Shown: positions 1-64,000 of the stretch, in pieces
How positions within the stretch are numbered: the stretch's first letter is position 1
Layout: the number at the start of each line of letters is the position of its first letter
From: a virus
Direction: 5' to 3' (one strand)
Virus record (IMG/VR): IMGVR_UViG_3300045988_010351
Length of the DNA: 64,000 nt
The notes under the pieces: model-generated
The model's database searches: none
What the model was told of the DNA's origin: nothing
The model's input: only the letters and a program-made list of their open reading frames with translations
Made by a program: the position numbers and the translations under genes

Positions 1-2
1 CC

Positions 3-590
3 TCTGTCCAGTTCATAGGAGAGGATAATGAAGTTAAGGATAAAGTTACATTTGTGATTGATGGTAATGCTACCTTTGGAGATAAGAAAGTTATCAAGAA
101 AAGGACAGATACTCCTGATGGCCCTGTTTATGATTTCTTTAAGTATATAGGTAGAAGAATCAGAGGAAGTTATGTCTATTACAAACTGTATTCATCAGAT
201 ACTGAACAAACTAATGTTGCAACCTATGAAAGGATTGAACCATTGGGTTTCAGAAACAGCTTCATTGAATATGAATATGGCAAGGATGTAGAAGAGGTAG
301 AAACTGTGATTAACAAGAACAAGAAAGATTATGATCCTAATGCTGATACCTTGGCAAGATTTAGTTATGGAGACGATACAACTGATTATGATTCTATGCC
401 AAATGAAAGTTTGCCTAAAGAGTATTGGGATTCTCTCACAAAAGCAGCTATAGATGCTTTTCATCAAGGATATGGAATTTCTCTTGATACTTCTGACCCA
501 AAGGCTGATGATGTAACAGCTATCCAGCCTAATACAGAGTATAAGGATGAGAATGGTGATAGTATTTGTGGTGCTCCAACATTATTATAA
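3..590 (+). CDS. C-terminal fragment of a protein whose start lies upstream of the window; hypothetical
   Basis: The reading frame is open from position 3 with no in-frame ATG; the listed GTG at 54 is internal. The stop is at 588-590 and overlaps the start region of the next gene. Confidence 0.5.
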   Translation, partial: SVQFIGEDNEVKDKVTFVIDGNATFGDKKVIKKRTDTPDGPVYDFFKYIGRRIRGSYVYYKLYSSDTEQTNVATYERIEPLGFRNSFIEYEYGKDVEEVETVINKNKKDYDPNADTLARFSYGDDTTDYDSMPNESLPKEYWDSLTKAAIDAFHQGYGISLDTSDPKADDVTAIQPNTEYKDENGDSICGAPTLL

Positions 591-607
591 CAATTTATAT
601 AATAAAC

Positions 608-3600
608 ATGGCAAGAAGTTGTGCAATTATTCCAAAGGTAAAGAATAGGAATGGTCAAGTAGTGGATAGCAAGTTATTTAAGGACTTGCTATCCTTCACT
701 TCAAATAACAGAAGTGAAGCTATAAGACTATATCTTATCACAAAAAGCAATCAGTTCATAAAGGACTGGCAACCAAGATTAACATTAGATGAAAACAATG
801 AACCTACATTGAGAAGTCTACTAAAGCAGACTAATATCAGTGAAGTTATTCCAGAAACTAAAGTACTTGAAAGGCTTAATAGAGAAATAGGGTACTATAA
901 GAAAGGAATGGACAGACCAGCCCTATGGGAAAACAATGATGAAAATTATCAAAAGTTGAAACAAAGGGCTATAGCCTTTAATCAAAACTCAGAGTATAGG
1001 GATGATTATGTGGCTAATATAATCAAGATACAAGATTCTGAATCTCCAAGAGTATTCATTGGAGTAAAGGTTGAGAAAAGAAATAGGCTTAACTCTGTCA
1101 ATGCGGATAAGATGGAATACAATGAAAACCTTAATAATAGGTTGAGAGGTATTCTTGAATCTCATGGTATAGGGATAGGTGCTTTGACTGACCTTGAAAG
1201 GAGAATGGGTATTCATGGTGTAACTGATTTTGATGTTGCAAGAAATGCAGCAAATGGTCTTGTTGAAATGATTAGGCTTGCTAATGGTATTCAAGGTGAG
1301 AGAGCACTTCCCGAGGAATTTGCACACTTTGCCATTGAAGCTATGGGAGATAATCCACTTATCAATAGACTTATCAATAACATATCTTCCAATGGACTGG
1401 CAAGAGAAATTATAGGTGAGGACTATGATACCTATGATACTCTATATCATAGTGATGAGGCTAAGTTGGCAAAAGAAGCTGCGGGTAAACTACTTGCAAA
1501 GCATCTTCTTCAAGGTGAGAATATTCCATCTGCTCCTTATAAGAATCTGCTGCAAAGGGTGATTCAAGCAGTCAAGAATTTCTTTAAGAATATTAATGCA
1601 AGTCCTATACAAAGAGCCATAAGGGAGGCTGACAAGAACTTTGGTTCTTTAGCACAGCAAATACTTAATGGCAGCATGGATGAGGTTATTGACATTGGCA
1701 ATATTACCTCAAGTGGAGTGTTTTATAATACCTCAGAGAGAGTGGCAAGAGATAAAAAGCTGCTTCAAGGAGTCATTGAGAATGAGTTAAAGAGGTTGAA
1801 GATTTATGAAAAGAGAAATCCTAATAGCCAGTTTAGTGTTAATCAAAGGTTACTCATTGATAGATTGGAGACTGAATTAGCTGATAACAATGAGATTGAG
1901 GGTATTTATGTTTTTGTTGAGAATGCTCTTGAAGAATTAACCAAGGTAAATAACAGACTTACTATGTTACAGAATACTCCTGCTACTAATGTCAATGAGA
2001 GAGCTGGTGTTCTAAGAGATGTCAGAAACTACTTGTACAGTTATAAGCATATTACTGATGATATTAGGAAGGCTCTTATTGATGAAGAGAGATATGCAGA
2101 CAATAGATATGGTCAGAGAGTAAGGGTAGTATTAGACAACACAACTACACTACTTGGAGACTTGTTTGTCAGATACAACAATGTAGCAATGCCTCTTTTT
2201 GTTGATTTCATTAAGCCTTTTGTGGGAGAGAGTATAACTGTTCCCTTTGGCAAGTTCAAGGGTAAGACTATGACTGCTGAAAGCTTGGTGAAGGTAGCTG
2301 ATAAGGACATATCTTTCTTTGACAGATGGCTTGATTCTATGGCAGACTCTTCAGATTATATGCTGAAAGTTATGGACCAAGCTGTCAAGAAGAGTAAAGA
2401 AAATGCAAGGTTAGAGACTATCAATGTTATGAAGGAGCTTCAAGCTGCTACCATTAAGTTAGAGCAAGCTGGAGTTAAGAACACTGATTGGATGTTTGAA
2501 AGAGACAGTAAAGGTAATCTTACAGGTAATTATATCTCTGAGATTAACCAGGGTCTATTCAAGGAGAAAGTCAGGGAAATGTTCAAGTCTCTCAATGAAA
2601 AATATGGTAAGAATCCTGTAGGAGATAATGCAGAGAAGTACAGAAAAGAGAGACAAGCTTGGTTTGATGCTAATATGGAAGTAGTCAATGGAAAGAAGCA
2701 ACCTAAAGTATCAATCTATGGCAATAAGGCTTATCAGAACTTGAGTCCTGTTCAGAAAGAATACTACAATAGGATTATGGAGATAAAAGCCAAGCTGGAT
2801 TCATACCTTCCTGACAAGTACACTACCTTAACTAATGCAGTTAAAATCAGAAAGGACTTACTTGAAAGAGTAAAGGCTTCTGATGGTGTAAGGTCAGGTA
2901 GTACACAAGTATGGGAAGCTGTTAAAGACCAATTCATTAGAAGGACAGATGACACTGAGTTTGGAGATAGGGCTACAGTAAAGGACTTTGAAGGTAAAGA
3001 GGTACAAGTACTTCCTATCTACTATACTAAGATGAAAGAGGGTGAAAGTCCTAATGACCTATCTACTGATATAGTATCTACTCTCACAGCTTATGCAGCT
3101 ATGGCTAATGACTTCAATGAAATGAATAAAGTAATTGATGTTCTTGAGCTTGGTAGGGATATGCTAAAGGAGAGGGAGATTATACAGACAAGGGGTGGTA
3201 AACCACTGGTTGAAAAGTTCAAGTCTGTAGGTAGGAAAGTTGAATCTACTCTCACTAAATCTGGTGATGAAACAAGGTTCATGCAGAGACTGAATGACTT
3301 CTTTGAAATGCAAGTCTATGGTAGGTATATGGCTGATGAGGGCACATTTGGTAATACCAAGATTGATAAAGGAAAGGTAGCTAACTTTGTTAATAGAATT
3401 ACTTCTCTTAATATGTTAGGTCTAAACCTGTTAAGTGGTATATCAAATGTTACTACTGGTAAAATTATGATGAGAATTGAGTCCTTTGCAGGTGAGTTCT
3501 ATAATGAATCTAATACCTTAATAGCTGACAGGAATTATGGTAAAGCATTGCCAGAGTACTTAGCTGAGATAGGTAACAGAGTTAAGACAAGTAAACTTGC

Positions 3601-4663
3601 TCTGTGGGATGAATTGTTCAATGTGTTACAGGAGTATGAGACTGACGTTAGAGAAGTAAACTTTGACAGGAAGACTTGGTTCAGTAGAATGTTTGGTACC
3701 TCTGCTTTATTCCTTATGAATAATGCTGGTGAGCACTGGATGCAGAATAGAACCTCATTAGCACTTGCTGATGCTTATAAGATGAAAGCTCCTGATGGTA
3801 AAATAGTTTCCTTGTGGGATGCTATGGAGGTGGTTCCTATAGATAAGAACAACAAGAAGTTAGGTGCTAAATTGCAGTTAAAACAAGGTTATACTAAGGA
3901 AGACGGTTCTGCATTTACAAGGGATGATATTATAGCATTCAGTAGGAAATCTGCTGCTATAAATCAGAGAATGCACGGTATTTATAATAAGGCTGATAGA
4001 AGTGCAGTGCAAAGATTAGCTGTAGGTAGAATGGGAGTTATGTTTAGAAAGTGGATTAAACCATCTCTTAACAGAAGATTCAAGTCTGCCACATATAACT
4101 ATGATTTGCAAGCATGGACAGAAGGTTATTATAATACTACAGGAAGATTTATGTGGCAATTAGCTAAAGAGTTGAAGGAAGGTCAGTTTGCAATAGCTGC
4201 TAATTGGAATAATCTTACAAAGACAGAAAAAGCCAATATTAAAAGAGCTGCTACTGAAGTAGGTCACTTCTTAATTATTGCTGCATTCTTAGGTCTCATG
4301 GATTGGGATGATAATAAGAATAGACCTTGGTTACAGAAGATGATTGAGTATCAAGCAAGAAGACTTTATACTGAAATTGGTACTCAGGTTCCAGGCCCTC
4401 AAATGGTAGGAGAGGCTCTTAAAATCTTAAAGTCTCCTGCTGCTGGTATTAATACTGTGGAAAATGTTTTGGATATGGTTGGATTGTTGAATCCTATGAA
4501 CTATGAAACTTTTGCAGGTGAAGATGCCATCATTCAGTCAGGTAGATTTAAGGGGGATTCAAGAGCCACAAAACTATGGTTTGAGTCACCACTAATTCCT
4601 ATGAATAAAACTATATATAGAGGATTACATCCAGAAGAAAGTATTCCATTCTTCAAACAATAA
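608..4663 (+). CDS. large hypothetical protein (about 1351 aa from the ATG at 608); function unknown, no polymerase, helicase or RNAP motifs seen by eye
   Basis: A 4.1 kb uninterrupted ORF. The first ATG (MARSCAIIPKV) at 608 follows the stop of the upstream ORF. It converges on the minus-strand structural operon, with a hairpin plus T-run terminator downstream. Confidence 0.65.
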   Translation: MARSCAIIPKVKNRNGQVVDSKLFKDLLSFTSNNRSEAIRLYLITKSNQFIKDWQPRLTLDENNEPTLRSLLKQTNISEVIPETKVLERLNREIGYYKKGMDRPALWENNDENYQKLKQRAIAFNQNSEYRDDYVANIIKIQDSESPRVFIGVKVEKRNRLNSVNADKMEYNENLNNRLRGILESHGIGIGALTDLERRMGIHGVTDFDVARNAANGLVEMIRLANGIQGERALPEEFAHFAIEAMGDNPLINRLINNISSNGLAREIIGEDYDTYDTLYHSDEAKLAKEAAGKLLAKHLLQGENIPSAPYKNLLQRVIQAVKNFFKNINASPIQRAIREADKNFGSLAQQILNGSMDEVIDIGNITSSGVFYNTSERVARDKKLLQGVIENELKRLKIYEKRNPNSQFSVNQRLLIDRLETELADNNEIEGIYVFVENALEELTKVNNRLTMLQNTPATNVNERAGVLRDVRNYLYSYKHITDDIRKALIDEERYADNRYGQRVRVVLDNTTTLLGDLFVRYNNVAMPLFVDFIKPFVGESITVPFGKFKGKTMTAESLVKVADKDISFFDRWLDSMADSSDYMLKVMDQAVKKSKENARLETINVMKELQAATIKLEQAGVKNTDWMFERDSKGNLTGNYISEINQGLFKEKVREMFKSLNEKYGKNPVGDNAEKYRKERQAWFDANMEVVNGKKQPKVSIYGNKAYQNLSPVQKEYYNRIMEIKAKLDSYLPDKYTTLTNAVKIRKDLLERVKASDGVRSGSTQVWEAVKDQFIRRTDDTEFGDRATVKDFEGKEVQVLPIYYTKMKEGESPNDLSTDIVSTLTAYAAMANDFNEMNKVIDVLELGRDMLKEREIIQTRGGKPLVEKFKSVGRKVESTLTKSGDETRFMQRLNDFFEMQVYGRYMADEGTFGNTKIDKGKVANFVNRITSLNMLGLNLLSGISNVTTGKIMMRIESFAGEFYNESNTLIADRNYGKALPEYLAEIGNRVKTSKLALWDELFNVLQEYETDVREVNFDRKTWFSRMFGTSALFLMNNAGEHWMQNRTSLALADAYKMKAPDGKIVSLWDAMEVVPIDKNNKKLGAKLQLKQGYTKEDGSAFTRDDIIAFSRKSAAINQRMHGIYNKADRSAVQRLAVGRMGVMFRKWIKPSLNRRFKSATYNYDLQAWTEGYYNTTGRFMWQLAKELKEGQFAIAANWNNLTKTEKANIKRAATEVGHFLIIAAFLGLMDWDDNKNRPWLQKMIEYQARRLYTEIGTQVPGPQMVGEALKILKSPAAGINTVENVLDMVGLLNPMNYETFAGEDAIIQSGRFKGDSRATKLWFESPLIPMNKTIYRGLHPEESIPFFKQ

Positions 4664-4769
4664 GATTATGGGTTTATATTTGATAATATTGATTGTTGGC
4701 ATACCTTTATGTATACTGGCATTAGGATTTCTAAATAAAGAAGATTAATTTGTTAATTGTTAATAAGAA

Positions 4770-4818
4770 GGGGGAGTGAGTAGATTAAGTTCTACTCCTC
4801 CCCTTATTTTTTTTATTT
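4770..4818 (+). terminator. rho-independent terminator for the plus-strand genes
   Basis: GC-rich hairpin GGGGGAGTGAGTAG / CTACTCCTCCCC (4770-4803) followed by TTATTTTTTTTATTT. Confidence 0.6.
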
Positions 4819-4821
4819 CCT

Positions 4822-4858
4822 ACAAAATAAAAGGGAAGTAACATTTCTGTTACCTCCC
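4822..4858 (-). terminator. rho-independent terminator for the minus-strand giant gene
   Basis: Hairpin GGGAAGTAAC / GTTACCTCCC (9 of 10 bp). Read on the minus strand it is followed by TTTTATTTTGT; it sits 25 nt downstream of the stop at 4883. Confidence 0.55.
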
Positions 4859-4882
4859 TAATAAAAAATTTCATCCTACTGA

Positions 4883-7800
4883 CTAAAAGGCTATACATTT
4901 AACAGCTTGGTCTCTCTCTTCTTGGGAGATTGAATCAAACTTCTCTGCTGTCCAACCTTTCTTCAATAAATTCTCTTGCATAGAATCACTTAAAGTATTG
5001 AATGATGTAGTAGTTGAAGTAGTACCTCTCAATTCACTGATAGTAGGAACTTTGAATGTGCTATCTGCATATTTACCCTCATTAATTCTTCTGTAGTAGT
5101 CTATCAAGGAAGGTCTAAAGTTATTCCAGTTAGTAACCTTAGTAAAGAGTTCCTTGAAGAAATCAAGTATTCTCTTGCCTAAGCCTCTATTCTGTCTTGT
5201 CATTACATACTCTCTGAATCCCTCTGCCATGTCTTCCTCTAATGAGAGGTTATCTTTTTCACCATATAATTTCTTTGCTTCATCATATAGTGCTTGTCTT
5301 TCACCATTGTCAAGAAGGAGATTAAATACGGCATGGAAAGCTTCATGGTATGCAGTACCTTCAGCAGCTATGTCAGACAATGTGATTACACCTTTATCAA
5401 ATTGACCCCAAGCTAAAGTACCTCTTTTACCTACTTTGATAAGACCTTTTACTACTTTTACTCTATCTGGTTCACTTAATTGGGGAAGTACCCTACTTAA
5501 CCATTTAAGTTCTTTTTTCTCATCCCACTTTTCATAATCAAGTGATTTTACTTTTCTTAATTTATGTCTTGTTCTTGAGGCTTTCTTATTGTTTATTGCC
5601 TGTTCCTTTTGAACAGTATAAGCAGCACCTGTCTGGGTATTACCTTGATTAATAGTTGCAGGAGTTTCTACAGTAGTGATAGCATCATAATCTGACATAG
5701 AAAGTTGAGTAAATTTAATATCAAACCCTGCAAGAGCCTCATCTAACTTAGTAGTATTATTTCTCACATCCTCACTATGAAGTTTTTCTGCTTTTCCTGA
5801 CTCAAACAAATCTGTAAATTTCTTATTCAAGTTCTCATGTACAAACTCCCTTATAGTGTCAGGTGTCATGTTGAAATCCATAATAGTATCCTTGACTCCT
5901 TCAGGAGTTAATATAAGCATTCTCCATCTCTTTCTATCATTGTCCCACTCTATTTGAGCAGTATTATTATTGGGGGTTTTTACATATATAACAGGAATAA
6001 GATTTTCCGTATTATATAAATAACCAGTAACATTTTTACCCACCTTTGGTAAAGGCATTTTCTTAGTATTAACAGAGGCAGTACTTACAGTAGGTACTGT
6101 GTCAGGGTTAAACAATATAGTTTTTTCATTAGCCATGTCTTTAACCCTTTGTGGATTACCTCTAAGCATTTTGCTAATAGTTTGTTCAATCTGTACTTGA
6201 GAATATCCTCCTTGTACAGAGTTATTTCTTATTGCTAAGAATGTTTTACCATTAGGAAATACTGCATAGTAATTATTTGAAGCCACATGGGCTGCTTCTC
6301 CCTGTCTGCCAAATCCCTCTGTAATATTAGGAACTTTAGTAAGATATACTTCTACTCCATTAATTGTAGTAAGTGGTGTAACATATCCCTTATGTAATTT
6401 ACCATCTATTTCAAAGTAACCTACTTTATCTTTATCAGTAGATTTGTGTTCAGGTGTTAAGTCCTCAATAGGATTCTGTATCTCTAATGAAGTTTCAAAG
6501 ATAGGTAATACTGTCTGAGCTTGTGCTGGAGTAGCAGGAGCTTCTACAGGTTTATCTACTTTAACATTACCTACTAAAGGCACATTAACAGCAGGATTAT
6601 ATGTAATAGGAATACCCTTTTCACTTTGTACTGCTGATACCTTCTCCTTATCATAACTCAATACAAATGGCATTACAGCTAACTTAGTAACTGGTACACC
6701 ATACTGAGATTCAAATAGGTTCTTGTAAGCAGAAAGTTGTAAAGTATAGTAATCCTTTGTACTCATTCTTTGAGTAGCAGATGGATTATTAAAGTAGTTA
6801 ACCTTACGACCATATCTGTCTATAAAGTCATAGAAGCTGTATCTACTTGTCTTTACATCATAAATCTTAAAGTTACCTTCCTTATCAACAGAGAGAATAT
6901 CAACTTCACCTGCAACTCTTGTACCATCAGAATATTTCTGAAATAATACAATATTATCAGCAAGGAATCTTTCTCCCATTAACTCCATGTTTGACTTAAC
7001 ATTATTAAGAGTAGTAATCAAATCTATGAAAGCATTCTCTGACATATTGGATGGCTTCACTATCTTAGACACGTCTCTTATAGTAAAATACTGTCTGATG
7101 ATACTATCTACTGCTGAACCAGCATCAAGTGCCCTTTGTGAATTAGTACCAGACATCTTGTCTCTTACTATATTCACAATAGTATCTCTACTCTTGGCAT
7201 CAGTCTTACCTCTGTAAGCAGTCAAGTCTACCTTAAACTTGTTCTCCAAGTATTTCAGATAGTTCTCATACTGAGTAGGATTATCTACAAACTTGCTAAG
7301 ATTAAATCTTGCTGATTCAAGAGCACTTGTCTGCTTGTCAGATATTATCCAATTAGAGCCTAATCTGCTATGTACTCTACTGTACTGATGATATTCACCA
7401 TCATCTTCAAGTACATAATAGAACTCACCATCAGTTCTTGTCTTGTCTACTCTCTTTTGGTTCTCATATATTTCACTGATAACCTCCTTAGACTTGGCAA
7501 CTCTATCCTCTCTTTCCTTCTTTCTACCTGCAATAGTATCCTTTACATCTTGTGCCTCCTGGTCACTGAGATATACTTGCTTACTTCTGTCAAGTACCTT
7601 ACCATCAGGAGTAAGAACTTTGTTATCTACCATCATTGAAGAGTTAGCAGAATCCCCAAAGTTATCTTGTGCCCAAGCTAAATCAAATAATATTCTATTA
7701 TCATTAGTAATTGTTACACTTTTACCTTGGTCATCCCTAATAGTATTTGTCTTTAAGTCCACATAGTATGGCTTGTTTGAGAATACAGATGTTATCCTTG

Positions 7801-10800
7801 TACCACTTATAGCACCTTCAGTGCCACCCACAGGTGTCTCTATCTTCCTCTTAGGCTGAGGAGCTACAGAAGCTGGGCTTATAGCCTGATGCAGATTACC
7901 CTCATTATCAAAGTAGTCAGTTGTAAACCAAGTACTTCTTACTGAAGCCTCAGTAATATTTGAAGTAAGGATATTAGAGTTTATCAATCTGTTGTTGTAT
8001 GCACCTTCATTTATTCTTCTTGTGCTGACCTGTAAAGGAAGATTGAATTTGATGAGGTGTCCAAGTATCTCATTGTATATATCCTCAGGATTCTTGATAG
8101 TCCTTTGGAATCTCTCATCATCATTTGCTTCTTTAGCAACATCTTCACTAAGTGCAAATTCTAAGCCACTAATAACAGTACTTTTACCAAAGTTAGAGAA
8201 ATATACATCATACTTATCCTCCTTGATTTGCTCTTTTCCTTCAATGATTACTTTTTCATAAGTACCATCTGGCTTTCTCACTTTCTTACTAATAACAACA
8301 CCATTACCTGTTCCACTATTGAACCAAGTAACCATAACATCTTGCATATACAAGTCTTGAGCTAAGTCTTGCATAGCAGCAGATACATCATCTTGTGATG
8401 TAGCAGTTGATAACTTAGTAATGGCATTCTTTATATCTTCACCAATAGGAGAAGAGCTTACACTGCTGTCACTTAGATTAAACTCTTTACTATTAAAGTG
8501 TTTAACTCTTACAGCAGCAGGAGAATATTTACCAGCTCCATTAGGTATAAGCAGATATAATCTACCCTCTTTCTGGCTCATATCCACTGGTTTAATAATA
8601 AGACTGTCATCAATCTTATTATTGGTAGTAAGTACACCATTCTTTATAATACCAAAGACAGGTTTTCTATCAGTTGAAGATACATTAGGAATATCTTTAA
8701 GACTTCTTTCAGTATTGCCATAGGGAACTCTACCTACCATTATCTTAGAAGCTCTTGTAGTAGGTGTGGCAATGAACTTGCCTTTAGATTGAGCACTTGA
8801 CTTATCACTGTGCATTACATTGTCTACAAAGTGAGCTAAGTCAGTAGGTGTAGTATATTTGCCTTCCCATAAATAGTCTAGAATTTGCTTTGATTCACTA
8901 GGAGTTAGCTTTCTCCAAATATTGATGCCTAGTCCATCATTTCTATCAAATACTTTATTGTTTTTATCACTAAAGTAGGTTATAGTAGAAGTCCCATCAG
9001 GATGCTCTATATAGGAATTTTTTCTTCCAAGAGTTCTTGGGTCAGCAGGACTTGTTCTCCAAAAATTAGAGGCTCTATCATTCTTAGTTCCTTGTTTATT
9101 TGGATTATACCCAAATACTTGGCCCACTCCTTTGCCTCCTAAGGAACTATGAATAATAATTCTCTCTTCTATTGTAGAAGGCTCATTTTTATTAATATTG
9201 GAAGTAGATGCTTGAGTAGTAGTTCTGCTGGCATACTCTCTTCTTATCTTCTCTTCAAGACTCTTCAGACCCTCATACCTTGAAACACTATAGTCAGATT
9301 CATCTAAACTACCTACTACTTGACCATTCCTTTTATCTATAATAAATATAGTGTGGTCATTAAATGAAGGGTCAATCATAAAGCCAAGCTCATCACCTAC
9401 CTTTAAGTTGCCTTCATTTAAGTATCTAAATGCTCCACTATCTCTTAGATAACCATAAATGCCAGAGAAGTCTACACCCTTTTCTCTCTCACCTACTACT
9501 ACATCAAATGGTCTGAAGTCTCCTTCCTTGCTTGCTTCTATATGCAATTCAGGTATAGCAGGTCTATAGAATTGATTAGAGGTATCTCTACTTGGTCTTT
9601 GTGGAGTTTCTACCCTTTCATTGGCTTTCTTATTCTCCTCACTGACCATCTCAGCAGTTATATTACCTACAGGTAATTCTACTGTAGGCAAAGCCCCACT
9701 ACTTGTTACAGTAGGAGTAGTTGCAGTTCCACTATCTCCTGTATCAGTCCTATCATCACCTCTTACAGTTCCCCCTCTCTTTTCTACAGGCTTCTTATAT
9801 TCAGGTGAGAATCTGTCCTTGAATCTATTGTCATTGTTTACTTTTGACATTGCATTCTGCAAGGCATATTGAGCTTCTTGGAATCTTGTTGCAGACAGCT
9901 CAACATCACCCTCAGAATCTTCATCAAAGGCATTCTCATTATTAATATAGATTGAGTTAGGATTAGCTAGGTACTCCAAACTATCAGAGTTATTGAACTG
10001 GTCTTGAAAGAGCTTCATAGCATCTTGTTTAACCTGTGGTTCTGCATCTGACTCATTAAGGACTCTTCTTACTTCATTATTATATTGTGAAGTTTCTCTG
10101 TAGTTTTTAGCCATTTCACTACCTCCATCCTCAAGTTCTTTTAGAACTTTATCTCTATTCTCTGTATCATCTTGGGCATCTATTATACCTCTAAACTCTT
10201 GCAAGTTCTGTGCAGCATTCAAAGATGCTTTCAAGTCATCAGACTTCTTCTTAATCTCTTGTTGTACAGCTTGCTCATCAGCTCTTGCATGGTCTTCTGC
10301 TTGCTTTTGAGGGTTCTCAAGGTACTCTTTTAACTTTGCATTATATGTCTTTGAAGCATTGCCCAACTTAACAATATCATTCAGCTTAGTTGTAATATCT
10401 GCTTTCTCATCTGCACTAAGTACAGTTTCATCTACCTCATTAATATCCTTAATAAGACCATCTACAAACTTAGGATTAGTTGCTAATGTATGAGCCAGTA
10501 CACTGTCATCTTGACCTCTAACCATATTAAGGGTGTTGATAGCACCTTCAATGTCTTTTACATTCTTATCTGCTTGTTTATATCTCTCTGTTATATCTGC
10601 ATGATGTTGACCTTCAAAATCCCTAACTTGTTGATTGAATCTAAGAAGTGAATCTAAGTTACCTATTACATTACCAATAGCTGACTTTACCTCTCCAGAC
10701 ATAGATGTTGCCCTTTCAGCCCAATTGCCTATCTGAGACTTCATCCATGTCAATTCTTCAAGCTGTTCATCTGATAATTGCTGACCTGTTCTAAGAATAA

Positions 10801-12787
10801 GTTCATCCTTTATATCTTGATACTCCTTTATTGTATTAAGAATGTCTTCCTTATTCTTGTTTATTTTGGAAGCCATCTCATTCATAGCTTCTTCAGTTCC
10901 AAAATTGGCTATTATATTGCCATTATCATCTTTAGAAGCATATTGGGAAAATGGTCCAATTAAATCACCCTTTTCATCCTTTGAGGTGGTATTAACCACT
11001 ATAGACTCTAAATCTTCTTGTGAAGTTCCTGATGCCTCATTTATAGCAGATTTTAAGTCTTCTATCTTCCCTGCTTGGTCAAACATTACAATATCAGATA
11101 CTAACTGAGCATGTTCTGCATTCTTAAAGTTGAACTCATCACCCTGTTCAGCAGCTTGATTCATATCATTCTGATACTTATTATGCCTGATAAGACCCTG
11201 ATAATAGTTTTTGAACTCTGGAGAGTTAACTCTATTATTCATGTAGTTAGCAATTTCATTCTCTCTTGCTATCTTATTCCTATAATCTCTCCACTTATTT
11301 ATGGCACCCTCTTCAATAGTAATAGGAGATTGTAGTGAACCTGACTCACTTCTAATTCCTCTAAACTTTGGCATACCTAAAGCACCTGTAAGAGCACCTA
11401 TGAAAAACTCTTCCCAAGATGAAGCATCATTTACTGTCTCATTAATTCCTTCAGCAAATGCTTTGGTCCAACTCAAAGTCTCTTGTGCAGCCTTTGGGTC
11501 AGTCTTTGACTTATAGAAATTATTTACATTAGTTTCATAATCAGTTTCATAATATTTTCCTGCTATAGTTGAAGCAGCTTTTTGAGAAATTTCTTCAGTA
11601 CCTTCAGATAATGCGCCCTTTGTTATCGCAGTAGCAGCACCTAATTTTGTAGTTCCAGCTTTGTATTCACCTGGCCTACCTAATATATTATAAGCTTTCC
11701 TAGATGTTTTGAATCCATTGGCATACAATTTACCAAACTGAATTATATTAGATGCAGTAAGGATAGGTATATTCATAAGTAAGTCCATATTACCCATCTT
11801 TAATCTATCTTCATTCAGTTTACCAAGAGCTGCATTATATAATTCTCTTTCTTTTGCAATAGCTTTTTGGTAATTTAAGTAAGCTGGGTCTACAAGCTGA
11901 GTACCATCTACACCACTTTTTATAAATTGTCTTCCTGCATTAGCATTATATTCAGCTTGTATTGCATTTAACCTTTCTCTTAGCTTGTCATCAAGCTGTG
12001 CTTTATGGAGTTCAAACCAGTCTTTACTATTATTAAGTGCTTCAATTCTACCCTCATTAACAGCAGAGGTAACTGAACCTAAGCCAGTTGCAACTATAGA
12101 AGATGCTTTACTTATGCCCTTTAGAGTTTTAATCCCAGCACCTAATCTCTTAGCACCAGCCATAGCTAATTTACCAAGACCTTTAACACCAGCAGCTTCT
12201 AAACTACCACTATAGAAAGCACCTACTGTGAAACCTAAGTTCTTGATAAACTTATCACCTAAGAAATTGGCAGTGAAGATATTTTCATACCAAGGTTGTT
12301 CTTGCTCTGCTTTTGTATAATAGTTAGGCAATGCTTGTTCAGACCACTCATTAAAAGACTGCATAGCCTTAGAGAAGTCATTATCCCAAAGACCAGACCA
12401 CCTATCTTCATTTATTGCAGTTCCTGCTCCAAATAATAATCCTATAGTACCATCAAGAAAAGTAGTACCTGCAAGTATAGCACCTTTAGCAAGACCTGCT
12501 CCTATTTGTGCATACCAAGGTTGGTTTTCAGCTCTTATATCTCCAAGATTTTGAAATTGTTCTTCAGTTGAAGTAGGCTCATCAAACATGCTCTCACCCC
12601 AAGGTGTAGTAGTCCCAGCTAAGGGACTACTAACCCTTTGAGGGGCTTGTCTATTTATATCATACTGTGATATAGTTTGAGGTCTTACACTTGCAAAAGG
12701 GTCATTGTTTGCATCTTGAAGCTGCCTAAAGGTCATTGGACCACTCTTAGTAATATCTATATCCTTTACTTTAGTTTCTTTTTCCAT
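4883..12787 (-). CDS. giant 2634-aa virion/ejection (cargo-type) protein; C-terminal region carries a zincin-like HExxH motif and a PD-(D/E)xK-like motif
   Basis: A 7.9 kb ORF that is the last gene of the minus-strand structural operon. It contains AYHEAFHAVF with Glu residues 14-22 aa downstream (gluzincin-like), and GEVDILSV...FKIYDVKT resembling a PD-(D/E)xK core. No DxDGD RNAP motif was found by eye. Confidence 0.7.
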   Translation of the reverse strand: MEKETKVKDIDITKSGPMTFRQLQDANNDPFASVRPQTISQYDINRQAPQRVSSPLAGTTTPWGESMFDEPTSTEEQFQNLGDIRAENQPWYAQIGAGLAKGAILAGTTFLDGTIGLLFGAGTAINEDRWSGLWDNDFSKAMQSFNEWSEQALPNYYTKAEQEQPWYENIFTANFLGDKFIKNLGFTVGAFYSGSLEAAGVKGLGKLAMAGAKRLGAGIKTLKGISKASSIVATGLGSVTSAVNEGRIEALNNSKDWFELHKAQLDDKLRERLNAIQAEYNANAGRQFIKSGVDGTQLVDPAYLNYQKAIAKERELYNAALGKLNEDRLKMGNMDLLMNIPILTASNIIQFGKLYANGFKTSRKAYNILGRPGEYKAGTTKLGAATAITKGALSEGTEEISQKAASTIAGKYYETDYETNVNNFYKSKTDPKAAQETLSWTKAFAEGINETVNDASSWEEFFIGALTGALGMPKFRGIRSESGSLQSPITIEEGAINKWRDYRNKIARENEIANYMNNRVNSPEFKNYYQGLIRHNKYQNDMNQAAEQGDEFNFKNAEHAQLVSDIVMFDQAGKIEDLKSAINEASGTSQEDLESIVVNTTSKDEKGDLIGPFSQYASKDDNGNIIANFGTEEAMNEMASKINKNKEDILNTIKEYQDIKDELILRTGQQLSDEQLEELTWMKSQIGNWAERATSMSGEVKSAIGNVIGNLDSLLRFNQQVRDFEGQHHADITERYKQADKNVKDIEGAINTLNMVRGQDDSVLAHTLATNPKFVDGLIKDINEVDETVLSADEKADITTKLNDIVKLGNASKTYNAKLKEYLENPQKQAEDHARADEQAVQQEIKKKSDDLKASLNAAQNLQEFRGIIDAQDDTENRDKVLKELEDGGSEMAKNYRETSQYNNEVRRVLNESDAEPQVKQDAMKLFQDQFNNSDSLEYLANPNSIYINNENAFDEDSEGDVELSATRFQEAQYALQNAMSKVNNDNRFKDRFSPEYKKPVEKRGGTVRGDDRTDTGDSGTATTPTVTSSGALPTVELPVGNITAEMVSEENKKANERVETPQRPSRDTSNQFYRPAIPELHIEASKEGDFRPFDVVVGEREKGVDFSGIYGYLRDSGAFRYLNEGNLKVGDELGFMIDPSFNDHTIFIIDKRNGQVVGSLDESDYSVSRYEGLKSLEEKIRREYASRTTTQASTSNINKNEPSTIEERIIIHSSLGGKGVGQVFGYNPNKQGTKNDRASNFWRTSPADPRTLGRKNSYIEHPDGTSTITYFSDKNNKVFDRNDGLGINIWRKLTPSESKQILDYLWEGKYTTPTDLAHFVDNVMHSDKSSAQSKGKFIATPTTRASKIMVGRVPYGNTERSLKDIPNVSSTDRKPVFGIIKNGVLTTNNKIDDSLIIKPVDMSQKEGRLYLLIPNGAGKYSPAAVRVKHFNSKEFNLSDSSVSSSPIGEDIKNAITKLSTATSQDDVSAAMQDLAQDLYMQDVMVTWFNSGTGNGVVISKKVRKPDGTYEKVIIEGKEQIKEDKYDVYFSNFGKSTVISGLEFALSEDVAKEANDDERFQRTIKNPEDIYNEILGHLIKFNLPLQVSTRRINEGAYNNRLINSNILTSNITEASVRSTWFTTDYFDNEGNLHQAISPASVAPQPKRKIETPVGGTEGAISGTRITSVFSNKPYYVDLKTNTIRDDQGKSVTITNDNRILFDLAWAQDNFGDSANSSMMVDNKVLTPDGKVLDRSKQVYLSDQEAQDVKDTIAGRKKEREDRVAKSKEVISEIYENQKRVDKTRTDGEFYYVLEDDGEYHQYSRVHSRLGSNWIISDKQTSALESARFNLSKFVDNPTQYENYLKYLENKFKVDLTAYRGKTDAKSRDTIVNIVRDKMSGTNSQRALDAGSAVDSIIRQYFTIRDVSKIVKPSNMSENAFIDLITTLNNVKSNMELMGERFLADNIVLFQKYSDGTRVAGEVDILSVDKEGNFKIYDVKTSRYSFYDFIDRYGRKVNYFNNPSATQRMSTKDYYTLQLSAYKNLFESQYGVPVTKLAVMPFVLSYDKEKVSAVQSEKGIPITYNPAVNVPLVGNVKVDKPVEAPATPAQAQTVLPIFETSLEIQNPIEDLTPEHKSTDKDKVGYFEIDGKLHKGYVTPLTTINGVEVYLTKVPNITEGFGRQGEAAHVASNNYYAVFPNGKTFLAIRNNSVQGGYSQVQIEQTISKMLRGNPQRVKDMANEKTILFNPDTVPTVSTASVNTKKMPLPKVGKNVTGYLYNTENLIPVIYVKTPNNNTAQIEWDNDRKRWRMLILTPEGVKDTIMDFNMTPDTIREFVHENLNKKFTDLFESGKAEKLHSEDVRNNTTKLDEALAGFDIKFTQLSMSDYDAITTVETPATINQGNTQTGAAYTVQKEQAINNKKASRTRHKLRKVKSLDYEKWDEKKELKWLSRVLPQLSEPDRVKVVKGLIKVGKRGTLAWGQFDKGVITLSDIAAEGTAYHEAFHAVFNLLLDNGERQALYDEAKKLYGEKDNLSLEEDMAEGFREYVMTRQNRGLGKRILDFFKELFTKVTNWNNFRPSLIDYYRRINEGKYADSTFKVPTISELRGTTSTTTSFNTLSDSMQENLLKKGWTAEKFDSISQEERDQAVKCIAF

Positions 12788-12790
12788 ATC

Positions 12791-14611
12791 TTAATATCCA
12801 TAAGGATTAAACTCTTGTTCATTTGTCGTATTCTGTACTCCTAATTGAGAATGGAATAAGTAAGCTTCTTGAAGTGCCCTATTGTATTCATTTTGGACTT
12901 TCTCAGGAGTAGCAGTTATAGTTGTACCTATAGGTATGTTATTTAATCTTGCATAACTATCAGGTATTCTTATTCTACCTCCTCTCCTGTTGTTCTGTAA
13001 TACTTCAATCCACTTCATTCTTGCATCCCTATTCTGCTCATTAGTTGTATTAATACCAGCAGGCATTCTATATCTCCTTACATTACCCTTATCATCTTGT
13101 ATCATTACAGTACTACCATAAGGACTAAATCTTGTAGCAGTTACTTTATACTTGTCACTCTTCAAGTCTTCCATGGTAATTTCCTTACCTGTATCCTTGA
13201 ATCTCTTAGATTTACTATCATAATCAACTTCTTTAAGAGTAGTTCCTCTACCAGCAGTCATAATAGCATCCTTCATATCACCCTGTTGAGTACCTGCAAT
13301 AGTATAATCATACTCAGTAACTTTTGTAGCATCATATTTTGCAGTTTTTGCACTTGGATTATTTGCCACGTAGTTACCCCATAGTCTACCTATTCTTGAT
13401 GAGTCCCATCCAGACCCCTCTTTCATATTCATATTACCACCTATACTATCAAGGAATTTCTTAAAGTTAGTAGGAGTAAATTTTTTATTATTAGTTGCTA
13501 CCTGAGTTTCTGCATTTAGTAATCTTGCAGTACCTCCTCCTGAACCTGTTACTCTTATATTTGGAGTAGCATTTCTTCTATATTCTGCTAGACCTGCTGT
13601 TGTAAGTCTTACTCTACCCTTTGCATCAGTATAAAAATACTTAGAGTATTTCTTTATATTATCCTTATAGTCTTGCTCAGCCTTACTTAGTTCTCTATTA
13701 CTGTAAATGTTCAAAGGATTAATGGCAAGACTATTTAGGTTAGCTTGTTTTTGAGCTTCTGCTGCTCTCTTCTCTGCTCTAATCTTCATAGCCTCCTCTT
13801 CAGCCATCTTAGCTCTCCAGTTATCAAGAACTTGGTATTGAGTTTCACCAACTGCACTCCATAGACCTTGTTTAGCATAGTCAATAGCTCTTGCAATAGT
13901 AGCTTGGTCTCCCCAGTTTCTAACACCACTTGAATTAATGGCATCTTCAACAATCCTTGTAAGTTGAGGAGCAGCATTAGGATTATCCTGTATAGCCTGT
14001 AATACTGCTTGAGAACTAAAGCCTTTCTGCATCATAGATTCATAATATGAATTACCTAAAATATTTCTCCACTTCCTTGGTTTCTCTTGCATTTCCTTAG
14101 CCAATGCAGATGCAGCTTGTGCAGCTTGTGCAGTAATTAACTTACCTGAATATGCTTCATAAGCTAACTGTGGATTCTTTATATAATCATCAAGACTTGT
14201 AGTTGAGGCTCTTCTACTTAGCATCAATGTTGGGTCTTGAAGAAGTGCTTGTTGTTGTTGCTCTGCTTGCTTTTGTCTTGTTGCATAGGCTTGTTCAATA
14301 GGAGTTATCTCCTTACTGTACCTTGCTTTCATATTAAGCATATCCCTTCTACTTGTAGCATTAAGTCCTTCCCTTGCTAACTGACCAGCTTGCTCTTCGA
14401 GGTCATTTGCATAGGTCTTATACATTTTGTAAGCATAAGGGTCAGTCTGTTCATTAGCCATTTTATCCCATATATTTGCCTTAGTAGAGAGTTCCCCATA
14501 TTGGTCCTCTAATGCTTGATGAGCTTGGGTAGCCATCAAGGTTGGAGCCAGCATTTCTTGATAAGAGAAGGGCTTGAATTGCGAATTTATAATTAGTGAA
14601 TAGTTAGCCAT
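12791..14611 (-). CDS. 606-aa structural/ejection protein, Gln/Ala-rich, probably coiled-coil
   Basis: Long ORF lying 4 nt from the neighbouring gene in the same operon. Low-complexity QAAQ-rich composition is typical of internal virion proteins. Confidence 0.6.
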   Translation of the reverse strand: MANYSLIINSQFKPFSYQEMLAPTLMATQAHQALEDQYGELSTKANIWDKMANEQTDPYAYKMYKTYANDLEEQAGQLAREGLNATSRRDMLNMKARYSKEITPIEQAYATRQKQAEQQQQALLQDPTLMLSRRASTTSLDDYIKNPQLAYEAYSGKLITAQAAQAASALAKEMQEKPRKWRNILGNSYYESMMQKGFSSQAVLQAIQDNPNAAPQLTRIVEDAINSSGVRNWGDQATIARAIDYAKQGLWSAVGETQYQVLDNWRAKMAEEEAMKIRAEKRAAEAQKQANLNSLAINPLNIYSNRELSKAEQDYKDNIKKYSKYFYTDAKGRVRLTTAGLAEYRRNATPNIRVTGSGGGTARLLNAETQVATNNKKFTPTNFKKFLDSIGGNMNMKEGSGWDSSRIGRLWGNYVANNPSAKTAKYDATKVTEYDYTIAGTQQGDMKDAIMTAGRGTTLKEVDYDSKSKRFKDTGKEITMEDLKSDKYKVTATRFSPYGSTVMIQDDKGNVRRYRMPAGINTTNEQNRDARMKWIEVLQNNRRGGRIRIPDSYARLNNIPIGTTITATPEKVQNEYNRALQEAYLFHSQLGVQNTTNEQEFNPYGY

Positions 14612-14612
14612 A

Positions 14613-16883
14613 TTACTTCTTCTTAATAGTTAAATAACCACCCTTAGCTTTCTTATTCTTAGCTTTACTAGCTTTATTAGCTTCTTCTCTTACTGTGGCC
14701 TTTTCAGCTTCACTAAGGTCTTCATAACCATTCTTATATGTAATCTTACCCTTGTTATCAATAGAATAGTATAAAGCAGGATTACTCATAATCATATTTC
14801 TGCTATACTCTTCTCTACCAATATCTCCAAGAGAATTAAAGAGGTTAGTAAGGTTAGCACTCATACTTGCAACTCTTCTTGCATCAACAGCATCTCTTAC
14901 TGTCATAGCCTGTGCAACACCACTTAGTCTTGAACTTCTTGCCTTTAAGGCAGCTTCTTGATTTGCCATTGCAGCCTTGAGTCCCATCTCAGCATTAGCT
15001 TGATTAGTGCCCCTATTAAATTGTTCAACAGCTTGTCTTTGTGCTAAGTTATACTCCTCAGCTTGTCTTGCAAGGTCTCCTAATTTACCCTGTGCATTGT
15101 AATCAGCAGCTAATAGACCAGCCAGTGCTGTTGCTCTGTTTCCTGCACTTTGATTTACAATAGCTCTTCTAGTAGCACCAGATTGTGCATTAAGTTTATT
15201 TATATAATAGTTCCTATCAAATGGTTGGTAGGTTAAATAATCACCCAATGGATTAAACCCAATTGGGGTATATCTTCCTGCTTCATTAGCTGCATTAAGT
15301 ATAGCATCTGAACTTGAATAGTCAGGCTTACTGAATATATTTTGTCCAAGACCTATTGCAGCACCTACTACAGGAGCATATCTCAGTGCAGTAAGGTCAA
15401 ATTTTTTATCATTAGGTTTATCATTAGTTTCTTTATTAACAGTAGATTCTGCTGTTTGTATATCCTCTATAGGTACTCCTAAATGTGAAGCTCTGGAGTA
15501 TGTTAAACCTTCAGGGGTAAGAATACCATTATTATCATATATAGGTGTAGGAACAGTTTGGTCAGGAACACTGGCTCCAAAAAGATGTGCATCTCTAGAA
15601 AGATTTAAGAAATTATCATCTGGCCCAGGGCCATCAAATAATGTACCCATTCTACCACCATGTGCATATTGTATTCCTTCTTGACCTACTTGATTCTGTT
15701 GTCTTATAGCTTCTTGAGCTTGCTGTAATTTTGACATAGCACTCATGAGGCCCCTCTTACTTATTGGGTCATTAGGTCTTTCCTCACTTTCCTTTTGTAA
15801 TTTCTTTGCAGCTTTTGCAAAAGTAAGGTTCTTACCTTTACTCAAACCTAGAGAACTCCTTATACTATTGGGAACATTCATTCTATCACTAAATACATAA
15901 TCATTAAAGATAACTTCTCCCTCTTCAACAAGGTTAGGAGTTCCTTGGTCATCTACACCCATTTGTACACCCTCCATAGGGTTTTCTTCATGAGTGCCTC
16001 CATTACCTATCATAATAAGGCCATTACTAAAATCTCCCCCATTAGTATTAAGGTCTCCACCAAAAGCATGTTTCCATTTCCTAGCATTAAGAGCAAAGGT
16101 AGCCATCTTCCTTTGTTCAGGAGTACCATGCTCTTTATACCAAGTAGAAGATTTTCCTGTTCTCTCTTTTAATCTAGTAAATTTACCTCTATTTTCAGGT
16201 TTAATATGTATATTACCACCATCAGCAAAAGTATTACCAAAGGGTGACATTGTTCCTGTATATCTCATAGTTAGTGGTCCTCCATATGCTGCATAGTTAG
16301 CAAGAGCATTTAAGTCATTTTGTGTATCAACATTCTCAGCAGTAGCCCCAAAGTTAGCTATAGCTTGTTGGTTAGCTCTCTCTCTTTGCCTATTAAGCTC
16401 TGCTGTAAGATTCTTAGCCTTGTCACTAAACCAACCATCCTTACCAATATCAGACCTGTTTATATTACCTAACAGACCAAAGTTAGACTGGTCTAATAGG
16501 TCTGTCGTATTTGAGGCAGCAAACTGCATATTGCTCTGTTGTGTATTAGCAGCTTTGGCTTCTTGCACTGCCTGTTCATTTATTTGACTGCCAAAGGCTT
16601 TATTTACCAAGCCTCCAACTATATTAAGTCCAGCTCCAGCTATAGCACCCCAAGGGCCAGGAATAGCACTAGCTATGCTACCTAATCCTTGCATAGCATT
16701 GCCTACTCCAGAGGATAGTCCTCCTGAAATACCTTGACCTGCCATAGAACTAGCAGCACCTACAACACTATTAAGTGCTCCACTATTAAAGGCATTACCT
16801 AAGTTTTTTCCAAAACTTAAATTTTTATCCCAAACAGGGCCACCATTATAAAAATAGTTTGCTTTTCTTTTTTTCTTAGTCAT
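14613..16883 (-). CDS. ~756-aa structural protein with a Gly/Ala/Ser-rich N-terminal region (ejection or internal virion protein candidate)
   Basis: The ORF track extends to 16907 using a TTG codon. The first ATG (MTKKKRK) is at 16883, 20 nt downstream of a promoter-like TATCTTTG box. Confidence 0.6.
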   Translation of the reverse strand: MTKKKRKANYFYNGGPVWDKNLSFGKNLGNAFNSGALNSVVGAASSMAGQGISGGLSSGVGNAMQGLGSIASAIPGPWGAIAGAGLNIVGGLVNKAFGSQINEQAVQEAKAANTQQSNMQFAASNTTDLLDQSNFGLLGNINRSDIGKDGWFSDKAKNLTAELNRQRERANQQAIANFGATAENVDTQNDLNALANYAAYGGPLTMRYTGTMSPFGNTFADGGNIHIKPENRGKFTRLKERTGKSSTWYKEHGTPEQRKMATFALNARKWKHAFGGDLNTNGGDFSNGLIMIGNGGTHEENPMEGVQMGVDDQGTPNLVEEGEVIFNDYVFSDRMNVPNSIRSSLGLSKGKNLTFAKAAKKLQKESEERPNDPISKRGLMSAMSKLQQAQEAIRQQNQVGQEGIQYAHGGRMGTLFDGPGPDDNFLNLSRDAHLFGASVPDQTVPTPIYDNNGILTPEGLTYSRASHLGVPIEDIQTAESTVNKETNDKPNDKKFDLTALRYAPVVGAAIGLGQNIFSKPDYSSSDAILNAANEAGRYTPIGFNPLGDYLTYQPFDRNYYINKLNAQSGATRRAIVNQSAGNRATALAGLLAADYNAQGKLGDLARQAEEYNLAQRQAVEQFNRGTNQANAEMGLKAAMANQEAALKARSSRLSGVAQAMTVRDAVDARRVASMSANLTNLFNSLGDIGREEYSRNMIMSNPALYYSIDNKGKITYKNGYEDLSEAEKATVREEANKASKAKNKKAKGGYLTIKKK

Positions 16884-16904
16884 AGTATACTTATTAATTT
16901 TTTG

Positions 16905-16912
16905 CAAAGATA
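16905..16912 (-). promoter_or_regulatory. candidate -7 promoter box TAnnTTTG (Bacteroidetes sigma-A type), minus strand
   Basis: Plus-strand TTGCAAAGATAA reads TATCTTTGCAA on the minus strand, immediately upstream of the ATG at 16883. Confidence 0.35.
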
Positions 16913-16943
16913 ATAAATCATTTTTGAATATGAAAGACTTATA

Positions 16944-16990
16944 TGAAAAAAGTAGTGGTAGACAAATTAAATAACTTATCTACCACTACT
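16944..16990 (-). terminator. rho-independent terminator after the 1565-aa gene
   Basis: Perfect 12-bp stem AGTAGTGGTAGA / TCTACCACTACT with a 16-nt loop. Read on the minus strand it is followed by TTTTTTCAT. Confidence 0.6.
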
Positions 16991-17002
16991 ACTCTTGTTT
17001 AT

Positions 17003-20000
17003 TTAGATATAATAAGTAACTGCCAAATCATATAACCTTACTTCAGTGTCACTATTACCTACCATTGTAATTTTAGCCCAAGGATTTCTTACTCTGTCTC
17101 TACTATTAGTGTTTCTACCAATTTGCCATCTCCAAGTTCTAAACTTTTTCTTTAGAGAACTTGTAGTAGATATTGCTGTCTGGTATTCATTTGTAGTAAC
17201 TAGAGAATTGAAAGGGTAACTATCAGCTTTCCAGTTAATGAAATGTTCTATGCCATTAGTCCTAAACTCTACAGTATCAAATATCTTATCAAGCTGGAAC
17301 TCAGGATTAGCTATAACAGCAAGAGAGTATCCTTTATTTTCTCCAAAGAAAATACCATAGTCTTTTCCTCCCTGTAACTTCCAAATCTTATTTCCTTTTA
17401 TCTGATAAGTATTACCTTCAACATTGAACATCCACTCTACCTTACCATAGTCATAGAATGAAGAGAATGCACCTAACCTTTCACTGAAAGCCAGTGAGTC
17501 TGTACTTGTTGTGAAGTAAATATCACTGTTGTTCCTGTCATAGAATGTTCTAATAGCACCATAGTCTTCAAGATTCCATGAATCTAAAGATACATTATTA
17601 TTTATCCAAGAGTACATGTTCTTGGTATATGCAAGGTCTACTATGTTCTGTCCATTAAAGGATAAGATACCTTGATTTAGGTCATCTACAAAATACAACC
17701 CACTAGGTGTCTCTGCTATAGACCATTTATTTTGGCATCCATACTTGTCAGTCAGATATACTTTACCATCTACTTTACCACTATTAGCAATCTCAATAGG
17801 TACTCCATCTGAAGCATTTATCTGCACTCTAGGATTAAAGATGACTTTACTGATACCTGTATCTTGGAAAGCATATATGTCATTATTAAACCTTCTTAGT
17901 GCCTGAAGTCCACCCTTATCCCCATCCAAGTCCATTACATTAGCAGCATTGATATTAGTCCAAGAATCTATATCTTCTCCTAATGTCTTAGTTTTAGACC
18001 ACATTATCTGATTTGGGAATCTAATAACAGATGTATCATCCTCTCTCAGATAAGCATAATTGAAGAAAGTATTCCTTTGGGAATATACCTTGTTGAACAA
18101 GTTGAAGTTAGTAGGAGAAACAGCCAAGTTATTTTTATTACCCCTATTTCTGTCATACCTACCATCTACATTTATCCTAGTTTCACAGCAAAAAGATACT
18201 ATATCAACTATTCTATTGACATTATCATTAGCTAATGGATAAGTCTTTAAGTGGTCATATCTCCCCAAGAATGTATCTCCTTGATTTCCGTATAGTGTAA
18301 CAGTACCACTATTAGTAAAATATACAATGTCCCCACAAGGACACCAAGTGTTATTAGCCTTAGCTTGTTCTGAAGTACCTCCAAACCTGTTGGTTACATT
18401 ATCCCTGTATAATTCTCCTACTATAAAGTAATAAGCAGCGTCATCATTTGTATCATCAATTGTTCTATGTTGTAGATTAAAATTCAACAAATCAGATGTA
18501 GTTCTTATCTCCTTTTGATAAATACCTGTATACGAATTAACTTCATCTTTTGATAACCATGCTATTGGTAAATAGGCACCATCTTCATAGAATGGGTATC
18601 CTACTGTTTCATTGTCATAGTCACCATTTGATATATTTGGAAGTATTTCATATCTCCCTGCATATTCTCCCTTTTTGACCTTATCAAATGCAAATACTGC
18701 ATGTCCCGTTGATTTATATTGTATTGGTATAGGGTCTGAACTATAAATATTTCTTGGGGATATAAAGCCTCCAAGGTTTCCTATCTTATCAACTTTCGTA
18801 TACTTATAATTACTTTCTCTAGGATATTGTAAGTCTAATGGAACATCATTATATGGGTTAGTATTATAGTACCAATTTTGGACTCTTATTTTATGCTCAT
18901 CATAATTTCCATCTCCTTCACAAGTGAGTATTTTATCTATATTTCCTCTATATATAATGCCAGTAGAAGTTCCCCACATATCCTTAGTATTTAGTACTTT
19001 TATGGCACTATTAGTATCTGTATCATTCCACAGTTCTACATTAGAAATATTCATATTATATTCTTCACCTAAGTATACAGAGGGTAAACATATCCTTAAA
19101 GAAGACATGACTTTAGTCTTTAGTAGAGACTTTCTATTTTCAGAGGAATCTGTTTTACCTTGATTGGATAAAGAACCATTTCTATGCCAAGGATATATTG
19201 GATAACTTGCTGCTCCCATTATACCATCTTTATTACCTGGGTAAGTCTCATTAGTACCAAGAGCTATGCCATCTATCCACATAGGGTAATTAATCAGAGA
19301 ATATCCTGATATATGAGAAGGAGATGCACTAGGGGATTCTATATTATCATTATATAATCCACTATAATTAGGAACAAATGGATTTGTATAGGAAACATCT
19401 ATATCTGATAATGTGGTCTTTACAGGAGCAAATCCAACTACTCTAAACTTTACTCCACTCAGTGATATATTCTGAATATCATCATTGAAAGAATCATCTA
19501 ATTCTGGAGAGTGCAGAGTTACTACCCTTTTTTCAACCCCAAAGGCATTCTTAAAATTATCAGCAATATCTTCTCTAGTAGGCGTTCTTAAATAATAATC
19601 TGTTGCTTTTGGAGTATTCACAACCCCAAATATTTCAGAGTTAAAACATTCTGAGTCAGGTAATCCAATAACAGCATCTTTATATTTGTAATTTTCCTTA
19701 ATAGATTTAGATACCATCCTATATTCCAAAGGTGCTCCTCTCTGTAAAAGAGACTCAGTACTTTTATCTGACATATAGGCTGTACCAAATTTATTGTATC
19801 TAGAATAAGATGGTCTAGCAAACCAAGAAGATTGCACATAAGGAGAGTTATCATTTCTATCTCCTAAGTTATATACTGTAGGACATACTATACCTTGGCA
19901 TAATACATTTCTGTCATAGATAGTAGGATATACACATACTAATCTTGCTGCAATATATTCCTTTGTTATACCCTCAGGAATATAGACCTTTGCTTTCATA

Positions 20001-21700
20001 ATTGGTCTTTGTCTTATACCATCGTTGTATGTATTAGGAACTACTCTAAGGGAATTTTCCTTGTCTCCTAAATATACTACTTCAGACCATACTCCTCTTT
20101 TTGAGAGGAACTGTACTCCAAATCTGTAGACTTCTCCTTTCTGAAAGAATGTAATATCCTTGCTACTTCTTAATAAATTGCTGTTAGTATTCCATTGAAT
20201 ATCTAGATAAGAGCTATCATCACTATTATCAGTGACATTCTCTAATATATATTCCAGAGTACTTTTGGCTTCCACCTTATCCTTATCTGTATCTTCTATA
20301 AAGGACTTCTCTGTGCTTATGTTACCAAGAAACAGAGTGCCATCCTTATGTGACAAAGTACCTGCTATTAACTCTGTGCCTCCAAGATATAATAATTCTG
20401 ATGGGTCTACAGCAGTTCCTGTAGTCCCTGTATCATATATTACAGTTCCACTTATAGTTTTTTTACCTATGATTGGTTCTACACCCGATTCACCTAATGG
20501 ATTATCACCATCTGCTATAGTCAATTGGTATTTCTTTTCTACTCTTTGGTCATTAGTAATAGTTGGCCATAGCATCTTTGCAGACTTATTGGCTGGTATA
20601 GTGTATGTTATACCTGTGCTTCTATCTGTTATATAGAAAGGCTCATTTGTATCAACATCTATTGGGCTACTACCTAGTTGTACTCTTGGGTTTACTATAG
20701 CACAATCATATTGCTGTGTTACTAAATCTGTACCTCTGTACACTTTAGACTCTTGCCCAAGTCTCAATATATTATCAATAAGACCTGAACTAATAGGGTC
20801 ATTATCACCATACCTTAATAAGAAAGGATTGCTTACATTATTTGTCAATGAAAATGCAGAATACTCTTCATCATAACTTGACTCAGTTTTGAAATCTCCT
20901 ATATATTCCACAGAGGGAGTAGCATCTATAGAGGTTCTCATTATTCTATAAATTCTACAATAATCAAAACTATTACTAAGATTTTTGATTACTAGCTTAA
21001 ATGCAGATGCTGACTTCTGTGTACCATCAGGGTTTAACCCTCTACCATTATCAGAAGTATAATATAGTGCAGACTGATATATTGCAGGAGTTTCTTGACC
21101 ATGCTTATTAAAGTAAGCAATTGCATATTGCACTACACCACCATCAAATACAGCATTAACTCCAGGTGCTATACTCACTTCCAATTGTATAGGAGAGACT
21201 TTGCTATCACCTACTATTTTGGGAATGAAATCAAATTGAGTATCATTTCCTTCGTTATAACTATTGCATATATTTATTAGTCTGGGCTGATTTTTACCAT
21301 CTACCCAATATACTTTCTGAATCTCTTCATTCTCATATATGCCTATACTTTCTATAGGATGGCCAGTATCAAAGCCTAAATTTCCTCTATATAACTCAGA
21401 CTCCTTCTGTAGTTTACCATCAATACTTGCTATCTTATAAATTGCATCTGGCTTATCTTCTCCTAAACCAGTTACAAATAGGATAGCATAGTTATTGATT
21501 ACTTGAGTGCCAATAACAGTACCTTGTATTGTGAGTACTTCGGAATTGCTTTTCTCATTGACAAGACATAATGAGGTATTATCACCAGTAGTAACTACCC
21601 TCATGTTCCTAATGGTATATGCAGCATTAGCAGGAAATTGACTAACTGCCAAATCCTGCTGCATACTTTTAGGTATTATGGATACTTGCTTCTTTTGCAT
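17003..21700 (-). CDS. 1565-aa tail fibre / tail spike-like protein (N,G,T,Y,S-rich); contains a DLDGD motif
   Basis: A 4.7 kb ORF with beta-rich composition typical of receptor-binding or tail proteins. MDLDGDKGG matches the DxDGD pattern of double-psi beta-barrel RNAPs, but this could be coincidental. Confidence 0.55.
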   Translation of the reverse strand: MQKKQVSIIPKSMQQDLAVSQFPANAAYTIRNMRVVTTGDNTSLCLVNEKSNSEVLTIQGTVIGTQVINNYAILFVTGLGEDKPDAIYKIASIDGKLQKESELYRGNLGFDTGHPIESIGIYENEEIQKVYWVDGKNQPRLINICNSYNEGNDTQFDFIPKIVGDSKVSPIQLEVSIAPGVNAVFDGGVVQYAIAYFNKHGQETPAIYQSALYYTSDNGRGLNPDGTQKSASAFKLVIKNLSNSFDYCRIYRIMRTSIDATPSVEYIGDFKTESSYDEEYSAFSLTNNVSNPFLLRYGDNDPISSGLIDNILRLGQESKVYRGTDLVTQQYDCAIVNPRVQLGSSPIDVDTNEPFYITDRSTGITYTIPANKSAKMLWPTITNDQRVEKKYQLTIADGDNPLGESGVEPIIGKKTISGTVIYDTGTTGTAVDPSELLYLGGTELIAGTLSHKDGTLFLGNISTEKSFIEDTDKDKVEAKSTLEYILENVTDNSDDSSYLDIQWNTNSNLLRSSKDITFFQKGEVYRFGVQFLSKRGVWSEVVYLGDKENSLRVVPNTYNDGIRQRPIMKAKVYIPEGITKEYIAARLVCVYPTIYDRNVLCQGIVCPTVYNLGDRNDNSPYVQSSWFARPSYSRYNKFGTAYMSDKSTESLLQRGAPLEYRMVSKSIKENYKYKDAVIGLPDSECFNSEIFGVVNTPKATDYYLRTPTREDIADNFKNAFGVEKRVVTLHSPELDDSFNDDIQNISLSGVKFRVVGFAPVKTTLSDIDVSYTNPFVPNYSGLYNDNIESPSASPSHISGYSLINYPMWIDGIALGTNETYPGNKDGIMGAASYPIYPWHRNGSLSNQGKTDSSENRKSLLKTKVMSSLRICLPSVYLGEEYNMNISNVELWNDTDTNSAIKVLNTKDMWGTSTGIIYRGNIDKILTCEGDGNYDEHKIRVQNWYYNTNPYNDVPLDLQYPRESNYKYTKVDKIGNLGGFISPRNIYSSDPIPIQYKSTGHAVFAFDKVKKGEYAGRYEILPNISNGDYDNETVGYPFYEDGAYLPIAWLSKDEVNSYTGIYQKEIRTTSDLLNFNLQHRTIDDTNDDAAYYFIVGELYRDNVTNRFGGTSEQAKANNTWCPCGDIVYFTNSGTVTLYGNQGDTFLGRYDHLKTYPLANDNVNRIVDIVSFCCETRINVDGRYDRNRGNKNNLAVSPTNFNLFNKVYSQRNTFFNYAYLREDDTSVIRFPNQIMWSKTKTLGEDIDSWTNINAANVMDLDGDKGGLQALRRFNNDIYAFQDTGISKVIFNPRVQINASDGVPIEIANSGKVDGKVYLTDKYGCQNKWSIAETPSGLYFVDDLNQGILSFNGQNIVDLAYTKNMYSWINNNVSLDSWNLEDYGAIRTFYDRNNSDIYFTTSTDSLAFSERLGAFSSFYDYGKVEWMFNVEGNTYQIKGNKIWKLQGGKDYGIFFGENKGYSLAVIANPEFQLDKIFDTVEFRTNGIEHFINWKADSYPFNSLVTTNEYQTAISTTSSLKKKFRTWRWQIGRNTNSRDRVRNPWAKITMVGNSDTEVRLYDLAVTYYI

Positions 21701-21702
21701 AG

Positions 21703-22401
21703 TTATTGTAGTTTAATATATTCTCTTCTTCCCAATTGTTTCATGCCTTTACTATGCTCATTATTTCTTTGCAATAACTGAGTCCACATATTACTGATGG
21801 ACTCCATTTGGTCTATAGTAGGCATAGTTAAATCTCTTTGGGCTTGACCAACTGCCCAAGCATATTCTTGCTGAGTATTCTGTAATACTGCATTATTAAT
21901 TTTACCTTGGTCAAAGAGAATAGTAAATACTTTTTTCTTAATATAAAGTTCTAATGCTTGTATAAAGCTACTATTTTCAGGTATCATAGGATAACCTTCT
22001 TTATCAACTTTAATTGCATGATAAGCTATCTCTATAGTACCCTCTTTAATAGAAGTATAAATAATACTATTTTGTAACTTGTAGGTTAAATCCCAAGTAT
22101 CTGAATCTCCTTTCTTAGGACTATGATGGAAACTATCTGTAGTATATCTAAATACTCTAGGACAATATTCTCCCTCCTTATAAGTTCTTACCTGTATCAT
22201 ATCATAGTAATCACAAGGTAAGCACCCTCTGTAATCCTTTATGTCAATCAAGGCTGTCTTTTCTTCAAACTCATTAGGCACTCCTACAATTTGTAAAAAG
22301 TGTACAGTATAATTTACTACCCTTTCAAAAGATAGGTCTTGCAGTAGAGGATGCTCTAACAAGTCATCTAATGCCTGTTTTATACTTATATAGTTAACCA
22401 T
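21703..22401 (-). CDS. 232-aa hypothetical structural-module protein
   Basis: ORF 2 nt from the 1565-aa gene and overlapping the upstream gene by 16 nt. Confidence 0.55.
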   Translation of the reverse strand: MVNYISIKQALDDLLEHPLLQDLSFERVVNYTVHFLQIVGVPNEFEEKTALIDIKDYRGCLPCDYYDMIQVRTYKEGEYCPRVFRYTTDSFHHSPKKGDSDTWDLTYKLQNSIIYTSIKEGTIEIAYHAIKVDKEGYPMIPENSSFIQALELYIKKKVFTILFDQGKINNAVLQNTQQEYAWAVGQAQRDLTMPTIDQMESISNMWTQLLQRNNEHSKGMKQLGRREYIKLQ

Positions 22402-24944
22402 ATTCTTCTATCTCTTTGTTTTGGTTGTTTTGGTTGTCTTATCTGATTTATATAGTTTACATAATCAAAGAACCCAGGAGTATAATAAGACTCTTTCTGA
22501 CTTTCAGTATTAAATGCTAATGGAAGAGTTTCAATGTTGTCTTGTATTACTGGATTACTTTCTATAATAGGTTGAACTGCTGGAGTTATATCTAAAGGGG
22601 TAGCTAAAGGAGTAGTCTCTTGTACAGGAACATAAGCCCCAAGCATAGACCTTTCTTTCTTTCTTCTATTAGCTAATCCTCTATACTTCTTATCTCCAGA
22701 AGCCCACATAGTACCTTTAACATCTTCAATAGTTGCATTACCTTGTAGATACTTAGCTAATGTAGGAGCAGTTCTTGTCTTAAATCTTCCTGTTCCAACA
22801 TTATAAGCAAAACTATATAATCCATCTAATTGCTCTTGACTTAGTTTCTCTAAAGCACCTTCAGGGAGTACTTGATTAAACATAGTATCCATTCTATCAA
22901 AAGGAACATTAGTTCTCATAGTAGAGCCTTCCCAAGTAGATATTTGTTTTCTAATATTGCTTGATGACCTATATCTAGTTGCTTTTTTACCTCCATCAGC
23001 AAATAAATTACCACCTAATGCTTTTTGATTTCCTTCATAACGATTTACATAATCATAATTAAAATCATCAAATCTTCCAGCTCTATCTCTATACATCCAA
23101 CCTGTACCTAATTCATTTGGAATAAGTTCTGTATGATTACCATTTGGAGTAACTGTTATTTCAGGTAATTGATAAGCACCATCATACATAACTTTTGTTG
23201 CTCCTCTATTATAGTCTAAATCTGAACCTAAATAATCTAATACTCTATCTGTGTTTTCAGGTACAGCTTGTCTTGCAGACATATTAAATATTTTATCATT
23301 ATTAAGCCAAGAATTAGCGCCTAAATCAGGATAAGTAGCATGATTTGGTGTTTTATAAATACCACTTCTACCTTCATCATCAAAATGACCATGCCCTCCT
23401 TTTTCAATAGACTCTAGTTGCCTATAAGCTCTATCTGGATCATCATTATAATACTTTTGATAATCATAATTATCTTGACTTAAATCTTGATTACCCCATG
23501 CTTTAGATAATCTAGTAGAAAAATCTTTATATGATTTTTTAAGTGGTCCTCCCCCTTTCCTAATCCTTTTCCAATTATGTGCGGCATTTCTATCAAAAAT
23601 AGAAAAACTTTGTGGAAATTTTTCTAATGGATTACTATTAGGATATTCACCTACACTATAACCATGCGAAGATAAAAAGTCACTGACTTGCTTATTTACC
23701 CAAATATTATTATTATCAACATCCTCTATAGATAATGGGTATTTACTCCTAGCATTTACTTTTTTATCTATTCCAGCATTAACTATTTTTCTTAGGTCTT
23801 CTTTGAAAGCACTACTTTCATTTGGAAATATTAAATCTATAGCATCAACATTGTTATCTGTACCAAGACCAAATTTAAGTACTTTATATTTTCTAGTATA
23901 TTTACCAGGAACACCTTGTACATCTGAGCCAGTTAAAGGAGTAAATTTCAGTTTCTTTAGAGATTTAGGAGAATATGCAGCTTTCAAGTATCTCTCTGTT
24001 AATGGGCTATCAATTTTTAATAAACTCATAGGGTCTCCTTTGCCAATAGGAGTAAACATATTATATCCATTACTACCCCTATCAAAAAATTCAAAACTAG
24101 GTCTTTTAACATACCCTTTATAAATAACATTTCCGAAATTAGAATTATAATCAGGATAGGGAGATACATGTAATCCTGCATCATTTTTAGTAGCTACATT
24201 AAAATTAGCTATATCAAATGGTTCAGGAGAATGATGATATACCTTCATATATCTTGGGTCTAGTTCATATCTTAAATCTGAATTTAGTAGTCTTTGTCCA
24301 AGAACTTTACCTCCCTTTAATATATAATTAAAGGCCGCATCCCCCAAAGCACTTTCAAAAGCATTGTTTATAGAAGATAAAGGATAACGTGCTCCAAAAT
24401 TTAATTGTTGGTTTGCTATTACAGGATTATAATTAAAACTATTTTGATTCATTGTATATGGGGAACCCATAGCAGCATTTAGAGCCGCAACTTCAAAATA
24501 GTTTTGTTTATTTCTTTCGGCTTCTTCTTTAGAAACAGTAGGTCTATAACTATCATCATAAAATCCAGCTTGTGTTTTCTGCTGTAAGTTATCCTGTGCC
24601 ATCTGTTTCCATACCTCAGCCATTTCTGGATGCTCTTTCTTGAACCTGTTTAACCAAGTTCTTTTACCTGTTACTGTGGCTTCTGATAAACCAATTGCAG
24701 CATCACGGCCTACAATTTTACCATTACCATCTATTGCAAAACCTTCTCCTGTAGATTTGTCTACATGCAAACTAAGTTTAGGAAGAGTCTTATCAGAGCC
24801 TTTTAATTCTTCATTCCTAGTATCTCCTCCCATTGCAAATTTATTATATATCCCTCTAATAGTATCTAAATCAGTAATACCATTCTCAATTCCTAATTTT
24901 ATATAGGAGGCTCTATCTTTCATGGATAAATCATTCCAACTCAT
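22386..24944 (-). CDS. 852-aa tail-associated protein (hypothetical)
   Basis: Long ORF in the structural operon; no catalytic motif recognised by eye. Confidence 0.55.
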   Translation of the reverse strand: MSWNDLSMKDRASYIKLGIENGITDLDTIRGIYNKFAMGGDTRNEELKGSDKTLPKLSLHVDKSTGEGFAIDGNGKIVGRDAAIGLSEATVTGKRTWLNRFKKEHPEMAEVWKQMAQDNLQQKTQAGFYDDSYRPTVSKEEAERNKQNYFEVAALNAAMGSPYTMNQNSFNYNPVIANQQLNFGARYPLSSINNAFESALGDAAFNYILKGGKVLGQRLLNSDLRYELDPRYMKVYHHSPEPFDIANFNVATKNDAGLHVSPYPDYNSNFGNVIYKGYVKRPSFEFFDRGSNGYNMFTPIGKGDPMSLLKIDSPLTERYLKAAYSPKSLKKLKFTPLTGSDVQGVPGKYTRKYKVLKFGLGTDNNVDAIDLIFPNESSAFKEDLRKIVNAGIDKKVNARSKYPLSIEDVDNNNIWVNKQVSDFLSSHGYSVGEYPNSNPLEKFPQSFSIFDRNAAHNWKRIRKGGGPLKKSYKDFSTRLSKAWGNQDLSQDNYDYQKYYNDDPDRAYRQLESIEKGGHGHFDDEGRSGIYKTPNHATYPDLGANSWLNNDKIFNMSARQAVPENTDRVLDYLGSDLDYNRGATKVMYDGAYQLPEITVTPNGNHTELIPNELGTGWMYRDRAGRFDDFNYDYVNRYEGNQKALGGNLFADGGKKATRYRSSSNIRKQISTWEGSTMRTNVPFDRMDTMFNQVLPEGALEKLSQEQLDGLYSFAYNVGTGRFKTRTAPTLAKYLQGNATIEDVKGTMWASGDKKYRGLANRRKKERSMLGAYVPVQETTPLATPLDITPAVQPIIESNPVIQDNIETLPLAFNTESQKESYYTPGFFDYVNYINQIRQPKQPKQRDRRIWLTI

Positions 24945-24945
24945 A

Positions 24946-25530
24946 TTATTTCTTATTTAGTAGGAAGGCATCTATCTTGCCATCCTTAATATTCTTTATA
25001 AGAGCCTTCTTTAATTCTCTATTAACCTTAAATTCATAGAAGACTTGATTATTATATTTTGCTAACTGTTTATTATAGTAGACCTTAAAGATTTCTTTTT
25101 CCTCCACTTTAACCAGTGTTTTTTCCTTATAGGCTTCCTCATCTTCATACCATAATTTAAGAGTTTTATCCCAGTCTATAGGTAAGTTAGTCTTGACTTT
25201 TTCTCCATCAAGACTAACTCTCACATCGTATTTCCTTAGCTCTATTCTACCCATTCTATGTGGCAACTTAATATCATTACCTTGAAGAAAACTATCAGCT
25301 AAGTAATTATTGACTTTCCTTATAATGCTATAGAACTCATGTTCTGTAAGACATTTTCCTATATTAAGCCATCTATTCTTTCTTATCCACTTGTAAGCAT
25401 CATATACCCCCAATGAGTTATTGACTTTAGACTTTCTTGTATTTTTCAGATGTAAAATTTTAGACCTAAATTCTTCATAGGCCATACTTTCATCAACTAC
25501 CTTATTTCTGCTTTCTTCAAGGCCAATCAT
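24946..25530 (-). CDS. 194-aa hypothetical protein
   Basis: ORF directly abutting its neighbours (1 nt gap, 1 nt overlap). Confidence 0.5.
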   Translation of the reverse strand: MIGLEESRNKVVDESMAYEEFRSKILHLKNTRKSKVNNSLGVYDAYKWIRKNRWLNIGKCLTEHEFYSIIRKVNNYLADSFLQGNDIKLPHRMGRIELRKYDVRVSLDGEKVKTNLPIDWDKTLKLWYEDEEAYKEKTLVKVEEKEIFKVYYNKQLAKYNNQVFYEFKVNRELKKALIKNIKDGKIDAFLLNKK

Positions 25531-26258
25531 TATTCAAGTGCTTTTGCTAAATTAGACTTTGTATTAAGTTTAAGGAATGTAGCTAAGTCAGCTAAAGCAT
25601 CGTTAGCATCATTGCTATCATCTTTAGGTCTATATTCAGCACCCAATAACTCCTTAACCACAAATTCAATTAGGGGAGGCACTAATGCAGACTCTATAGG
25701 AAACTCTCTATCTAATATATCACATGTTGTATTACCACTTCCATCAGGACATTGTAACTCTGATGCAGCTTTAGGGTCTTCAAATATACCTGTCATTCTT
25801 ACCTTTTCAAGATACAAGTATTGTGGATTGAAAGACTTAAAATATAGATAATTGTCTGGGCCAATAGAAGCATAGATAATATTCTTCAGATATTTATTAT
25901 ATCCTACATACCTCATCCTTTCTCTACTTATATAAGCAATCTCTCCTTGATAATAATCAATTGGATAAATCTTGGGATTGCCTATCTTCATTAGAAAAGG
26001 TATCTGTTCTTTACTTCTTAGATAAGAACCTCCTTCACAGGGTTCACCTGATATAGCAGGTACTTCTACCAAATCTAAGCATATAGTTTGGTAATTACTC
26101 TCAGGTATCTGCTTCTTTATATCTGAGTATTTCTGCTTCAAAAGGAGTGTTCTGTATTTTCCTAATAGGAATATTACGTGTTCTTCAGTATATGAAGCAT
26201 CATCAGAATAAAGCTTCAATTCATCCAAACACATATATACTAATTCTTTATATGTCAT
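25530..26258 (-). CDS. 242-aa hypothetical structural protein
   Basis: ORF preceded upstream by a TATATTTG box at 26294-26301. Confidence 0.5.
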   Translation of the reverse strand: MTYKELVYMCLDELKLYSDDASYTEEHVIFLLGKYRTLLLKQKYSDIKKQIPESNYQTICLDLVEVPAISGEPCEGGSYLRSKEQIPFLMKIGNPKIYPIDYYQGEIAYISRERMRYVGYNKYLKNIIYASIGPDNYLYFKSFNPQYLYLEKVRMTGIFEDPKAASELQCPDGSGNTTCDILDREFPIESALVPPLIEFVVKELLGAEYRPKDDSNDANDALADLATFLKLNTKSNLAKALE

Positions 26259-26286
26259 AATTATATTAGTTATGATAAATAATTAA

Positions 26287-26330
26287 AGCACTGCAAATAT
26301 AAATAAAATTTTTTATATTCGCAATGCTTT
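26287..26330 (-). promoter_or_regulatory. intergenic inverted repeat with a TAnnTTTG-type box (promoter and/or terminator)
   Basis: AAAGCACTGCAAAT ... ATTCGCAATGCTTT is an imperfect palindrome. On the minus strand TATATTTGCAG reads as a -7 box. Confidence 0.35.
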
Positions 26331-26358
26331 AATCCCCTTTATATATAGATTATAACTA

Positions 26359-26721
26359 TTATATTTTTATCCTAATGTTTGAATCTTCAGTACTTCTAAT
26401 AATAGAGTCCTCAGTAATCCTACACTTTATATACTCTAAGTAGTTAGAATTATAATGAAAAAGAGAATCATATGTAGCATATGATGGTAAGTCAATAAGG
26501 CAATTATTGCCCATTATACAATATAATGCGTTTGTTATTGACTTATAATCACTTTCTGTTATATAGAAAGAAAACTCACTTGTTAGCAATTCTTCTATAA
26601 ATAAAAGAACTAATAACTTAGATACATCATCATAATTTTTATATCCTAACTTAGATAAAGCATTAAAGTATCTCTTTAGAGCCTCTTCTGCAATATTAGT
26701 TATATCATCCATAGCATCCAC
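26359..26721 (-). CDS. 120-aa hypothetical protein
   Basis: ORF overlapping the next gene by 17 nt. Confidence 0.45.
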   Translation of the reverse strand: MDAMDDITNIAEEALKRYFNALSKLGYKNYDDVSKLLVLLFIEELLTSEFSFYITESDYKSITNALYCIMGNNCLIDLPSYATYDSLFHYNSNYLEYIKCRITEDSIIRSTEDSNIRIKI

Positions 26722-27256
26722 AATTTTTAGTAACAGAAGTATTTTTTATTTTAGAGAAATACTTTTTCCAATACTTTATAACTAGAGGGTAATTACCCGT
26801 CTTAATTCCTATTTCTATAGCCTTAAATCTAAGAATAGTATCTATAAATTCTTTTGGAATAGTACAATTTTTTTCTACTTCCCTTATATATGATAGCATA
26901 CTATTATAAGCATCTTGTAAATTTATTACTGTTCCCATTATTTTACTGTTGTCAAATCCACAAGGAGTGTTAGCAGCAGGAGTGCCAGTAGCTATTACAT
27001 AGATAAATAATATATCAGAATGACAATTTATATTGAGAGCATTAATAGGTAACTCAAGTCTTACTTGCTTTTTATTATCTGAGCTGTAAGTATAAATAGG
27101 AGAAGAACTTGGGCCATTAGCAACAAAAGTATCTTGATTATCTATAACAATACTACCAATAAATACATTATCATAATAATCTAGGCTATCTACAGCAGCA
27201 TCAATTAAAAGGTATTTATTATCTTTTGAATACCTTAGCTCATTAAAGTGTAACAT
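26705..27256 (-). CDS. 183-aa hypothetical protein
   Basis: ORF. Confidence 0.5.
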   Translation of the reverse strand: MLHFNELRYSKDNKYLLIDAAVDSLDYYDNVFIGSIVIDNQDTFVANGPSSSPIYTYSSDNKKQVRLELPINALNINCHSDILFIYVIATGTPAANTPCGFDNSKIMGTVINLQDAYNSMLSYIREVEKNCTIPKEFIDTILRFKAIEIGIKTGNYPLVIKYWKKYFSKIKNTSVTKNCGCYG

Positions 27257-27274
27257 AGCTTATCCTTTTAATAT

Positions 27275-27300
27275 TATAAATAAAATAAGGGAGACTTAAT
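27275..27300 (-). terminator. rho-independent terminator after the 341-aa gene
   Basis: Stem AAGGGAG / CTCCCTT. Read on the minus strand it is followed by ATTTTATTTAT. Confidence 0.5.
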
Positions 27301-27321
27301 AGCCTCCCTTATAAATCTTGT

Positions 27322-28347
27322 TTATCTTTCAGAAGTATCAAGAGCAGCTATAGTTAAACCTGTTGCAGTATTAATAGCTGTTATAATGCTATTAGCAAGA
27401 ACATTGCTCACATTATTCTTATCACCTACCTTTGGTACTACAAGAGTAATTGTCTTTTCAGACTTCTGAACTGATTCATTACTACCTACATAAGCATAGT
27501 GAATATCAATCACATTATACTTAACAGTTGGGTCTACAAGATAAGTAGTATCAATATTATTGGGCCAACCAATCTTTCTATATTGATCACCTCTCTCACC
27601 CATGCAGAAGTACTCAAGGTCTGCAATCTTCTTACCATTAGCAATAGTGCCAGCAGGCTCAGTATCTTCTACCTTACCCCAAACTCTCTCATCACCATCT
27701 ACAGTAACAGTAGTAGGCTGTACTTCAAAATATACAGGAGTTTGCTCCATGACACCAAGTCTCCAAGGTTGCTCAATCTCATCAATAACAAGTGCCTTAT
27801 AAGTTCCAGTTAAAGCACTCTCTTTAGTATTAGCATCAACAGGAACTGCCTCATCACTAGAATTTGTTAAGACAAACTTAACAAGAGGAACTAACTCTCT
27901 GCTAAAGTTCTTAACCAGTGACAGAGCTAACTTCTTATAGAAATCCGAAGCTGTCATGCCTGCATAAGCATGTACCATACCATACTTGAAGTATTGGTCC
28001 TCATCAGACATACCTACATACTGTCTGAATGCAATTCTAAGTATGTAATCCTGTCCAGCTACAGGAGCACCTGCATTTACTTCATTGTCAAGAGTTACTG
28101 TAACTGCCTTTAACTCGTGTGCCATAGAATCAGCATCAGTAGCCTTAGCATAAAGGATATTCTTGGTGTCAATTAGGTCACTTCTCATCAAGTTGTCAGC
28201 ACCCTTGTATTCAAAATACAGATGATTCTTAGCTTTATCATTCTTTACTGCAATAGAACCAGCAGCATCAGATGCAAGTACATGAGGATTCTTCAATTCT
28301 TTTGCCACATAAAGCTGTCTTACTTGATTTGTACTAAATGTTGCCAT
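27322..28347 (-). CDS. 341-aa virion protein (capsid decoration or auxiliary candidate)
   Basis: ORF followed by a terminator hairpin, placed next to the capsid gene cluster. Confidence 0.5.
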   Translation of the reverse strand: MATFSTNQVRQLYVAKELKNPHVLASDAAGSIAVKNDKAKNHLYFEYKGADNLMRSDLIDTKNILYAKATDADSMAHELKAVTVTLDNEVNAGAPVAGQDYILRIAFRQYVGMSDEDQYFKYGMVHAYAGMTASDFYKKLALSLVKNFSRELVPLVKFVLTNSSDEAVPVDANTKESALTGTYKALVIDEIEQPWRLGVMEQTPVYFEVQPTTVTVDGDERVWGKVEDTEPAGTIANGKKIADLEYFCMGERGDQYRKIGWPNNIDTTYLVDPTVKYNVIDIHYAYVGSNESVQKSEKTITLVVPKVGDKNNVSNVLANSIITAINTATGLTIAALDTSER

Positions 28348-28377
28348 TTTAATTTAATATTAAATTATACAATAGTT

Positions 28378-29091
28378 TTATTCTTTTCCTGTATTTGGAA
28401 CCTTACTTATTATGGCAAGTTTTACTGCTCTCTCAAGTATAGCTCTATGTATTACAGGGTTTAATTCACATTCTGTTTTTGTACTTATATCATTGATTGA
28501 CAGGTCATCTGCCAAATTAGTTAATATAATAGGAACAGGTCTTGAAAGGTATCTAACAAGATAACTTTCTACATTATATTTTGATACTATCTCTACTACC
28601 TTATTACTTAAATCAAGCCTTAAAGCTTTCCTTTCATTAGCACCTCTAAAGGGATTCTTCCCTATTCTATGGTACTCATCTTGAGTAATTGGTATTACAG
28701 AGATGTCTTCACCACTCATACATCCTAATCTATCATCTTTCAAATTAACTGATTCATAGGTTATGAACCATAAGTCATCAGGTAATTCAAAGAATACAGA
28801 GGATTTGGATAGTCCTGTATATCCTACTTTCTTGTCAGTAGTTGTGTAGGTCTTTATTAAATCACTCAAGTATCTCCTAATTTCCTCAGTCTTCTCAAAT
28901 GAGTCTCCAAAAGGATTCTTACCATTATACAGGTCTATTATTATCTCTTCTTGAGCCTTAGTAAGAAATATTGATTTTTCATACTCATCAAAAGCTAAAT
29001 TATTTTTATCATAACTATCACCAAAAGCATTATTATTAGCATAAGCATTAATCAATACATCAAACTCATTACTAAATTCTAAAGTAGTCAT
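28378..29091 (-). CDS. 237-aa structural protein, short paralog of the adjacent 405-aa gene
   Basis: N-terminus MTTLEFSNEFDVLINAY...DEYEKSIFLTKAQEEII matches MTCEEFSNEFDILYNNV...DEYEKSVFLTRAQDDIV in the neighbour. The C-terminal YLSRPVPIILTNL...HRAILERAVKLA matches YLAHPTPIILTDL...HSEILQRAVELA. Confidence 0.6.
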   Translation of the reverse strand: MTTLEFSNEFDVLINAYANNNAFGDSYDKNNLAFDEYEKSIFLTKAQEEIIIDLYNGKNPFGDSFEKTEEIRRYLSDLIKTYTTTDKKVGYTGLSKSSVFFELPDDLWFITYESVNLKDDRLGCMSGEDISVIPITQDEYHRIGKNPFRGANERKALRLDLSNKVVEIVSKYNVESYLVRYLSRPVPIILTNLADDLSINDISTKTECELNPVIHRAILERAVKLAIISKVPNTGKE

Positions 29092-29096
29092 AATTA

Positions 29097-30314
29097 TTAT
29101 CTAGCTCTTTGTGTTTGTTGTGGGTCTACCCCCTGTCCTAGATTAGTAGAACTAATATTTCCTATTTGTATAGTAGAAGATAAATCTCCTGTATAAGCAG
29201 CCTTAGCTAATTCTACAGCTCTTTGTAAGATTTCAGAATGAATCTCTGCACTTAAAGCACAAGTTTGTTGTGTTTTCTGACCATTAATAGATAACCCTGC
29301 CTCAGTTAAATCTGTTAATATAATAGGAGTAGGATGAGCTAAGTATCTTAACTGATATTCTTTGAATATATTATTATACCCAAAAATTAAAACTAATGAA
29401 GTAGTATTATTGTCAGCCTCATTTTGAACTTTCCAAACTTGGTTTTTAGGAGGATTTTTGAAAGGCTTTGACATTACTCTTATATATTCAGTAGAAGTAA
29501 GAGGTACTATCTGCAACAATCTATCTTTATTAAAGACAGTATCATTGACTTTTACTTGGTCATTTATAGGAATAAATATATCAGTACCTTTAGCATAAGG
29601 AATTATAATATTGTTTTTATAATTCTCAGTAGTCCAATACGGAATAAATCTTACAAAATATTCAGTGTCCGAATCTAATTCAAAAGAATGTAGTAATGTT
29701 TTCTTAATCTTATTAGATAATCTACCATTCTTTTCTATAGTGTCTGAAGCCAATACTTCATCAAAATTTGTATAGCTAGCATCTTCATTAGTACTTCCTA
29801 TATACATACCTAAATATAAAACTTCAGTAACAACTCCATCTCCTGCATAATTAAAGGCAGATTCAACAACTTCTTTAGTAGGGATTTTTAAGAATAAAGT
29901 TCTTTTAGTGGTATCAAGATGATAATGTACATTATTATTTACATCTGCATCTCCTTTTGCATTTACATCCTGGTCTGATGTTTCAGTAATCAATTTACCT
30001 AACTCTTTAATTTTCTTTAGGTATCCTATTAAGTAACGAGTTATACCATTAGCTAATTTATTTACCTCACTATCAGAAAGGTACTTATAAATATACTTTC
30101 TATATAAAGTACTAAAGTCAACATTTCTCTTCAAAGAGCTATCGAATCCTTCAAAATCTTTATTACCTTTAGGAGTAAAATATCTTTTAACTATATCATC
30201 CTGTGCCCTAGTAAGAAAAACACTTTTTTCATACTCATCTAACCCAGGAGCTTGATTTGACATTACATTATTATATAGTATGTCAAACTCATTTGAAAAT
30301 TCTTCACAAGTCAT
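29097..30314 (-). CDS. 405-aa structural protein, long paralog of 28378..29091 (tandem duplication with a central insertion)
   Basis: Shares conserved N- and C-terminal segments with the downstream gene; see that entry. Confidence 0.6.
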   Translation of the reverse strand: MTCEEFSNEFDILYNNVMSNQAPGLDEYEKSVFLTRAQDDIVKRYFTPKGNKDFEGFDSSLKRNVDFSTLYRKYIYKYLSDSEVNKLANGITRYLIGYLKKIKELGKLITETSDQDVNAKGDADVNNNVHYHLDTTKRTLFLKIPTKEVVESAFNYAGDGVVTEVLYLGMYIGSTNEDASYTNFDEVLASDTIEKNGRLSNKIKKTLLHSFELDSDTEYFVRFIPYWTTENYKNNIIIPYAKGTDIFIPINDQVKVNDTVFNKDRLLQIVPLTSTEYIRVMSKPFKNPPKNQVWKVQNEADNNTTSLVLIFGYNNIFKEYQLRYLAHPTPIILTDLTEAGLSINGQKTQQTCALSAEIHSEILQRAVELAKAAYTGDLSSTIQIGNISSTNLGQGVDPQQTQRAR

Positions 30315-30315
30315 A

Positions 30316-31338
30316 TTACTTCAATTTAGCTTCCAAAGCAAACTTAACTTCTTGATGCTTAGGAGAGTTTAAGTATTTAGCTGCTACATTCAATGTAGGC
30401 TCTTCATTAGCCTCACAAAGTGGAGTATTGTCCTTTCTCAAGTATAGATAATTACCTCTATTAGAAATAAGACCTGCTTCTATAGCTTTCTTAATAAGAA
30501 CCTTTGTAGAAAGCATTGGGTCAGTAATAACCTTCAAGAATATCTTACTATCAGCCTGTATTAAGCTATTAACCTTAGTTTGTAAGAACTCAAGTTTAGC
30601 ATTCTGTGATGTTGGTCTACCATCAATAGTCTCAATAATAACTCTTAGTAGATCAATATTATCTTCAATCTTACCAAATTCCTTATAGCACATCATTGTA
30701 GTGCTCATGTTGTTCTTGGCAACCTTAGTTTCCTCACCTTCAGAAATAATAACAAACTGATAAGTAGCCTTAGGAGTATCTTGCAATGCTTGCAGTGAAG
30801 GAGCAATATAATCTTTGTTAGCTAATAGTATCTTGTATCTGATGTAATCCTCTGGGTCAGATAGATTGAAATAGTTATCCTGCTTTGTCAATCTTACCTT
30901 ATTAATACCATTCTCATTGGAATCATCCCAGAAGTTATCTACCTTCTTATAGATACTTAGTGCATTATATTCAAGGCCCATTATTTCCTCAAGAAATGCC
31001 TTTTCCTTGTCTGTAAGGACATTAACAAACATACCTGAAGATAGTCTTGGTACTACAAATGTTCTAACTGCACCTTCTGCCATACCTCCTGACAATACAT
31101 GCTTAGGGTTATTACCCCACATACCTGTCAGCTTAGGTACATGTCTTACAATAACTCTCTCATTTCTCAGACAACTAACTAAGGCATCATCAGATACCTC
31201 TATTTTCTTCTGTGTCTCCTTAGGTCTTTTTACAATAGCCTCTTCTTTTGGTACTTCCTGTAGTGGAGTCTCTGTATTGTCTATATCAAAGTTAGGTACA
31301 GTATAGTCCACCTTCTCTTCCATTTTCTTTTCTGCCAT
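30316..31338 (-). CDS. 340-aa hypothetical protein immediately downstream of the capsid gene
   Basis: ORF separated from the next gene by 2 nt. Confidence 0.5.
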   Translation of the reverse strand: MAEKKMEEKVDYTVPNFDIDNTETPLQEVPKEEAIVKRPKETQKKIEVSDDALVSCLRNERVIVRHVPKLTGMWGNNPKHVLSGGMAEGAVRTFVVPRLSSGMFVNVLTDKEKAFLEEIMGLEYNALSIYKKVDNFWDDSNENGINKVRLTKQDNYFNLSDPEDYIRYKILLANKDYIAPSLQALQDTPKATYQFVIISEGEETKVAKNNMSTTMMCYKEFGKIEDNIDLLRVIIETIDGRPTSQNAKLEFLQTKVNSLIQADSKIFLKVITDPMLSTKVLIKKAIEAGLISNRGNYLYLRKDNTPLCEANEEPTLNVAAKYLNSPKHQEVKFALEAKLK

Positions 31339-31358
31339 ATCTTCTCTTTAACTTATTG

Positions 31359-31398
31359 AAATAAAATAAGGGGAGGGAAGATTAACTTTCCTCCCCTT
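31359..31398 (-). terminator. strong rho-independent terminator after the major capsid gene
   Basis: Stem AAGGGGAGGGAAG / TTTCCTCCCCTT. Read on the minus strand it is followed by ATTTTATTTC. Confidence 0.6.
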
Positions 31399-31404
31399 TT
31401 ATCA

Positions 31405-32916
31405 TCAGCCCTGTAGAATTGCAGGGATTAGTGACATAGTTCTTGTTGGGTCAAGAACACAGATACCAAGAGTAGACATTCTGTGAATTACAGCAGAATC
31501 CTCATCAAATGACATGTAAGGATTACCCTTTTGACCTGTGAATGGGTTTCTTAGACCCCATTGATAACCTCTGTATTCATTATCACCCTTAATCTTACAC
31601 TTAAAGATATTAGGTTGGTCCATAGTACCAATGTACATAATATCATATCTGTAAGAGAATGCAACACCTCCATTTGGATGGAGAATCTTGTTTCTTACTG
31701 GGTCATCATAGAATGGGTCTACATCAATCTTAACTCTAACACCATTAGGAGCCTTGTACTCAACAAATTGGAAACCAGCACTCAATGAGTTTTGGTGCAA
31801 CTTAGATTGAGTCTTTTGAATAACACCAATAGAGCTGTTATCAAGAACAAACTGTGTCCAACCTGATACTGTCTTTAGTACTTCCTTATGGAATTGGATA
31901 GCACCTCTTTCACCAGTCTTAATCAAGAAGTATCTGTCTCCAAAGTCCAACTTAGAAGCAGAAAGCTCATATAGAGCATCTTCAAGAAGCTTCAAACTAA
32001 ATGTGTTGTAATACATAGTATTAGCAACTTCCATTTGCTCAAATAGACCAGCACCTGTCTTAATAACATTACCTGACTTACCAAAGTTCATGTACTCACC
32101 ATTGGCATTTCTGTTGCTTCTACCAAATGCAAGTGCATTGTTCTTGTACTCAGAGAATTGCTGCTCTACTTCCCAGTCTACATTGTGCATCCACATTGTA
32201 GCAACTGACTTAGTATATCTACCCTCAGTTTCCTTAACAATAGGAATACCTACAGCCAGCTTCTTATTCAACATAGAGCCTGGAACCTTGTGTTGGATTC
32301 TTATTACAGACCACTCATTTCTCATAGAAACAGGGCTTGTAAATCTTACATCACCAACCTTTCTTGAAAGTTCCTTCTCAACAAATGCAGCTTCAACTGA
32401 GAATCTCTCACCTGCAAGCAGTCTCTCAGGTGGAACACCTGCTGTATTACCACCAGCAAGCTCTACCTTATACACTGCATTAGTACCCTCCATTCTTGGG
32501 TCTCCAAGTATTCTGAACTGATAGATTTCATTCAGATTACCTACAATGTACTCACCATCAGCAAACCAATCCTCTGGGAATACAAGATAGAAAGGAGCAG
32601 TACCTACTCCAACCATAGTACTAGCTTCTGTAACAACATTGCCATCTTCATCTCTTGCTTCTACAAGAGGAATATTTCTTCTTGAAGAACCAATAACATC
32701 CCAATAATACTCATTATCATCTTCAAACTCTTTTGTTGGGAATTGATTTAGGAATGTGTCAAGTGTCTTTCCTCTGTAATAAGCCAACAATTGCACCATT
32801 AGGTTTGTAGCCTTCTGTGGAGCTAACTGAAAGATAGAACCAAGGTGGTTTTCCTTAGTAAGACCCTTCCAGTGCTGGAAGCCTACCATTTGAAACTTAC
32901 CTAATTTTCCAGCCAT
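31405..32916 (-). CDS. major capsid protein candidate (503 aa)
   Basis: Size is typical of HK97-fold major capsid proteins of large podoviruses. It is followed by the strongest terminator in the operon and lies downstream of a scaffold-like acidic protein, portal and terminase. Called from position and size only. Confidence 0.55.
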   Translation of the reverse strand: MAGKLGKFQMVGFQHWKGLTKENHLGSIFQLAPQKATNLMVQLLAYYRGKTLDTFLNQFPTKEFEDDNEYYWDVIGSSRRNIPLVEARDEDGNVVTEASTMVGVGTAPFYLVFPEDWFADGEYIVGNLNEIYQFRILGDPRMEGTNAVYKVELAGGNTAGVPPERLLAGERFSVEAAFVEKELSRKVGDVRFTSPVSMRNEWSVIRIQHKVPGSMLNKKLAVGIPIVKETEGRYTKSVATMWMHNVDWEVEQQFSEYKNNALAFGRSNRNANGEYMNFGKSGNVIKTGAGLFEQMEVANTMYYNTFSLKLLEDALYELSASKLDFGDRYFLIKTGERGAIQFHKEVLKTVSGWTQFVLDNSSIGVIQKTQSKLHQNSLSAGFQFVEYKAPNGVRVKIDVDPFYDDPVRNKILHPNGGVAFSYRYDIMYIGTMDQPNIFKCKIKGDNEYRGYQWGLRNPFTGQKGNPYMSFDEDSAVIHRMSTLGICVLDPTRTMSLIPAILQG

Positions 32917-32957
32917 AAAAATTTAATTTATTAGTTATTGTACTCTATATTATAGGC

Positions 32958-34124
32958 TTAGACATCAAGATTCCAACCCTTTCCTATAAAGGATTCAGGG
33001 TCCTCGTCAACTCCACTTACAAACTTTAGATTACCATCTGAGGTTCTTGCTGTGTTGTTGAGAGTATGTTCTAGTTCTCTAAGACCTTTCTTTACCTCTT
33101 TTTTTACTTTACCTTTCACCAAACCATCAAGGTTCTTAAAGCCATCAGTTAGTGTGAAAAGTAACCCAATGTTCTTTAGGAAGTCTGTCCTGTTCTCCAT
33201 CTCATACTTTTGGATAGCAGTAAAGTACTCTCCTGTCTCTGGGTCTTTATATACAGGCTTAGCTATGTTATCATAAATCCTCTGTCTTGTTGATTTATCT
33301 ACTGATAAATCTCCAAACACATCCTTATCATTAAGGATTGAGGACTTAAGCTTTTCAGCCTGTTCTTTTCTTTCTTTCTCTTCCTGTTCTGCTTCTGACT
33401 TAGCATCATTAACAAGTTCATCATACTTATCTCTGAAGAAGTCAATATTACTTTGCAAAGCCTCTTTTGCATCATCAATATCAGTACCAGCATTGAAAGA
33501 CTTCTGTACTTCTCTTGCAGCCCTTTCCTTACTGTAACCTCTATTGATAAAGTCTTGATAAATTAGGTTTTTTCTAAGGTTTTCCCCCTTATCACTTTCA
33601 TCAGAGATGCTTTCATTATTAACAGAGTCTAAGAAGTTTATAGTATTCTCATATCTTCTAATCTCTGTAGGTTCAACTCCAACATTCAAGGCTTCATTAA
33701 TTCTTTTTTGTCTTTCATCAAGACCTGCCTTTATCTGTTGGTCAATCAAATCTCTAAAGTCTTCAGGGTCTTTAACCTTAGATAAACCCTCATCATCAAG
33801 GTCTGGGAAGATACCTTCCTCTTTCAAGGCTTTGGCAATGGAAGAGTAGAAGTTTTTGGGAGAAGTGCCATCCCCTTTAGGAGTGGTATCTTCCTTTTCC
33901 TCTGTATTTTCTTTTCCACTACCTACGCTCTCTGGTGTATCAGTAAACAAGTTATCTACATCAACAACCTCAGTAGTTTCTTCTTTATCCTTACTTGGCT
34001 CCTCCTCTTTCTTGGGAGGTTCCCCATTTGCAGGTGGGGTGTCCTGTGTTTCACCATCTTCTACAAACAGATTCTCAATCTCCTCTGCTCCTAAGATGTT
34101 ATCTAAGCTAAGTTCTTCTTCCAT
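32958..34124 (-). CDS. 388-aa highly acidic, Lys/Glu-rich protein (scaffolding-like)
   Basis: Low-complexity EEK-rich N-terminal half, directly upstream of the capsid gene. Confidence 0.5.
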   Translation of the reverse strand: MEEELSLDNILGAEEIENLFVEDGETQDTPPANGEPPKKEEEPSKDKEETTEVVDVDNLFTDTPESVGSGKENTEEKEDTTPKGDGTSPKNFYSSIAKALKEEGIFPDLDDEGLSKVKDPEDFRDLIDQQIKAGLDERQKRINEALNVGVEPTEIRRYENTINFLDSVNNESISDESDKGENLRKNLIYQDFINRGYSKERAAREVQKSFNAGTDIDDAKEALQSNIDFFRDKYDELVNDAKSEAEQEEKERKEQAEKLKSSILNDKDVFGDLSVDKSTRQRIYDNIAKPVYKDPETGEYFTAIQKYEMENRTDFLKNIGLLFTLTDGFKNLDGLVKGKVKKEVKKGLRELEHTLNNTARTSDGNLKFVSGVDEDPESFIGKGWNLDV

Positions 34125-34153
34125 ATTCTTCTACCTTTTTATTCTTAAAACTG

Positions 34154-34170
34154 TGCAAAGGTAAGCAAAG
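34154..34170 (-). promoter_or_regulatory. conserved promoter motif (plus-strand TGCAAAGGTAAGCAAAG; minus-strand -7 box TACCTTTG)
   Basis: One of at least five copies of GCAAAGGTAAG placed upstream of minus-strand operon starts. Confidence 0.45.
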
Positions 34171-34237
34171 TTTTACACACTTACAATATAGTAAATAAAT
34201 TATTTATTCTTAGCATATAAAATACCTTAGATATAGG

Positions 34238-34269
34238 TAAAAAGAAAGGGTAAGATTATCTCTTACCCT
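34238..34269 (-). terminator. rho-independent terminator after the 209-aa gene
   Basis: Stem AGGGTAAGA / TCTTACCCT. Read on the minus strand it is followed by TTCTTTTTACC. Confidence 0.55.
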
Positions 34270-34276
34270 CATTTTG

Positions 34277-34906
34277 TTAGTACTTTCCAAGATATTCTAC
34301 TACCTTGTTTTCAGCTTTACAATCTGCATCCTTAAACCAGAATACAATAGCAGATTCAACTATTTTCTGTTCTATACCATCACCAAACCAGTTCTTAAAC
34401 AGTTCTGCATAGTCATGGTACTGAGAGTTGATTGCAACATATACATCAGCAACTGTAGCAGATGTGGGAAGTATTCCCCTATATCTTTCACAAATTTCCT
34501 TTGCTTTGTACATATCAAACTTCTCACCACTATACTTTCTGCCATTCTCAGTATGATACATATCAGCTACAAGATACTTAGCTTCAGATTCAGTAAAGTG
34601 TTCACTCTCTGAACCTCTCATTGAGTTCCTCATGTATCTCATCATCCTATCCATATCACCACTTCTCATGCCAGACTCATTGAATCTATCACCTCTTGAA
34701 TCAAACATATCCATGGACTCATCAGGTCTATTATGTCCTCTCATATAGAAGTCATCCATAGGCATAAAGTCTCCTTCCCTGCCATGTCTCATTGAACTTC
34801 TCCTATATTTATCCATAAAATCCTTGAATTTATCCATGAACTCATGCTCATTCATACCACCCATACCTTTCTTCTTTAGGTACTCATACATCATAAGTTC
34901 ATCCAT
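34277..34906 (-). CDS. 209-aa Met/Asp/Arg-rich hypothetical protein
   Basis: ORF with unusual repetitive M/R/D composition. Confidence 0.5.
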   Translation of the reverse strand: MDELMMYEYLKKKGMGGMNEHEFMDKFKDFMDKYRRSSMRHGREGDFMPMDDFYMRGHNRPDESMDMFDSRGDRFNESGMRSGDMDRMMRYMRNSMRGSESEHFTESEAKYLVADMYHTENGRKYSGEKFDMYKAKEICERYRGILPTSATVADVYVAINSQYHDYAELFKNWFGDGIEQKIVESAIVFWFKDADCKAENKVVEYLGKY

Positions 34907-34910
34907 ATTC

Positions 34911-35291
34911 TTAGTCTTTAGTGATTAACATTTCCTTGAAAGTCTCTAAATCTGTCATATTCAATACCAGCCTTTTGTTAGTTAATGGAAGATTGAATTT
35001 AATCTCTCCTCCACCAATCTCTATGTCTCCAACAAATGAGGTCTTGAAGGTGAACGGGTTAGTAGTCATCAGATTCTCCATCATTTCAGCGAGGATATTC
35101 TCAATGTCTATATTACCATCCTTATCAGCTATAAGGTCTAAAGCCTTACTTACCTTACTGAAGTTCTTATCCAATGCTCTTGTAATAAGAGGTTTCATAA
35201 AACCAATCATAGGATTAGTCTTAGCCATAGATTCCAACTGAAGTGAGATATAAGACTTCAGATTATCAGTCAATTGCATAATAGTCACCAT
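34911..35291 (-). CDS. 126-aa hypothetical protein
   Basis: ORF. Confidence 0.5.
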   Translation of the reverse strand: MVTIMQLTDNLKSYISLQLESMAKTNPMIGFMKPLITRALDKNFSKVSKALDLIADKDGNIDIENILAEMMENLMTTNPFTFKTSFVGDIEIGGGEIKFNLPLTNKRLVLNMTDLETFKEMLITKD

Positions 35292-35293
35292 AA

Positions 35294-35797
35294 TTACATA
35301 CTTGCTTTAATAAATTCTTCATAAGTCACTTCAGGGTGTGTCTTACTGAACTCCCTAAACTTCCTAAACATTTCCATTTCCCTATTAGTCTCTTGAATAA
35401 TTTTTCCTTTTAACTTCTTGACTATCTTCAATTGCCTTTGTAGCAGTTCTTTACCTTCTGGAGTAGCCTCAATTCTACCTTTAACAAGGTTAAGAATTTC
35501 TGCTTGAACCATATCCTGTATCTTAGTATAAGTATCTACATAGTCCTCATCTTGAAGCATTCTTGTCTTCTGTTCATCTGTCATAGGGCCTATTTCAGCA
35601 TCTATTTCATCCCATATCATTCTTTGTGGTACAGGTTGCTGAACAGGTTGGACTTGTTGCCTCAACTGCTTTGCAGCCTCAAGGTTTTGTTTATACTTCT
35701 CAATAAGCTGTAATTGCTCATCCAGACTATTACCTACCATACTATTACCCAGTAGTGGGTCCCCTCCTCCTAATATTACTTGATTTACTGGAATCAT
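35294..35797 (-). CDS. 167-aa hypothetical protein
   Basis: ORF. Confidence 0.5.
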   Translation of the reverse strand: MIPVNQVILGGGDPLLGNSMVGNSLDEQLQLIEKYKQNLEAAKQLRQQVQPVQQPVPQRMIWDEIDAEIGPMTDEQKTRMLQDEDYVDTYTKIQDMVQAEILNLVKGRIEATPEGKELLQRQLKIVKKLKGKIIQETNREMEMFRKFREFSKTHPEVTYEEFIKASM

Positions 35798-35852
35798 ATC
35801 TATATATTTTTAAGATTAGTATTGAATAGTAAGGGGGAATTACCCCCTTACT

Positions 35853-36641
35853 TTAGACAGTTGCAGCAGTGCCACTAACTACTCTTGGGCAACCACATTG
35901 GTTAGCACCAACATAACCTGTGACTGTAGGAGTGTTAGGTAGGCATACTTCACCATAAATAGCCTTGCAAGTCTTTCTGTCAGTATAGTTAATACCAGCA
36001 GTAAATGCCTTGTCAATCTCACATTGGATAAGCTTATCTTGGTAAGGTCTTACAGCAGCATTAATAGCTACCTGAGCCTTCAAATCACTTAGCTCCTTTC
36101 TAATACCATCATCTGCATCTCTCTGAGACTTATACAGATTGAAAGCATCTTGGTTTTGCTTTGCAGACATTACATCAAAGTTGTCTCTTGTGCTCTTGTA
36201 TAAACCAAAGTCAGCATCAACCTGGCCCTTCCACAAGCTAAATAGCTCTGAGTTCAAAGTCTGTCTGTCAGCAAATCTATTATTCTGATAGTTCAAAGCC
36301 TGATTATAGATAGCCCCTTGTAGAGCTAAAGCATCTTCACAGCTCTTTTCCCATGCTTGGAAAGCAGAAGGAGAAGTTATACCATTAGCTGTTCCAAGAC
36401 CAGTCTCAAGACCATTAATATTAATGTTTGAGCCTCCCATACCTGAACCTGCAAGACCTAATAGTCCACTGCTTCTTCTATTACCAAATAATGCCCAAGC
36501 ACCAAGGGCAGTACCTATGATACCAAGAGTAAGACCTGCATTAGCTTTGCCATTAACATCTCTTCTACCATAACCATAGCCATAGCAGCCATCAGTAGGA
36601 ACTTCCTTTACCTTTTCTACTTGCTTCTCAATTATTTCCAT
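35853..36641 (-). CDS. 262-aa protein with a Gly-rich N-terminal segment
   Basis: ORF followed by the hairpin TAAGGGGG / CCCCCTTA just after its stop. Confidence 0.5.
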   Translation of the reverse strand: MEIIEKQVEKVKEVPTDGCYGYGYGRRDVNGKANAGLTLGIIGTALGAWALFGNRRSSGLLGLAGSGMGGSNININGLETGLGTANGITSPSAFQAWEKSCEDALALQGAIYNQALNYQNNRFADRQTLNSELFSLWKGQVDADFGLYKSTRDNFDVMSAKQNQDAFNLYKSQRDADDGIRKELSDLKAQVAINAAVRPYQDKLIQCEIDKAFTAGINYTDRKTCKAIYGEVCLPNTPTVTGYVGANQCGCPRVVSGTAATV

Positions 36642-36699
36642 AGTAGCAATTTTTGAAATTAGTTATTGTTTTATCTCTCTTATTGTAAGCTTACATGTA

Positions 36700-36707
36700 C
36701 AAAGGTA
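36700..36707 (-). promoter_or_regulatory. conserved promoter motif copy (CAAAGGTA; minus-strand TACCTTTG)
   Basis: ACAAAGGTAAGTAATA lies upstream of the 35853..36641 start. Confidence 0.45.
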
Positions 36708-36797
36708 AGTAATATTTCTCAGGATGCCTATCAATGCTAAAGCCCCATATATCATATTGATATACAGGGCTTTTATTTAGCATTATGTTACTAGATT

Positions 36798-36827
36798 CAA
36801 AAAAAAGCAGCCTTATTTGGCTGCTCT
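36798..36827 (-). terminator. rho-independent terminator overlapping the stop of the 113-aa gene
   Basis: Stem AGCAGCC / GGCTGCT. Read on the minus strand it is followed by TTTTTTTT. Confidence 0.6.
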
Positions 36828-37154
36828 ATCATGTTTATAGAATACACTTACTATCTTGTCATATATGTAGGTTATAAGGTAAGCATCTACCTCATCATTA
36901 TCTTCTTGGGGAGTATATCCTATATATCTCCATATAGAGTTCTTTATGTGCTCAGCTTCATGGATAATGCTACTTCCCCTCTCAGAATTGATAGCTACAA
37001 GAGATGCTCCATATTGATTTATGGTTATAGCTTTGGCTTCCTGCTCCATTTCTTCTTTGGGCAAGAATCTCCCTAACTCCTCCCACTTGTCAAATATGAC
37101 TACAGTGAGTTTATAATTAAATATAGGTATTATCATCTTCTTTTGGGTTATCAT
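36813..37154 (-). CDS. 113-aa hypothetical protein
   Basis: ORF. Confidence 0.45.
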   Translation of the reverse strand: MITQKKMIIPIFNYKLTVVIFDKWEELGRFLPKEEMEQEAKAITINQYGASLVAINSERGSSIIHEAEHIKNSIWRYIGYTPQEDNDEVDAYLITYIYDKIVSVFYKHDRAAK

Positions 37155-37202
37155 ATTTTCTCCTCCTAAGTATTATATTATAAGTTCTCAATAGGCATAT
37201 TA

Positions 37203-37535
37203 CTAAGTAAGAGAGTGCTTCTTGCTGTGCAAGAGAGTGCTATTTCTACACTTCTTGACAAACTCGTCTAACTCTTTCTTAGACCAACTTAATTCTTTGA
37301 AGCCTATATCATGCTTACCTCTTGGTAACTTTCCCTCTCTGACATAGTTATCAAAAGTTGCTCTACTGACATTCAAATATTCACAAGCTGCATACTTGCT
37401 TAATCTCTTCTCCTTATCAGTAAACCTCTTCAAACTATCTACTATTTCAAGGGCTTCTCCCTCAGTTATATTTGAATTACCTGCATCAATATCATCTACT
37501 ATCTTTAACAGTAGGTTTCTTATGACTTTTAACAT
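37203..37535 (-). CDS. 110-aa helix-turn-helix DNA-binding protein (MerR/excisionase-like)
   Basis: LSKYAACEYLNVSRATFDNYVREGKLP is a typical HTH segment. Confidence 0.5.
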   Translation of the reverse strand: MLKVIRNLLLKIVDDIDAGNSNITEGEALEIVDSLKRFTDKEKRLSKYAACEYLNVSRATFDNYVREGKLPRGKHDIGFKELSWSKKELDEFVKKCRNSTLLHSKKHSLT

Positions 37536-37893
37536 ATAAGTATAATATTATAAACAATGAGATACCTGCTATTATCATTTGCAGGCATAAGTAGTTCAGA
37601 TTGCTTAGAGGCAGTATATAGTAATAGTCATAAATATTAATCATCCAAGTTACTACTATATAATGTAAGAACATTCTGTGATACTCACAGAATCTAAACA
37701 TGTATGAAGCTAAATATAGAAATACTAATGGAATTACAAAAATCCCTCCTATATAGCTTAACACACAAACATCCAAATTGAAATAAGACAGGATTGAATT
37801 ACATAGACAGCATAATGCCAACAACATTGGTATCATCTTGAGTAATACCAATCCTGCCTTATACAATGCTCTACTTTTTAAGCTTGCCTCCAC
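37492..37893 (-). CDS. 133-aa multi-pass membrane protein (holin candidate)
   Basis: Three to four hydrophobic helices; lies next to the putative endolysin. Confidence 0.45.
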   Translation of the reverse strand: MEASLKSRALYKAGLVLLKMIPMLLALCCLCNSILSYFNLDVCVLSYIGGIFVIPLVFLYLASYMFRFCEYHRMFLHYIVVTWMINIYDYYYILPLSNLNYLCLQMIIAGISLFIILYLYVKSHKKPTVKDSR

Positions 37894-37971
37894 AACTATA
37901 TCTCCTATGAGTCTTAGTAACTCCTGCTTTAGGAGTCATAGGCTTTGCTCTGCCAGTTCTTCTTGCCATGA

Positions 37972-38436
37972 TTATAAAATTTTAATTGTTATTTTTTCAC
38001 CTTTATCATGCCTCTCTTTAAGGAGCTTATATAACTCTTTGAAAGTTTCTCTGCTGTTTATTACTTGACCCTTAACTTTATTGACACCTACTAACAGGCA
38101 TCCTGCTGAGTCTTTATCAGTATTACCAGCATGAATAAGTATGCCTTCAAATCCTTTTACATTAAGTAGCCTTGGCACTTTACCATTACATACCTGCTTG
38201 TAGAAACTATTAGTGCAGTACTTAGGAGAAATTACATCTAAAGTAATCTCATAAGTACCTCTTGGTATAGCTGTAATTGAGGGCTTCTTCAGCTCCCTAA
38301 TCTTAGCTATGCTCATAGAACTGTCAAGCCCTCTATCAGCATCTTCAAGCACATTACAGAACCATTTTCCATCAATAGTAAGATTACTTATTGTATAGGT
38401 CGGTTTCTTATATTTTCTATCTATGACTATTTTCAT
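37972..38436 (-). CDS. 154-aa putative cell-wall peptidase (YkuD/L,D-transpeptidase-like His...Cys arrangement); endolysin candidate
   Basis: ILIHAGNTDKDSAGCLLVG resembles the H...[ST]xGC catalytic motif of L,D-transpeptidase-fold enzymes. It sits in a cluster with membrane, spanin-like genes. Confidence 0.4.
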   Translation of the reverse strand: MKIVIDRKYKKPTYTISNLTIDGKWFCNVLEDADRGLDSSMSIAKIRELKKPSITAIPRGTYEITLDVISPKYCTNSFYKQVCNGKVPRLLNVKGFEGILIHAGNTDKDSAGCLLVGVNKVKGQVINSRETFKELYKLLKERHDKGEKITIKIL

Positions 38437-38438
38437 AT

Positions 38439-38873
38439 CTAAGATTCTATAATATTAGCAGTAATCGAAGCTCCTATTTCAAAGTGAGGTAATGGAATAA
38501 GGAACTTTGTGTCATAACTAACTTTTGCAAAAGTTGAAAACACTTTATTATCATAACATATTGTAAAATTAATGGTAAAAGTCTCTGATTTAGAAAGAGC
38601 AGTCTTTTCTATAAGTCCCCTAATTACAGTAGTTTTTCCACTCTGAATAATATTAAGATTAGCTACTAATGGTCTATCTATTTCAATATTTACTTTTCTA
38701 GTTCCTATGGAATCAGTTAAGTTGACTAGTAATTGCTGACCACTATTCTTTATAAAAGTTATAGGAACTAAGTCTACTGATTTATTTAGCAATAGAATCT
38801 CATCATTCCTAACTAAATTGGGGTCTCCCTCTACAATTCTTCTTTTCCCTATTGTCTTTACTATCCTTTTCAT
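38439..38873 (-). CDS. 144-aa hypothetical protein
   Basis: ORF. Confidence 0.45.
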   Translation of the reverse strand: MKRIVKTIGKRRIVEGDPNLVRNDEILLLNKSVDLVPITFIKNSGQQLLVNLTDSIGTRKVNIEIDRPLVANLNIIQSGKTTVIRGLIEKTALSKSETFTINFTICYDNKVFSTFAKVSYDTKFLIPLPHFEIGASITANIIES

Positions 38874-38877
38874 TTAT

Positions 38878-39198
38878 TTAATCCTCTAAATTTTTACTTA
38901 TTCTGTGCATACAAGTTAAATCTGTACATATTGTACTAAGCATTGCTGTAACTTGTCTACGAAGATCTGAAACTTCTTTTTCTAATTGTTTGTTTCTATC
39001 CAAAACATCTTCTAATCTTCTTTTGTTATCTTCACTTAATTCTTTATAAAAATTAAGTGATTCTTTCATATTATCTAACAATGCTCCATCAACTTCTGCA
39101 TTATATTTCTTTTTAGTAAAAAACCAAGTAGTCCAACTTGAAATTATGCTTGTCAATATTCCAACACCTCCAGTGATTAGTAAACTAAAATCAATCAT
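38878..39198 (-). CDS. 106-aa protein with an N-terminal TM helix and a C-terminal coiled coil (i-spanin or holin-like)
   Basis: Hydrophobic residues 5-27 followed by a charged coiled-coil-type sequence; overlaps the next gene by 8 nt. Confidence 0.4.
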   Translation of the reverse strand: MIDFSLLITGGVGILTSIISSWTTWFFTKKKYNAEVDGALLDNMKESLNFYKELSEDNKRRLEDVLDRNKQLEKEVSDLRRQVTAMLSTICTDLTCMHRISKNLED

Positions 39199-39598
39199 TT
39201 TTTCTTAATTTATGAATTACAAACCCTAAAATAAGAAAAGTCCATAACCCCCCTAACCACATTAGTAGTTTTTGCCACTTATAAATATGATTTACTTCTA
39301 CTTTCTTTTCTATTGTGGTAGACACTATCTTAGGAATAGTATCTACTTTTAATATAGTATCTACTTTATTTATATATTTATATTTTGTATAATATTTAGT
39401 AATAAGTAGAGTATCACCCTTTTGCCATCTATCTATACTATCTTTAATATATACACTATCTATTTTGGTGTTATGTATATACTCTTTCTTTATAACTTCT
39501 ACAGGAACTTCTACAATCTTTGTAGTAGTCTTACAAGCTGAAAGCATTAAGATAGATATTATTATGTATATTAAGTTTTTCACGTTACAAAAATACAC
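39191..39598 (-). CDS. 135-aa lipoprotein with a C-terminal TM helix (unimolecular-spanin-like)
   Basis: Signal peptide with lipobox LSAC at residues 19-22, and a C-terminal hydrophobic helix LLMWLGGLWTFLILGFVI. Confidence 0.45.
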   Translation of the reverse strand: MYFCNVKNLIYIIISILMLSACKTTTKIVEVPVEVIKKEYIHNTKIDSVYIKDSIDRWQKGDTLLITKYYTKYKYINKVDTILKVDTIPKIVSTTIEKKVEVNHIYKWQKLLMWLGGLWTFLILGFVIHKLRKND

Positions 39599-39701
39599 AA
39601 AAATTTCATTTTATCAAAGTCACTTTTAACTCAAAAGTGCTAATGGAATCTCTCCAAATCAATAAGATAGGAGAGATTCCTTAGCATAGTTTTATTTTAA
39701 C

Positions 39702-40580
39702 TTATGAAATATGACTAACTAAATATTTCATACATTGATCATATTCTTCAATATATGTTTGTTTTTCTTCTTTAGTTACTTGTATTTTATTCATAGCTTT
39801 AAGATACTCAACAAATTGACCTAAACCAAATATTGTTTTATAAGGTTCTGGCTTATCTTTGAACCATTCAATTAATTCAGCACAACATAAAGCACAGAAT
39901 AAATTATGCTTCCATCTAGAAGAAACATGACAAAGAGAAGTATTTCTTTGTAAGTAATTATAGCCAGCTTCATTTACATAAGCTACTTTATTTGCATTAT
40001 AAAGAAGCTTCATTATAACAGGAGTATCTTCAACATATCTTCTATCACAATATTCAACTGTATCATACATAGTACTTCTTACAATCTTATTGTTCAAGAA
40101 AACCACTTTACCATCATTATAATCAGCAAACTTTTGAAATCCTTCACTTACAGTTGTACCAAAAGTGTTAGTTTCAAACTTATCAGTATCTTCATAACAA
40201 TAAGTAATTCCTCCTCCTACTATATCTGCATCAGTTTCTTTTTGTCTATCAACAAGATGTTCAATATAATCTTTATTAAGCCAATCATCAGCATCAAGTA
40301 ACATTATAAAATCACCAGTAGAAGCTTTAATACCATCTCTCCTTGATAATCCTGCACCAACATTTTCTTTATGTTGTACAAGATTAATAGGGAATGCTAA
40401 ATCAGATTTCTGTAAACCTTTAATGAATTTAAGTGTATTATCTGTTGAACAATCTTCTACTACAACAATTTCAATATTCTTATATGTTTGGTTTAATACT
40501 GAATTAATTGCTTTTTTAATATACTTCTCTACATTATATGCTGTAATTACAACACTTACTTTAATATTCTTCTCTTCCAT
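39702..40580 (-). CDS. family 2 glycosyltransferase (GT-A fold)
   Basis: VSVVITAYNVEKYIKKAINSVLNQTYKNIEIVVVEDCSTDNT followed by the LLDADDW DxD motif is a classic GT2 signature. Confidence 0.8.
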   Translation of the reverse strand: MEEKNIKVSVVITAYNVEKYIKKAINSVLNQTYKNIEIVVVEDCSTDNTLKFIKGLQKSDLAFPINLVQHKENVGAGLSRRDGIKASTGDFIMLLDADDWLNKDYIEHLVDRQKETDADIVGGGITYCYEDTDKFETNTFGTTVSEGFQKFADYNDGKVVFLNNKIVRSTMYDTVEYCDRRYVEDTPVIMKLLYNANKVAYVNEAGYNYLQRNTSLCHVSSRWKHNLFCALCCAELIEWFKDKPEPYKTIFGLGQFVEYLKAMNKIQVTKEEKQTYIEEYDQCMKYLVSHIS

Positions 40581-40603
40581 TATATTTTAATTTACTTATT
40601 GTT

Positions 40604-41776
40604 TTATTGTGCTTTAAGTTTTGCGTCAATTAGGAAGTTGATATAATCATTAAAAGATGGATCTTCAATTAACCACTCTTTTATCACATCTCCTCTAATA
40701 ATTAATCCTCCACTTATACTGCTATCCTCAGATGGTATTCTTTCAATTGCAGGTACATAATTAACACCAGTAAATGCGCTAGGTTCTCCTGTCGCTATTG
40801 CAACAAAAAGAAAACCATCATTATCTATAGATAATCCCGAGACTCTGCATCTATTAAAGTCCGCAGTACTAACATTTAGTTCAGAAGAACTAAGTTTCAA
40901 ACTTAATGCTGGTTCAGCACCGAAATCTGAATCTGCCCAAATACCTCCACGACAGTTAATTGCAAAATGTTTAATTGGTTCAGCAGCGGAAAATTCCAAA
41001 TGTCTACCTACCTCTGCTACAGTTGCAGTAGCAAGTCTTAAATCTAGTGAATTGCCATTAATCCAAAGACCGTTTGAGTTATTAACATCTAAATAAACAC
41101 CCTTAAGAGGACATTCAGTACTCTCAATATATAATGTATCATCATTTAGTTTGGTAAAGTGTTTCGTAGCTAATTGCAACTTAATTACACCATTATCATC
41201 TGCCATTATACCTGTATCTGAACCTAATGCTATTCCAAAAGAACTAATAGGTATATTATTTTTAGTTTTATAACTAAGTATAGAACCATTTACAGTTGGA
41301 GCAACCGATGTACCCATTTCCATAGTACCGCCTAAAGCATCCCATTTTATCATTGGTGCACTTCCGTATTCTGCTGTTACACAAACAACATTTGTATAAG
41401 CTGGGTATGTTACATCTTCTAAAGTAAAATTACTTTTTATGTTCCAGACATCTCCTACAGATACATCACGTAATGCCCCAGTAGGAAGGTCATCAAATGT
41501 ATCAACAGAGCCTTTATATTTGAAAAGTTTAGTTACATCTGTAATAGCATCTAATTTACTAATATCATTATTACTAACACCTTGGATTCTATTACCATTT
41601 ATAATAAGTGTATTTCTATCATTATCTGTAGTTGCAGTAACACCATCAAGTGCTTTTCCATCTTTTTGTGCTAAATAAAACTTAGCTTGGTTACCCTCTT
41701 TTACACTTTCTGCTAAAGCTGTAGCATAATCTTTACTTGCTACTACTCTAAATTGTTTTCCTACAATATTTCCCAT
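40604..41776 (-). CDS. 390-aa tail fibre or tail-associated protein candidate
   Basis: ORF with G/N/T/S-rich beta-type composition. Confidence 0.45.
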   Translation of the reverse strand: MGNIVGKQFRVVASKDYATALAESVKEGNQAKFYLAQKDGKALDGVTATTDNDRNTLIINGNRIQGVSNNDISKLDAITDVTKLFKYKGSVDTFDDLPTGALRDVSVGDVWNIKSNFTLEDVTYPAYTNVVCVTAEYGSAPMIKWDALGGTMEMGTSVAPTVNGSILSYKTKNNIPISSFGIALGSDTGIMADDNGVIKLQLATKHFTKLNDDTLYIESTECPLKGVYLDVNNSNGLWINGNSLDLRLATATVAEVGRHLEFSAAEPIKHFAINCRGGIWADSDFGAEPALSLKLSSSELNVSTADFNRCRVSGLSIDNDGFLFVAIATGEPSAFTGVNYVPAIERIPSEDSSISGGLIIRGDVIKEWLIEDPSFNDYINFLIDAKLKAQ

Positions 41777-41777
41777 G

Positions 41778-42254
41778 TTATTCTGCTGTTAATTGATTTA
41801 TTAATTGTTGTACTTTCTTTTCTAATTCTTCTACACGTTTCTCTAAACCTTTTATATATGGAGTAAAATCATATAAATCTACCCATAAATCTTCATTACT
41901 AAATTGTGATAAATCATCCCTAAATTGATATATTCTCCAATTATTTTCATTGTCTGAAAAAGTAATAACTAAACCTTCTTTTCTCTGTATAACAGGTACT
42001 GTTTGAATAGCTTCTACTAAAGTAATATTACTCTTATTATAGGTATCAGTGATATTAATAAAAGATTCTTTTTTCCATAAAGATATTTGGTCTAGAAACT
42101 CTCTAACATTAATTTGTTTATTCTCACCATCTTGAATTATAGCCAGAGTATCATCAACTTTAACACCGTTGGTTTCAGGAAATTCACTGTCCTTAATGCC
42201 TCTGGCAAGTAATCCTTGGTATATTTTGTCTATATCTTCTCTAGTAAAAAACAT
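41778..42254 (-). CDS. 158-aa hypothetical structural protein
   Basis: ORF. Confidence 0.45.
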   Translation of the reverse strand: MFFTREDIDKIYQGLLARGIKDSEFPETNGVKVDDTLAIIQDGENKQINVREFLDQISLWKKESFINITDTYNKSNITLVEAIQTVPVIQRKEGLVITFSDNENNWRIYQFRDDLSQFSNEDLWVDLYDFTPYIKGLEKRVEELEKKVQQLINQLTAE

Positions 42255-42258
42255 AATA

Positions 42259-42876
42259 TTACAATTGTATTAAACCACAACTCCTAAACTGGTCTAATAA
42301 TGTATTAACTACTCCTACTACTTGTGCAGTAGTAGCACTTTCAGCGAGATTAACTATATTAGTAATAGCCTTAACTCCGCCTAATGAAGTTTTAGTAGCT
42401 TTAGATAAAGTATATTCTCCTAAAGTAAATTCACTTAATTTAGTGACTTCACCATCAGCAGCTATAGAATATTTAACTGCATGGCCTTCATCAGTTATGA
42501 TAAGTGCATTACCTCCTGTAGTAGGTAGCCAAGAAGCAGTACCATATCCATAATTTATATCAGTAAAGAAAGTATGGTCATTACTTTGTATAGTTTTTAA
42601 CTTACTAAGATTAGCCTCTTTTATACTCTCTGAATTACCTATTGCTAGTTCAACTACACCTTGTTCAGAACCAAATATTGATAAATCCTTTTTTATCTGT
42701 CCTACCTCTTTATCTAGACTATCTACTTTTTCTTCAAGTTCCTGTCTATCTTCAGAAGTAGCATTTAAGGGAGTCCATCCTTTATTTCCATATACTTTTA
42801 GCTCACCATTATTAAGCCATAGGTTTTGAATATTAGGAGCTTTATTATCTTCTATAATATCTCTAAATCTTCTCAT
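42259..42876 (-). CDS. 205-aa hypothetical structural protein
   Basis: ORF overlapping the portal gene stop by 4 nt. Confidence 0.45.
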   Translation of the reverse strand: MRRFRDIIEDNKAPNIQNLWLNNGELKVYGNKGWTPLNATSEDRQELEEKVDSLDKEVGQIKKDLSIFGSEQGVVELAIGNSESIKEANLSKLKTIQSNDHTFFTDINYGYGTASWLPTTGGNALIITDEGHAVKYSIAADGEVTKLSEFTLGEYTLSKATKTSLGGVKAITNIVNLAESATTAQVVGVVNTLLDQFRSCGLIQL

Positions 42877-45296
42877 TTACCTGATTTTTGAGTTGTTTTA
42901 TTTATCTGCTTTTCTTTAAGTCTTGCATCAGACTTTGCCTTATCCTTATCAAACTCTAGCCTTTCTCTATCAAGTTTGAGTCTTTCATCAAATTGCCTCA
43001 TTGACTCTAGTAGCTTATCCTTAGCTTCTTGTGAGTACTCAGGTTCTACTATACCATCATCTTCATTTTGTTTAGCATAGGCATTCATTTGTGCAATAAG
43101 AATCTTAGTCTCATTATCTCTTTGATTAAGAGTATCTTCTTGCTGCATCTTAGCTTGCTCCATCTGAGTCTTCTGTTCTATCTCTTGTTGCTGTACCTGC
43201 AATTGCTGTTGCTGAGCTTGAGCCTGTCTTTCTTGAATATTTTTTTCATCTTTTTCAACAAGTCTTTGCTTCTCAGCAAGTGAAGATGAACTAAATAACT
43301 TCATAATAGTTGAGAATGATAGAGTTTGATTCTGTAGAGCTGCTTGAGCTAAAGTATCTAGCTTTTGGTTAAGTTCTTGGACACCATTACTGCTATCTAC
43401 TACAAGGCCATAATCAGCCTCTGCAAATTCATCACCATCTATATCCATAACTCTCATTGAATTATCAGACAAAATATATTGAAACTTCAGGCTTCTGCCT
43501 CTTAATGCTATCTTAGCAGTCTCAAGCAAGCACTCTAATGCCCTCTTCTTAACATCTTCATGTACTACAAATAACCACTCTGTAATATGAGAAGACTGCA
43601 TCATACTCCTCTCTACTCCACCTACTGTCTCTCTATTACTTACTTGACCTTCTCTCTGTTTGGTAATACCAGCAACTTCTGACATTTCCATCTTGATAAA
43701 CTCAAGAAGATTAATGTATTGCTGTATCTGATTACCATCAGAAGCTGCAATTACACCAGTGGAAGCATTGTTTAATGCACCTGCAAGTTTACCTGTAGCT
43801 GCACCTACATTACCTTCATTGAAGCTGTCTTCTACTGCAAGACCCATAGTCTTTGCATAGTATAACCATTTTTCTACATCCCATCCCTTAGGTTTCTTGG
43901 CAACATCTAATCTCACCAATGAACCCCAATTTCTTGCTATCAGCTTGTTTAGCCTATCATGTATTGCATCATACAAATAGTTATATGGCTTCATCATATC
44001 CACCAAGCTGAATGGTCTATTGTCATTAAGGTTGTAAATAGAGCCTATAATTCCAAAGTGACATCTTGAAGGGTTACTCAGTCTGTTATATTGAACTACT
44101 CTTGGTCTCATATTGACATAAATATCAGTACCAATCTTAGTTCCTTCCCATGCTTCATTGATGTAGAATATCTGTTCCTCTTCTCCAGCATCCTTATTTA
44201 TTACATAAGTCTCTGGGTAAAAGTTAAATACTTCTTCACCTGTTTGAGGGTCATAACTTCTTACCTTCTTAATCTTTCTCCTTGACTTCCAATATACTCT
44301 AAGTACTCTCAAGTTTCCTGCAACATCATAAGGTAGAAGTGAGTTATTAACTCCATCATATCCTCCTAATGGGTCCCAAAAGAGTCCATCTGTACTTATT
44401 TCATCTCCTATCATGTGGTTATTGACAAAGCCATATCTTTCATCTATGTTATCCATAGAGTCTGTAGCAGCTTGACCTACATGGTCAGGCATCTTCTCTA
44501 TGTACTCCATGTCTTTCTTTGTCAATACATCATAATAGGTATCAATAACCTTGCCTGGACTCCAATAATCTTCAAGGATTATCATATCTGCATCCTCAAT
44601 CTTATTGCTATATCCTGACTTAAAGATTCTTACCTTGAGTGGATTTAGTCTCTCAATAGTAGGCTCACCTCCTACAATATCACATTGATAAATCTCTTCA
44701 CCAACTGCCATTGCATCCATGAAGCCTTGGTTGAATATTAAAGGAATATTCAACTCCTTTACATAGTGGTTAAGGAGGGCATTAGCCCTAATTTCCCTCA
44801 TGTCCTGCCACTCATAACTGTAATAGTCATTTATCTTTTCAAGCTCCTGATTGGCCTCTTCCTCTGACTGAGAAGTATTAGATACCCACTCTTGTAGCTT
44901 CTGTAGTAATTCTTGCTTCTTGTTATTCTCTATCTCTGTAATAGCATTAGGGTTAGTAACTACTACTTTGAAGTCAAAGATTCTTTTACTTTCCTCACCT
45001 CTAAGCACATTCAACTTACTATTCATAATAGGATAGTGTTGAATCCTATCAGGTATGAAACCTGCCTGTAACTTTTCAGGATTCAGTATCATCTCAAGGT
45101 CACTCATGTGGAGTTTACCATTGAGCAAGTCATAGTTAATTTTCTTATGTATTACAGATTTTCTAACTAAGCTATAATTGAAGAAGGTCTTACTGTCTGC
45201 CCAATCCAAGTGCTTCTTCCTCCAAGCTTTATTTTTCTTACTGAAGGGAAGTTGCTGTGGAGGCAAGTTTATCATTTCATATCCCATATACTTCAA
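42873..45296 (-). CDS. portal protein candidate (807 aa) with a Gln/Glu-rich coiled C-terminal extension
   Basis: Large protein immediately downstream of the terminase large subunit; size and position are typical of portals. Called from position only. Confidence 0.55.
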   Translation of the reverse strand: MKYMGYEMINLPPQQLPFSKKNKAWRKKHLDWADSKTFFNYSLVRKSVIHKKINYDLLNGKLHMSDLEMILNPEKLQAGFIPDRIQHYPIMNSKLNVLRGEESKRIFDFKVVVTNPNAITEIENNKKQELLQKLQEWVSNTSQSEEEANQELEKINDYYSYEWQDMREIRANALLNHYVKELNIPLIFNQGFMDAMAVGEEIYQCDIVGGEPTIERLNPLKVRIFKSGYSNKIEDADMIILEDYWSPGKVIDTYYDVLTKKDMEYIEKMPDHVGQAATDSMDNIDERYGFVNNHMIGDEISTDGLFWDPLGGYDGVNNSLLPYDVAGNLRVLRVYWKSRRKIKKVRSYDPQTGEEVFNFYPETYVINKDAGEEEQIFYINEAWEGTKIGTDIYVNMRPRVVQYNRLSNPSRCHFGIIGSIYNLNDNRPFSLVDMMKPYNYLYDAIHDRLNKLIARNWGSLVRLDVAKKPKGWDVEKWLYYAKTMGLAVEDSFNEGNVGAATGKLAGALNNASTGVIAASDGNQIQQYINLLEFIKMEMSEVAGITKQREGQVSNRETVGGVERSMMQSSHITEWLFVVHEDVKKRALECLLETAKIALRGRSLKFQYILSDNSMRVMDIDGDEFAEADYGLVVDSSNGVQELNQKLDTLAQAALQNQTLSFSTIMKLFSSSSLAEKQRLVEKDEKNIQERQAQAQQQQLQVQQQEIEQKTQMEQAKMQQEDTLNQRDNETKILIAQMNAYAKQNEDDGIVEPEYSQEAKDKLLESMRQFDERLKLDRERLEFDKDKAKSDARLKEKQINKTTQKSGK

Positions 45297-45309
45297 TTTA
45301 ATTACTATG

Positions 45310-45317
45310 CAAAGGTA
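45310..45317 (-). promoter_or_regulatory. conserved promoter motif copy (GCAAAGGTAAGTAAAAT; minus-strand TACCTTTG)
   Basis: Lies in the 90-nt gap between terminase and portal. Confidence 0.45.
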
Positions 45318-45385
45318 AGTAAAATCCTTGACCTATGCAAGTATATAAGTAATTTATTAGCCATTAGCTTTCATTTTTACTAAAT

Positions 45386-47686
45386 TTACTGCTTGAACCT
45401 AAAGTCATAATTTCTCTCGAAGAATGGGTCATTACCACCATAATTATTATTAGCCCTCTCCTGCTTTTCCTTACTAACATCCCCTTGGTATCTTATCATC
45501 CTATCCTCTCTTAAAAGCATTAACATTCCCATAGCAGATATTCTATCAAAGTTGCCCTCAGAGTTGTAATTAATAAGTTCTTTCAATAGTGCCCTGTTCC
45601 TTACAGTAAAAAGTCTTGGAACCATTACTTCTTTCTCTTCTCCATCAATAGTCTGCATAATAGGAACTGGAGCCAATAGCCAGCTTCTCAATCTACTCCT
45701 TGCATAAGCATTAATGGCAGGAGAGGCATTAGTACCTTTTGACTTGTTACCATAGCCATCCTTCATCATCTGCTTTTCCTTTAAGAAATCAAGAACATCT
45801 GTAAGAAGATAAAGGCTATTTCTTGTCGAAAAGTGAGAGAATAAGCCTTTCTTATTATACTCATAATTCAACATACCATTGTAGAATAGACAAAGTTTTC
45901 TACAAATCTCATAGTAATCATCAGCAAAAGATGGTCTTCCAGTGTATTCAGCCACTATCCTATCTGTCCATAGGTCTAATACAAATATAGAACCTAAAGA
46001 CATAGTATTTGATTCATCATCATCATAAGGGTCAGCACCTAATATATACCTGTCATTATATGGCTTACCTGTATTCTTATCAATCTCAGGCATTTGGTAT
46101 ATCTCAATAGCACCCTCTATCTTATTATCCTTATGAGGAAAGTCCCTAATAGGCATGGCAGAGGTAGGTTTGTACTCTACTTGACCATCTTTACTGAACA
46201 CCAAGTCACCTACATATACATCATCATACTCTGTAGGGTTAGCATCTAGTTGACCTAATCTTTCAGTTAAGTCAGCTACAGGGAACATATTTACACCTGT
46301 CTTAACAATAGCCTCAGCAGGAGTAATAGGAACCTCAGCAATGGTCTTAATGATAGTATTAGGGTCAGTAGAATTGTACTTTACTCTGTACCTATTCATA
46401 AGAATCTCAATAAGAGCCTTAATCACATCAGATACACCATTCTCATTATAGCATCCCTTTCTATTTACATAGCCAGGAAAGAAGAATACAAAGTAAGGTT
46501 TACCCTGGTTGTACTTATCATATACATTAGGTAAAGCATACATATTATAACCTTTTGGGTTATACATAATTTCTTGAGCACCAGCAAAGTCTGATTCATT
46601 ATCACCAGCAGTACCTAACATATAGATTTGACCAAAGACAATATCACCTTCTTGTACTGAAGGTAACAATACATTATACAGGTCTACAAGTCTTGGGAAT
46701 GTACCAAACTCCTCAATAAGAATCTTGGCAGCTCTTTTACCTCTCAATTTAGACTCATCATCCTTAGATGATACTCCAAGTACTGTATTTTGAGTGCCTC
46801 TTTCAATATCAAGGTCTACATCCTTGTACCCCATTATCCATGTCATTTCCTGCAAAGAGTTCTTTAATCTCTTTCTTGGAAACTGGGTATTGGTTGCACA
46901 GAAATTAGCCATGTCCACAAACTTATTTAATACACCATCCTTTGTAAGATACTCCTTCTGATAAGCAGTTACTATACCCTTTACCTTCTCATGTGCTTCC
47001 TCATTTTCACCTACTACAAAGATGTGGTTAAGTATGGATGCAAGACTATATGACTTACCTTTACCTCTGGAGGCAAGCTCAGCCATGTGCTGACCTCCAT
47101 CAAAGTTATTGTATAAACCACCATTTGATGCTTGGTCTAAGCAATGGAATCTCCAATAGATTCCCTCCCAACATTCAGGAAGTGCTTCTATTCTATCAGC
47201 TCTTTTAGACTTTCTCTTTTTACCATTCTTATCCCTATATTCTCTAATCTTGGAGAGCATCATAGGAGAATAATTAAGGAACCAGTACATATAACCTGTA
47301 ACCCATTCTCCATCACTTTCCCTCACATAACCATCCCAGATTCTTCTCCTTTCCTCTCTTATCCATTTACCATACTCACTATTAGGATTGGCATTAGGTC
47401 TAAGGTTAGTAAATGTACCATACTTCTCATAATGTATAGCAGATGGTCTGAAATAGTCCATATCCTCTAATATATGAGGATTAGCCAAGTCCACAATGAT
47501 TCTACCTCTATCATCTCTTGGTCTATCCTTGGCATGTTCTCTTGTAGGACTTATCAATCTCTTGACAAACTCTACATTATTTATAATATCAAATAACTGG
47601 TCCTGAACCTCCTGAGGAAGGCTATTAACCAATTCCTCAGTCAGCTCAGTCTGATATTCATTCATTGGTATTCTCTGAAATTCCAT
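45386..47686 (-). CDS. terL: terminase large subunit
   Basis: Walker A-like ASRGKGKSYSLAS in the N-terminal ATPase region and a 766-aa length; it precedes the portal gene. Confidence 0.7.
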   Translation of the reverse strand: MEFQRIPMNEYQTELTEELVNSLPQEVQDQLFDIINNVEFVKRLISPTREHAKDRPRDDRGRIIVDLANPHILEDMDYFRPSAIHYEKYGTFTNLRPNANPNSEYGKWIREERRRIWDGYVRESDGEWVTGYMYWFLNYSPMMLSKIREYRDKNGKKRKSKRADRIEALPECWEGIYWRFHCLDQASNGGLYNNFDGGQHMAELASRGKGKSYSLASILNHIFVVGENEEAHEKVKGIVTAYQKEYLTKDGVLNKFVDMANFCATNTQFPRKRLKNSLQEMTWIMGYKDVDLDIERGTQNTVLGVSSKDDESKLRGKRAAKILIEEFGTFPRLVDLYNVLLPSVQEGDIVFGQIYMLGTAGDNESDFAGAQEIMYNPKGYNMYALPNVYDKYNQGKPYFVFFFPGYVNRKGCYNENGVSDVIKALIEILMNRYRVKYNSTDPNTIIKTIAEVPITPAEAIVKTGVNMFPVADLTERLGQLDANPTEYDDVYVGDLVFSKDGQVEYKPTSAMPIRDFPHKDNKIEGAIEIYQMPEIDKNTGKPYNDRYILGADPYDDDESNTMSLGSIFVLDLWTDRIVAEYTGRPSFADDYYEICRKLCLFYNGMLNYEYNKKGLFSHFSTRNSLYLLTDVLDFLKEKQMMKDGYGNKSKGTNASPAINAYARSRLRSWLLAPVPIMQTIDGEEKEVMVPRLFTVRNRALLKELINYNSEGNFDRISAMGMLMLLREDRMIRYQGDVSKEKQERANNNYGGNDPFFERNYDFRFKQ

Positions 47687-48015
47687 CCTGTATATTCTCC
47701 ATTTATAACTGCTTCATAAAAATCAGAGCCTATCCAATTAAATATAAGATGGCATAATTCAGTGTTTATGTACTGTTGCATAGACTCCTCTTGCCCTTCT
47801 AGTACTTTAGCAGAATGGCTAAGTGAAATAACTATATACCTATCCTTTCCTTTAACAAACCATAGGATAGCCTTATATGTTTTATAGGCTTTGAAAGTAG
47901 GATGAGGCTCTACTACTCTTTGCAATATTAGATGTCCTTTAGATGAAATATTTCTCTCACCTCTCCTATCTTCAATATGCCTGTTAAGTCCTTCTATTAT
48001 ATCTTCAGCTCTCAT
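47662..48015 (-). CDS. 117-aa hypothetical protein (terminase small subunit candidate by position)
   Basis: ORF overlapping the terL start by 25 nt. Confidence 0.35.
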   Translation of the reverse strand: MRAEDIIEGLNRHIEDRRGERNISSKGHLILQRVVEPHPTFKAYKTYKAILWFVKGKDRYIVISLSHSAKVLEGQEESMQQYINTELCHLIFNWIGSDFYEAVINGEYTGWNFREYQ

Positions 48016-48560
48016 ACGTAATCCATAAAATAAACATTAGTACTATCCTTCTTCAGTATATCATTGATAACAGGATTATGTTTCTTTGCCCATCTCTTAA
48101 TGGTAGAGAAGAAATTAAACCTCTTAATATTGTCCCAAAAAGATACTCCTGATAACCAAGGAGTATAGGTATAATCAAATATACGAGGGTCTCTATCAAG
48201 TATAACCTTCCATCCATTCTTTATACAAGCAAAAGAAAGAGCTAGGCATGGGATGCTCTCCAATACCTCTTCTCTGAATAGGTCTTCACTACCTTCTCTT
48301 TCAAGTATAATCCTAACTTTATATACTGAGAATATATTAACTATCTCTCCTATACTCTTAAATGTAAGGCAAAAATCTACCAATCCATGACATACTCTCC
48401 ATACATTTCCATCTCTCCTTACTCTCACATCAAAGTAGGTTACTCCTATTTCTTTCTGCTGTGCTATACTCTTTACTTGTGTCCTCCATAGGAAAGAGAA
48501 CCATTCAAATAACTTCTTCCTAGCTGGCAAGAATGTATAGCTATCATGTGTCCCAATCAT
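48012..48560 (-). CDS. 182-aa hypothetical protein
   Basis: ORF. Confidence 0.45.
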   Translation of the reverse strand: MIGTHDSYTFLPARKKLFEWFSFLWRTQVKSIAQQKEIGVTYFDVRVRRDGNVWRVCHGLVDFCLTFKSIGEIVNIFSVYKVRIILEREGSEDLFREEVLESIPCLALSFACIKNGWKVILDRDPRIFDYTYTPWLSGVSFWDNIKRFNFFSTIKRWAKKHNPVINDILKKDSTNVYFMDYV

Positions 48561-49096
48561 AATGTCAAATCATCTTCAAAGATTGTCTTTTCTCCAGAAC
48601 CTCTCATCTTACCTGAACTCTTCATCTCAGAGTTAAGTGCTTTTTCAGCTTCATCTAAATCCTTTACAAGAGGAGGTATTTGCTTTATAAGAGCACCTAC
48701 TTCTTTCAAGTCTTTAATCTCTAGGTCATCAAACTCTTGAGCCTTTAACCTCTTTCTATATTTATCAACCATAAATCTCGTGTCTTCAAGGAGTAGAGCA
48801 GATATAGGTTTGAATGACATATAGAAATTCATAGCTTCTGTGACTATCTTATCAGGTTGCCATTTAGGGGGCAATCCTTCTCCCTCTTTAATAGCTTCCA
48901 TTCTTTCCTTGTCATCTACAAGGTATTGATAGTCACTTCTTGGGTCACAGAAAAAGTAAATGAATCCCAATTCCATTATAGCTTTATCCTTATTAACAGT
49001 CTTGTCTCTTTGCCATATTTGTCTGAATGGTTTAAGAGCAAAGGCTTCCTCAGATATTACTATCTTGTAACCCTCATATTTGAATAATTTTATCAT
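48557..49096 (-). CDS. 179-aa hypothetical protein
   Basis: ORF. Confidence 0.45.
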   Translation of the reverse strand: MIKLFKYEGYKIVISEEAFALKPFRQIWQRDKTVNKDKAIMELGFIYFFCDPRSDYQYLVDDKERMEAIKEGEGLPPKWQPDKIVTEAMNFYMSFKPISALLLEDTRFMVDKYRKRLKAQEFDDLEIKDLKEVGALIKQIPPLVKDLDEAEKALNSEMKSSGKMRGSGEKTIFEDDLTL

Positions 49097-49102
49097 AATC
49101 TA

Positions 49103-49143
49103 AGAAAAAAAAAAGTGTATCAAGATTAGTTTTCCTGATACAC
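49103..49143 (-). terminator. rho-independent terminator after the GroES-like gene
   Basis: Stem AGTGTATCA / TGATACACT. Read on the minus strand it is followed by ten T. Confidence 0.6.
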
Positions 49144-49152
49144 TCTCTTGAG

Positions 49153-49584
49153 TTATACAATTAGTTTCTTCTTCTCTGGTTGAATGATTGGTGAAGGAGT
49201 TGGGTCAGGAACTTCCTCATACTCTTCAATAATGAAGTCAATATCCCTATCCTGTAGCAATAGGCACTGCTTTCCATCCATCTCAACAACATCAAAGTTG
49301 TAAGTTATAATAGGGTTATCAGTGATTACTCCATCCTTTAGAGAACCTTCTTGGTGCTTCTTCACACCAAATCTTGTAGGATTAACCCATACCAAGTCAC
49401 CAACTTTAATGTCTCTAACAGAGCTACCCACTGCAAGTACTCTTTGATACTCCTTCAAGCTGCCTTCTCTCTTAGTCACATCAATAAGACCAGCTCCTAC
49501 CATCATATCCTGCTCATACTTATCCATTGTAGTGATAAGTGCAGTGAACATTGGCTTTATCTTCTTAACCTTCAACATACTCAA
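49153..49584 (-). CDS. GroES/Hsp10-like co-chaperonin (phage gp31-type) candidate
   Basis: YQRVLAVGSSVRDIKVGDLVWVNPTRFGV parallels the GroES EVLAVG...VKVGD.V...GYGV core. Length is 143 aa. Confidence 0.45.
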   Translation of the reverse strand: MSMLKVKKIKPMFTALITTMDKYEQDMMVGAGLIDVTKREGSLKEYQRVLAVGSSVRDIKVGDLVWVNPTRFGVKKHQEGSLKDGVITDNPIITYNFDVVEMDGKQCLLLQDRDIDFIIEEYEEVPDPTPSPIIQPEKKKLIV

Positions 49585-49873
49585 TGACTTTTATACCATA
49601 TTCTACAGCACAAGTGTGCTCAATTTTACAACCTCTATACTTATCCCAGTCCTTAGCAAAATATGCAGCATCTGCTCCAGATAACAGCTCCACTGATTTA
49701 CCCAAGAACCATAGAGGTCTTGCATCTACTGGTGCATCTTTGAAGAAGCTATCAATTACTTCCACATCATCATTAAGTACTGCCTTAGCCTCTTCTACAG
49801 CTTTGGCTCTTTCTGCTTCTATTTCTTCATCTGTCTTACCCTTCATGGGCTGACTAATAAACAATTTCTTCAT
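49565..49873 (-). CDS. 102-aa hypothetical protein
   Basis: ORF. Confidence 0.45.
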   Translation of the reverse strand: MKKLFISQPMKGKTDEEIEAERAKAVEEAKAVLNDDVEVIDSFFKDAPVDARPLWFLGKSVELLSGADAAYFAKDWDKYRGCKIEHTCAVEYGIKVIEYVEG

Positions 49874-50139
49874 TTCTTCTCCCTTATCTGTTTTATAAAC
49901 TTGAGTCTCTTTTTCATACCTAACATCCTATCATAAGTGCAAGTCAATTTACCCAGTGACGGAATGTTGAAATTTGTTCTTAACTTAGCAAAATCCTCTT
50001 CATTAAGATTCTCCTTTAATGGCAAGGACTGTATGGATTGGTTAATGAATAACCAAAATGCCTTATATGTTTTATCTACCACTTCTTTAGGTAAATTCAA
50101 CTCTTCAGAAACCTTACCAATTATATCAAGATAACTCAT
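49870..50139 (-). CDS. 89-aa hypothetical protein
   Basis: ORF. Confidence 0.4.
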   Translation of the reverse strand: MSYLDIIGKVSEELNLPKEVVDKTYKAFWLFINQSIQSLPLKENLNEEDFAKLRTNFNIPSLGKLTCTYDRMLGMKKRLKFIKQIREKK

Positions 50140-50516
50140 TTCAATTCAAAAAGTAACAATAGTTGGAAAGTGCCAGTCTCCTCATCAATGTTAGGAATAA
50201 ACCTTGGATTAATCTTGCCATCAATGATAACCTTATTCTTCCTTAGCTTGCCCATAATTACTTGAAAGTGTGGGAGAGTGATATTACACTCTTCCCTTAC
50301 TTTCTTCTTTGTATCTTCACTCATTGTAACCTTATCAAGTATCTCATTGTCCTTGATAACTTTACTGAGTTCATATCTCTGCTTAACAAAGGATGTAATT
50401 ACATCAATCTCTCTTTCAGTTAACTTATGAAAAGGCTCTAAGAATTTGAACCAATGCCTGAAGAAGCTTCCACTCAAAGAACATGGTACTCTAACTATAT
50501 TATTAGGCTTCTTCAT
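50136..50516 (-). CDS. 126-aa hypothetical protein
   Basis: ORF. Confidence 0.45.
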   Translation of the reverse strand: MKKPNNIVRVPCSLSGSFFRHWFKFLEPFHKLTEREIDVITSFVKQRYELSKVIKDNEILDKVTMSEDTKKKVREECNITLPHFQVIMGKLRKNKVIIDGKINPRFIPNIDEETGTFQLLLLFELK

Positions 50517-50527
50517 ATATATTTATA

Positions 50528-50848
50528 TTACTCTTCAGTTTTAATATTTGAGGTCTCTTCTTTATTATCCTCCTCAGGTACTGTCAGGAGTTCCTCAATT
50601 TCAGCAATACACTTTTCAAGAAAGTCTTGCTGGAACATATGTCCATTCTCTACTACCTTAAACAAGTAATCAAGCCTCTTGAATATATTACTCATATTAG
50701 CAGCCTGTAACTTCATATACAACTGCTTAGCCTGCTCACTAAGCTGATGAGCTATGTTCTCTAACTGCTCATAAGACATCTTCTCAGGTCTCTCTGTTTC
50801 CTTTGTTGTTGGCTGCACCTTTACAGCCTTTTCCTTCTGCTCTTCCAT
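50528..50848 (-). CDS. 106-aa hypothetical protein
   Basis: ORF. Confidence 0.45.
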   Translation of the reverse strand: MEEQKEKAVKVQPTTKETERPEKMSYEQLENIAHQLSEQAKQLYMKLQAANMSNIFKRLDYLFKVVENGHMFQQDFLEKCIAEIEELLTVPEEDNKEETSNIKTEE

Positions 50849-50868
50849 TTTATTTAATAATTAAGTTG

Positions 50869-51090
50869 TTAATACTCTTCAAGGTATCTGTGTCCATATC
50901 TATTCTTGTAGAGGGTATCCCATTCCTCTATTGAACATTCTTCTATATCAGTGGAGCCACACTCATCACAGTAATCTGAATCCTCCATTCTTGGAATGTT
51001 CCTAATATTCAATGATAGACAATGCTTGCAGTATAGTACTGGTACTTCATTGTAATCATTAGGCTGATTTTCTGTGTTTAAGTTGCTCAT
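50869..51090 (-). CDS. 73-aa zinc-ribbon protein
   Basis: Two CxxC pairs (CKHC ... CDEC) about 25 aa apart. Confidence 0.45.
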   Translation of the reverse strand: MSNLNTENQPNDYNEVPVLYCKHCLSLNIRNIPRMEDSDYCDECGSTDIEECSIEEWDTLYKNRYGHRYLEEY

Positions 51091-51388
51091 AAATCATCTT
51101 CTTTCTTTCATTAATAGTCCTACTGTGATGTCCCTTTCTCTTACAAGTATTAGCTTTATTATTGAAAGGTCTCTTAGGGAAGATAATACCATCAAGAGAT
51201 ACATAACCTCTTCTGATTGCTCTTCTTACAGACTTAAACTTGTTTACTGCTTCATAAGTTCTTAGGTGAAGAATACTTTTCTCATAGAAATCTCCCACAA
51301 TATCTACTCTATTCTTCTCCATGTAATCCTTGAACTCCTCTTCACTCATAAGAGGTCTTTCTACTGTCTTCTGCTCTTCCATTTCCAT
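51059..51388 (-). CDS. 109-aa basic hypothetical protein
   Basis: ORF. Confidence 0.4.
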   Translation of the reverse strand: MEMEEQKTVERPLMSEEEFKDYMEKNRVDIVGDFYEKSILHLRTYEAVNKFKSVRRAIRRGYVSLDGIIFPKRPFNNKANTCKRKGHHSRTINERKKMIYEQLKHRKSA

Positions 51389-51395
51389 AATGTTT

Positions 51396-51593
51396 TTATC
51401 TATAGTAGATTAATACAAATTGACCATTCTCTTTAAGTAGAGAAACTATATTCTCTCTTTTAATTCTTTCTTCATTGGCTGCCCTTACAATACCTCTGAT
51501 TGTAGTATCAGTTAGCACAGTCATAATTTGAGAACCCTCTGAACCATTGGTCTTTTTGGTTCTTGTCATCTTTGCTTTTTCTATCTCTTCCAT
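51396..51593 (-). CDS. ~65-aa basic protein, trimmed to Met42 (MEEIEKAK...) of the listed ORF
   Basis: The N-terminal 41 codons of the listed ORF are the translation of a tRNA gene, so the start was moved to the internal Met. Confidence 0.35.
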   Translation of the reverse strand: MEEIEKAKMTRTKKTNGSEGSQIMTVLTDTTIRGIVRAANEERIKRENIVSLLKENGQFVLIYYR

Positions 51594-51608
51594 ATAAAGT
51601 AATTTAGT

Positions 51609-51683
51609 TACGGGGGGAGGACTCGAACCTCCAACCTCAAGGTTATGAGCCTTGCTAGCTACCATTGCTATCACCCCATGATA
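51609..51683 (-). tRNA. tRNA-Met: tRNA-Met/Ile (anticodon CAT), array member 1
   Basis: Anticodon arm CAAGG-CTCATAA-CCTTG, T-arm GGAGG-TTCGAGT-CCTCC and D-arm TAGC/GCTA are clear. The acceptor pairing is imperfect by eye, so the ends are approximate. Confidence 0.55.
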
Positions 51684-51689
51684 TATTAG

Positions 51690-51761
51690 AGCAGATAGTG
51701 GGAATCGAACCCACACATTAACATTGGAAGTGTTACATACTAACCTTTATACTATACCTGC
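51690..51761 (-). tRNA. tRNA-Gly: tRNA-Gly (TCC)
   Basis: Acceptor GCAGGTA/TATCTGC, anticodon arm TAACA-CTTCCAA-TGTTA, T-arm GTGGG-TTCGATT-CCCAC. Confidence 0.65.
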
Positions 51762-51766
51762 AAAAG

Positions 51767-51839
51767 AGCCTCTTATAGGAATTGAACCCATATCTTCTGA
51801 CTACAAAACAGAAATAATTAACCTTTATACTAAAGAGGC
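51767..51839 (-). tRNA. tRNA-like gene with an apparent 9-nt anticodon loop (TTTTGTAGT; possibly Gln-TTG derived)
   Basis: Perfect acceptor GCCTCTT/AAGAGGC and T-arm GGGTTCAATTCC. The anticodon stem TTCTG/CAGAA encloses 9 nt instead of 7. Confidence 0.4.
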
Positions 51840-51843
51840 ATTG

Positions 51844-51929
51844 TAGCTTCAGTGGGATTTGAACCCACAAGAACATTACTGTTCAAAGGATTTTAAGTCC
51901 TCCGTGTCTACCATTTCCACCATGAAGCC
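51844..51929 (-). tRNA. tRNA-Leu: tRNA-Leu (TAA), type II
   Basis: Anticodon arm GAGGA-CTTAAAA-TCCTT, long variable hairpin GAAC-AGTAAT-GTTC, T-arm GTGGG-TTCAAAT-CCCAC. Confidence 0.6.
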
Positions 51930-51937
51930 ATCCAGTA

Positions 51938-52384
51938 TCAATAAGGCTTTACATCACATAAGTGGAACAAGTAGTCATACTTATTGACATTCTGAATAAA
52001 GGTCTCACATTCAGATGTTATACCTTTATATATGGTCTCTTGAGGAATCTTATCATAGAATGCAATAGTAGCAGACTTAACCTCACTTATAAAGTCAAAA
52101 GCATTCAGTGCATCACTTGGAGTTCCTTTGATTACATTAGGTTGTATCTTGCCAAGTATTCCCATATATCCTTCTGCAAGCCCATCTTGATAATCTGACA
52201 ATATGTCAAGGAACTCATCAAGATACACATGGATATTCTTCTTAGGTGCTGCCCAATGCAGATTCTTACACTTAGTCTTCCAACCTTCAAGCTGATTTAA
52301 GAAGTTAATAAAGAACTGAGAACCAGATACTTCTGTACTTCTGCTTGATTCCATTGGAGTAAATAGGCTATCTTCTTCAAACAT
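51938..52384 (-). CDS. 148-aa hypothetical protein embedded in the tRNA array
   Basis: ORF between tRNA-Leu(TAA) and tRNA-Leu(TAG), preceded by promoter-like TAATTTTGCAAC. Confidence 0.5.
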   Translation of the reverse strand: MFEEDSLFTPMESSRSTEVSGSQFFINFLNQLEGWKTKCKNLHWAAPKKNIHVYLDEFLDILSDYQDGLAEGYMGILGKIQPNVIKGTPSDALNAFDFISEVKSATIAFYDKIPQETIYKGITSECETFIQNVNKYDYLFHLCDVKPY

Positions 52385-52394
52385 ATTCTCTTAT

Positions 52395-52440
52395 TTTGAT
52401 GTTGCAAAATTAAGCAAAATAATTGGAACTACCAAACATT
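52395..52440 (-). promoter_or_regulatory. extended promoter-like element, a variant of the conserved motif (minus-strand TAATTTTG)
   Basis: AAGCAAAATAATTGGAACTACCAAACATTTTCC is about 70% identical to the element at 55805-55850. Confidence 0.4.
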
Positions 52441-52468
52441 TTCCTAACTATTTTCCAATTATTTTTAG

Positions 52469-52549
52469 TACCCCCTAAGAGACTCGAACTCTTACACATT
52501 ACTGCGTATGCTCCTAAGGCATATGTGTCTACCATTCCACCAAGAGGGT
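52469..52549 (-). tRNA. tRNA-Leu: tRNA-Leu (TAG), type II
   Basis: Acceptor ACCCTCT/AGGGGGT, anticodon arm TATGC-CTTAGGA-GCATA, T-arm AAGAG-TTCGAGT-CTCTT. Confidence 0.55.
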
Positions 52550-52554
52550 ATTAG

Positions 52555-52629
52555 TGGGTGCTCAAAGAATCGAACTTTATTCTCAGATTTTTCAGACCTG
52601 CGCAATGTAACCATACCTGCCCAACACCC
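52555..52629 (-). tRNA. tRNA-Phe: tRNA-Phe (GAA)
   Basis: Acceptor GGGTGTT/AGCACCC, anticodon arm CAGGT-CTGAAAA-ATCTG, T-loop TTCGATT. Confidence 0.55.
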
Positions 52630-52697
52630 ATAATGACTTATTTGTGTCTCTCCCCACATCACCTTCCATAAGTCAAGGACGAAGATTTCTATTGAAG

Positions 52698-52783
52698 TGG
52701 GAGTAAAAGGAATCGAACCTATTGTGTTTCTAATGTGCCAGATTTACAGTCTGGTGCCCATCCACCATCTGAGCAGTACTCCC
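52698..52783 (-). tRNA. tRNA-Tyr: tRNA-Tyr (GTA), long variable arm
   Basis: Perfect acceptor GGGAGTA/TACTCCC, anticodon arm CCAGA-CTGTAAA-TCTGG; 86 nt. Confidence 0.6.
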
Positions 52784-52825
52784 ATATATATTTATTACTC
52801 ACTCCAACATCAAAGGAACTATATT

Positions 52826-52853
52826 CCAACTGGAATAGTTCCTGAAGGTATCC
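52826..52853. repeat. near-perfect 12-14 bp hairpin between tRNAs
   Basis: GGAACTATATTCCA ac TGGAATAGTTCC. Confidence 0.5.
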
Positions 52854-52961
52854 AAACATAAGACTTAGCAGCTTGTCTAGAGTATGCTTTAATACCCCTC
52901 TTAATTAATGAAATAACCTTTTTCATAACAATTAAAAATTTAGAGTTAATAATATGTTATG

Positions 52962-53034
52962 TTCCCCCATAAGGAGTCGAACCTTACTCTCAAGATTAAA
53001 AGTCTAGAGCATCCACCATCAATGCTTTGGGGGA
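52962..53034 (-). tRNA. tRNA-Lys: tRNA-Lys (TTT)
   Basis: Perfect acceptor TCCCCCA/TGGGGGA, D-arm GCAT/ATGC, anticodon loop CTTTTAA (one stem mismatch), T-arm TAAGG-TTCGACT-CCTTA. Confidence 0.5.
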
Positions 53035-53056
53035 ATATTTGCCAAGGTTGAGATTG

Positions 53057-53130
53057 TGCTCCCACAAGGACTTGAACCTTGAGTCTCCTGTTTAAGAGAC
53101 AGGTGCTTTAACCAATTCAGCTATAGGAGC
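53057..53130 (-). tRNA. tRNA-Lys: tRNA-Lys (CTT)
   Basis: Acceptor GCTCCTA/TGGGAGC, anticodon arm CCTGT-CTCTTAA-ACAGG, T-arm CAAGG-TTCAAGT-CCTTG. Confidence 0.6.
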
Positions 53131-53131
53131 A

Positions 53132-53383
53132 TTATTTCTTTTCATATTTTTCAGACCATGCTTTAGTAATACCTGCTGTTGCAAATACTCCAGCAACAGC
53201 ACCTATATAAGCAGCAAGACCATTAAGGTCTGTCTGTATAGTATGGTTATAACATACTTCTATTATAAGAAGTACAGCAGGAACTAATAGCAGGATTAAA
53301 CCTATTAAAGTAACTGCCACTAAGAAGAAGTTCTTTGAAGAAACTCCTGTATTATTCTTTACAAGTTTATCTATGTAACACAT
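53132..53383 (-). CDS. ~83-aa small membrane protein (two TM helices), trimmed to Met13 of the listed ORF
   Basis: The first 12 codons of the listed ORF overlap the adjacent tRNA-like gene. Hydrophobic FFLVAVTLIGLILLLVPAVLLII and GAVAGVFATAGI segments. Confidence 0.4.
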   Translation of the reverse strand: MCYIDKLVKNNTGVSSKNFFLVAVTLIGLILLLVPAVLLIIEVCYNHTIQTDLNGLAAYIGAVAGVFATAGITKAWSEKYEKK

Positions 53384-53385
53384 AG

Positions 53386-53461
53386 TACTGGCAGAGGGGC
53401 TTGAACCCACATGCACCAATTACCCTTTCTACAATGTATAAGATTGAGGGGATATGCCAGT
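53386..53461 (-). tRNA. non-canonical tRNA-like element (perfect acceptor and T-arm; D and anticodon region aberrant; possible TAT anticodon)
   Basis: Perfect acceptor ACTGGCA/TGCCAGT with T-arm GTGGG-TTCAAGC-CCCTC. The internal 44 nt fold only as CAAT-CTTATAC-ATTG plus CCC/GGG, with no recognisable D-arm. Confidence 0.35.
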
Positions 53462-53468
53462 ATATTGG

Positions 53469-53540
53469 GGTGTCTGATGGGAATTGAACCCACACAATTT
53501 GGAGCCACAATCCAAAGCTCTACCATTAAGCTACAGACAC
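53469..53540 (-). tRNA. tRNA-His: tRNA-His (GTG), discriminator C73
   Basis: Perfect acceptor GTGTCTG/CAGACAC, D-arm GCTT-AATGGTA-GAGC, anticodon arm TTGGA-TTGTGGC-TCCAA. Confidence 0.65.
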
Positions 53541-53542
53541 AG

Positions 53543-53615
53543 TTCTGATGAGTAGACTCGAACTACTAACTACTGCCTTATGAGAGCAGCTTTCTGCCAT
53601 TGAAATACATCAGAA
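53543..53615 (-). tRNA. second CAT-anticodon tRNA (Met initiator/elongator or lysidine-Ile)
   Basis: Perfect acceptor TCTGATG/CATCAGA, anticodon loop CTCATAA, T-arm AGTAG-TTCGAGT-CTACT. Confidence 0.6.
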
Positions 53616-53619
53616 TATG

Positions 53620-53692
53620 TAGGGACAATAGGACTTGAACCTATAACTCCTTCCGTATCAGAGAAGTGCTCTAACCATTGAACTATATCCCT
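53620..53692 (-). tRNA. tRNA-Ile: tRNA-Ile (GAT)
   Basis: D-arm GTTC-AATGGTTA-GAGC, anticodon arm CTTCT-CTGATAC-GGAAG, T-arm ATAGG-TTCAAGT-CCTAT. Confidence 0.65.
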
Positions 53693-53698
53693 ATATTG

Positions 53699-53770
53699 CT
53701 GATGGGATAGGATTTGAACCCATATCAGCTGGTTTTGGAGACCAGTATTTTACCATTAAACTACCCATCA
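53699..53770 (-). tRNA. tRNA-Trp: tRNA-Trp (CCA)
   Basis: Perfect acceptor TGATGGG/CCCATCA, anticodon arm CTGGT-CTCCAAA-ACCAG. Confidence 0.6.
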
Positions 53771-53777
53771 ATTTCTG

Positions 53778-53851
53778 CGGGGAATACAGGACTCGAACCT
53801 GTAACCATTGGATTAACAGTCCACTGCTCTAACCATTAAAGCTAAATCCCC
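53778..53851 (-). tRNA. tRNA-Asn: tRNA-Asn (GTT)
   Basis: D-arm GCTT-TAATGGTTA-GAGC, anticodon loop CTGTTAA, T-arm ACAGG-TTCGAGT-CCTGT. Confidence 0.6.
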
Positions 53852-53854
53852 TAA

Positions 53855-53867
53855 TTTGTTGCTCCTA
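53855..53867. repeat. 13-bp direct repeat TTTGTTGCTCCTA (left copy) flanking the low-GC insertion
   Basis: Exact 13-mer repeated at 54881-54893; a chance 13-mer match in 64 kb is expected about 0.002 times. Confidence 0.6.
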
Positions 53868-53893
53868 ACCATCTGAGCTAAGAGTCCTAATAA
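53862..53893 (-). pseudogene. truncated tRNA (5' acceptor strand plus D-arm only), a remnant at an insertion junction
   Basis: GGACTCT-TA-GCTC-AGATGGTTAG-GAGC then runs directly into the 13-bp direct repeat and the next tRNA, with no anticodon or T-arm. Confidence 0.5.
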
Positions 53894-53922
53894 GTATTAT
53901 TCAAAACATTATAGTGACTTTA

Positions 53923-54825
53923 TTAATGTAAGCCATCTTTCAATATTGTTAATAATTTATTTTTTAATGAACTTTCTTGTTGAGAAATATAATCTATATT
54001 ATTATTGAATATATTTAGATTATTTATGTCCATTTCTTTTATATATTCATATTTTTCAAGAGCTTCTTTTTTAATAGTTTCTAAACTTTTTAGTTGATTG
54101 GTTTTATCATCTAAACAGTTTACAAAATACTTTTGATCAAATATAGTATTTATAAAATTATCACCACAATAAATAGGGATACATCCTGCTAAATAGCTGT
54201 CAAATATTTTTTCAGTAATGTAATATCTATGTTTTACATTCTCAAAACAAATATTAAACTTACTCTTTTCTATAAATGCTATTTTATCATTAATAATATT
54301 ATTAAAAGCATTACCTCCTTTTATTATATTGTTTGAAATATTATTACCAATTTCAATTCTCTTTTGTATTAAATTCAAATCATTTATACAATAATTTGGA
54401 GCATATAAAAAATTGAAATCATAATATTTATTTGATGTATTATTTGAAACAACTATTGAAAAATCATAATCTTTCTTATTCAAAATCTTATGCTTAAACT
54501 TTTCATTCAAATTCTCATAATTACCATCATTATAAATAGGAAGTAAACATTGAATATTTATAATTTTTCTATCATTTATATTAAATACTTTATCTGGTTG
54601 AAATGATATAAAAACATCAACATAATTGCTATAAACTTTAACTAGTGATTCAATATCTAAACATTCACCACATACAAAAATAACTAAATCTGATTTTTGT
54701 TTTCTTTTTTCCAAATTAAAAGAAACTAACTCAACAATATAATTCTGAGGTGTAATTTCTTCTAATATTTTATATAATGGTGAACTTGTGCTAAAATTAT
54801 CCCAAAGTCCATTTAGAATTATCAT
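53923..54825 (-). CDS. GT10-family (alpha-1,3-fucosyltransferase-like) glycosyltransferase, 300 aa, in a very low-GC insert
   Basis: FNICFENVKHRYYITEKIFDSYLAGCIPIYCG matches the FucT motif FxxxFENS(x)nY(V/I)TEK...IPIYxG. GC content is visibly far below the flanks. Confidence 0.6.
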   Translation of the reverse strand: MIILNGLWDNFSTSSPLYKILEEITPQNYIVELVSFNLEKRKQKSDLVIFVCGECLDIESLVKVYSNYVDVFISFQPDKVFNINDRKIINIQCLLPIYNDGNYENLNEKFKHKILNKKDYDFSIVVSNNTSNKYYDFNFLYAPNYCINDLNLIQKRIEIGNNISNNIIKGGNAFNNIINDKIAFIEKSKFNICFENVKHRYYITEKIFDSYLAGCIPIYCGDNFINTIFDQKYFVNCLDDKTNQLKSLETIKKEALEKYEYIKEMDINNLNIFNNNIDYISQQESSLKNKLLTILKDGLH

Positions 54826-54880
54826 ACTATGTATTTATTAGTACAGTTATACTAGCATCAGGGAATATAAGGAATCAAAT

Positions 54881-54893
54881 TTTGTTGCTCCTA
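54881..54893. repeat. 13-bp direct repeat TTTGTTGCTCCTA (right copy, overlapping the 3' end of tRNA-Val)
   Basis: See the left copy. Confidence 0.6.
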
Positions 54894-54958
54894 CAAGACT
54901 CGAACTTGTGACCTTTGGTGTGTAAAACCACTGTTCTTAACCACTGAACTAAGGAGCA
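54885..54958 (-). tRNA. tRNA-Val: tRNA-Val (TAC)
   Basis: Perfect acceptor TGCTCCT/AGGAGCA, D-arm GTTC-AGTGGTTAA-GAAC, anticodon loop TTTACAC, T-arm CAAG-TTCGAGT-CTTG. Confidence 0.55.
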
Positions 54959-55046
54959 TTGATAGGGCAGTTTCTTTAACCTCTAACTGCCCAAAAGAGG
55001 GTTCAAGCAAAAAGCTCAACATTATGAAAACATGAAAACATAGTGT

Positions 55047-55119
55047 GGAGCAAGAGGGACTCGAACCCTTAATTCTTCCTTGCAAAGGAAGTATGTTAGC
55101 CAATTACATCACTTGTCCC
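55047..55119 (-). tRNA. tRNA-Ala: tRNA-Ala (TGC)
   Basis: D-arm ATGT-AATTGGCTA-ACAT, anticodon arm CTTCC-TTTGCAA-GGAAG; the acceptor has one mismatch. Confidence 0.55.
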
Positions 55120-55246
55120 AAATGAGGGTATAGGCTATCAACCCTCTTGTAGGCAGTCACCATTCATTCCCTACTTTATATACCCTAAAGGTGGTATCAC
55201 CTACCCTCTTGTACTGGGGTGAGCATCTTATATTTCTATAAGAACG

Positions 55247-55322
55247 TAGAGTAGACAAGACTCGAACTTGCAATATCACTGCATCCCAAATGCAGGGGGC
55301 TAACCAATTAGCCTACTACTCT
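55247..55322 (-). tRNA. tRNA-Pro: tRNA-Pro (TGG)
   Basis: Perfect acceptor AGAGTAG/CTACTCT, D-arm GGCT-AATTGGTT-AGCC, anticodon arm CTGCA-TTTGGGA-TGCAG. Confidence 0.6.
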
Positions 55323-55328
55323 ATATTG

Positions 55329-55414
55329 CGGAGAGCAATGTACTCGAAACATATACAATTACTTGTACACTTTGCTTAGCAGGCAAGCCCCATAACCTTA
55401 TGGGTTTACTCTCC
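55329..55414 (-). tRNA. tRNA-Ser: tRNA-Ser (GCT), type II
   Basis: Acceptor GGAGAGT/GCTCTCC, anticodon arm CTTGC-CTGCTAA-GCAAG, variable hairpin TACAA-GTAAT-TTGTA; 86 nt. Confidence 0.6.
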
Positions 55415-55450
55415 AATTTGCCTACCCTACCATATAGGAATAGGACTTTT

Positions 55451-55534
55451 AGTTGGGTAGCAGACTATGAGGGAATTGAACCCATAATCTCCACATTGAA
55501 AGTGTGGTGACTTAACCACTTCGTCTAACCCAAC
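55451..55534 (-). tRNA. non-canonical 84-nt tRNA-like element (anticodon arm CCACA-CTTTCAA-TGTGG suggests TTC/Glu; extended T-arm plus 7 extra nt before the acceptor)
   Basis: Perfect acceptor GTTGGGT/ACCCAAC and a perfect anticodon arm. The T region forms a 10-bp arm (AGATTATGGG...CCC-TC-ATAGTCT) that does not fit a cloverleaf. Confidence 0.35.
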
Positions 55535-55539
55535 ATTGG

Positions 55540-55611
55540 TACCCCCTATAGGAATCGAACCTATATCAAAAGATTAGAAGTCTCTTATTCTGTCCATTGA
55601 ACTAAGAGGGC
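55540..55611 (-). tRNA. tRNA-Arg: tRNA-Arg (TCT)
   Basis: Anticodon loop CTTCTAA, T-arm ATAGG-TTCGATT-CCTAT, acceptor GCCCTCT/AGGGGGT with wobble pairs. Confidence 0.55.
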
Positions 55612-55629
55612 ATTTACCTTTACTATTGT

Positions 55630-55700
55630 TACCCCAACAAGACTCGAACTTATGTTACAGGAGCCAAAATCCCGTGTAATAACCAACTATACTATGGGGC
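55630..55700 (-). tRNA. tRNA, identity uncertain (loop ATTTTGG gives a possible TTT or TTG anticodon)
   Basis: T-arm TAAG-TTCGAGT-CTTG and acceptor GCCCCAT/TTGGGGT are present, but the anticodon stem has a mismatch and an ambiguous register. Confidence 0.4.
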
Positions 55701-55749
55701 AATAAAAAGGAATGTTACTCTAAAACAACTGGTTAAAAGTAACATTCCT
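55700..55749 (-). terminator. rho-independent terminator or attenuator upstream of the tRNA array
   Basis: Perfect 11-bp stem AGGAATGTTAC / GTAACATTCCT with a 20-nt loop. Read on the minus strand it is followed by TTTTTATT. Confidence 0.5.
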
Positions 55750-55796
55750 AACAATGGAAATTTCCTAAAACCAATCTCTCTTTCTTAATTGCTCTG

Positions 55797-55850
55797 CAAA
55801 GGTAAGCAAAATATTTGAAACCACCAAACTTTTTCTCAATTATTTTAGTT
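55797..55850 (-). promoter_or_regulatory. conserved promoter motif copy with an extended downstream element (candidate promoter of the tRNA array)
   Basis: CTGCAAAGGTAAGCAAAATATTTGAAACCACCAAACTTTTTCTC; the minus-strand -7 box is TACCTTTG. Confidence 0.45.
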
Positions 55851-55916
55851 CAAGCACCATTTTCTTGTCATGAAGGAGTAAAGTTAGGCTTTGGTTTTAG
55901 GTCTAATCTATATTCT

Positions 55917-56324
55917 TTAAGTAATTCCTACTAACTTGTTAGCCCAATATTCAGTATAAAAACTGTAGTAGTTCCATTTAATTCCTATCTTACTACATAG
56001 ATAATGCACTATGTTATGTAGTAATGATGGAATTCCTATCACTATCAAATATAGTGGACCTAATATATCAGATTGCTTACTATGGCCAAATTCATGTTGG
56101 ATAGACTTTTGTGATGACATAGTATCCACAAAGATATAGTTACCTAAGGACATAGTTGGTAGCACATCATTATATATCATAGTGTTACCTCCTACTATAC
56201 CTTCTCTATATGCTGCCTCACACAATATACCCTCTATACATAAAGCAAGCATATTCTGTGGGAACTGCCATAACCACATCAATAAATTCTTAATATAACT
56301 ACTAATCTTCTTCATTTTCTTCAT
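55917..56324 (-). CDS. 135-aa membrane protein with an HExxH motif (putative zinc metallopeptidase-like)
   Basis: IQHEFGHSKQSD flanked by hydrophobic helices; it is the first gene of the minus-strand block. Confidence 0.4.
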   Translation of the reverse strand: MKKMKKISSYIKNLLMWLWQFPQNMLALCIEGILCEAAYREGIVGGNTMIYNDVLPTMSLGNYIFVDTMSSQKSIQHEFGHSKQSDILGPLYLIVIGIPSLLHNIVHYLCSKIGIKWNYYSFYTEYWANKLVGIT

Positions 56325-56835
56325 TAATTATTGGATATAATATATCCCTAGAGCTGGATTAACAGCCTTCAAGACAGCTATTTTTAGCTTTCCTATCAAT
56401 TACTTACTTCAGTAGACCCGGTCTTTTAATCCTCTAAAGTCTGATTCCCTGTGCCTTTTCTCAGTGTGATGTGCTCAGACAATCTACCTTATAAAGTAAC
56501 CATTTGTGTAGTATTGGGGACACCTCTCTATTATTTATAGATACTACCCAACTTCTGCCCCACTACTTTTTATCCTCATGGGGGATAACCTAATCACACT
56601 TAGGTTCTACGAGGTACAAAGATAAGTAAAAGAAATGATATGACCAAATGTATAAATAGAAAATTTATTGATTATAGAGATAATTTTTTTTTTCTGATTT
56701 TTTTTTTGAAAAATTTTTGGTATTTGTAGGAGTGGTACTTACACCAACCACACCCTCCCCATCACTCAGCCCGAGGGGGTCCTACCCCCAAGGGTTAGGC
56801 AATATTGCCGTATAACTGACTAAAACTTTATAACC
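56325..56835. other. 510-bp non-coding divergent control region (candidate bidirectional promoter region, replication origin or structured ncRNA)
   Basis: No ORF. Contains T10/T11 tracts at 56687-56712 and an unusually GC-rich segment at 56745-56810 that forms CCCGAGGGGG-TCCTA-CCCCCAAGGG. Confidence 0.4.
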
Positions 56836-57114
56836 ATGTCAGCAAACAATCTTATTTTCCACGACACTCTTACAGTAGAGCAATTCAAAGACAAGATGAA
56901 AGTCTCACGGATTGAAGTAAAGAAGAATCCCAAGTCGGGAAAGTTATTCTTTTCTTACGGAGCAAAAACAGGAGCTGTTGCATCAAAGGGTATTCCAAAG
57001 AACCCTATGTTCTCCTTTGTAAAGGGAGACCCTACTCCTCAGAATCCCTCAGGGGAATTCTGGCTCCTCCATGAGGAAGGCCAGGGAGGTGCACCTGTAT
57101 TGGCCACCTTCTGA
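56836..57114 (+). CDS. 92-aa hypothetical early protein
   Basis: ORF followed by a clear terminator. Confidence 0.5.
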   Translation: MSANNLIFHDTLTVEQFKDKMKVSRIEVKKNPKSGKLFFSYGAKTGAVASKGIPKNPMFSFVKGDPTPQNPSGEFWLLHEEGQGGAPVLATF

Positions 57115-57121
57115 TAAGAGG

Positions 57122-57161
57122 GCAACAGGCAGAAATGCCTGTTTGCCTTTTGGTTTTTTTT
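57122..57161 (+). terminator. rho-independent terminator
   Basis: Stem GCAACAGGC / GCCTGTTTGC followed by CTTTTTGGTTTTTTTT. Confidence 0.6.
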
Positions 57162-57485
57162 AAGCATTAATAGATTTACATCTCTTCTTGACAAGAAGAT
57201 TAGAGAGGCAAGTAGAGTGTTTAGAGGTTTAATGCACTGGATAAGTAGGATAGGATAATAGAGTGTGGAATACACTTTATGTCCTATCTTTCTTGTTTTG
57301 TATTGAATGTAACTTGTTGATTTACTGAGAGTTATAGTATGGATTAATATGCTGTTAAGTGTGTAGTATTATACAATCACCCCATAAATACCTCTCATGA
57401 AATCAACAATTAGTAGAACAATCATCCAATAATGTATGACTGTTTTTACTGTTACAGTTGAAATATAATGACAATATTTTATTAT

Positions 57486-57662
57486 GGATAATTTTGCTTT
57501 TACTTGTAAACGTCAGATGCTAGAAGCAGCTAAAAAGGATAAAGAACTATTAGATTTTTATAATTTAACAGAAGATTCTGAACCTCATAAAATAGTAGCT
57601 GCATACATTCTCTACTACTTTCCTACATCCGTGAGTAGGGAGATTTGTAAACACATTTAGAA
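57486..57662 (+). CDS. 58-aa small ORF (below the ORF-track size cutoff)
   Basis: ATG...TAG ORF found by reading the region (MDNFAFTCKRQMLEAAKKDKELLDFYNLTEDSEPHKIVAAYILYYFPTSVSREICKHI). Confidence 0.3.
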
Positions 57663-57750
57663 AAGACATTCTCACTTAAATAAAACTATTGTACTGAGGT
57701 TAGAACTCAGAGTGAGAACTTTTTAATAACAACATAAATAATAACTAAAA

Positions 57751-57984
57751 ATGATAACAGATACATTAGAGTTTCAAAAATATTGTTGGATCAAGCTCTA
57801 CGATAAAGTAGAATTTATTCTATTGCCATTAGGTGGCAATTACGATAGTCATTTTGATAATGTTGTAACAAACATTATTAATAATAACTATTGTTTGCTA
57901 CCAAATGAAATAGAAAAAGAGTTCATTTGGACTGCCCAACAATATGTTGATTATGTCATAAAAACATATTATAATGTTGATTGA
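57751..57984 (+). CDS. 77-aa hypothetical protein
   Basis: ORF overlapping the next gene by 4 nt. Confidence 0.45.
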   Translation: MITDTLEFQKYCWIKLYDKVEFILLPLGGNYDSHFDNVVTNIINNNYCLLPNEIEKEFIWTAQQYVDYVIKTYYNVD

Positions 57985-58412
57985 CGGAGTTTTCACATCC
58001 TTTTCTTGGCAACAGAATAAAGGGTGTATTTTTATTTATCAACCTACAAACAAACAATCAAATGAACAAATCAACTATGCAAGATATGATTGAAAATACT
58101 ATTCCAACCCTTGAGTATCTTCACAACTGTGATGATCTGAAAGCTTTTTTAATGTTTCACATAGATGACCCTATATGTGGCACTGCTGACTTTCAGGGAG
58201 ATATGGTAGAATTTACTGGTTATGCTGTTCCCAAAGAAGGAGAAGTCATACCTGTAGATGGTTATGATGTAAACTATACAGTGGGTGCTATTAATGAAGT
58301 AACTAATACTTTTGTTCTAACATTTGGCAAGTTTGCTGATGAAGCCTATGGTGTGGAGCTTCCTGCCTATGTGAGAGAAGAACTCATTGCTACCTTGAAA
58401 GGAGAATGGTAA
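57981..58412 (+). CDS. 143-aa hypothetical protein
   Basis: ORF. Confidence 0.5.
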   Translation: MTEFSHPFLGNRIKGVFLFINLQTNNQMNKSTMQDMIENTIPTLEYLHNCDDLKAFLMFHIDDPICGTADFQGDMVEFTGYAVPKEGEVIPVDGYDVNYTVGAINEVTNTFVLTFGKFADEAYGVELPAYVREELIATLKGEW

Positions 58413-58467
58413 ATTAACTAGTAGTGTGGGGATAAAACTCCACACTACTTCTAAATAAAAAAGAATT

Positions 58468-58806
58468 ATGGAAAAAATAGTATACGGACAATCTATTGAG
58501 AAAGGGCAGATAGTAGAAATAACTGTTCCTAACATAGAAAAGCCTATAAAAGCAGTAGTACTTGATGTAATCGAGTATTCTACAGGCGGTAATAGTGCTC
58601 ACCATGAGTGTATAATGTATGCACAAAAGAGGCTCTTTAAGGCTTCATTTGAATGTAACTGGTCTATAGAAGATAGTTATAATGGCGATCCTGATATACC
58701 AGAGGATGAAGTAGAACTCTACTATTATTCAAACTTAAAATATGAAGGGATAATAGTAGAGTATTGTGAAATACCTGAAATCCAACATCAAGAAATAGAC
58801 CTATGA
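58468..58806 (+). CDS. 112-aa hypothetical protein
   Basis: ORF. Confidence 0.5.
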   Translation: MEKIVYGQSIEKGQIVEITVPNIEKPIKAVVLDVIEYSTGGNSAHHECIMYAQKRLFKASFECNWSIEDSYNGDPDIPEDEVELYYYSNLKYEGIIVEYCEIPEIQHQEIDL

Positions 58807-58994
58807 CCACAAACAAACAGAGAGCTGCTGTTCACTTTTGTGAGCAGTGGCTTAATGTTACCTTCAAAGGTAACATTAATGACTTTCAACAAGTAAGTTA
58901 CTTTTTGTCAATCTACTTAGATGAGGCTAAAAGTCTCTATGATGAAGTCAGATGTGAGTATGAATCTTATTTATGGGATTTAATGATGGATTAA
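58803..58994 (+). CDS. 63-aa hypothetical protein
   Basis: ORF overlapping its upstream neighbour by 4 nt. Confidence 0.4.
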   Translation: MTTNKQRAAVHFCEQWLNVTFKGNINDFQQVSYFLSIYLDEAKSLYDEVRCEYESYLWDLMMD

Positions 58995-58995
58995 C

Positions 58996-59226
58996 ATGGC
59001 AAGAAAACATACATATCACCGAGAAAACTGTGACTGCTCCATAAGAGAAGTCATAGTAGATGTCTATGGAAGGAAAATAATCCTTAGTGGACAACATGCC
59101 TTTGAATATAGTATAACTGTTAATAGTATAACTGTTATATCAATTACTGGTAGAATAGTTATTACTGACTTCAAGAATGGTAAAGAGGCAAGAAAGGAGT
59201 TCTGCAAATATAAAAGGAAGAAGTAA
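58996..59226 (+). CDS. 76-aa hypothetical protein
   Basis: ORF. Confidence 0.4.
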   Translation: MARKHTYHRENCDCSIREVIVDVYGRKIILSGQHAFEYSITVNSITVISITGRIVITDFKNGKEARKEFCKYKRKK

Positions 59227-59442
59227 ATGAGAGTCAAGCTTATACTTAAAGGTGTGTTACTATGGGTAACAGCCTTTGCAGCTGTAATCTTCATATCAGG
59301 AGTAGATAGTATCTATGATAATGGATACCTCTTTCAGACCCTTATAGCTGTTGCAGTAATGATATTCTGTTGCTACAAGCTAATCTCAGAGGAAGAGTTT
59401 GAAATATTGTCTTTGTACAGATGGTTTAACAAAATTATATAA
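59227..59442 (+). CDS. 71-aa small membrane protein
   Basis: Two hydrophobic helices. Confidence 0.4.
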   Translation: MRVKLILKGVLLWVTAFAAVIFISGVDSIYDNGYLFQTLIAVAVMIFCCYKLISEEEFEILSLYRWFNKII

Positions 59443-59448
59443 TGACAT

Positions 59449-60075
59449 ATGAAAAGTAAATGTATTTCTATTACCCTTGAACAAGCTAAAGAGTGGTATT
59501 ATGGAGATAGCTATGTTCTTCAACAATTGGCTCTTAAAGCTTTTGATAAGGAAGAATTAAAACGTTCTTTTAGAGATATTAAATCTTTTAAGGATGCTTG
59601 TGATGCTCTTGAACTTGATTATAATGCCCTTTATCATATGTCTAGAGAAATAAGGCCAACTGGTAGAACAAATGTTGCAATGTTCAAGTTGAGCATCATT
59701 AGGAGGGCACTTAACTTAGATTATGAGTTAAATCTTACAAAAGACCCAAAAGATTCTTGTATCTATCATCCTCTCAATCTACTTACAACTGGAAAGCATA
59801 CTTATCCAGATAAAATGGAAATAATAGGTAAGATTGAAGTTGAGGGCAAAGATTACCTTGTTCTTAGTGGTAGTGCTGATTGTACTGCTACTACAGGTAT
59901 AGGCTGCTACTATCCTCGTGATGAAATAGGTTTTGCTTATTCCGATGTTGCATTTTTTGGTTGTGCAACAAAAGAAATTGCAGAACATTTTGGAAGATAT
60001 TTTGGAATGCTTATCACTATGGCTAAGTATGGTGATTTGCCTGATTTCCATATTATATCTTCAAAATACAATTAA
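59449..60075 (+). CDS. 208-aa hypothetical protein
   Basis: ORF. Confidence 0.5.
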   Translation: MKSKCISITLEQAKEWYYGDSYVLQQLALKAFDKEELKRSFRDIKSFKDACDALELDYNALYHMSREIRPTGRTNVAMFKLSIIRRALNLDYELNLTKDPKDSCIYHPLNLLTTGKHTYPDKMEIIGKIEVEGKDYLVLSGSADCTATTGIGCYYPRDEIGFAYSDVAFFGCATKEIAEHFGRYFGMLITMAKYGDLPDFHIISSKYN

Positions 60076-60101
60076 AAGAAACTCAAAAAAAAAATTAAAT
60101 T

Positions 60102-60758
60102 ATGAAGAGACAACAAGCGAAAGAACTTCTGCCTATAATATCAGCCTTTGCAGAAGGCAAAACAATACAATATTGCATAGATGCAGATTGGATAGATGTT
60201 AGCCCTGATGGAGCTGTTGATTTTAGTGACAATCCTTCAAACTACCGCATCAAGCCAGATGAAAACCAACTTCCTATTAAGGATGGAGACATTATGATGA
60301 CTATGGGCAAAAGAGCTTTTATTGCTAATGGAATAATAGATAGTAATGGCCGCCCATATGCACATTGTGGAATTAATTTACATCATGATTTTACTATAGG
60401 TACAACTATGTGTGGATGGACATCATCACCCTACATACCAGCATCAGAAGAAGCTAAGAAAGAATTATTTATTAAGATGGGAATAGCTGGATATACATGG
60501 AATGCTAAAACTCTAAAATTAGAGAAAATAGAACCAAAATATCGGCCTTTTAGAACTAAAGAAGAGTGTTGGAATGAAATGCTTAAACATCAGCCATTTG
60601 GGTGGGTAAAACATACCTCTTCTAATGAATATTTTTATTCTATATTAGAAGTTATAGACGGTGGTTGTGTATTTGTGTATGGGCCTATGGTTCCATTTGA
60701 TGAGGTTTATGAGTTCAACACATTTGCTGATGGAACACCATTTGGTATTAAAGAATAA
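60102..60758 (+). CDS. 218-aa hypothetical protein
   Basis: ORF. Confidence 0.5.
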   Translation: MKRQQAKELLPIISAFAEGKTIQYCIDADWIDVSPDGAVDFSDNPSNYRIKPDENQLPIKDGDIMMTMGKRAFIANGIIDSNGRPYAHCGINLHHDFTIGTTMCGWTSSPYIPASEEAKKELFIKMGIAGYTWNAKTLKLEKIEPKYRPFRTKEECWNEMLKHQPFGWVKHTSSNEYFYSILEVIDGGCVFVYGPMVPFDEVYEFNTFADGTPFGIKE

Positions 60759-60764
60759 AAGAAT

Positions 60765-61244
60765 ATGAAAACAAAAGAGTTCAAGATACAAATACCAGAA
60801 GGTTATGAAATTGACAAAGAAAACTCAACATTTGAATGTATCAAGTTCAAATCTATAAAGAAAAATATTACATATGGAGATATATGTGAATACCTCTTCA
60901 AAGATAAAGATAGTTTCTATATAACAAATTCTGGAGGAGTAAATAACTATCTGTCTGTTTGTAGTGCCATGGATAAAAACAATGCTACAAATAGAGAACA
61001 ACTTAAAAGAATATTAGCACTAAATCAACTTCTTAATATTGCTGAATATTATAATAGATTACATATTATGATTGATAGACCATATGTAATTTTATATGAT
61101 AAAAGAACACAAAGTTATACAGTTAATTCAGTTTCTCCATGTTATGGATTTGGTATAGAAGCTGCTTTTAATAAAGTAGAAGATGCCAAAGCAGTAAGAG
61201 ATAATCCTAACTTTAGAGAAATTCTTGATACTATTTATAAATAA
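60765..61244 (+). CDS. 159-aa hypothetical protein
   Basis: ORF. Confidence 0.5.
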   Translation: MKTKEFKIQIPEGYEIDKENSTFECIKFKSIKKNITYGDICEYLFKDKDSFYITNSGGVNNYLSVCSAMDKNNATNREQLKRILALNQLLNIAEYYNRLHIMIDRPYVILYDKRTQSYTVNSVSPCYGFGIEAAFNKVEDAKAVRDNPNFREILDTIYK

Positions 61245-61386
61245 TAAATTGCAGTTTTCATGAAATAAATAATTATTAGTAGCCTGTACAAAGGACAGAT
61301 GTATAAGATAGCAATATATCTGAGGGCATTTAGTTTAATTTAGCCCATTGTTGTCAAGATGCTACCTAATTGACAATGGGCATTAT

Positions 61387-61458
61387 GCTCCTATAGTTCA
61401 ATGGATAGAACATCTCTCTCCTAAAGAGAAAATGTAGGTTCGATTCCTACTGGGAGTA
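61387..61458 (+). tRNA. tRNA-Arg: tRNA-Arg (CCT)
   Basis: D-arm GTTC-AATGGATA-GAAC, anticodon arm TCTCT-CTCCTAA-AGAGA, T-arm GTAGG-TTCGATT-CCTAC. Confidence 0.6.
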
Positions 61459-61544
61459 CTAAGGTATTACTCATATAAGGTAATTTGATTGTTTTTAGGT
61501 ATGTGAATTTGAAGGAATTTGTATGTGAATATGAATTCCTTTAT

Positions 61545-61616
61545 GTCTCCATAGTTCAAGGGATAGAACAATAGTCTTCTAAACTATATATCTGAGTTCG
61601 AGTCTCAGTGGAGATA
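61545..61616 (+). tRNA. tRNA-Arg: tRNA-Arg (TCT), second copy, on the plus strand
   Basis: Acceptor GTCTCCA/TGGAGAT, anticodon arm ATAGT-CTTCTAA-ACTAT, T-arm CTGAG-TTCGAGT-CTCAG. Confidence 0.6.
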
Positions 61617-61859
61617 CAATGGTGGATTTAGCTCACTATTTCTACTAAGCAGTGGAACCTGAAGATAAGCAAAATGTGATGCTGATAGGCAAGCTATCAC
61701 CACTTAGTAAATGCAAGGGCTTCAATGTGGGGATATAAAGAAGAAGCTACGTGACTTTAAGTACAATAATTTCAATAGGAAAAGCTGTATGACTTTGTTA
61801 GGACATTCTTTCAATAAGAAATGAATCCATTTTTACATAAATAACTAAAACAGTAAGAT

Positions 61860-62759
61860 ATGCAAAAGGACTTGGTTTTCTTTAAGAAGGAAGGTGAAGA
61901 AGGAGTAGCCTTGACTTCTACAAGTGCTAACCACATTGCTAACTTGGCTAAGGAGTATATTCAAGGTGTGGAGACACAACTGAATAATATATGCTTCTTT
62001 AATACTGAGGTAGCATTGGTAGGTAGTGTTGGTGGTGCAAGCACCATTCAGACAGGAGAAACATCTGAAGTTTTGAATTACTTGCAACCATTTCTTGAAG
62101 CAGTAGCACATGCTAAATCTCTTATAGCTTGGTTGAGAGAGGGTATCAAAGCTAAGGAGAACCTGATGAAGGACTTGCAGAATATTGGTCTTGAAGATTG
62201 GTGTAAGGAGAATGGGCTGACATATCCTGAAGCTCCTAACCGTGGTCATGTATTGACTGAGGTAGAGTATTATGCTTCTCTTCCTATCAAGGAGAGAAAC
62301 AGATACTATCAGTTAGAGACTGAGGCTGCTGTATTAGGCAAGTATATTCATCCTGATGGACACTTGTCTGATGCAAGAAAGGAGTTGAAAGATAAGCTCC
62401 AACACCCACATAAGGTAGATGGTAAAGGTAGGGATGCTCTCATCTATACCTATACTCCTACTGTAGATGTAGCAGGGGTAGATAATGTATTCTTTGAACT
62501 TCAAAAGAAGCACAGAGAGATACAGGCTCAGCTGAATGCTATGAAATATAGCTGTGAGCAAGCTATCAATGAGTCTACCAGTAAGGTGAACTCAGAGTAT
62601 ATGGTTGCTTCACAGAAGTACCAAGCTGAACTCAAAGATATATTAGGAGCCTTCAAGACATGGAATGATGAGAAGTCTCAAGAGTACAGCAAGTTGAAGA
62701 TTGTAGTACCTAACTCACTATTGGGTACTTATAATACTATCAACTCTCTGGGCAAGTAA
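61860..62759 (+). CDS. 299-aa hypothetical protein
   Basis: ORF; preferred over the overlapping antisense ORF 61845..62249 because it is longer and fits the local strand orientation. Confidence 0.5.
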   Translation: MQKDLVFFKKEGEEGVALTSTSANHIANLAKEYIQGVETQLNNICFFNTEVALVGSVGGASTIQTGETSEVLNYLQPFLEAVAHAKSLIAWLREGIKAKENLMKDLQNIGLEDWCKENGLTYPEAPNRGHVLTEVEYYASLPIKERNRYYQLETEAAVLGKYIHPDGHLSDARKELKDKLQHPHKVDGKGRDALIYTYTPTVDVAGVDNVFFELQKKHREIQAQLNAMKYSCEQAINESTSKVNSEYMVASQKYQAELKDILGAFKTWNDEKSQEYSKLKIVVPNSLLGTYNTINSLGK

Positions 62760-63012
62760 ATAAGGACTTGGGATATTAATCCCTAACCTTATTGAATACA
62801 TATAGTAAGTATCTGTTAAAATATACATAATGGCTAATAAAATGTAATATAATATCTAATGCTTAACCGTTAGATAGTCTGTTATTCCAAAATAACCAAC
62901 CCTATGAAGTCTGACTGATGGAGGGATGTTCTTGTTCTTGGTGGTTTAACAGGTTCTTGCTATTGATATTGGCTTTGTGTTAGTAGGTATTTACTATATG
63001 TAACTTGTCTTT

Positions 63013-63085
63013 GTATCTTGGTGTAATTGGTAGCACACTGACTGTTAGGTTGGAGGTTAGGTTCGAGTCCTAAGATACACCAATT
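63013..63085 (+). tRNA. tRNA-like gene with canonical D- and T-arms but an unresolved anticodon arm
   Basis: Acceptor TGTATCT/AGATACA, D-arm GTGT-AATTGGTAGC-ACAC, T-arm TTAGG-TTCGAGT-CCTAA; no 5-7-5 anticodon stem-loop found by eye. Confidence 0.35.
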
Positions 63086-63114
63086 TATTGTTTCACTTCT
63101 AAAATAAAAAAAAA

Positions 63115-63480
63115 ATGGAAAAGAACAAAGAAAAGGGTCTGGAAAGAAATCTGGAACAGAAGCATTTTGGATATGCTGCAATAGCCATTAAAGGTGGCAA
63201 GGAGAGTGGTAGTTTAACCAATGCTGAACTTGTTGAAAATTTGGTAGAAAGCTACAAAGGCAAGACAGTACAGGCACCTATTGAGGTGATTGTAGCAAGT
63301 GCACTATTCCTCAATGCAAGAGAGTTGATGGGTACCATTGAAGCCTTGAATCATACTCTTCGCATTAAAATGGCGGAGGAATTAAAGGAAAAGGCAGATA
63401 AGGGAGAAGCCACAGCAAAAGATACAATGGCTGCTCTTATGCTTGCTGCAATTATGAAGGAAAAATCTAAAGAAGATTAA
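63115..63480 (+). CDS. 121-aa hypothetical protein
   Basis: ORF. Confidence 0.5.
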   Translation: MEKNKEKGLERNLEQKHFGYAAIAIKGGKESGSLTNAELVENLVESYKGKTVQAPIEVIVASALFLNARELMGTIEALNHTLRIKMAEELKEKADKGEATAKDTMAALMLAAIMKEKSKED

Positions 63481-63485
63481 TAAAC

Positions 63486-63920
63486 ATGAGTGAAATCAAG
63501 TTAAGTCTGAGTATTGAGCTTCAAGGAGGCACAATGTTCAGCAAGGAGGAGTGCCTTAAAACAACTCACAAAGTGATTGAGAAGAAGACCAAAGCTGGTA
63601 AAATCTACAAGAAAACCATTAAGGTAAAAGTAGAGGATTGGGACAAGATGGAGAAGCACTCTATGAGAGTGACTGATGAAGGTGGCATCAATCCAGAGAT
63701 TATCACTTTCCATACAAGAAAGTGCAAGCCAGCTACACAGTCCTTGAACATGGGCAAGGAGGCTTATGAATATATGATTGACAAGGATTCTTGTCCTTCA
63801 TGGCTTAAGCCCAGCAAGTGGGCTGCAATGAGTAAAAAGGAGAGACTTGAAGCTCATTTGCAGAGAACAGTAGAATACCTTGGAGGTACTTCATACACTT
63901 ATCAGGTGTTTGAGGACTAA
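63486..63920 (+). CDS. 144-aa hypothetical protein
   Basis: ORF followed by a terminator. Confidence 0.5.
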   Translation: MSEIKLSLSIELQGGTMFSKEECLKTTHKVIEKKTKAGKIYKKTIKVKVEDWDKMEKHSMRVTDEGGINPEIITFHTRKCKPATQSLNMGKEAYEYMIDKDSCPSWLKPSKWAAMSKKERLEAHLQRTVEYLGGTSYTYQVFED

Positions 63921-63939
63921 GTGGGAATGTTCTCATAGT

Positions 63940-63981
63940 AAGGGCAGGGGTACTAATAATATCCTTGCCCTTCTTTTTTTT
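63940..63981 (+). terminator. rho-independent terminator
   Basis: Stem AAGGGCAGG / CCTTGCCCTT followed by CTTTTTTTT. Confidence 0.6.
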
Positions 63982-64000
63982 ACAACCTACTAACTAAGTG

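Follow-up and report, generated by a model that had tools for sequence, protein, structure and literature searches.

A tRNA array in a crAss001-like phage contains a candidate tRNA-Ile(UAU) with rearranged strand order

Background

Clusters of tRNA genes are familiar from crAss-like gut phages, and the array described here is, as such, already known. Its gene order agrees with that annotated for cr85_1 and crAss001 and with that of 80 IMG/VR relatives. The related arrays contain from 0 to 27 tRNAs each in the same order, which indicates rapid gain and loss. We analysed a window of 64,000 nucleotides (IMG/VR virus record IMGVR_UViG_3300045988_010351), where the region in question is the conserved co-oriented tRNA array of a crAss001-like (Steigviridae) phage.

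Results

Array layout

ARAGORN and the Rfam tRNA model define a minus-strand array from 51607 to 55701, with 20 tRNA calls each. Together with a class-II tRNA-Ser(GCU) and a non-canonical element at 53386-53461 this makes 22 genes, in agreement with the approximately 22 of an earlier note made from the sequence. The list of 18 canonical isotypes in that note agrees with ours, and its three embedded protein genes are all real ORFs (148, 83 and 300 aa). Thus its anatomy of the region stands, including two of the four oddities described, whereas the other two and the functional interpretation do not. The features, all on the minus strand, are as follows.

51607..51680, tRNA-Met(CAU) (ARAGORN; Rfam tRNA model, 44.8 bits)
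51689..51761, tRNA-Gly(UCC) (ARAGORN; Rfam, 66.8 bits)
51766..51839, tRNA-Thr(UGU) (ARAGORN; Rfam, 54 bits, full length)
51843..51929, tRNA-Leu(UAA), class II (ARAGORN; Rfam, 56.9 bits)
51938..52384, 148-aa ORF, DpsA-like (ORF list; weak match to Pfam DUF5856)
52468..52549, tRNA-Leu(UAG) (ARAGORN and Rfam)
52554..52629, tRNA-Phe(GAA) (ARAGORN; Rfam, 40.8 bits)
52697..52783, tRNA-Tyr(GUA), class II (ARAGORN; Rfam, 40.5 bits)
52961..53034, tRNA-Lys(UUU) (ARAGORN and Rfam)
53056..53130, tRNA-Lys(CUU) (ARAGORN; Rfam, 73.5 bits)
53132..53383, 83-aa hydrophobic ORF (ORF list)
53386..53461, candidate rewired tRNA-Ile(UAU) (family model R1, 90.5 bits; covariation in all four helices)
53466..53540, tRNA-His(GUG) (ARAGORN and Rfam)
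53542..53614, tRNA-Met(CAU), copy 2; Ile2, Met or fMet (ARAGORN and Rfam)
53619..53692, tRNA-Ile(GAU), canonical (ARAGORN and Rfam)
53698..53770, tRNA-Trp(CCA) (ARAGORN and Rfam)
53777..53851, tRNA-Asn(GUU) (ARAGORN and Rfam)
53861..53887, truncated 5' fragment of a tRNA (read from the sequence; no tool call)
53923..54825, 300-aa ORF, GT10 fucosyltransferase-like (ORF list; Pfam PF00852)
54884..54958, tRNA-Val(UAC) (ARAGORN and Rfam)
55045..55119, tRNA-Ala(UGC) (ARAGORN and Rfam)
55246..55322, tRNA-Pro(UGG) (ARAGORN and Rfam)
55329..55414, tRNA-Ser(GCU), class II (ARAGORN at relaxed or mitochondrial settings)
55421..55432, 5'-end remnant of a deleted tRNA-Ser(UGA) (alignment with L001 and L002)
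55451..55534, tRNA-Glu(UUC)/tRNA-Asp(GUC) chimera (Rfam, partial, 35 bits; comparison with relatives)
55537..55611, tRNA-Arg(UCU), canonical (ARAGORN; Rfam, 65 bits)
55628..55701, tRNA-Gln(UUG) (ARAGORN; Rfam, 56.6 bits)
55797..55828, promoter-like motif upstream of the array (read from the sequence)

Two members first read as odd are ordinary. The gene at 51767-51839, credited with a 9-nt anticodon loop, is tRNA-Thr(UGU); its loop has 7 nt and is closed by a U31·U39 mismatch, which is kept in relatives from three related lineages (L057, L058, L010, L012). The gene at 55630-55700, whose anticodon seemed ambiguous, is tRNA-Gln(UUG) with a U1-A72 pair and an anticodon stem that covaries among relatives. 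The tRNA-Ser(GCU) is absent from the default-setting calls of ARAGORN and Rfam. It has a 4-bp A/U-rich T stem and G73, and is kept in L001 and L002 with a compensatory change of the T stem from GUGU/ACAC to AUGU/ACAU. The neighbouring tRNA-Ser(UGA), reduced here to a remnant, is intact in relatives, as seen in the same alignment. The fragment at 53861..53887 consists of an acceptor strand and a D arm (GGACUCU-UA-GCUC-AGAUGGUUAG-GAGC).

The 148-aa ORF matches Pfam DUF5856 with 25.7 bits, under the cut-off; it has 146 relatives in IMG/VR, and GenBank names its homologue "putative DpsA protein" in cr85_1, cr128_1 and crAss001. A Bacteroidota-type promoter-like motif may lie upstream of it (52405-52436). 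The 83-aa ORF has two hydrophobic stretches and no match in a Pfam search; its ATG lies 3 nt past the element at 53386-53461. In cr85_1 the two tRNA genes that flank the position of this ORF are only 4 nt apart. The 300-aa ORF has a C-terminal GT10 fucosyltransferase domain (PF00852, 33.4 bits, cut-off 23.9). The candidate promoter of the array has the form TTTG, 20 nt, then TACCTTTG, and is similar to the Bacteroides -33/-7 consensus.

The tRNA-Glu/tRNA-Asp chimera

The perfect acceptor stem, perfect anticodon arm and extended T arm reported at 55451-55534 are true as facts of sequence. Rfam matches only model positions 7-64, and the tRNA that ARAGORN calls here is 76 nt long (55459-55534) with a poorly paired acceptor. 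The region from 55534 to approximately 55471 is tRNA-Glu, while tRNA-Asp supplies the T loop and 3' acceptor strand (approximately 55483 to 55460); the Asp trailer ACCCAAC (55458-55452) pairs with the Glu 5' acceptor strand. Close relatives have a normal tRNA-Glu(UUC) identical to the chimera up to the T loop. L057 and L065 have a tRNA-Asp that agrees with the 3' part of the chimera at every position of the T loop, the 3' acceptor strand and the trailer (CATAGTCTGCTACCCAACT). The closest relative, L108 (93% identity), departs exactly at window position 55471. The junction has no matches in IMG/VR and is absent from all fetched related loci; the element is private to this genome, as a decaying pseudogene would be. 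The chimera would be the fresh scar of a deletion that took out tRNA-Glu(CUC) and most of tRNA-Asp, its end points lying in the T loops of tRNA-Glu(UUC) and tRNA-Asp(GUC), which are nearly identical. Probably the resulting tRNA works poorly or not at all.

That the Asp trailer pairs perfectly with the Glu 5' end over 7 bp is a coincidence with no ready explanation, and gives a functional, if odd, tRNA-Glu a small probability.

The element at 53386-53461

The perfect acceptor stem and T arm and the missing D arm noted here are confirmed. The element is not called by ARAGORN in the default, intron or mitochondrial modes, and has no match to the Rfam tRNA model even at E<=10. In standard tRNA position numbers, its segments are, from 5' to 3' (53386..53461, minus strand):

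1, ACUGGCA, acceptor 5' strand
2, UA, positions 8-9
3, UCCC, positions 22-25
4, C, position 26
5, UCAAU-CUUAUAC-AUUGU, anticodon arm
6, AGAAA, positions 44-47
7, GGGU, positions 10-13
8, AAUUGGUGCA, D-loop, positions 14-21
9, U, position 48
10, GUGGG-UUCAAGC-CCCUC, T arm
11, UGCCAGU, acceptor 3' strand
12, A, position 73

In this assignment the D-stem 3' strand (22-25) would directly follow U8-A9 and lead straight into the anticodon arm. The latter would be followed by a 5-nt purine linker AGAAA in place of 44-47, the D-stem 5' strand (10-13), a normal-looking D loop (A14, A15, G18-G19, A21), U48 and the T arm. The net change would be that segment 10-21 no longer separates 9 from 22 but instead separates 47 from 48. 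Every helix would still be available, as would the bases that usually make tertiary contacts, and segment lengths and conserved bases suggest an L-shaped fold. In such a fold the link from 47 to 10 must double back along the D helix, with approximately 2 nt to spare.

The element belongs to a widespread phage tRNA family, essentially unannotated in open-access papers and bioRxiv, and is widely conserved in relatives, unlike the Glu element. It occurs in 27 related crAss-like loci at 88-94% identity with compensatory changes: anticodon stems are CAAT/ATTG, CTGT/ACAG and GACT/AGTC, and acceptor strands ACTGGCA, ACTAGCA and AGTGGCA each have a matching 3' strand. Pattern scans of IMG/VR yielded 74, 103 and at least 119 stretches, on contigs of 4 to 372 kb from many ecosystems. 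The family comprises no fewer than 105 distinct sequences, which come from crAss-like, Streptomyces, jumbo and marine phages; in this family the D-stem 5' strand and D-loop follow the anticodon arm on its 3' side. The search patterns in part impose the invariance of UA, AGAAA and AAU, and variants with UGAAA or AGUCU turned up in a search with a covariance model. Independent BLAST matches argue against the family being an artefact of pattern selection.

All four helices covary. With a pattern leaving it unconstrained, the D-like helix is fully paired in 37 of 38 distinct sequences and takes nine forms (TCCC/GGGT, TCTC/GAGT, TCCG/CGGT, TACC/GGTT, TAGG/CCTT, TCCA/TGGT, TCGC/GCGT, TCGG/CCGT, TTCC/GGAT). 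In the family alignment, 93% of cells are paired versus 62.8% in shuffles, and double changes occur at 19 of 20 pairs. The covariation score is 0.779 versus 0.201 shuffled (none of 500 shuffles reached 0.779; slid controls gave 0.10-0.16), and RNAalifold independently produced the same 19 pairs. Members score 85-95 bits with the family model, canonical tRNAs at most 25. ARAGORN finds no member, and scores with the Rfam tRNA model are marginal. In 94 of 98 members two pyrimidines face each other unpaired at 27·43, which leaves an anticodon stem of effectively 4 bp. The copy in the cultured phage "tikkala" has two U·U mismatches in the acceptor stem. Some members encode CCA.

The anticodons in 105 parsed sequences are UAU (93), GAU (4), CAU (2) and UCU (6), and a later scan added CCU and UCG; these correspond to Ile (UAU, GAU), to Ile2 or Met (CAU) and to Arg (UCU, CCU, UCG). 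Members with NAU anticodons have A73 in all cases and U following G18-G19 in all but one, while in Arg members position 20 is always A and position 73 always A or G. The bacterial determinants are A20, C35 and A/G73 for ArgRS, and A73 and U20 for IleRS (PMC9976931). The position-20 and discriminator bases of the family agree with both sets, switching with the anticodon. The slot between the His and Lys/Cys genes in 60 related arrays holds a canonical tRNA-Ile(UAU) in 27 cases, the rewired element in 24, both in none and neither in 9. The rewired element thus substitutes for the canonical gene at one array slot.

Discussion

Since relatives hold a canonical tRNA-Ile(UAU) in the slot of 53386-53461, the tools do not call the element, and decay is visible elsewhere in the array (the chimera, the tRNA-Ser(UGA) remnant, the 5' fragment), one might see here a pseudogene that lost its D arm via indels. 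Covariation refutes this, and we give it practically no credence: the same architecture, with each helix compensated, is shared by unrelated phages (at least 105 distinct sequences), the anticodon, D-like and T loops are conserved, and the identity bases track the anticodon. Another possibility, of which the earlier note named decoys and tRNA-derived regulatory RNAs, is a tRNA-like molecule that does not decode. It might have a regulatory role, or act as a decoy or sponge that occupies a modification enzyme or a tRNA-targeting nuclease of the host. The non-canonical core and short anticodon stem fit it, as does the alternation of rewired and canonical alleles among close relatives, as an arms race might give; a 2023 study in eLife reportedly proposed that phage tRNAs counter tRNA-targeting defences. 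However, a decoy would need neither position-20 and discriminator bases switching with the anticodon nor a 7-bp acceptor stem and T arm kept by covariation; the strict mutual exclusion with the canonical gene would be unexpected, and the CCA of some members also speaks against it. The IleRS/ArgRS identity bases and the slot substitution make this reading unlikely. The element is most likely, as far as sequence can tell, a working tRNA-Ile(UAU) reading AUA on an alternative strand topology, and would be aminoacylated and used by the ribosome. AUA is the commonest Ile codon of the window (46%).

Suppression of frameshifts or stop codons by aberrant members, suggested in the earlier note, is very improbable. 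Stop codons are recoded in some crAss-like phages, the relative L079 has a tRNA with anticodon UUA, and outside the array the window has a Gln-like tRNA (63012-63081) whose anticodon loop is 6 nt. However, the anticodon loop is 7 nt in every array tRNA, the member lacking a D arm included; ARAGORN finds no CUA, UCA or UUA anticodon in the array; and 74% of the window is taken up by standard-code ORFs of 150 aa or more, with uninterrupted ones of 2634, 1565 and 1351 aa. Nothing in the array supports suppression. It is also rather doubtful that the chimera is a functional tRNA-Glu(UUC) with a GUUGGGU/ACCCAAC acceptor stem and a 10-bp bulged T arm. Its perfect 7-bp acceptor stem, intact D and anticodon arms, predicted fold energy of -26.5 kcal/mol and the prevalence of GAA (61% of Glu codons) favour this. 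On the other hand, ACCCAAC is the native tRNA-Asp trailer in L057 and L065, where it has no matching 5' strand; such a tRNA would lack a variable region, and its long T arm disrupts the 12-bp acceptor/T stack; the junction is in no other genome, and both Glu and Asp are missing from the arrays of many relatives.

The best joint explanation, with a probability of roughly 78%, is a syntenic array with two ordinary tRNAs first read as odd, a Glu/Asp deletion scar and a working rewired tRNA-Ile(UAU). The tRNAs of the array would serve the A/T-rich codon usage of the phage, and recombination between adjacent tRNA genes probably accounts for the fast gene gain and loss in such arrays.

The tRNA array and its relatives

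ARAGORN called 20 minus-strand tRNA genes in the window, between positions 51607 and 55701, and the Rfam tRNA model found the identical 20. The count of 22 in the earlier note is recovered when a tRNA-Ser(GCU) at 55329-55414 and an element at 53386-53461 are added. The former is missed by both default ARAGORN and Rfam and called by ARAGORN at relaxed settings. Its features include G73, an anticodon loop CUGCUAA and a long variable arm; it is kept in two GenBank relatives, and their alignment shows a compensatory T-stem change. A class-II tRNA-Ser(GCU) is thus plausible. The three protein genes reported inside the array were also observed: open reading frames of 148 aa, 83 aa (hydrophobic) and 300 aa (with a GT10 fucosyltransferase domain). 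The counterpart of the 148-aa ORF is labelled 'putative DpsA protein' in the records of cr85_1, cr128_1 and crAss001, and identity to the counterparts in 80 loci is 77-99%.

The window comes from a crAss-like phage, the nearest GenBank records being bajarodcaudo virus 1, cr85_1, cr128_1 and crAss001. Its array is of the crAss001-like (Steigviridae) type. The ARAGORN gene order is that of two GenBank relatives (L002 and L003) and of 80 IMG/VR relatives retrieved via the DpsA-like gene; this gene lies inside the array, and the DNA is similar to that of known members. Among the 80 relatives the gene order is constant, and the number of tRNA genes varies from 0 to 27. Thus the array is a known feature of this phage group with quick turnover.

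Compared with the arrays of crAss001 (MH675552), cr85_1 (MT774390) and Kehishuvirus 'tikkala' (OQ198717), the order is alike from the Gln-Arg-Glu-Asp end to the Thr-Gly-Met end, and the DpsA-like gene inside, the neighbouring genes and interspersed small ORFs are common to all. Unlike these arrays, the window has no Asp, Glu(CUC), Gly(GCC), Cys or Ser(UGA) genes, and contains the GT10-like ORF, the 83-aa membrane ORF and a Glu/Asp chimera. Its Ile(UAU) gene has the rearranged form described below, here called the rewired tRNA, in place of the canonical one.

Two members that had been taken for oddities are ordinary tRNAs. The gene at 51766-51839, to which a 9-nt anticodon loop had been ascribed, is a full-length tRNA-Thr(UGU) (54 bits) with a 7-nt loop closed by a U31·U39 mismatch, which had been read as the larger loop; the mismatch is kept in three related lineages, and a fourth has A31-U39. 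The gene at 55628-55701, whose anticodon had seemed ambiguous, is a tRNA-Gln(UUG) (56.6 bits) with U1-A72, and its anticodon stem covaries in relatives around an invariant UUUUGG core. Expanded anticodon loops in the two genes were ruled out by ARAGORN, Rfam and alignment with relatives.

The suggested role in frameshift or stop-codon suppression is not supported. All anticodon loops in the array are of 7 nt, and the anticodons CUA, UCA and UUA are absent; no member has the 8-9-nt loop or the stop-codon anticodon of a suppressor tRNA. Within the window, ORFs of 2634, 1565 and 1351 aa run uninterrupted under the standard code, and standard-code ORFs of at least 150 aa make up 74% of it. In one IMG/VR relative, L079, the array contains a tRNA with anticodon UUA, labelled 'Stop' by ARAGORN; therefore some relatives may have ochre suppressors, the window having none.

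A chimera of tRNA-Glu and tRNA-Asp

The element at 55451-55534 (minus strand) had been described as a tRNA with an extended T arm. Its Rfam match covers model positions 7-64 only (35 bits), and in the 76-nt gene called by ARAGORN the acceptor pairs poorly. Close relatives (L038, L032 and L081 among them) contain a normal tRNA-Glu(UUC), the same as the window until the T loop, followed by Glu(CUC) and then Asp(GUC). The tRNA-Asp genes of two other relatives, L057 and L065, end in ...AGGGTTCAATTCCCTCATAGTCTG followed by CTACCCAACT, and the 3' part in the window is identical. Since the 5' part matches Glu(UUC) and the 3' part matches Asp, the window has a deletion between the near-identical T loops (GGGTTCAAnTCCC) of Glu(UUC) and Asp(GUC). 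In the 'extended T arm', the 3' acceptor strand of Asp pairs with the Glu variable loop and T-stem 5' strand. The 'perfect acceptor' relies on the native Asp trailer ACCCAAC, whose pairing with the 5' end is a coincidence.

The relative L108 (93% identity) departs from the window exactly at 55471, and the junction was found neither in the fetched loci (80 related loci, and L108) nor in IMG/VR. Other truncations at the same site are present in two relatives, L011 and L062. A conserved 'long T-arm' tRNA was therefore rejected: the element is a Glu/Asp deletion product with a junction found in the window only, probably a recent scar and a crippled gene. The sole Rfam match to a plant-virus-type tRNA-like structure, at chance level (16 bits), falls on this chimera.

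A rewired tRNA in the Ile(UAU) slot

The element at 53386-53461 (minus strand) occupies the slot of the canonical tRNA-Ile(UAU) of cr85_1 and crAss001 and has the anticodon-arm sequence AATCTTATACATT in common with the cr85_1 gene. Like other array members, it begins close to its neighbour, 4 nt after tRNA-His. The acceptor (ACUGGCA/UGCCAGU, with A73) and the T arm (GUGGG-UUCAAGC-CCCUC) are canonical, and so is the anticodon loop CUUAUAC, with 7 nt, U33 and a purine at 37. Four pairs of the anticodon stem covary, and the fifth, 27·43, is a U·U mismatch. As the earlier note had seen, the D arm is missing: UCCCC alone separates UA from the anticodon stem. There is no canonical D hairpin between positions 9 and 26; the partner strand and the D-loop consensus come only after the anticodon arm, on its 3' side.

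Full-length BLAST matches to the element were found in 27 fetched loci, with 88-94% identity. They contain compensatory changes in the anticodon stem (three variants) and the acceptor stem (two double changes), and in the T stem U·U is replaced by U-A, A-U or G·U. With pattern scans the same architecture was detected in 74, 103 and at least 119 IMG/VR stretches, on contigs of 4 to 372 kb from many ecosystems, and 105 distinct sequences were parsed. The members read, from the 5' end, acceptor strand (7 nt), UA, 4 nt (usually UCCC or UCUC), C, and the anticodon arm of 5 + 7 + 5 nt; then AGAAA, 4 nt (usually GGGU or GAGU), AAU..GG..A (10-12 nt), U, the T arm, the acceptor strand (7 nt) and the discriminator.

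In one search pattern both 4-nt blocks were left unconstrained, and they occur there in nine complementary combinations. In the unconstrained scan the three inner positions are fully paired in 37 of 38 distinct sequences, and the outer U·U is invariant. In an alignment of 98 sequences, 93% of cells are paired, compared to 62.8% after shuffling, a percentage that, like the invariance of UA, AGAAA and AAU, arises partly by construction, since the sequences were collected by patterns and pairing filters. The diversity of pair types is not a product of this construction. Changes on both sides are observed in 19 of 20 pairs, and the acceptor and T-arm helices are among those that covary. Covariation scored 0.779, whereas shuffles gave 0.201 (none of 500 reached the observed value) and slid controls 0.10-0.16; RNAalifold, applied independently, gave the same 19 pairs.

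A covariance model of the family (R1) assigns its members 85-95 bits and canonical tRNAs at most 25 bits. The window element reaches 90.5 bits (E roughly 2e-21); it is the first row of the family alignment, and this match is thus partly by construction, with independent support from the BLAST relatives. The segment order and the four covarying helices place it within the family so defined. The model also recovers divergent members with UGAAA or AGUCU linkers. Two of these, with anticodon GAU, were observed in jumbo-phage contigs (L223, 65-142, minus strand, 57 bits; L172, 257-333, plus strand, 49 bits); they have AGUCU linkers and longer D-like loops and stand in tandem with a standard rewired UAU member.

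Segment lengths and conserved bases correspond one-to-one to those of a standard tRNA if segment 10-21, normally between positions 9 and 22, is placed between 47 and 48. UCCC would then be 22-25, C would be 26, and the anticodon arm 27-43; AGAAA would correspond to 44-47 (with G at 45) and GGGU to 10-13. The motif AAU..GG..A would be the D loop with A14, A15, G18-G19 and A21, the lengths of its α and β regions varying as in normal D loops, and the following U would be 48, the partner of A15. Such a fold would preserve the stacking of the D stem on the anticodon stem, and the D loop could still meet the T loop.

Alternative classifications of the element

Standard tools do not recognize the element. 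It has no RF00005 match at E<=10 and no ARAGORN call in default, intron, mitochondrial or -m mode. In the family as a whole ARAGORN called 0 of 99 members, and on four members other than the window element the Rfam tRNA model gave 24.5-31.4 bits against a threshold of 29. A tmRNA, an intron-bearing tRNA or a mitochondrial-type tRNA was excluded by the blank ARAGORN output at this site with -m, -i and -mt. Another known Rfam family was excluded by cmscan of 51300-56900, which at E<=10 returned tRNA matches and chance-level noise only. By minimum free energy the window element folds no better than shuffled sequences do (z = -0.11), and thermodynamics alone would not have singled it out. A pseudogene, which the missing D arm might suggest, was rejected given the covariation.

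The canonical tRNA-Ile(UAU) (e.g. cr85_1, 2967-3041) resembles the rewired tRNA in slot, CUUAUAC loop, A73, 7-bp acceptor and UUCRA T loop. However, the rewired form lacks the D hairpin of positions 9 to 26: its anticodon arm stands between the two D-stem strands, and its D loop runs on towards the T arm, a strand order that breaks the cloverleaf expected by tRNA finders. The rewired tRNA shares the absence of a D hairpin in its usual place, and a three-way junction, with the D-arm-lacking mitochondrial tRNAs (metazoan mt-tRNA-Ser(AGY), and those of nematodes and arachnids). In the mitochondrial forms (reviewed in PMC7609411 and PMC4394434) the D arm is reduced to a short loop, the G18-G19/T-loop elbow is lost, and adapted partner proteins are needed. 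In contrast, the rewired tRNA is of normal length (76-78 nt) and keeps a covarying 3-bp D-like helix and a full D-loop consensus with A14, A15, G18-G19 and A21, which sets it outside the mitochondrial class.

Non-standard segment order is also known from the permuted, split and multi-intron tRNA genes of Cyanidioschyzon merolae and Nanoarchaeum, where processing restores a canonical contiguous tRNA. Unlike the permuted genes of the C. merolae type, the rewired gene has its 5' and 3' termini at the normal acceptor ends, the acceptor strands at both gene ends pair, and only the internal segment 10-21 is transposed. We know of no bacterial pathway that restores the standard segment order. Circularly permuted tRNAs made in the laboratory demonstrate that folding tolerates re-connected strands. 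The tRNA-like structures of plant RNA viruses (e.g. Rfam RF00233) are likewise viral mimics of the tRNA shape with non-canonical connectivity; however, they are 3'-UTR elements with a pseudoknotted acceptor, not free-standing genes in an array.

A probable decoding role

The 105 sequences carry the anticodons UAU (93), GAU (4), CAU (2) and UCU (6), and a scan from which A35 was excluded added CCU and UCG, with Arg as the only specificity. A73 is present in every NAU member, and a U follows G18-G19 in all of these but one; position 20 is A, and position 73 A or G, in every Arg member. These bases are the determinants of bacterial IleRS and ArgRS (PMC9976931). Of 60 related arrays, 27 have the canonical Ile(UAU) in the slot and 24 the rewired form; none has both, and 9 have neither. 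AUA accounts for 46% of isoleucine codons in the window.

Most likely, judging from these sequence comparisons, the element at 53386-53461 is a functional tRNA-Ile(UAU). The identity bases that track the anticodon, and the replacement of the canonical gene at the slot, are indirect evidence that the element may be aminoacylated and used in decoding. With a probability of roughly 0.6, we consider the element a natural topological isomer of tRNA, functional, aminoacylated and active on the ribosome, of probably single origin followed by phage spread and anticodon switching. In such an isomer the 5' strand of the D stem and the D loop would be transposed 3' of the anticodon arm. It would have spread among crAss-like, Streptomyces, jumbo and marine phages and diversified to read rare codons of Ile (AUA, AUY) and Arg (AGA, AGG, CGA).

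Distribution and annotation

In GenBank, the rewired tRNA was found in bajarodcaudo virus 1, cr130_1 (Suoliviridae), Kehishuvirus 'tikkala' and 40 Streptomyces phage records, the two examined (EGole and Jay2Jay) being Samistivirus. In the cultured Kehishuvirus 'tikkala' a GAU member lies in an unannotated gap, where crAss001 has a canonical Ile(GAU). Annotation of the gene is lacking from 39 of the 40 Streptomyces records and from the crAss-like records with matches; the sole label, on a GAU member in EGole, is 'tRNA-Leu, UUA'. The architecture was not found described in the open-access literature searched, a search with the core sequence included.

Across 185,579 species of bacteria and archaea, scanned with one genome each, there were 44 pattern matches, only about 8 of them real members, all on MAG contigs and most beside phage-like tRNA clusters. 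A cellular origin was rejected, as isolate chromosomes among these species contain no real member.

In EGole (L316, 660-1271) and Jay2Jay (L317), a nucleotidyltransferase gene is located 13 nt upstream of the rewired tRNA and matches Pfam RlaP (26.1 bits), a family of an RNA-repair pathway in the polymerase-β superfamily. No such gene stands beside the rewired tRNA in the crAss-like arrays examined. A functional link of the two is possible.

Other features in and near the array

Additional features of the window
61387-61459, plus strand: canonical tRNA-Arg(CCU), ~6 kb past the array and on the opposite strand
61545-61617, plus strand: canonical tRNA-Arg(UCU), ~6 kb past the array and on the opposite strand
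53861-53887, minus strand: orphan tRNA 5' fragment (acceptor strand and complete D arm), between the GT10-like ORF and tRNA-Asn
55797-55828 and 52405-52436, minus strand: near-identical promoter-like motifs (TTTG, 20 nt, TAnnTTTG)
52835-52945, minus strand: 36-aa ORF (MKKVISLIKRGIKAYSRQAAKSYVWIPSGTIPVGI), filling the Lys(UUU)-Tyr spacer

The orphan fragment may have been left behind when the GT10-like ORF was inserted. One promoter-like motif precedes the whole array and the other lies just upstream of the DpsA-like ORF; they resemble the Bacteroides -33/-7 consensus. The 83-aa ORF (53132-53383, minus strand) has two hydrophobic helices, a charged C-terminus (...SEKYEKK) and a holin-like look, and in several relatives a different small ORF starts from the same ATG directly after the rewired tRNA. 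The Ala-Val and Pro-Ala spacers (54959-55044 and 55120-55245, minus strand) are unusually long and contain a GGGCAGUU...AACUGCCC hairpin and ACAAGAGGGU, repeated twice. Theta (HDV-like) ribozymes are reported beside gut-phage tRNAs (bioRxiv 10.1101/2023.06.13.544163).

At 63012-63081 (plus strand) ARAGORN reported 'tRNA-???, anticodon (tt)'. This sequence is tRNA-Gln-like, with a perfect 7-bp acceptor and U1-A72, has an anticodon loop of only 6 nt (UGUUAG) and is not called by Rfam at the gathering cut-off. Either a pseudogene or a decoder of unusual type could be present here. A second Ser-like tRNA (UGA) with an odd T region, GGGGGUCGGGACCUC, was observed in L001 and L002, two of the related loci; in the window only its first dozen or so bases remain (55421-55432, minus strand). 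The tRNA-Asp of the phage group (L002, 5592-5668; L003, 7345-7420) folds best by eye with an 8-bp acceptor and a 4-bp T stem, against the usual 7 and 5. An unclassified tRNA-like gene of ~89 nt, ARAGORN's 'tRNA-???, anticodon (aa)', lies between Leu(UAG) and Phe in cr85_1-like arrays (L002, 3956-4044; also L044, L047, L050 and L054).

Implications

The array, the Thr and Gln genes and the Glu/Asp scar are ordinary, and illustrate a recombinational turnover that could create rearrangements such as the rewired tRNA. The cloverleaf is among the most conserved RNA architectures, and, to our knowledge, its reported exceptions are animal mitochondrial truncations or genes processed back to a cloverleaf. 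If the rewired members, which are widespread and keep all helices and tertiary-contact bases in another strand order, are indeed functional isomers, translation would require the L shape and not the cloverleaf connectivity. Alternation with the canonical allele in close relatives would point to selection, for example for evading a host factor whose target is the normal D arm, or for altered decoding. The tRNA finders would have a blind spot, and therefore estimates of phage tRNA repertoires and codon-usage analyses would be affected. The rewired family would also bear on the view (PMC8007984) that prokaryotes and their phages largely lack the UAU anticodon. For tRNA engineering, the rewired form would be a compact scaffold and possibly an orthogonal one. 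The idea is directly testable, as cultured carriers exist: Kehishuvirus 'tikkala' on Bacteroides cellulosilyticus and Samistivirus phages on Streptomyces.

Follow-up and report, generated by a model that had tools for sequence, protein, structure and literature searches.

The tRNA array of a crAss-like (Steigviridae-like) gut phage with a genome of ~100 kb contains a foreign, very AT-rich segment of ~1 kb, whose single gene encodes a glycosyltransferase of the GT10 family. The phage is represented here by the window, the whole stretch of 64,000 nucleotides that was analysed (IMG/VR record IMGVR_UViG_3300045988_010351). Probably, a low-GC phage was the source: the foreign patch would be a copy of part of its tRNA array, joined to its new neighbours through tRNA sequence shared by the two phages. 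The GT10 gene is under purifying selection. An earlier note on this DNA had proposed that a glycosyltransferase cargo gene was gained horizontally at a tRNA, and this proposal has held up: an empty site exists in a relative (L220), the gene is absent from 80 further relatives, comparable genes reside in donor-type tRNA arrays, and a fragment of a donor tRNA-Met accompanies the gene in the window.

The inserted segment and its empty site

The GT10 gene occupies positions 53923-54825 on the minus strand, starts with ATG and encodes 300 amino acids. Its GC content is 20.2% (GC3 11%), against 34.7% ± 2.9% in the other 903-bp windows, the lowest of which elsewhere has 25.4%. The ORF thus lies ~5 standard deviations under the mean of a window whose overall GC is 35%, which bears out the earlier claim that it is far more AT-rich than its surroundings.

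An exact empty site is found in L220, a relative without the gene, which reads tRNA-Val, AAATTA, tRNA-Asn; its tRNA-Val is identical to that of the window, and the two phages are 99.6% identical across the next 486 nt. This is the kind of empty site for which the earlier note had suggested a comparison with related phages. In the window, the insert separates the intact tRNA-Val(UAC) at 54884-54958 (minus strand; ARAGORN; Rfam tRNA 66 bits) from the resident tRNA-Asn(GUU) at 53777-53851 (minus strand; ARAGORN). The difference of 1,026 bp from the empty site comprises one copy of a 13-mer and 1,013 bp (53868-54880), within which the GT10 gene is the sole ORF of at least 40 aa; the insert has no integrase or recombinase gene. 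An Rfam scan of the window and the donor loci returned tRNAs only.

The empty site was recovered from metagenome contigs with the body of tRNA-Val as the query. In IMG/VR, neither the predicted empty-site junction nor either of the insert junctions gave a match, and an initial metagenome scan for the junction of the spacer with tRNA-Met was likewise negative. The GT10 gene occurs in 0 of 80 IMG/VR relatives, and a Val or Val-derived tRNA stands 4-10 nt upstream of tRNA-Asn in 51 of 52 of them; in cr85_1, Asn and Val are 4 nt apart. This adjacency spans several sub-lineages with differing spacers. The carriers of the gene form a single tight clade with a divergence of at most 1.4%. In region painting, matches to the recipient family end at 53867 and restart at 54881, and donor-type matches cover 53855-54960.

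Donor-type arrays and the two junctions

The donor-type phages belong to a low-GC (~26%) gut lineage, in which the GT10 gene sits among tRNAs. The gene of the window shares 87-92% nucleotide identity with those in L040, L136, L042, L041, L043 and L003; in the terminase region, L042 and the window are only ~66% identical. The closest sampled donor genes are separated from that of the window by a dS of 0.24-0.28, which places the direct donor outside the sample. Across four phage backgrounds, dN/dS values of 0.16-0.34 argue for purifying selection on the gene. Phages of 123-175 kb keep it at a conserved syntenic position, with a 52%-identical ortholog among them, and in other phages it is polymorphic for presence and absence, as between L136 and L222. 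A search for a bacterial source among 185,579 species genomes and 5.8 billion proteins gave nothing closer than ~30-57% identity over partial lengths.

The flanks of the gene differ among L003, L040, L041, L042, L043 and L136, and none of them has the 13-bp repeat that bounds the insert in the window. In these other contexts, similarity extends from 4-20 nt before the ATG to ~20 nt before the stop codon, and adjacent array sequence is shared beyond the gene only in L042, L043 and L136. The 55-nt spacer between tRNA-Val and the start codon (54826-54880, minus strand) is of donor origin and matches donor sequence in two parts: 54883 to 54845 correspond to the spacer after tRNA-Glu in L042 (87%), and 54845 to 54826 to the leader immediately upstream of the gene in L042, L043 and L136. 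The donor tRNA-Arg that lies between the post-Glu spacer and the leader is missing at this place in the window. Beyond the stop codon, a spacer at 53888-53922 (minus strand) includes a match (53890-53910) to the donor spacer GTTTTGAATAATACTTATTA; in L222 this donor sequence stands immediately before tRNA-Met, in L042 and L136 immediately before tRNA-Lys.

In the window, the spacer leads into the dead 5' fragment of a tRNA-Met(CAU), nt 1-33, at 53855-53887 on the minus strand, for which neither ARAGORN nor Rfam gives a tRNA call. Comparison with L042, L136 and L222 establishes its donor origin: it is 34/35 identical to the first two and falls within a 56-nt match to the third (96.4%). The truncated tRNA thus came in with the insert and is not a broken resident gene. 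The earlier note had been right about a tRNA remnant at the left junction, but had placed it at 53862-53893 and described it as acceptor and D-arm only; the fragment comprises the D-arm and the 5' strands of both the acceptor and the anticodon stem, and the left copy of the repeat makes up its final 13 nt.

The exact 13-bp direct repeat claimed previously, TTTGTTGCTCCTA, is confirmed at 53855-53867 and 54881-54893. Its right copy is made up of the last 10 nt of tRNA-Val and 3 spacer nt, in agreement with the earlier reading of it as the 3' end of that tRNA, and its left copy is the point where nt 21-33 of the donor tRNA-Met meet the resident tRNA-Val 3' end and AAA spacer. The same 13 nt of the sampled donor tRNA-Met read TAGtAGCAACAAA and agree with the 13-mer of the window at 12 of 13 positions (position 4 is T in the donor and G in the window); a donor that gave rise to the insert in one step would carry TAGGAGCAACAAA in its tRNA-Met. 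Since these donor nucleotides match the end of the resident tRNA-Val and its 3 spacer nt, we interpret the repeat as the microhomology at which the join was made. The concern that the 13-mer might be a motif common to many tRNAs of this genome proved unfounded, as the window has just two exact copies, and the lone copy with one mismatch, at 23194, lies within a coding region (0.18 matches are expected by chance at up to one mismatch).

The tRNA-Val of the window is 97.5-98.7% identical to that of the low-GC L222 and L136 (98.7% to L136) and at most 91% identical to those of the 80 IMG/VR relatives. Import of this gene from the donor was considered and rejected, because the same variant already stands beside tRNA-Asn in the recipient-type L220 and L221. 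The tRNA-Val is therefore shared homology rather than an import, and likely provided the upstream homology for the exchange.

Route of transfer and its alternatives

By what route could the segment have entered the array? We propose that the foreign patch passed from the array of a low-GC gut phage to that of the ~100-kb crAss-like phage, most likely during co-infection. Upstream, the nearly identical tRNA-Val genes of donor and recipient would have paired; downstream, nt 21-33 of the donor tRNA-Met would have paired with the resident tRNA-Val end and 3 spacer nt, which they match by chance. Pairing of both incoming ends with the same short recipient sequence would explain both the 13-bp duplication and the intact state of tRNA-Val, and the cargo so delivered would be one glycosyltransferase gene and one dead tRNA-Met stump. 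The exchange itself may have proceeded by copy-choice, by ends-in recombination or through a circular intermediate. The compact order Val, short spacer, GT10 gene, spacer, Met occurs in no sampled donor, and deriving it from L136 or L042 requires extra deletions (Leu/Thr/Glu, Arg, a 45-aa ORF and Lys). The earlier description of the acquisition as recent is apt in a relative sense, given that the carriers are at most 1.4% apart, but the closest sampled donor gene is at a dS of ~0.25.

The arrangement resembles that left by a discrete mobile or integrative element aimed at the 3' end of tRNA-Val, with the 13-mer as its att core or target-site duplication: as in tRNA-targeting islands, exact repeats take in the 3' end of a tRNA that is itself left intact, and the gene is elsewhere polymorphic for presence and absence (L136 versus L222). 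We nevertheless regard such an element as highly improbable, for the insert lacks a recombinase and the other contexts of the gene show different flanks and no such repeat. The left copy is, moreover, contiguous with the interior of the donor tRNA-Met, so that pre-existing homology accounts for the repeat, and on this ground the 13-mer was rejected as a target-site duplication or att core. The repeat would also permit the reverse history, in which the gene is ancestral and was lost from the relatives by deletion between the 13-mers; their recombination would recreate the sequence of L220 exactly. This history becomes very hard to credit in view of the absence of the gene from all 80 relatives and the Val-Asn adjacency in several sub-lineages, the confinement of the carriers to one tight clade, a GC3 of 11% within a 35%-GC genome, the 90-92% nucleotide identity of the gene to phages otherwise far more divergent, and the presence in the insert of a piece of tRNA-Met that is intact only in donor lineages. 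Assembly errors classically occur in repeats like the tRNA-like ones that hold both junctions, but a chimera of two phages assembled at a shared tRNA sequence has a negligible probability, because the junctions are identical across seven assemblies from different samples and different assemblers, and complete contigs of ~100 kb with the gene exist.

Transfer through shared tRNA sequence has counterparts among known forms of phage exchange. Phage morons, and phage mosaicism generally, arise by illegitimate or short-homology recombination in the lambdoid/HK97 model, and the GT10 gene resembles a moron as a single accessory gene of deviant composition between conserved neighbours, absent in close relatives and bounded by short-match junctions. 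It differs in that the homology came from the tRNA genes of two phages' arrays, with a tRNA stump travelling along, and in that a promoter and terminator of its own were not detected: a sigma-70-type scan, whose tool omits Bacteroidota-type and phage-RNAP promoters, gave 14 matches against 11.1 ± 3.6 in shuffled sequence, which is not above chance, and no terminator was found after the gene in the terminator scan. Prophages and genomic islands integrate at tRNA genes with the att core at the tRNA 3' end, and the window shares with them a repeat that includes this end and a tRNA left intact by the insertion; here, however, an integrase is lacking, the insertion is into a phage genome instead of a chromosome, and the other copy of the repeat was contributed by an internal part of an unrelated donor tRNA. 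Homing endonucleases such as SegB of T4 drive exchange in phage tRNA regions. The donor-type arrays contain HNH-like ORFs and split tRNA-Leu genes beside the GT10 gene, and the arrays are hypervariable, whereas the insert and its neighbours in the window are devoid of an endonuclease gene; any role of a double-strand break in this exchange is conjecture only.

The GT10-family protein and its possible role

The attribution of the 300-aa protein to GT10, made in the earlier note from its signature, is corroborated by several comparisons. It matches Pfam PF00852, the GT10 C-terminal domain, at 33.4 bits (E 4.6e-8, residues 180-255), above the curated cut-off of 23.9 bits, and all its homologs are likewise annotated with this family. 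Its PDB profile match is the H. pylori alpha1,3-fucosyltransferase 2nzw (E 3e-21), and hhalign gives 99.1%. The alpha1,3-fucosyltransferase motif F-x-x-x-F-E-N ... Y-x-T-E-K ... P-I/V-Y-x-G is present as the donor-binding motif FNICFENVKHRYYITEKIFDSYLAGCIPIYCG at residues 190-221, which aligns with that of 2nzw; F190, E195, N196, Y202, K206, P217 and G221 are invariant in an alignment of 22 sequences, and E205 nearly so. An AlphaFold2 model of moderate confidence (mean pLDDT 69.7, pTM 0.71), with an unreliable linker at residues 119-176 (pLDDT below 50), shows two domains in a GT-B fold and can be superposed on solved structures of GT10 enzymes. The ten best Foldseek matches in the PDB are all GT10, the first seven being H. 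pylori fucosyltransferase (best E 3.8e-9, TM 0.53, full length), followed by FUT11 of Arabidopsis and human FUT9. Searches of PHROGs and NCBIfam gave no usable match.

On these sequence and model comparisons, the protein classifies as a GT10-family glycosyltransferase with a compact GT-B fold and should, by homology, transfer L-fucose from GDP-fucose onto a glycan acceptor in alpha1,3 or alpha1,4 linkage. We tentatively propose E54 (in VCGEC), invariant in the close family, as a candidate for the N-terminal catalytic glutamate. Via P0010 and the hhalign profile, it aligns with the TGE glutamate of an H. pylori sequence, an approximate placement at which the window's own row is gapped; in the H. 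pylori enzyme, we take this catalytic base glutamate to be E95. The H. pylori enzyme (FucT/FutA; CAZy GT10; PDB 2NZW, 2NZX, 2NZY, 5ZOI) is the best match of the phage protein by profile as well as by fold, and the donor-binding motif FxxCFEN...YxTEK...IPIYxG is conserved between them. Overall identity is nonetheless only ~20%, and the phage protein, known from sequence and model and encoded by lytic-type phages, has a much reduced acceptor domain and neither the C-terminal heptad repeats nor the membrane-anchoring tail.

We infer the sugar, linkage and target of the enzyme, and favour as its substrate an envelope glycan of the host that would be altered in the course of infection; virion proteins are the other candidate. 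A GT10 fold might instead serve an activity other than alpha1,3/4-fucosylation of host surface glycans, through another sugar or on virion proteins, or the gene might be a near-neutral passenger. We consider this somewhat unlikely. In its favour, confident alignment is limited to the C-terminal nucleotide-sugar domain, the model of the short acceptor domain is poor, PHROGs and NCBIfam are silent, and the closest cellular relatives are 29-57% identical over partial lengths. Against it stands the invariance in the family alignment of the GDP-fucose-binding residues N196, Y202, E205 and K206, and a neutral passenger is hard to reconcile with the dN/dS values of 0.16-0.34 in the four phage backgrounds.

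Glycan modification by phage-borne enzymes, with its potential to change surfaces, is familiar from the seroconverting gtr/O-antigen glycosyltransferases and from virion glycosylation in mycobacteriophages. Gut prophages, too, have proved to encode active fucosyltransferases, as in the case of the GT11 alpha1,2-fucosyltransferase futC (PMC12748750). The enzyme described here differs from all of these in belonging to GT10, not GT2 or GT11, and in being carried by a crAss-like phage of virulent type. We found no GT10 homolog in crAss-like genomes among deposited phage records, and no paper on a crAss-like phage with a phage-encoded fucosyltransferase. The recipient phage has a second glycosyltransferase, of family GT2, at 39702-40580, and a glycan-building role for the GT10 gene would be compatible with it.

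The transfer is a clear, but not unprecedented, case of accessory gene swapping among phages. Since the empty site, the donor-type surroundings of the gene and the two junctions are all available, it affords a base-pair view of gene transfer between lineages of uncultured gut phages, in which tRNA genes act as portable homology for exchange. Conservation of tRNA sequence between phages that are otherwise unrelated could let small cassettes move between lineages, and the tRNA arrays of gut phages might form a shared landing platform. The GT10 gene would then have passed from large low-GC phages, in which TAG is read as glutamine, through low-GC Steigviridae-like phages to a standard-code crAss-like phage, where its product might cooperate with the resident GT2 in making a Lewis-like, fucosylated epitope on infected cells or virions. 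We consider this wider picture rather unlikely as a whole.

The accessory repertoire of crAss-like phages gains a GT10 fucosyltransferase-like enzyme. Bacteroidales fucosylate their surface glycans heavily, so that receptors or the surface of the virion could be changed by a phage enzyme of this family; remodelling of capsule, LPS or receptors, or decoration of the virion, by the predicted enzyme is speculation. A Lewis-like epitope, if indeed produced, may affect superinfection, or how these phages interact in the gut with mucus and with the immune system.

A low-GC glycosyltransferase gene between tRNA genes

The 300-aa ORF at 53923-54825 (minus strand; hereafter the GT gene) is the sole ORF of at least 40 aa within its segment, and it shares its strand with 20 tRNA genes called by ARAGORN at 51607-55701, tRNA-Asn (53777-53851) lying on one side of it and tRNA-Val (54884-54958) on the other. 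The earlier note had described it as far more AT-rich than its surroundings, and the GC profile bears this out: GC drops to 18-21% across the ORF from 33-42% on either flank, and at 20.2% (GC3 11%) the ORF falls 5 sd under the average for 903-bp windows everywhere else (34.7 +/- 2.9%; minimum 25.4%). The direct repeat said to flank the gene is exact, with copies of TTTGTTGCTCCTA (the 13-mer) at 53855-53867 and 54881-54893. It is not a sequence recurring in many tRNAs of this genome, as these are its two exact copies and the one-mismatch copy at 23194 lies within a coding region. The right copy comprises the final 10 nt of tRNA-Val, as proposed, and 3 spacer nt. A truncated tRNA does adjoin the left copy, although this 5' fragment is better placed at 53855-53887 than at the proposed 53862-53893. 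A further tRNA-like gene at 63012-63081 (plus strand) received an undetermined two-base anticodon from ARAGORN and no Rfam match at gathering score.

By sequence and predicted fold the GT protein belongs to GT10, a family that predicts enzymatic activity for it. The suggested Pfam check gave a PF00852 match of 33.4 bits, over the 23.9-bit cut-off. A close-family profile retrieves the H. pylori alpha1,3-fucosyltransferase 2nzw (E 3e-21), then human FUT9 and plant FUT11, and hhalign against H. pylori FucT gave 99.1% probability over 236 columns; PHROGs and NCBIfam searches returned no match. The AlphaFold2 model, built from an alignment of 22 sequences, is of moderate quality (pLDDT 69.7, pTM 0.71; residues 119-176 unreliable). 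With this moderate-quality model, all of Foldseek's top ten PDB matches (10/10) are solved GT10 structures, ranks 1-7 being H. pylori FucT (best E 3.8e-9, TM 0.53), and the viral fold matches are GT10-like proteins from giant viruses and cyanophage S-SKS1. The donor-binding motif residues F190, E195, N196, Y202, E205, K206, P217 and G221 are invariant or nearly so; the catalytic base of the N-domain may be E54 (VCGEC), where the alignment is uncertain.

The empty site and the two junctions

The closest deposited phages are crAss-like (Kahnovirus cr85_1 of the Steigviridae, cr128_1 and a rodent-faeces virus), and crAss tail-hub and ring proteins are found by Pfam at 25.5-27.3 kb. The order of the tRNA array is common to cr85_1 and the window, the cr85_1 gap between tRNA-Asn and tRNA-Val being 4 nt. 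We retrieved 80 IMG/VR relatives through the array's Dps-like gene (76-99% aa identity), and tblastn found the GT gene in none of them (0/80). Where a tRNA lies no more than 15 nt upstream of tRNA-Asn (52 relatives), it is Val or Val-derived in 51, ends TAGGAGCAAC and is followed by an A/T spacer of 4-10 nt. ARAGORN calls the Val-position tRNA Cys(ACA), or gives it a two-base anticodon, in about 10 of the contigs L046-L125; TTACAA is nonetheless present in these genes and would fit a UAC anticodon, so the odd calls may be artefacts. A suppressor tRNA with anticodon TTA is predicted in contig L121.

The comparison with related phages yielded the empty site itself. In the nearest case, L220 (ERZ1026898, GC 35.4%), a tRNA-Val identical to the window's is followed by AAATTA and tRNA-Asn without any insert. 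Identity to the window is 99.6% over 53867->53382 and 92.2% over 55112->54881, and because these alignments overlap by exactly the 13-mer, the window has, at this site, exactly one 13-mer and 1,013 bp more than L220. Elsewhere in the array, the window lacks a tRNA-Cys that L038 and L220 have between tRNA-His and a small membrane ORF (53382/53384), and the tRNA-Glu(CTC) and tRNA-Asp of L038, L132 and L220 (55330-55470).

The inserted DNA resembles arrays of low-GC, donor-type phages. That of L042 reads tRNA-Glu, spacer, tRNA-Arg, GT gene, 45-aa ORF, tRNA-Lys, tRNA-Met, and that of L136 is similar (Arg, HNH-like ORF, GT gene, 45-aa ORF, Met). Window 54883->54845 corresponds to the donor spacer following tRNA-Glu (87%), 54845->53934 to the GT gene with a 20-nt leader, 53906->53868 to the spacer preceding tRNA-Lys, and 53889->53855 to the first 33 nt of tRNA-Met (34/35). 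In L222, the spacer GTTTTGAATAATACTTATTA leads straight into an intact tRNA-Met, 56 nt being 96.4% identical to the window. The donor tRNA-Met continues as GGACTCTTAGCTCAGATGGT-TAGtAGCAACAAA-CTCATAA... and the window as GGACTCTTAGCTCAGATGGT-TAGGAGCAACAAA-TTAGGGG (tRNA-Asn); since the two diverge at the left 13-mer, this is the point of the switch from donor to recipient. The recombination at a tRNA that the earlier note envisaged is thereby located: the left 13-mer joins the donor tRNA-Met interior to the resident tRNA-Val end and spacer, which are 12/13 identical there.

On the upstream side, the window's tRNA-Val is matched at 98.7% by that of L136 and at 97.5% by that of L222, which offers potential homology of up to 75 nt for exchange. 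The single difference is a T-loop base, A in these two phages and G in both the window and L220; with a donor of L136/L222 type, the upstream switch would fall within the final ~17 nt of tRNA-Val. Painting of 53300-55500 agrees with this reading of the junctions, recipient-family matches extending up to 53867 and from 54881 on, and donor-type matches over 53855-54960. Across seven genomes otherwise 98.6-100% identical, the acceptor-stem portion of this tRNA-Met stump (window 53881-53887; L038/L039, L132) takes three forms, GGACTCT, GAACTGT and GAACAGT. The L038 variant equals the 5' end of donor tRNA-Lys, and the variants suggest a fusion of Lys with Met or else more than one round of conversion by donor phages.

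Carriers, recoding and array turnover

GT homologs at 80-99% aa identity occur on phage-like contigs only, and the carriers sort into three backgrounds. In the window's own lineage, both junctions are identical in 7 assemblies from different samples (contigs up to ~100 kb; total divergence <=1.4%). The second background, L042 and L043 (GC 26-28%), is represented by the Steigviridae-like L042, whose TerL region matches cr116_1 at 72% nt identity; it is collinear with the window from array to terminase, with ~66% nt identity in the terminase region and 90.7% in the GT gene. The third consists of large phages (L003, L040, L041, L044, L126-L130, L136; contigs 123-175 kb, GC ~26-27%), in which the DNA around the gene is rich in tRNAs and a conserved block (glucosaminidase / Peptidase_C26 / COOH-NH2-ligase) lies downstream. 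Because L126 holds a 52%-identical ortholog at this same position, the large phages are suggested to be a long-term reservoir of the gene. Its GC (17.5-20%) is under that of the carrier in all three backgrounds. Among 185,579 species we found no close relative in cellular genomes, the best matches being Helicobacter-type GT10 genes (29-57% identity, partial lengths).

In-frame TAGs of the large low-GC phages stand where homologs have Gln, and the gene caller outputs Q, which points to TAG being read as glutamine in the reservoir lineage. Codon 154 of the GT gene is TAG in L040 (6001-6894) and CAA in the window; the L126 gene (5001-5924) has TAG at codon 7, and the HNH-like ORF beside the gene in L136 (5312-5938) has five in-frame TAGs. 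The window's copy contains zero.

The array region is unstable in general, the arrays of the 80 relatives differing through many tRNA gains, losses and swaps. Between L136 and L222, which share 97.3% identity, the precise difference is the GT gene (L136 5987-6914; L222 reverse strand ~12383-12399), so that it is a presence/absence polymorphism in the likely reservoir also. Neighbours of the gene in donor-type arrays include HNH-like ORFs, split tRNA-Leu genes and stumps of tRNAs; a tRNA-Arg 3' stump stands just upstream of it in L136, behind the HNH-like ORF, and at the L222 site. We conjecture that endonuclease-made breaks may drive array turnover. The conserved 45-aa ORF (...HGYKIVFIEDGINLDELIRFTKE(L/M)FIKK) comes after the gene in L042 (4705-4842) and L136 (6890-7027), before it in L040 (~5772-5905) and L041 (~1026-1160), and is missing from the window.

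Other features of these arrays were noted in passing. In low-GC phages, the anticodon region of the tRNA-Leu(UAA) adjoining the GT gene is split by a 530-670-nt insertion (halves at L040 6895-6934 and 7463-7517, L041 2152-2191 and 2804-2857, L043 5529-5567 and 6240-6290, L136 about 7280-7316 and 7869-7920). It looks like an intron, holds an HNH_3-like ORF in L043, and gave no Rfam group I intron match at gathering score; the window's tRNA-Leu(UAA), 51843-51929, is uninterrupted. Inside the split gene of L040, downstream of the GT gene, a 289-nt non-coding stretch (7081-7369) matches an unannotated region of the crAss-like cr116_1 at 89% and Prevotella Lak megaphages at ~82%. The window's array also encodes a small predicted membrane protein without family match (53132-53419, minus strand), with homologs at L042 5047-5313 and L043 4944-5192 (~83-95 aa, 72-74% nt shared), directly after tRNA-Met in these phages. 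Within the array, 83 nt (53381-53463) are 85-91% identical to the big phages.

Transfer, function and significance

How could the gene have entered the array? The incoming DNA had homology at each end to one short recipient sequence, the tRNA-Val 3' end, and this accounts for the clean insertion, the 13-bp duplication and the intact tRNA-Val. The event might have proceeded by replication that switched template twice during co-infection of one cell, by ends-in recombination with a linear fragment, or by re-insertion of a circle that had been excised at two 13-mer-like repeats within the donor. Unless the true donor lies outside the sample, further deletions must be assumed whichever sampled donor is taken as the source; the nearest sampled GT genes are at dS 0.24-0.28 from the window's. 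The insertion has the marks of a classical phage moron gained via short-homology recombination. We reject an integrative element, from which the insert differs in having neither a recombinase nor constant ends.

Between backgrounds, dN/dS of the GT gene is 0.16-0.34, which argues that the protein is kept functional; 2 synonymous and 3 non-synonymous changes occur inside the window's lineage. Its family predicts an inverting GT-B enzyme that would form alpha-fucosides from GDP-beta-L-fucose. The window's other marked low-GC island (~25-26% GC) contains a gene for a 292-aa GT2 polysaccharide-type glycosyltransferase (39702-40580, minus strand; PF00535, E 1.4e-38; DxD motif LLDADD), which co-occurs with the GT10 gene on the same contigs. 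Its best deposited-phage match is the 'GtrB-like O-antigen conversion' gene of cr130_1 (35% identity), and a 94%-identical homolog was found on one IMG/VR contig only (L217). With two accessory glycosyltransferases, a glycan-building role is plausible. The favoured reading is that a glycan of the host envelope is modified in the course of infection, with virion glycosylation second; both readings are inferred.

Active fucosyltransferases of gut prophages (futC, GT11) are known (PMC12748750). Deposited crAss-like genomes yielded no GT10 homolog, and we found no paper on a GT10 fucosyltransferase in a crAss-like phage. The GT10 insertion into a crAss-like tRNA array is genuine and well resolved, and it is noteworthy for its tRNA-mediated junctions, for the gene's apparent move out of TAG-recoded phages and into a crAss-like phage with the standard code, and for a possible two-enzyme (GT10 and GT2) glycan pathway.
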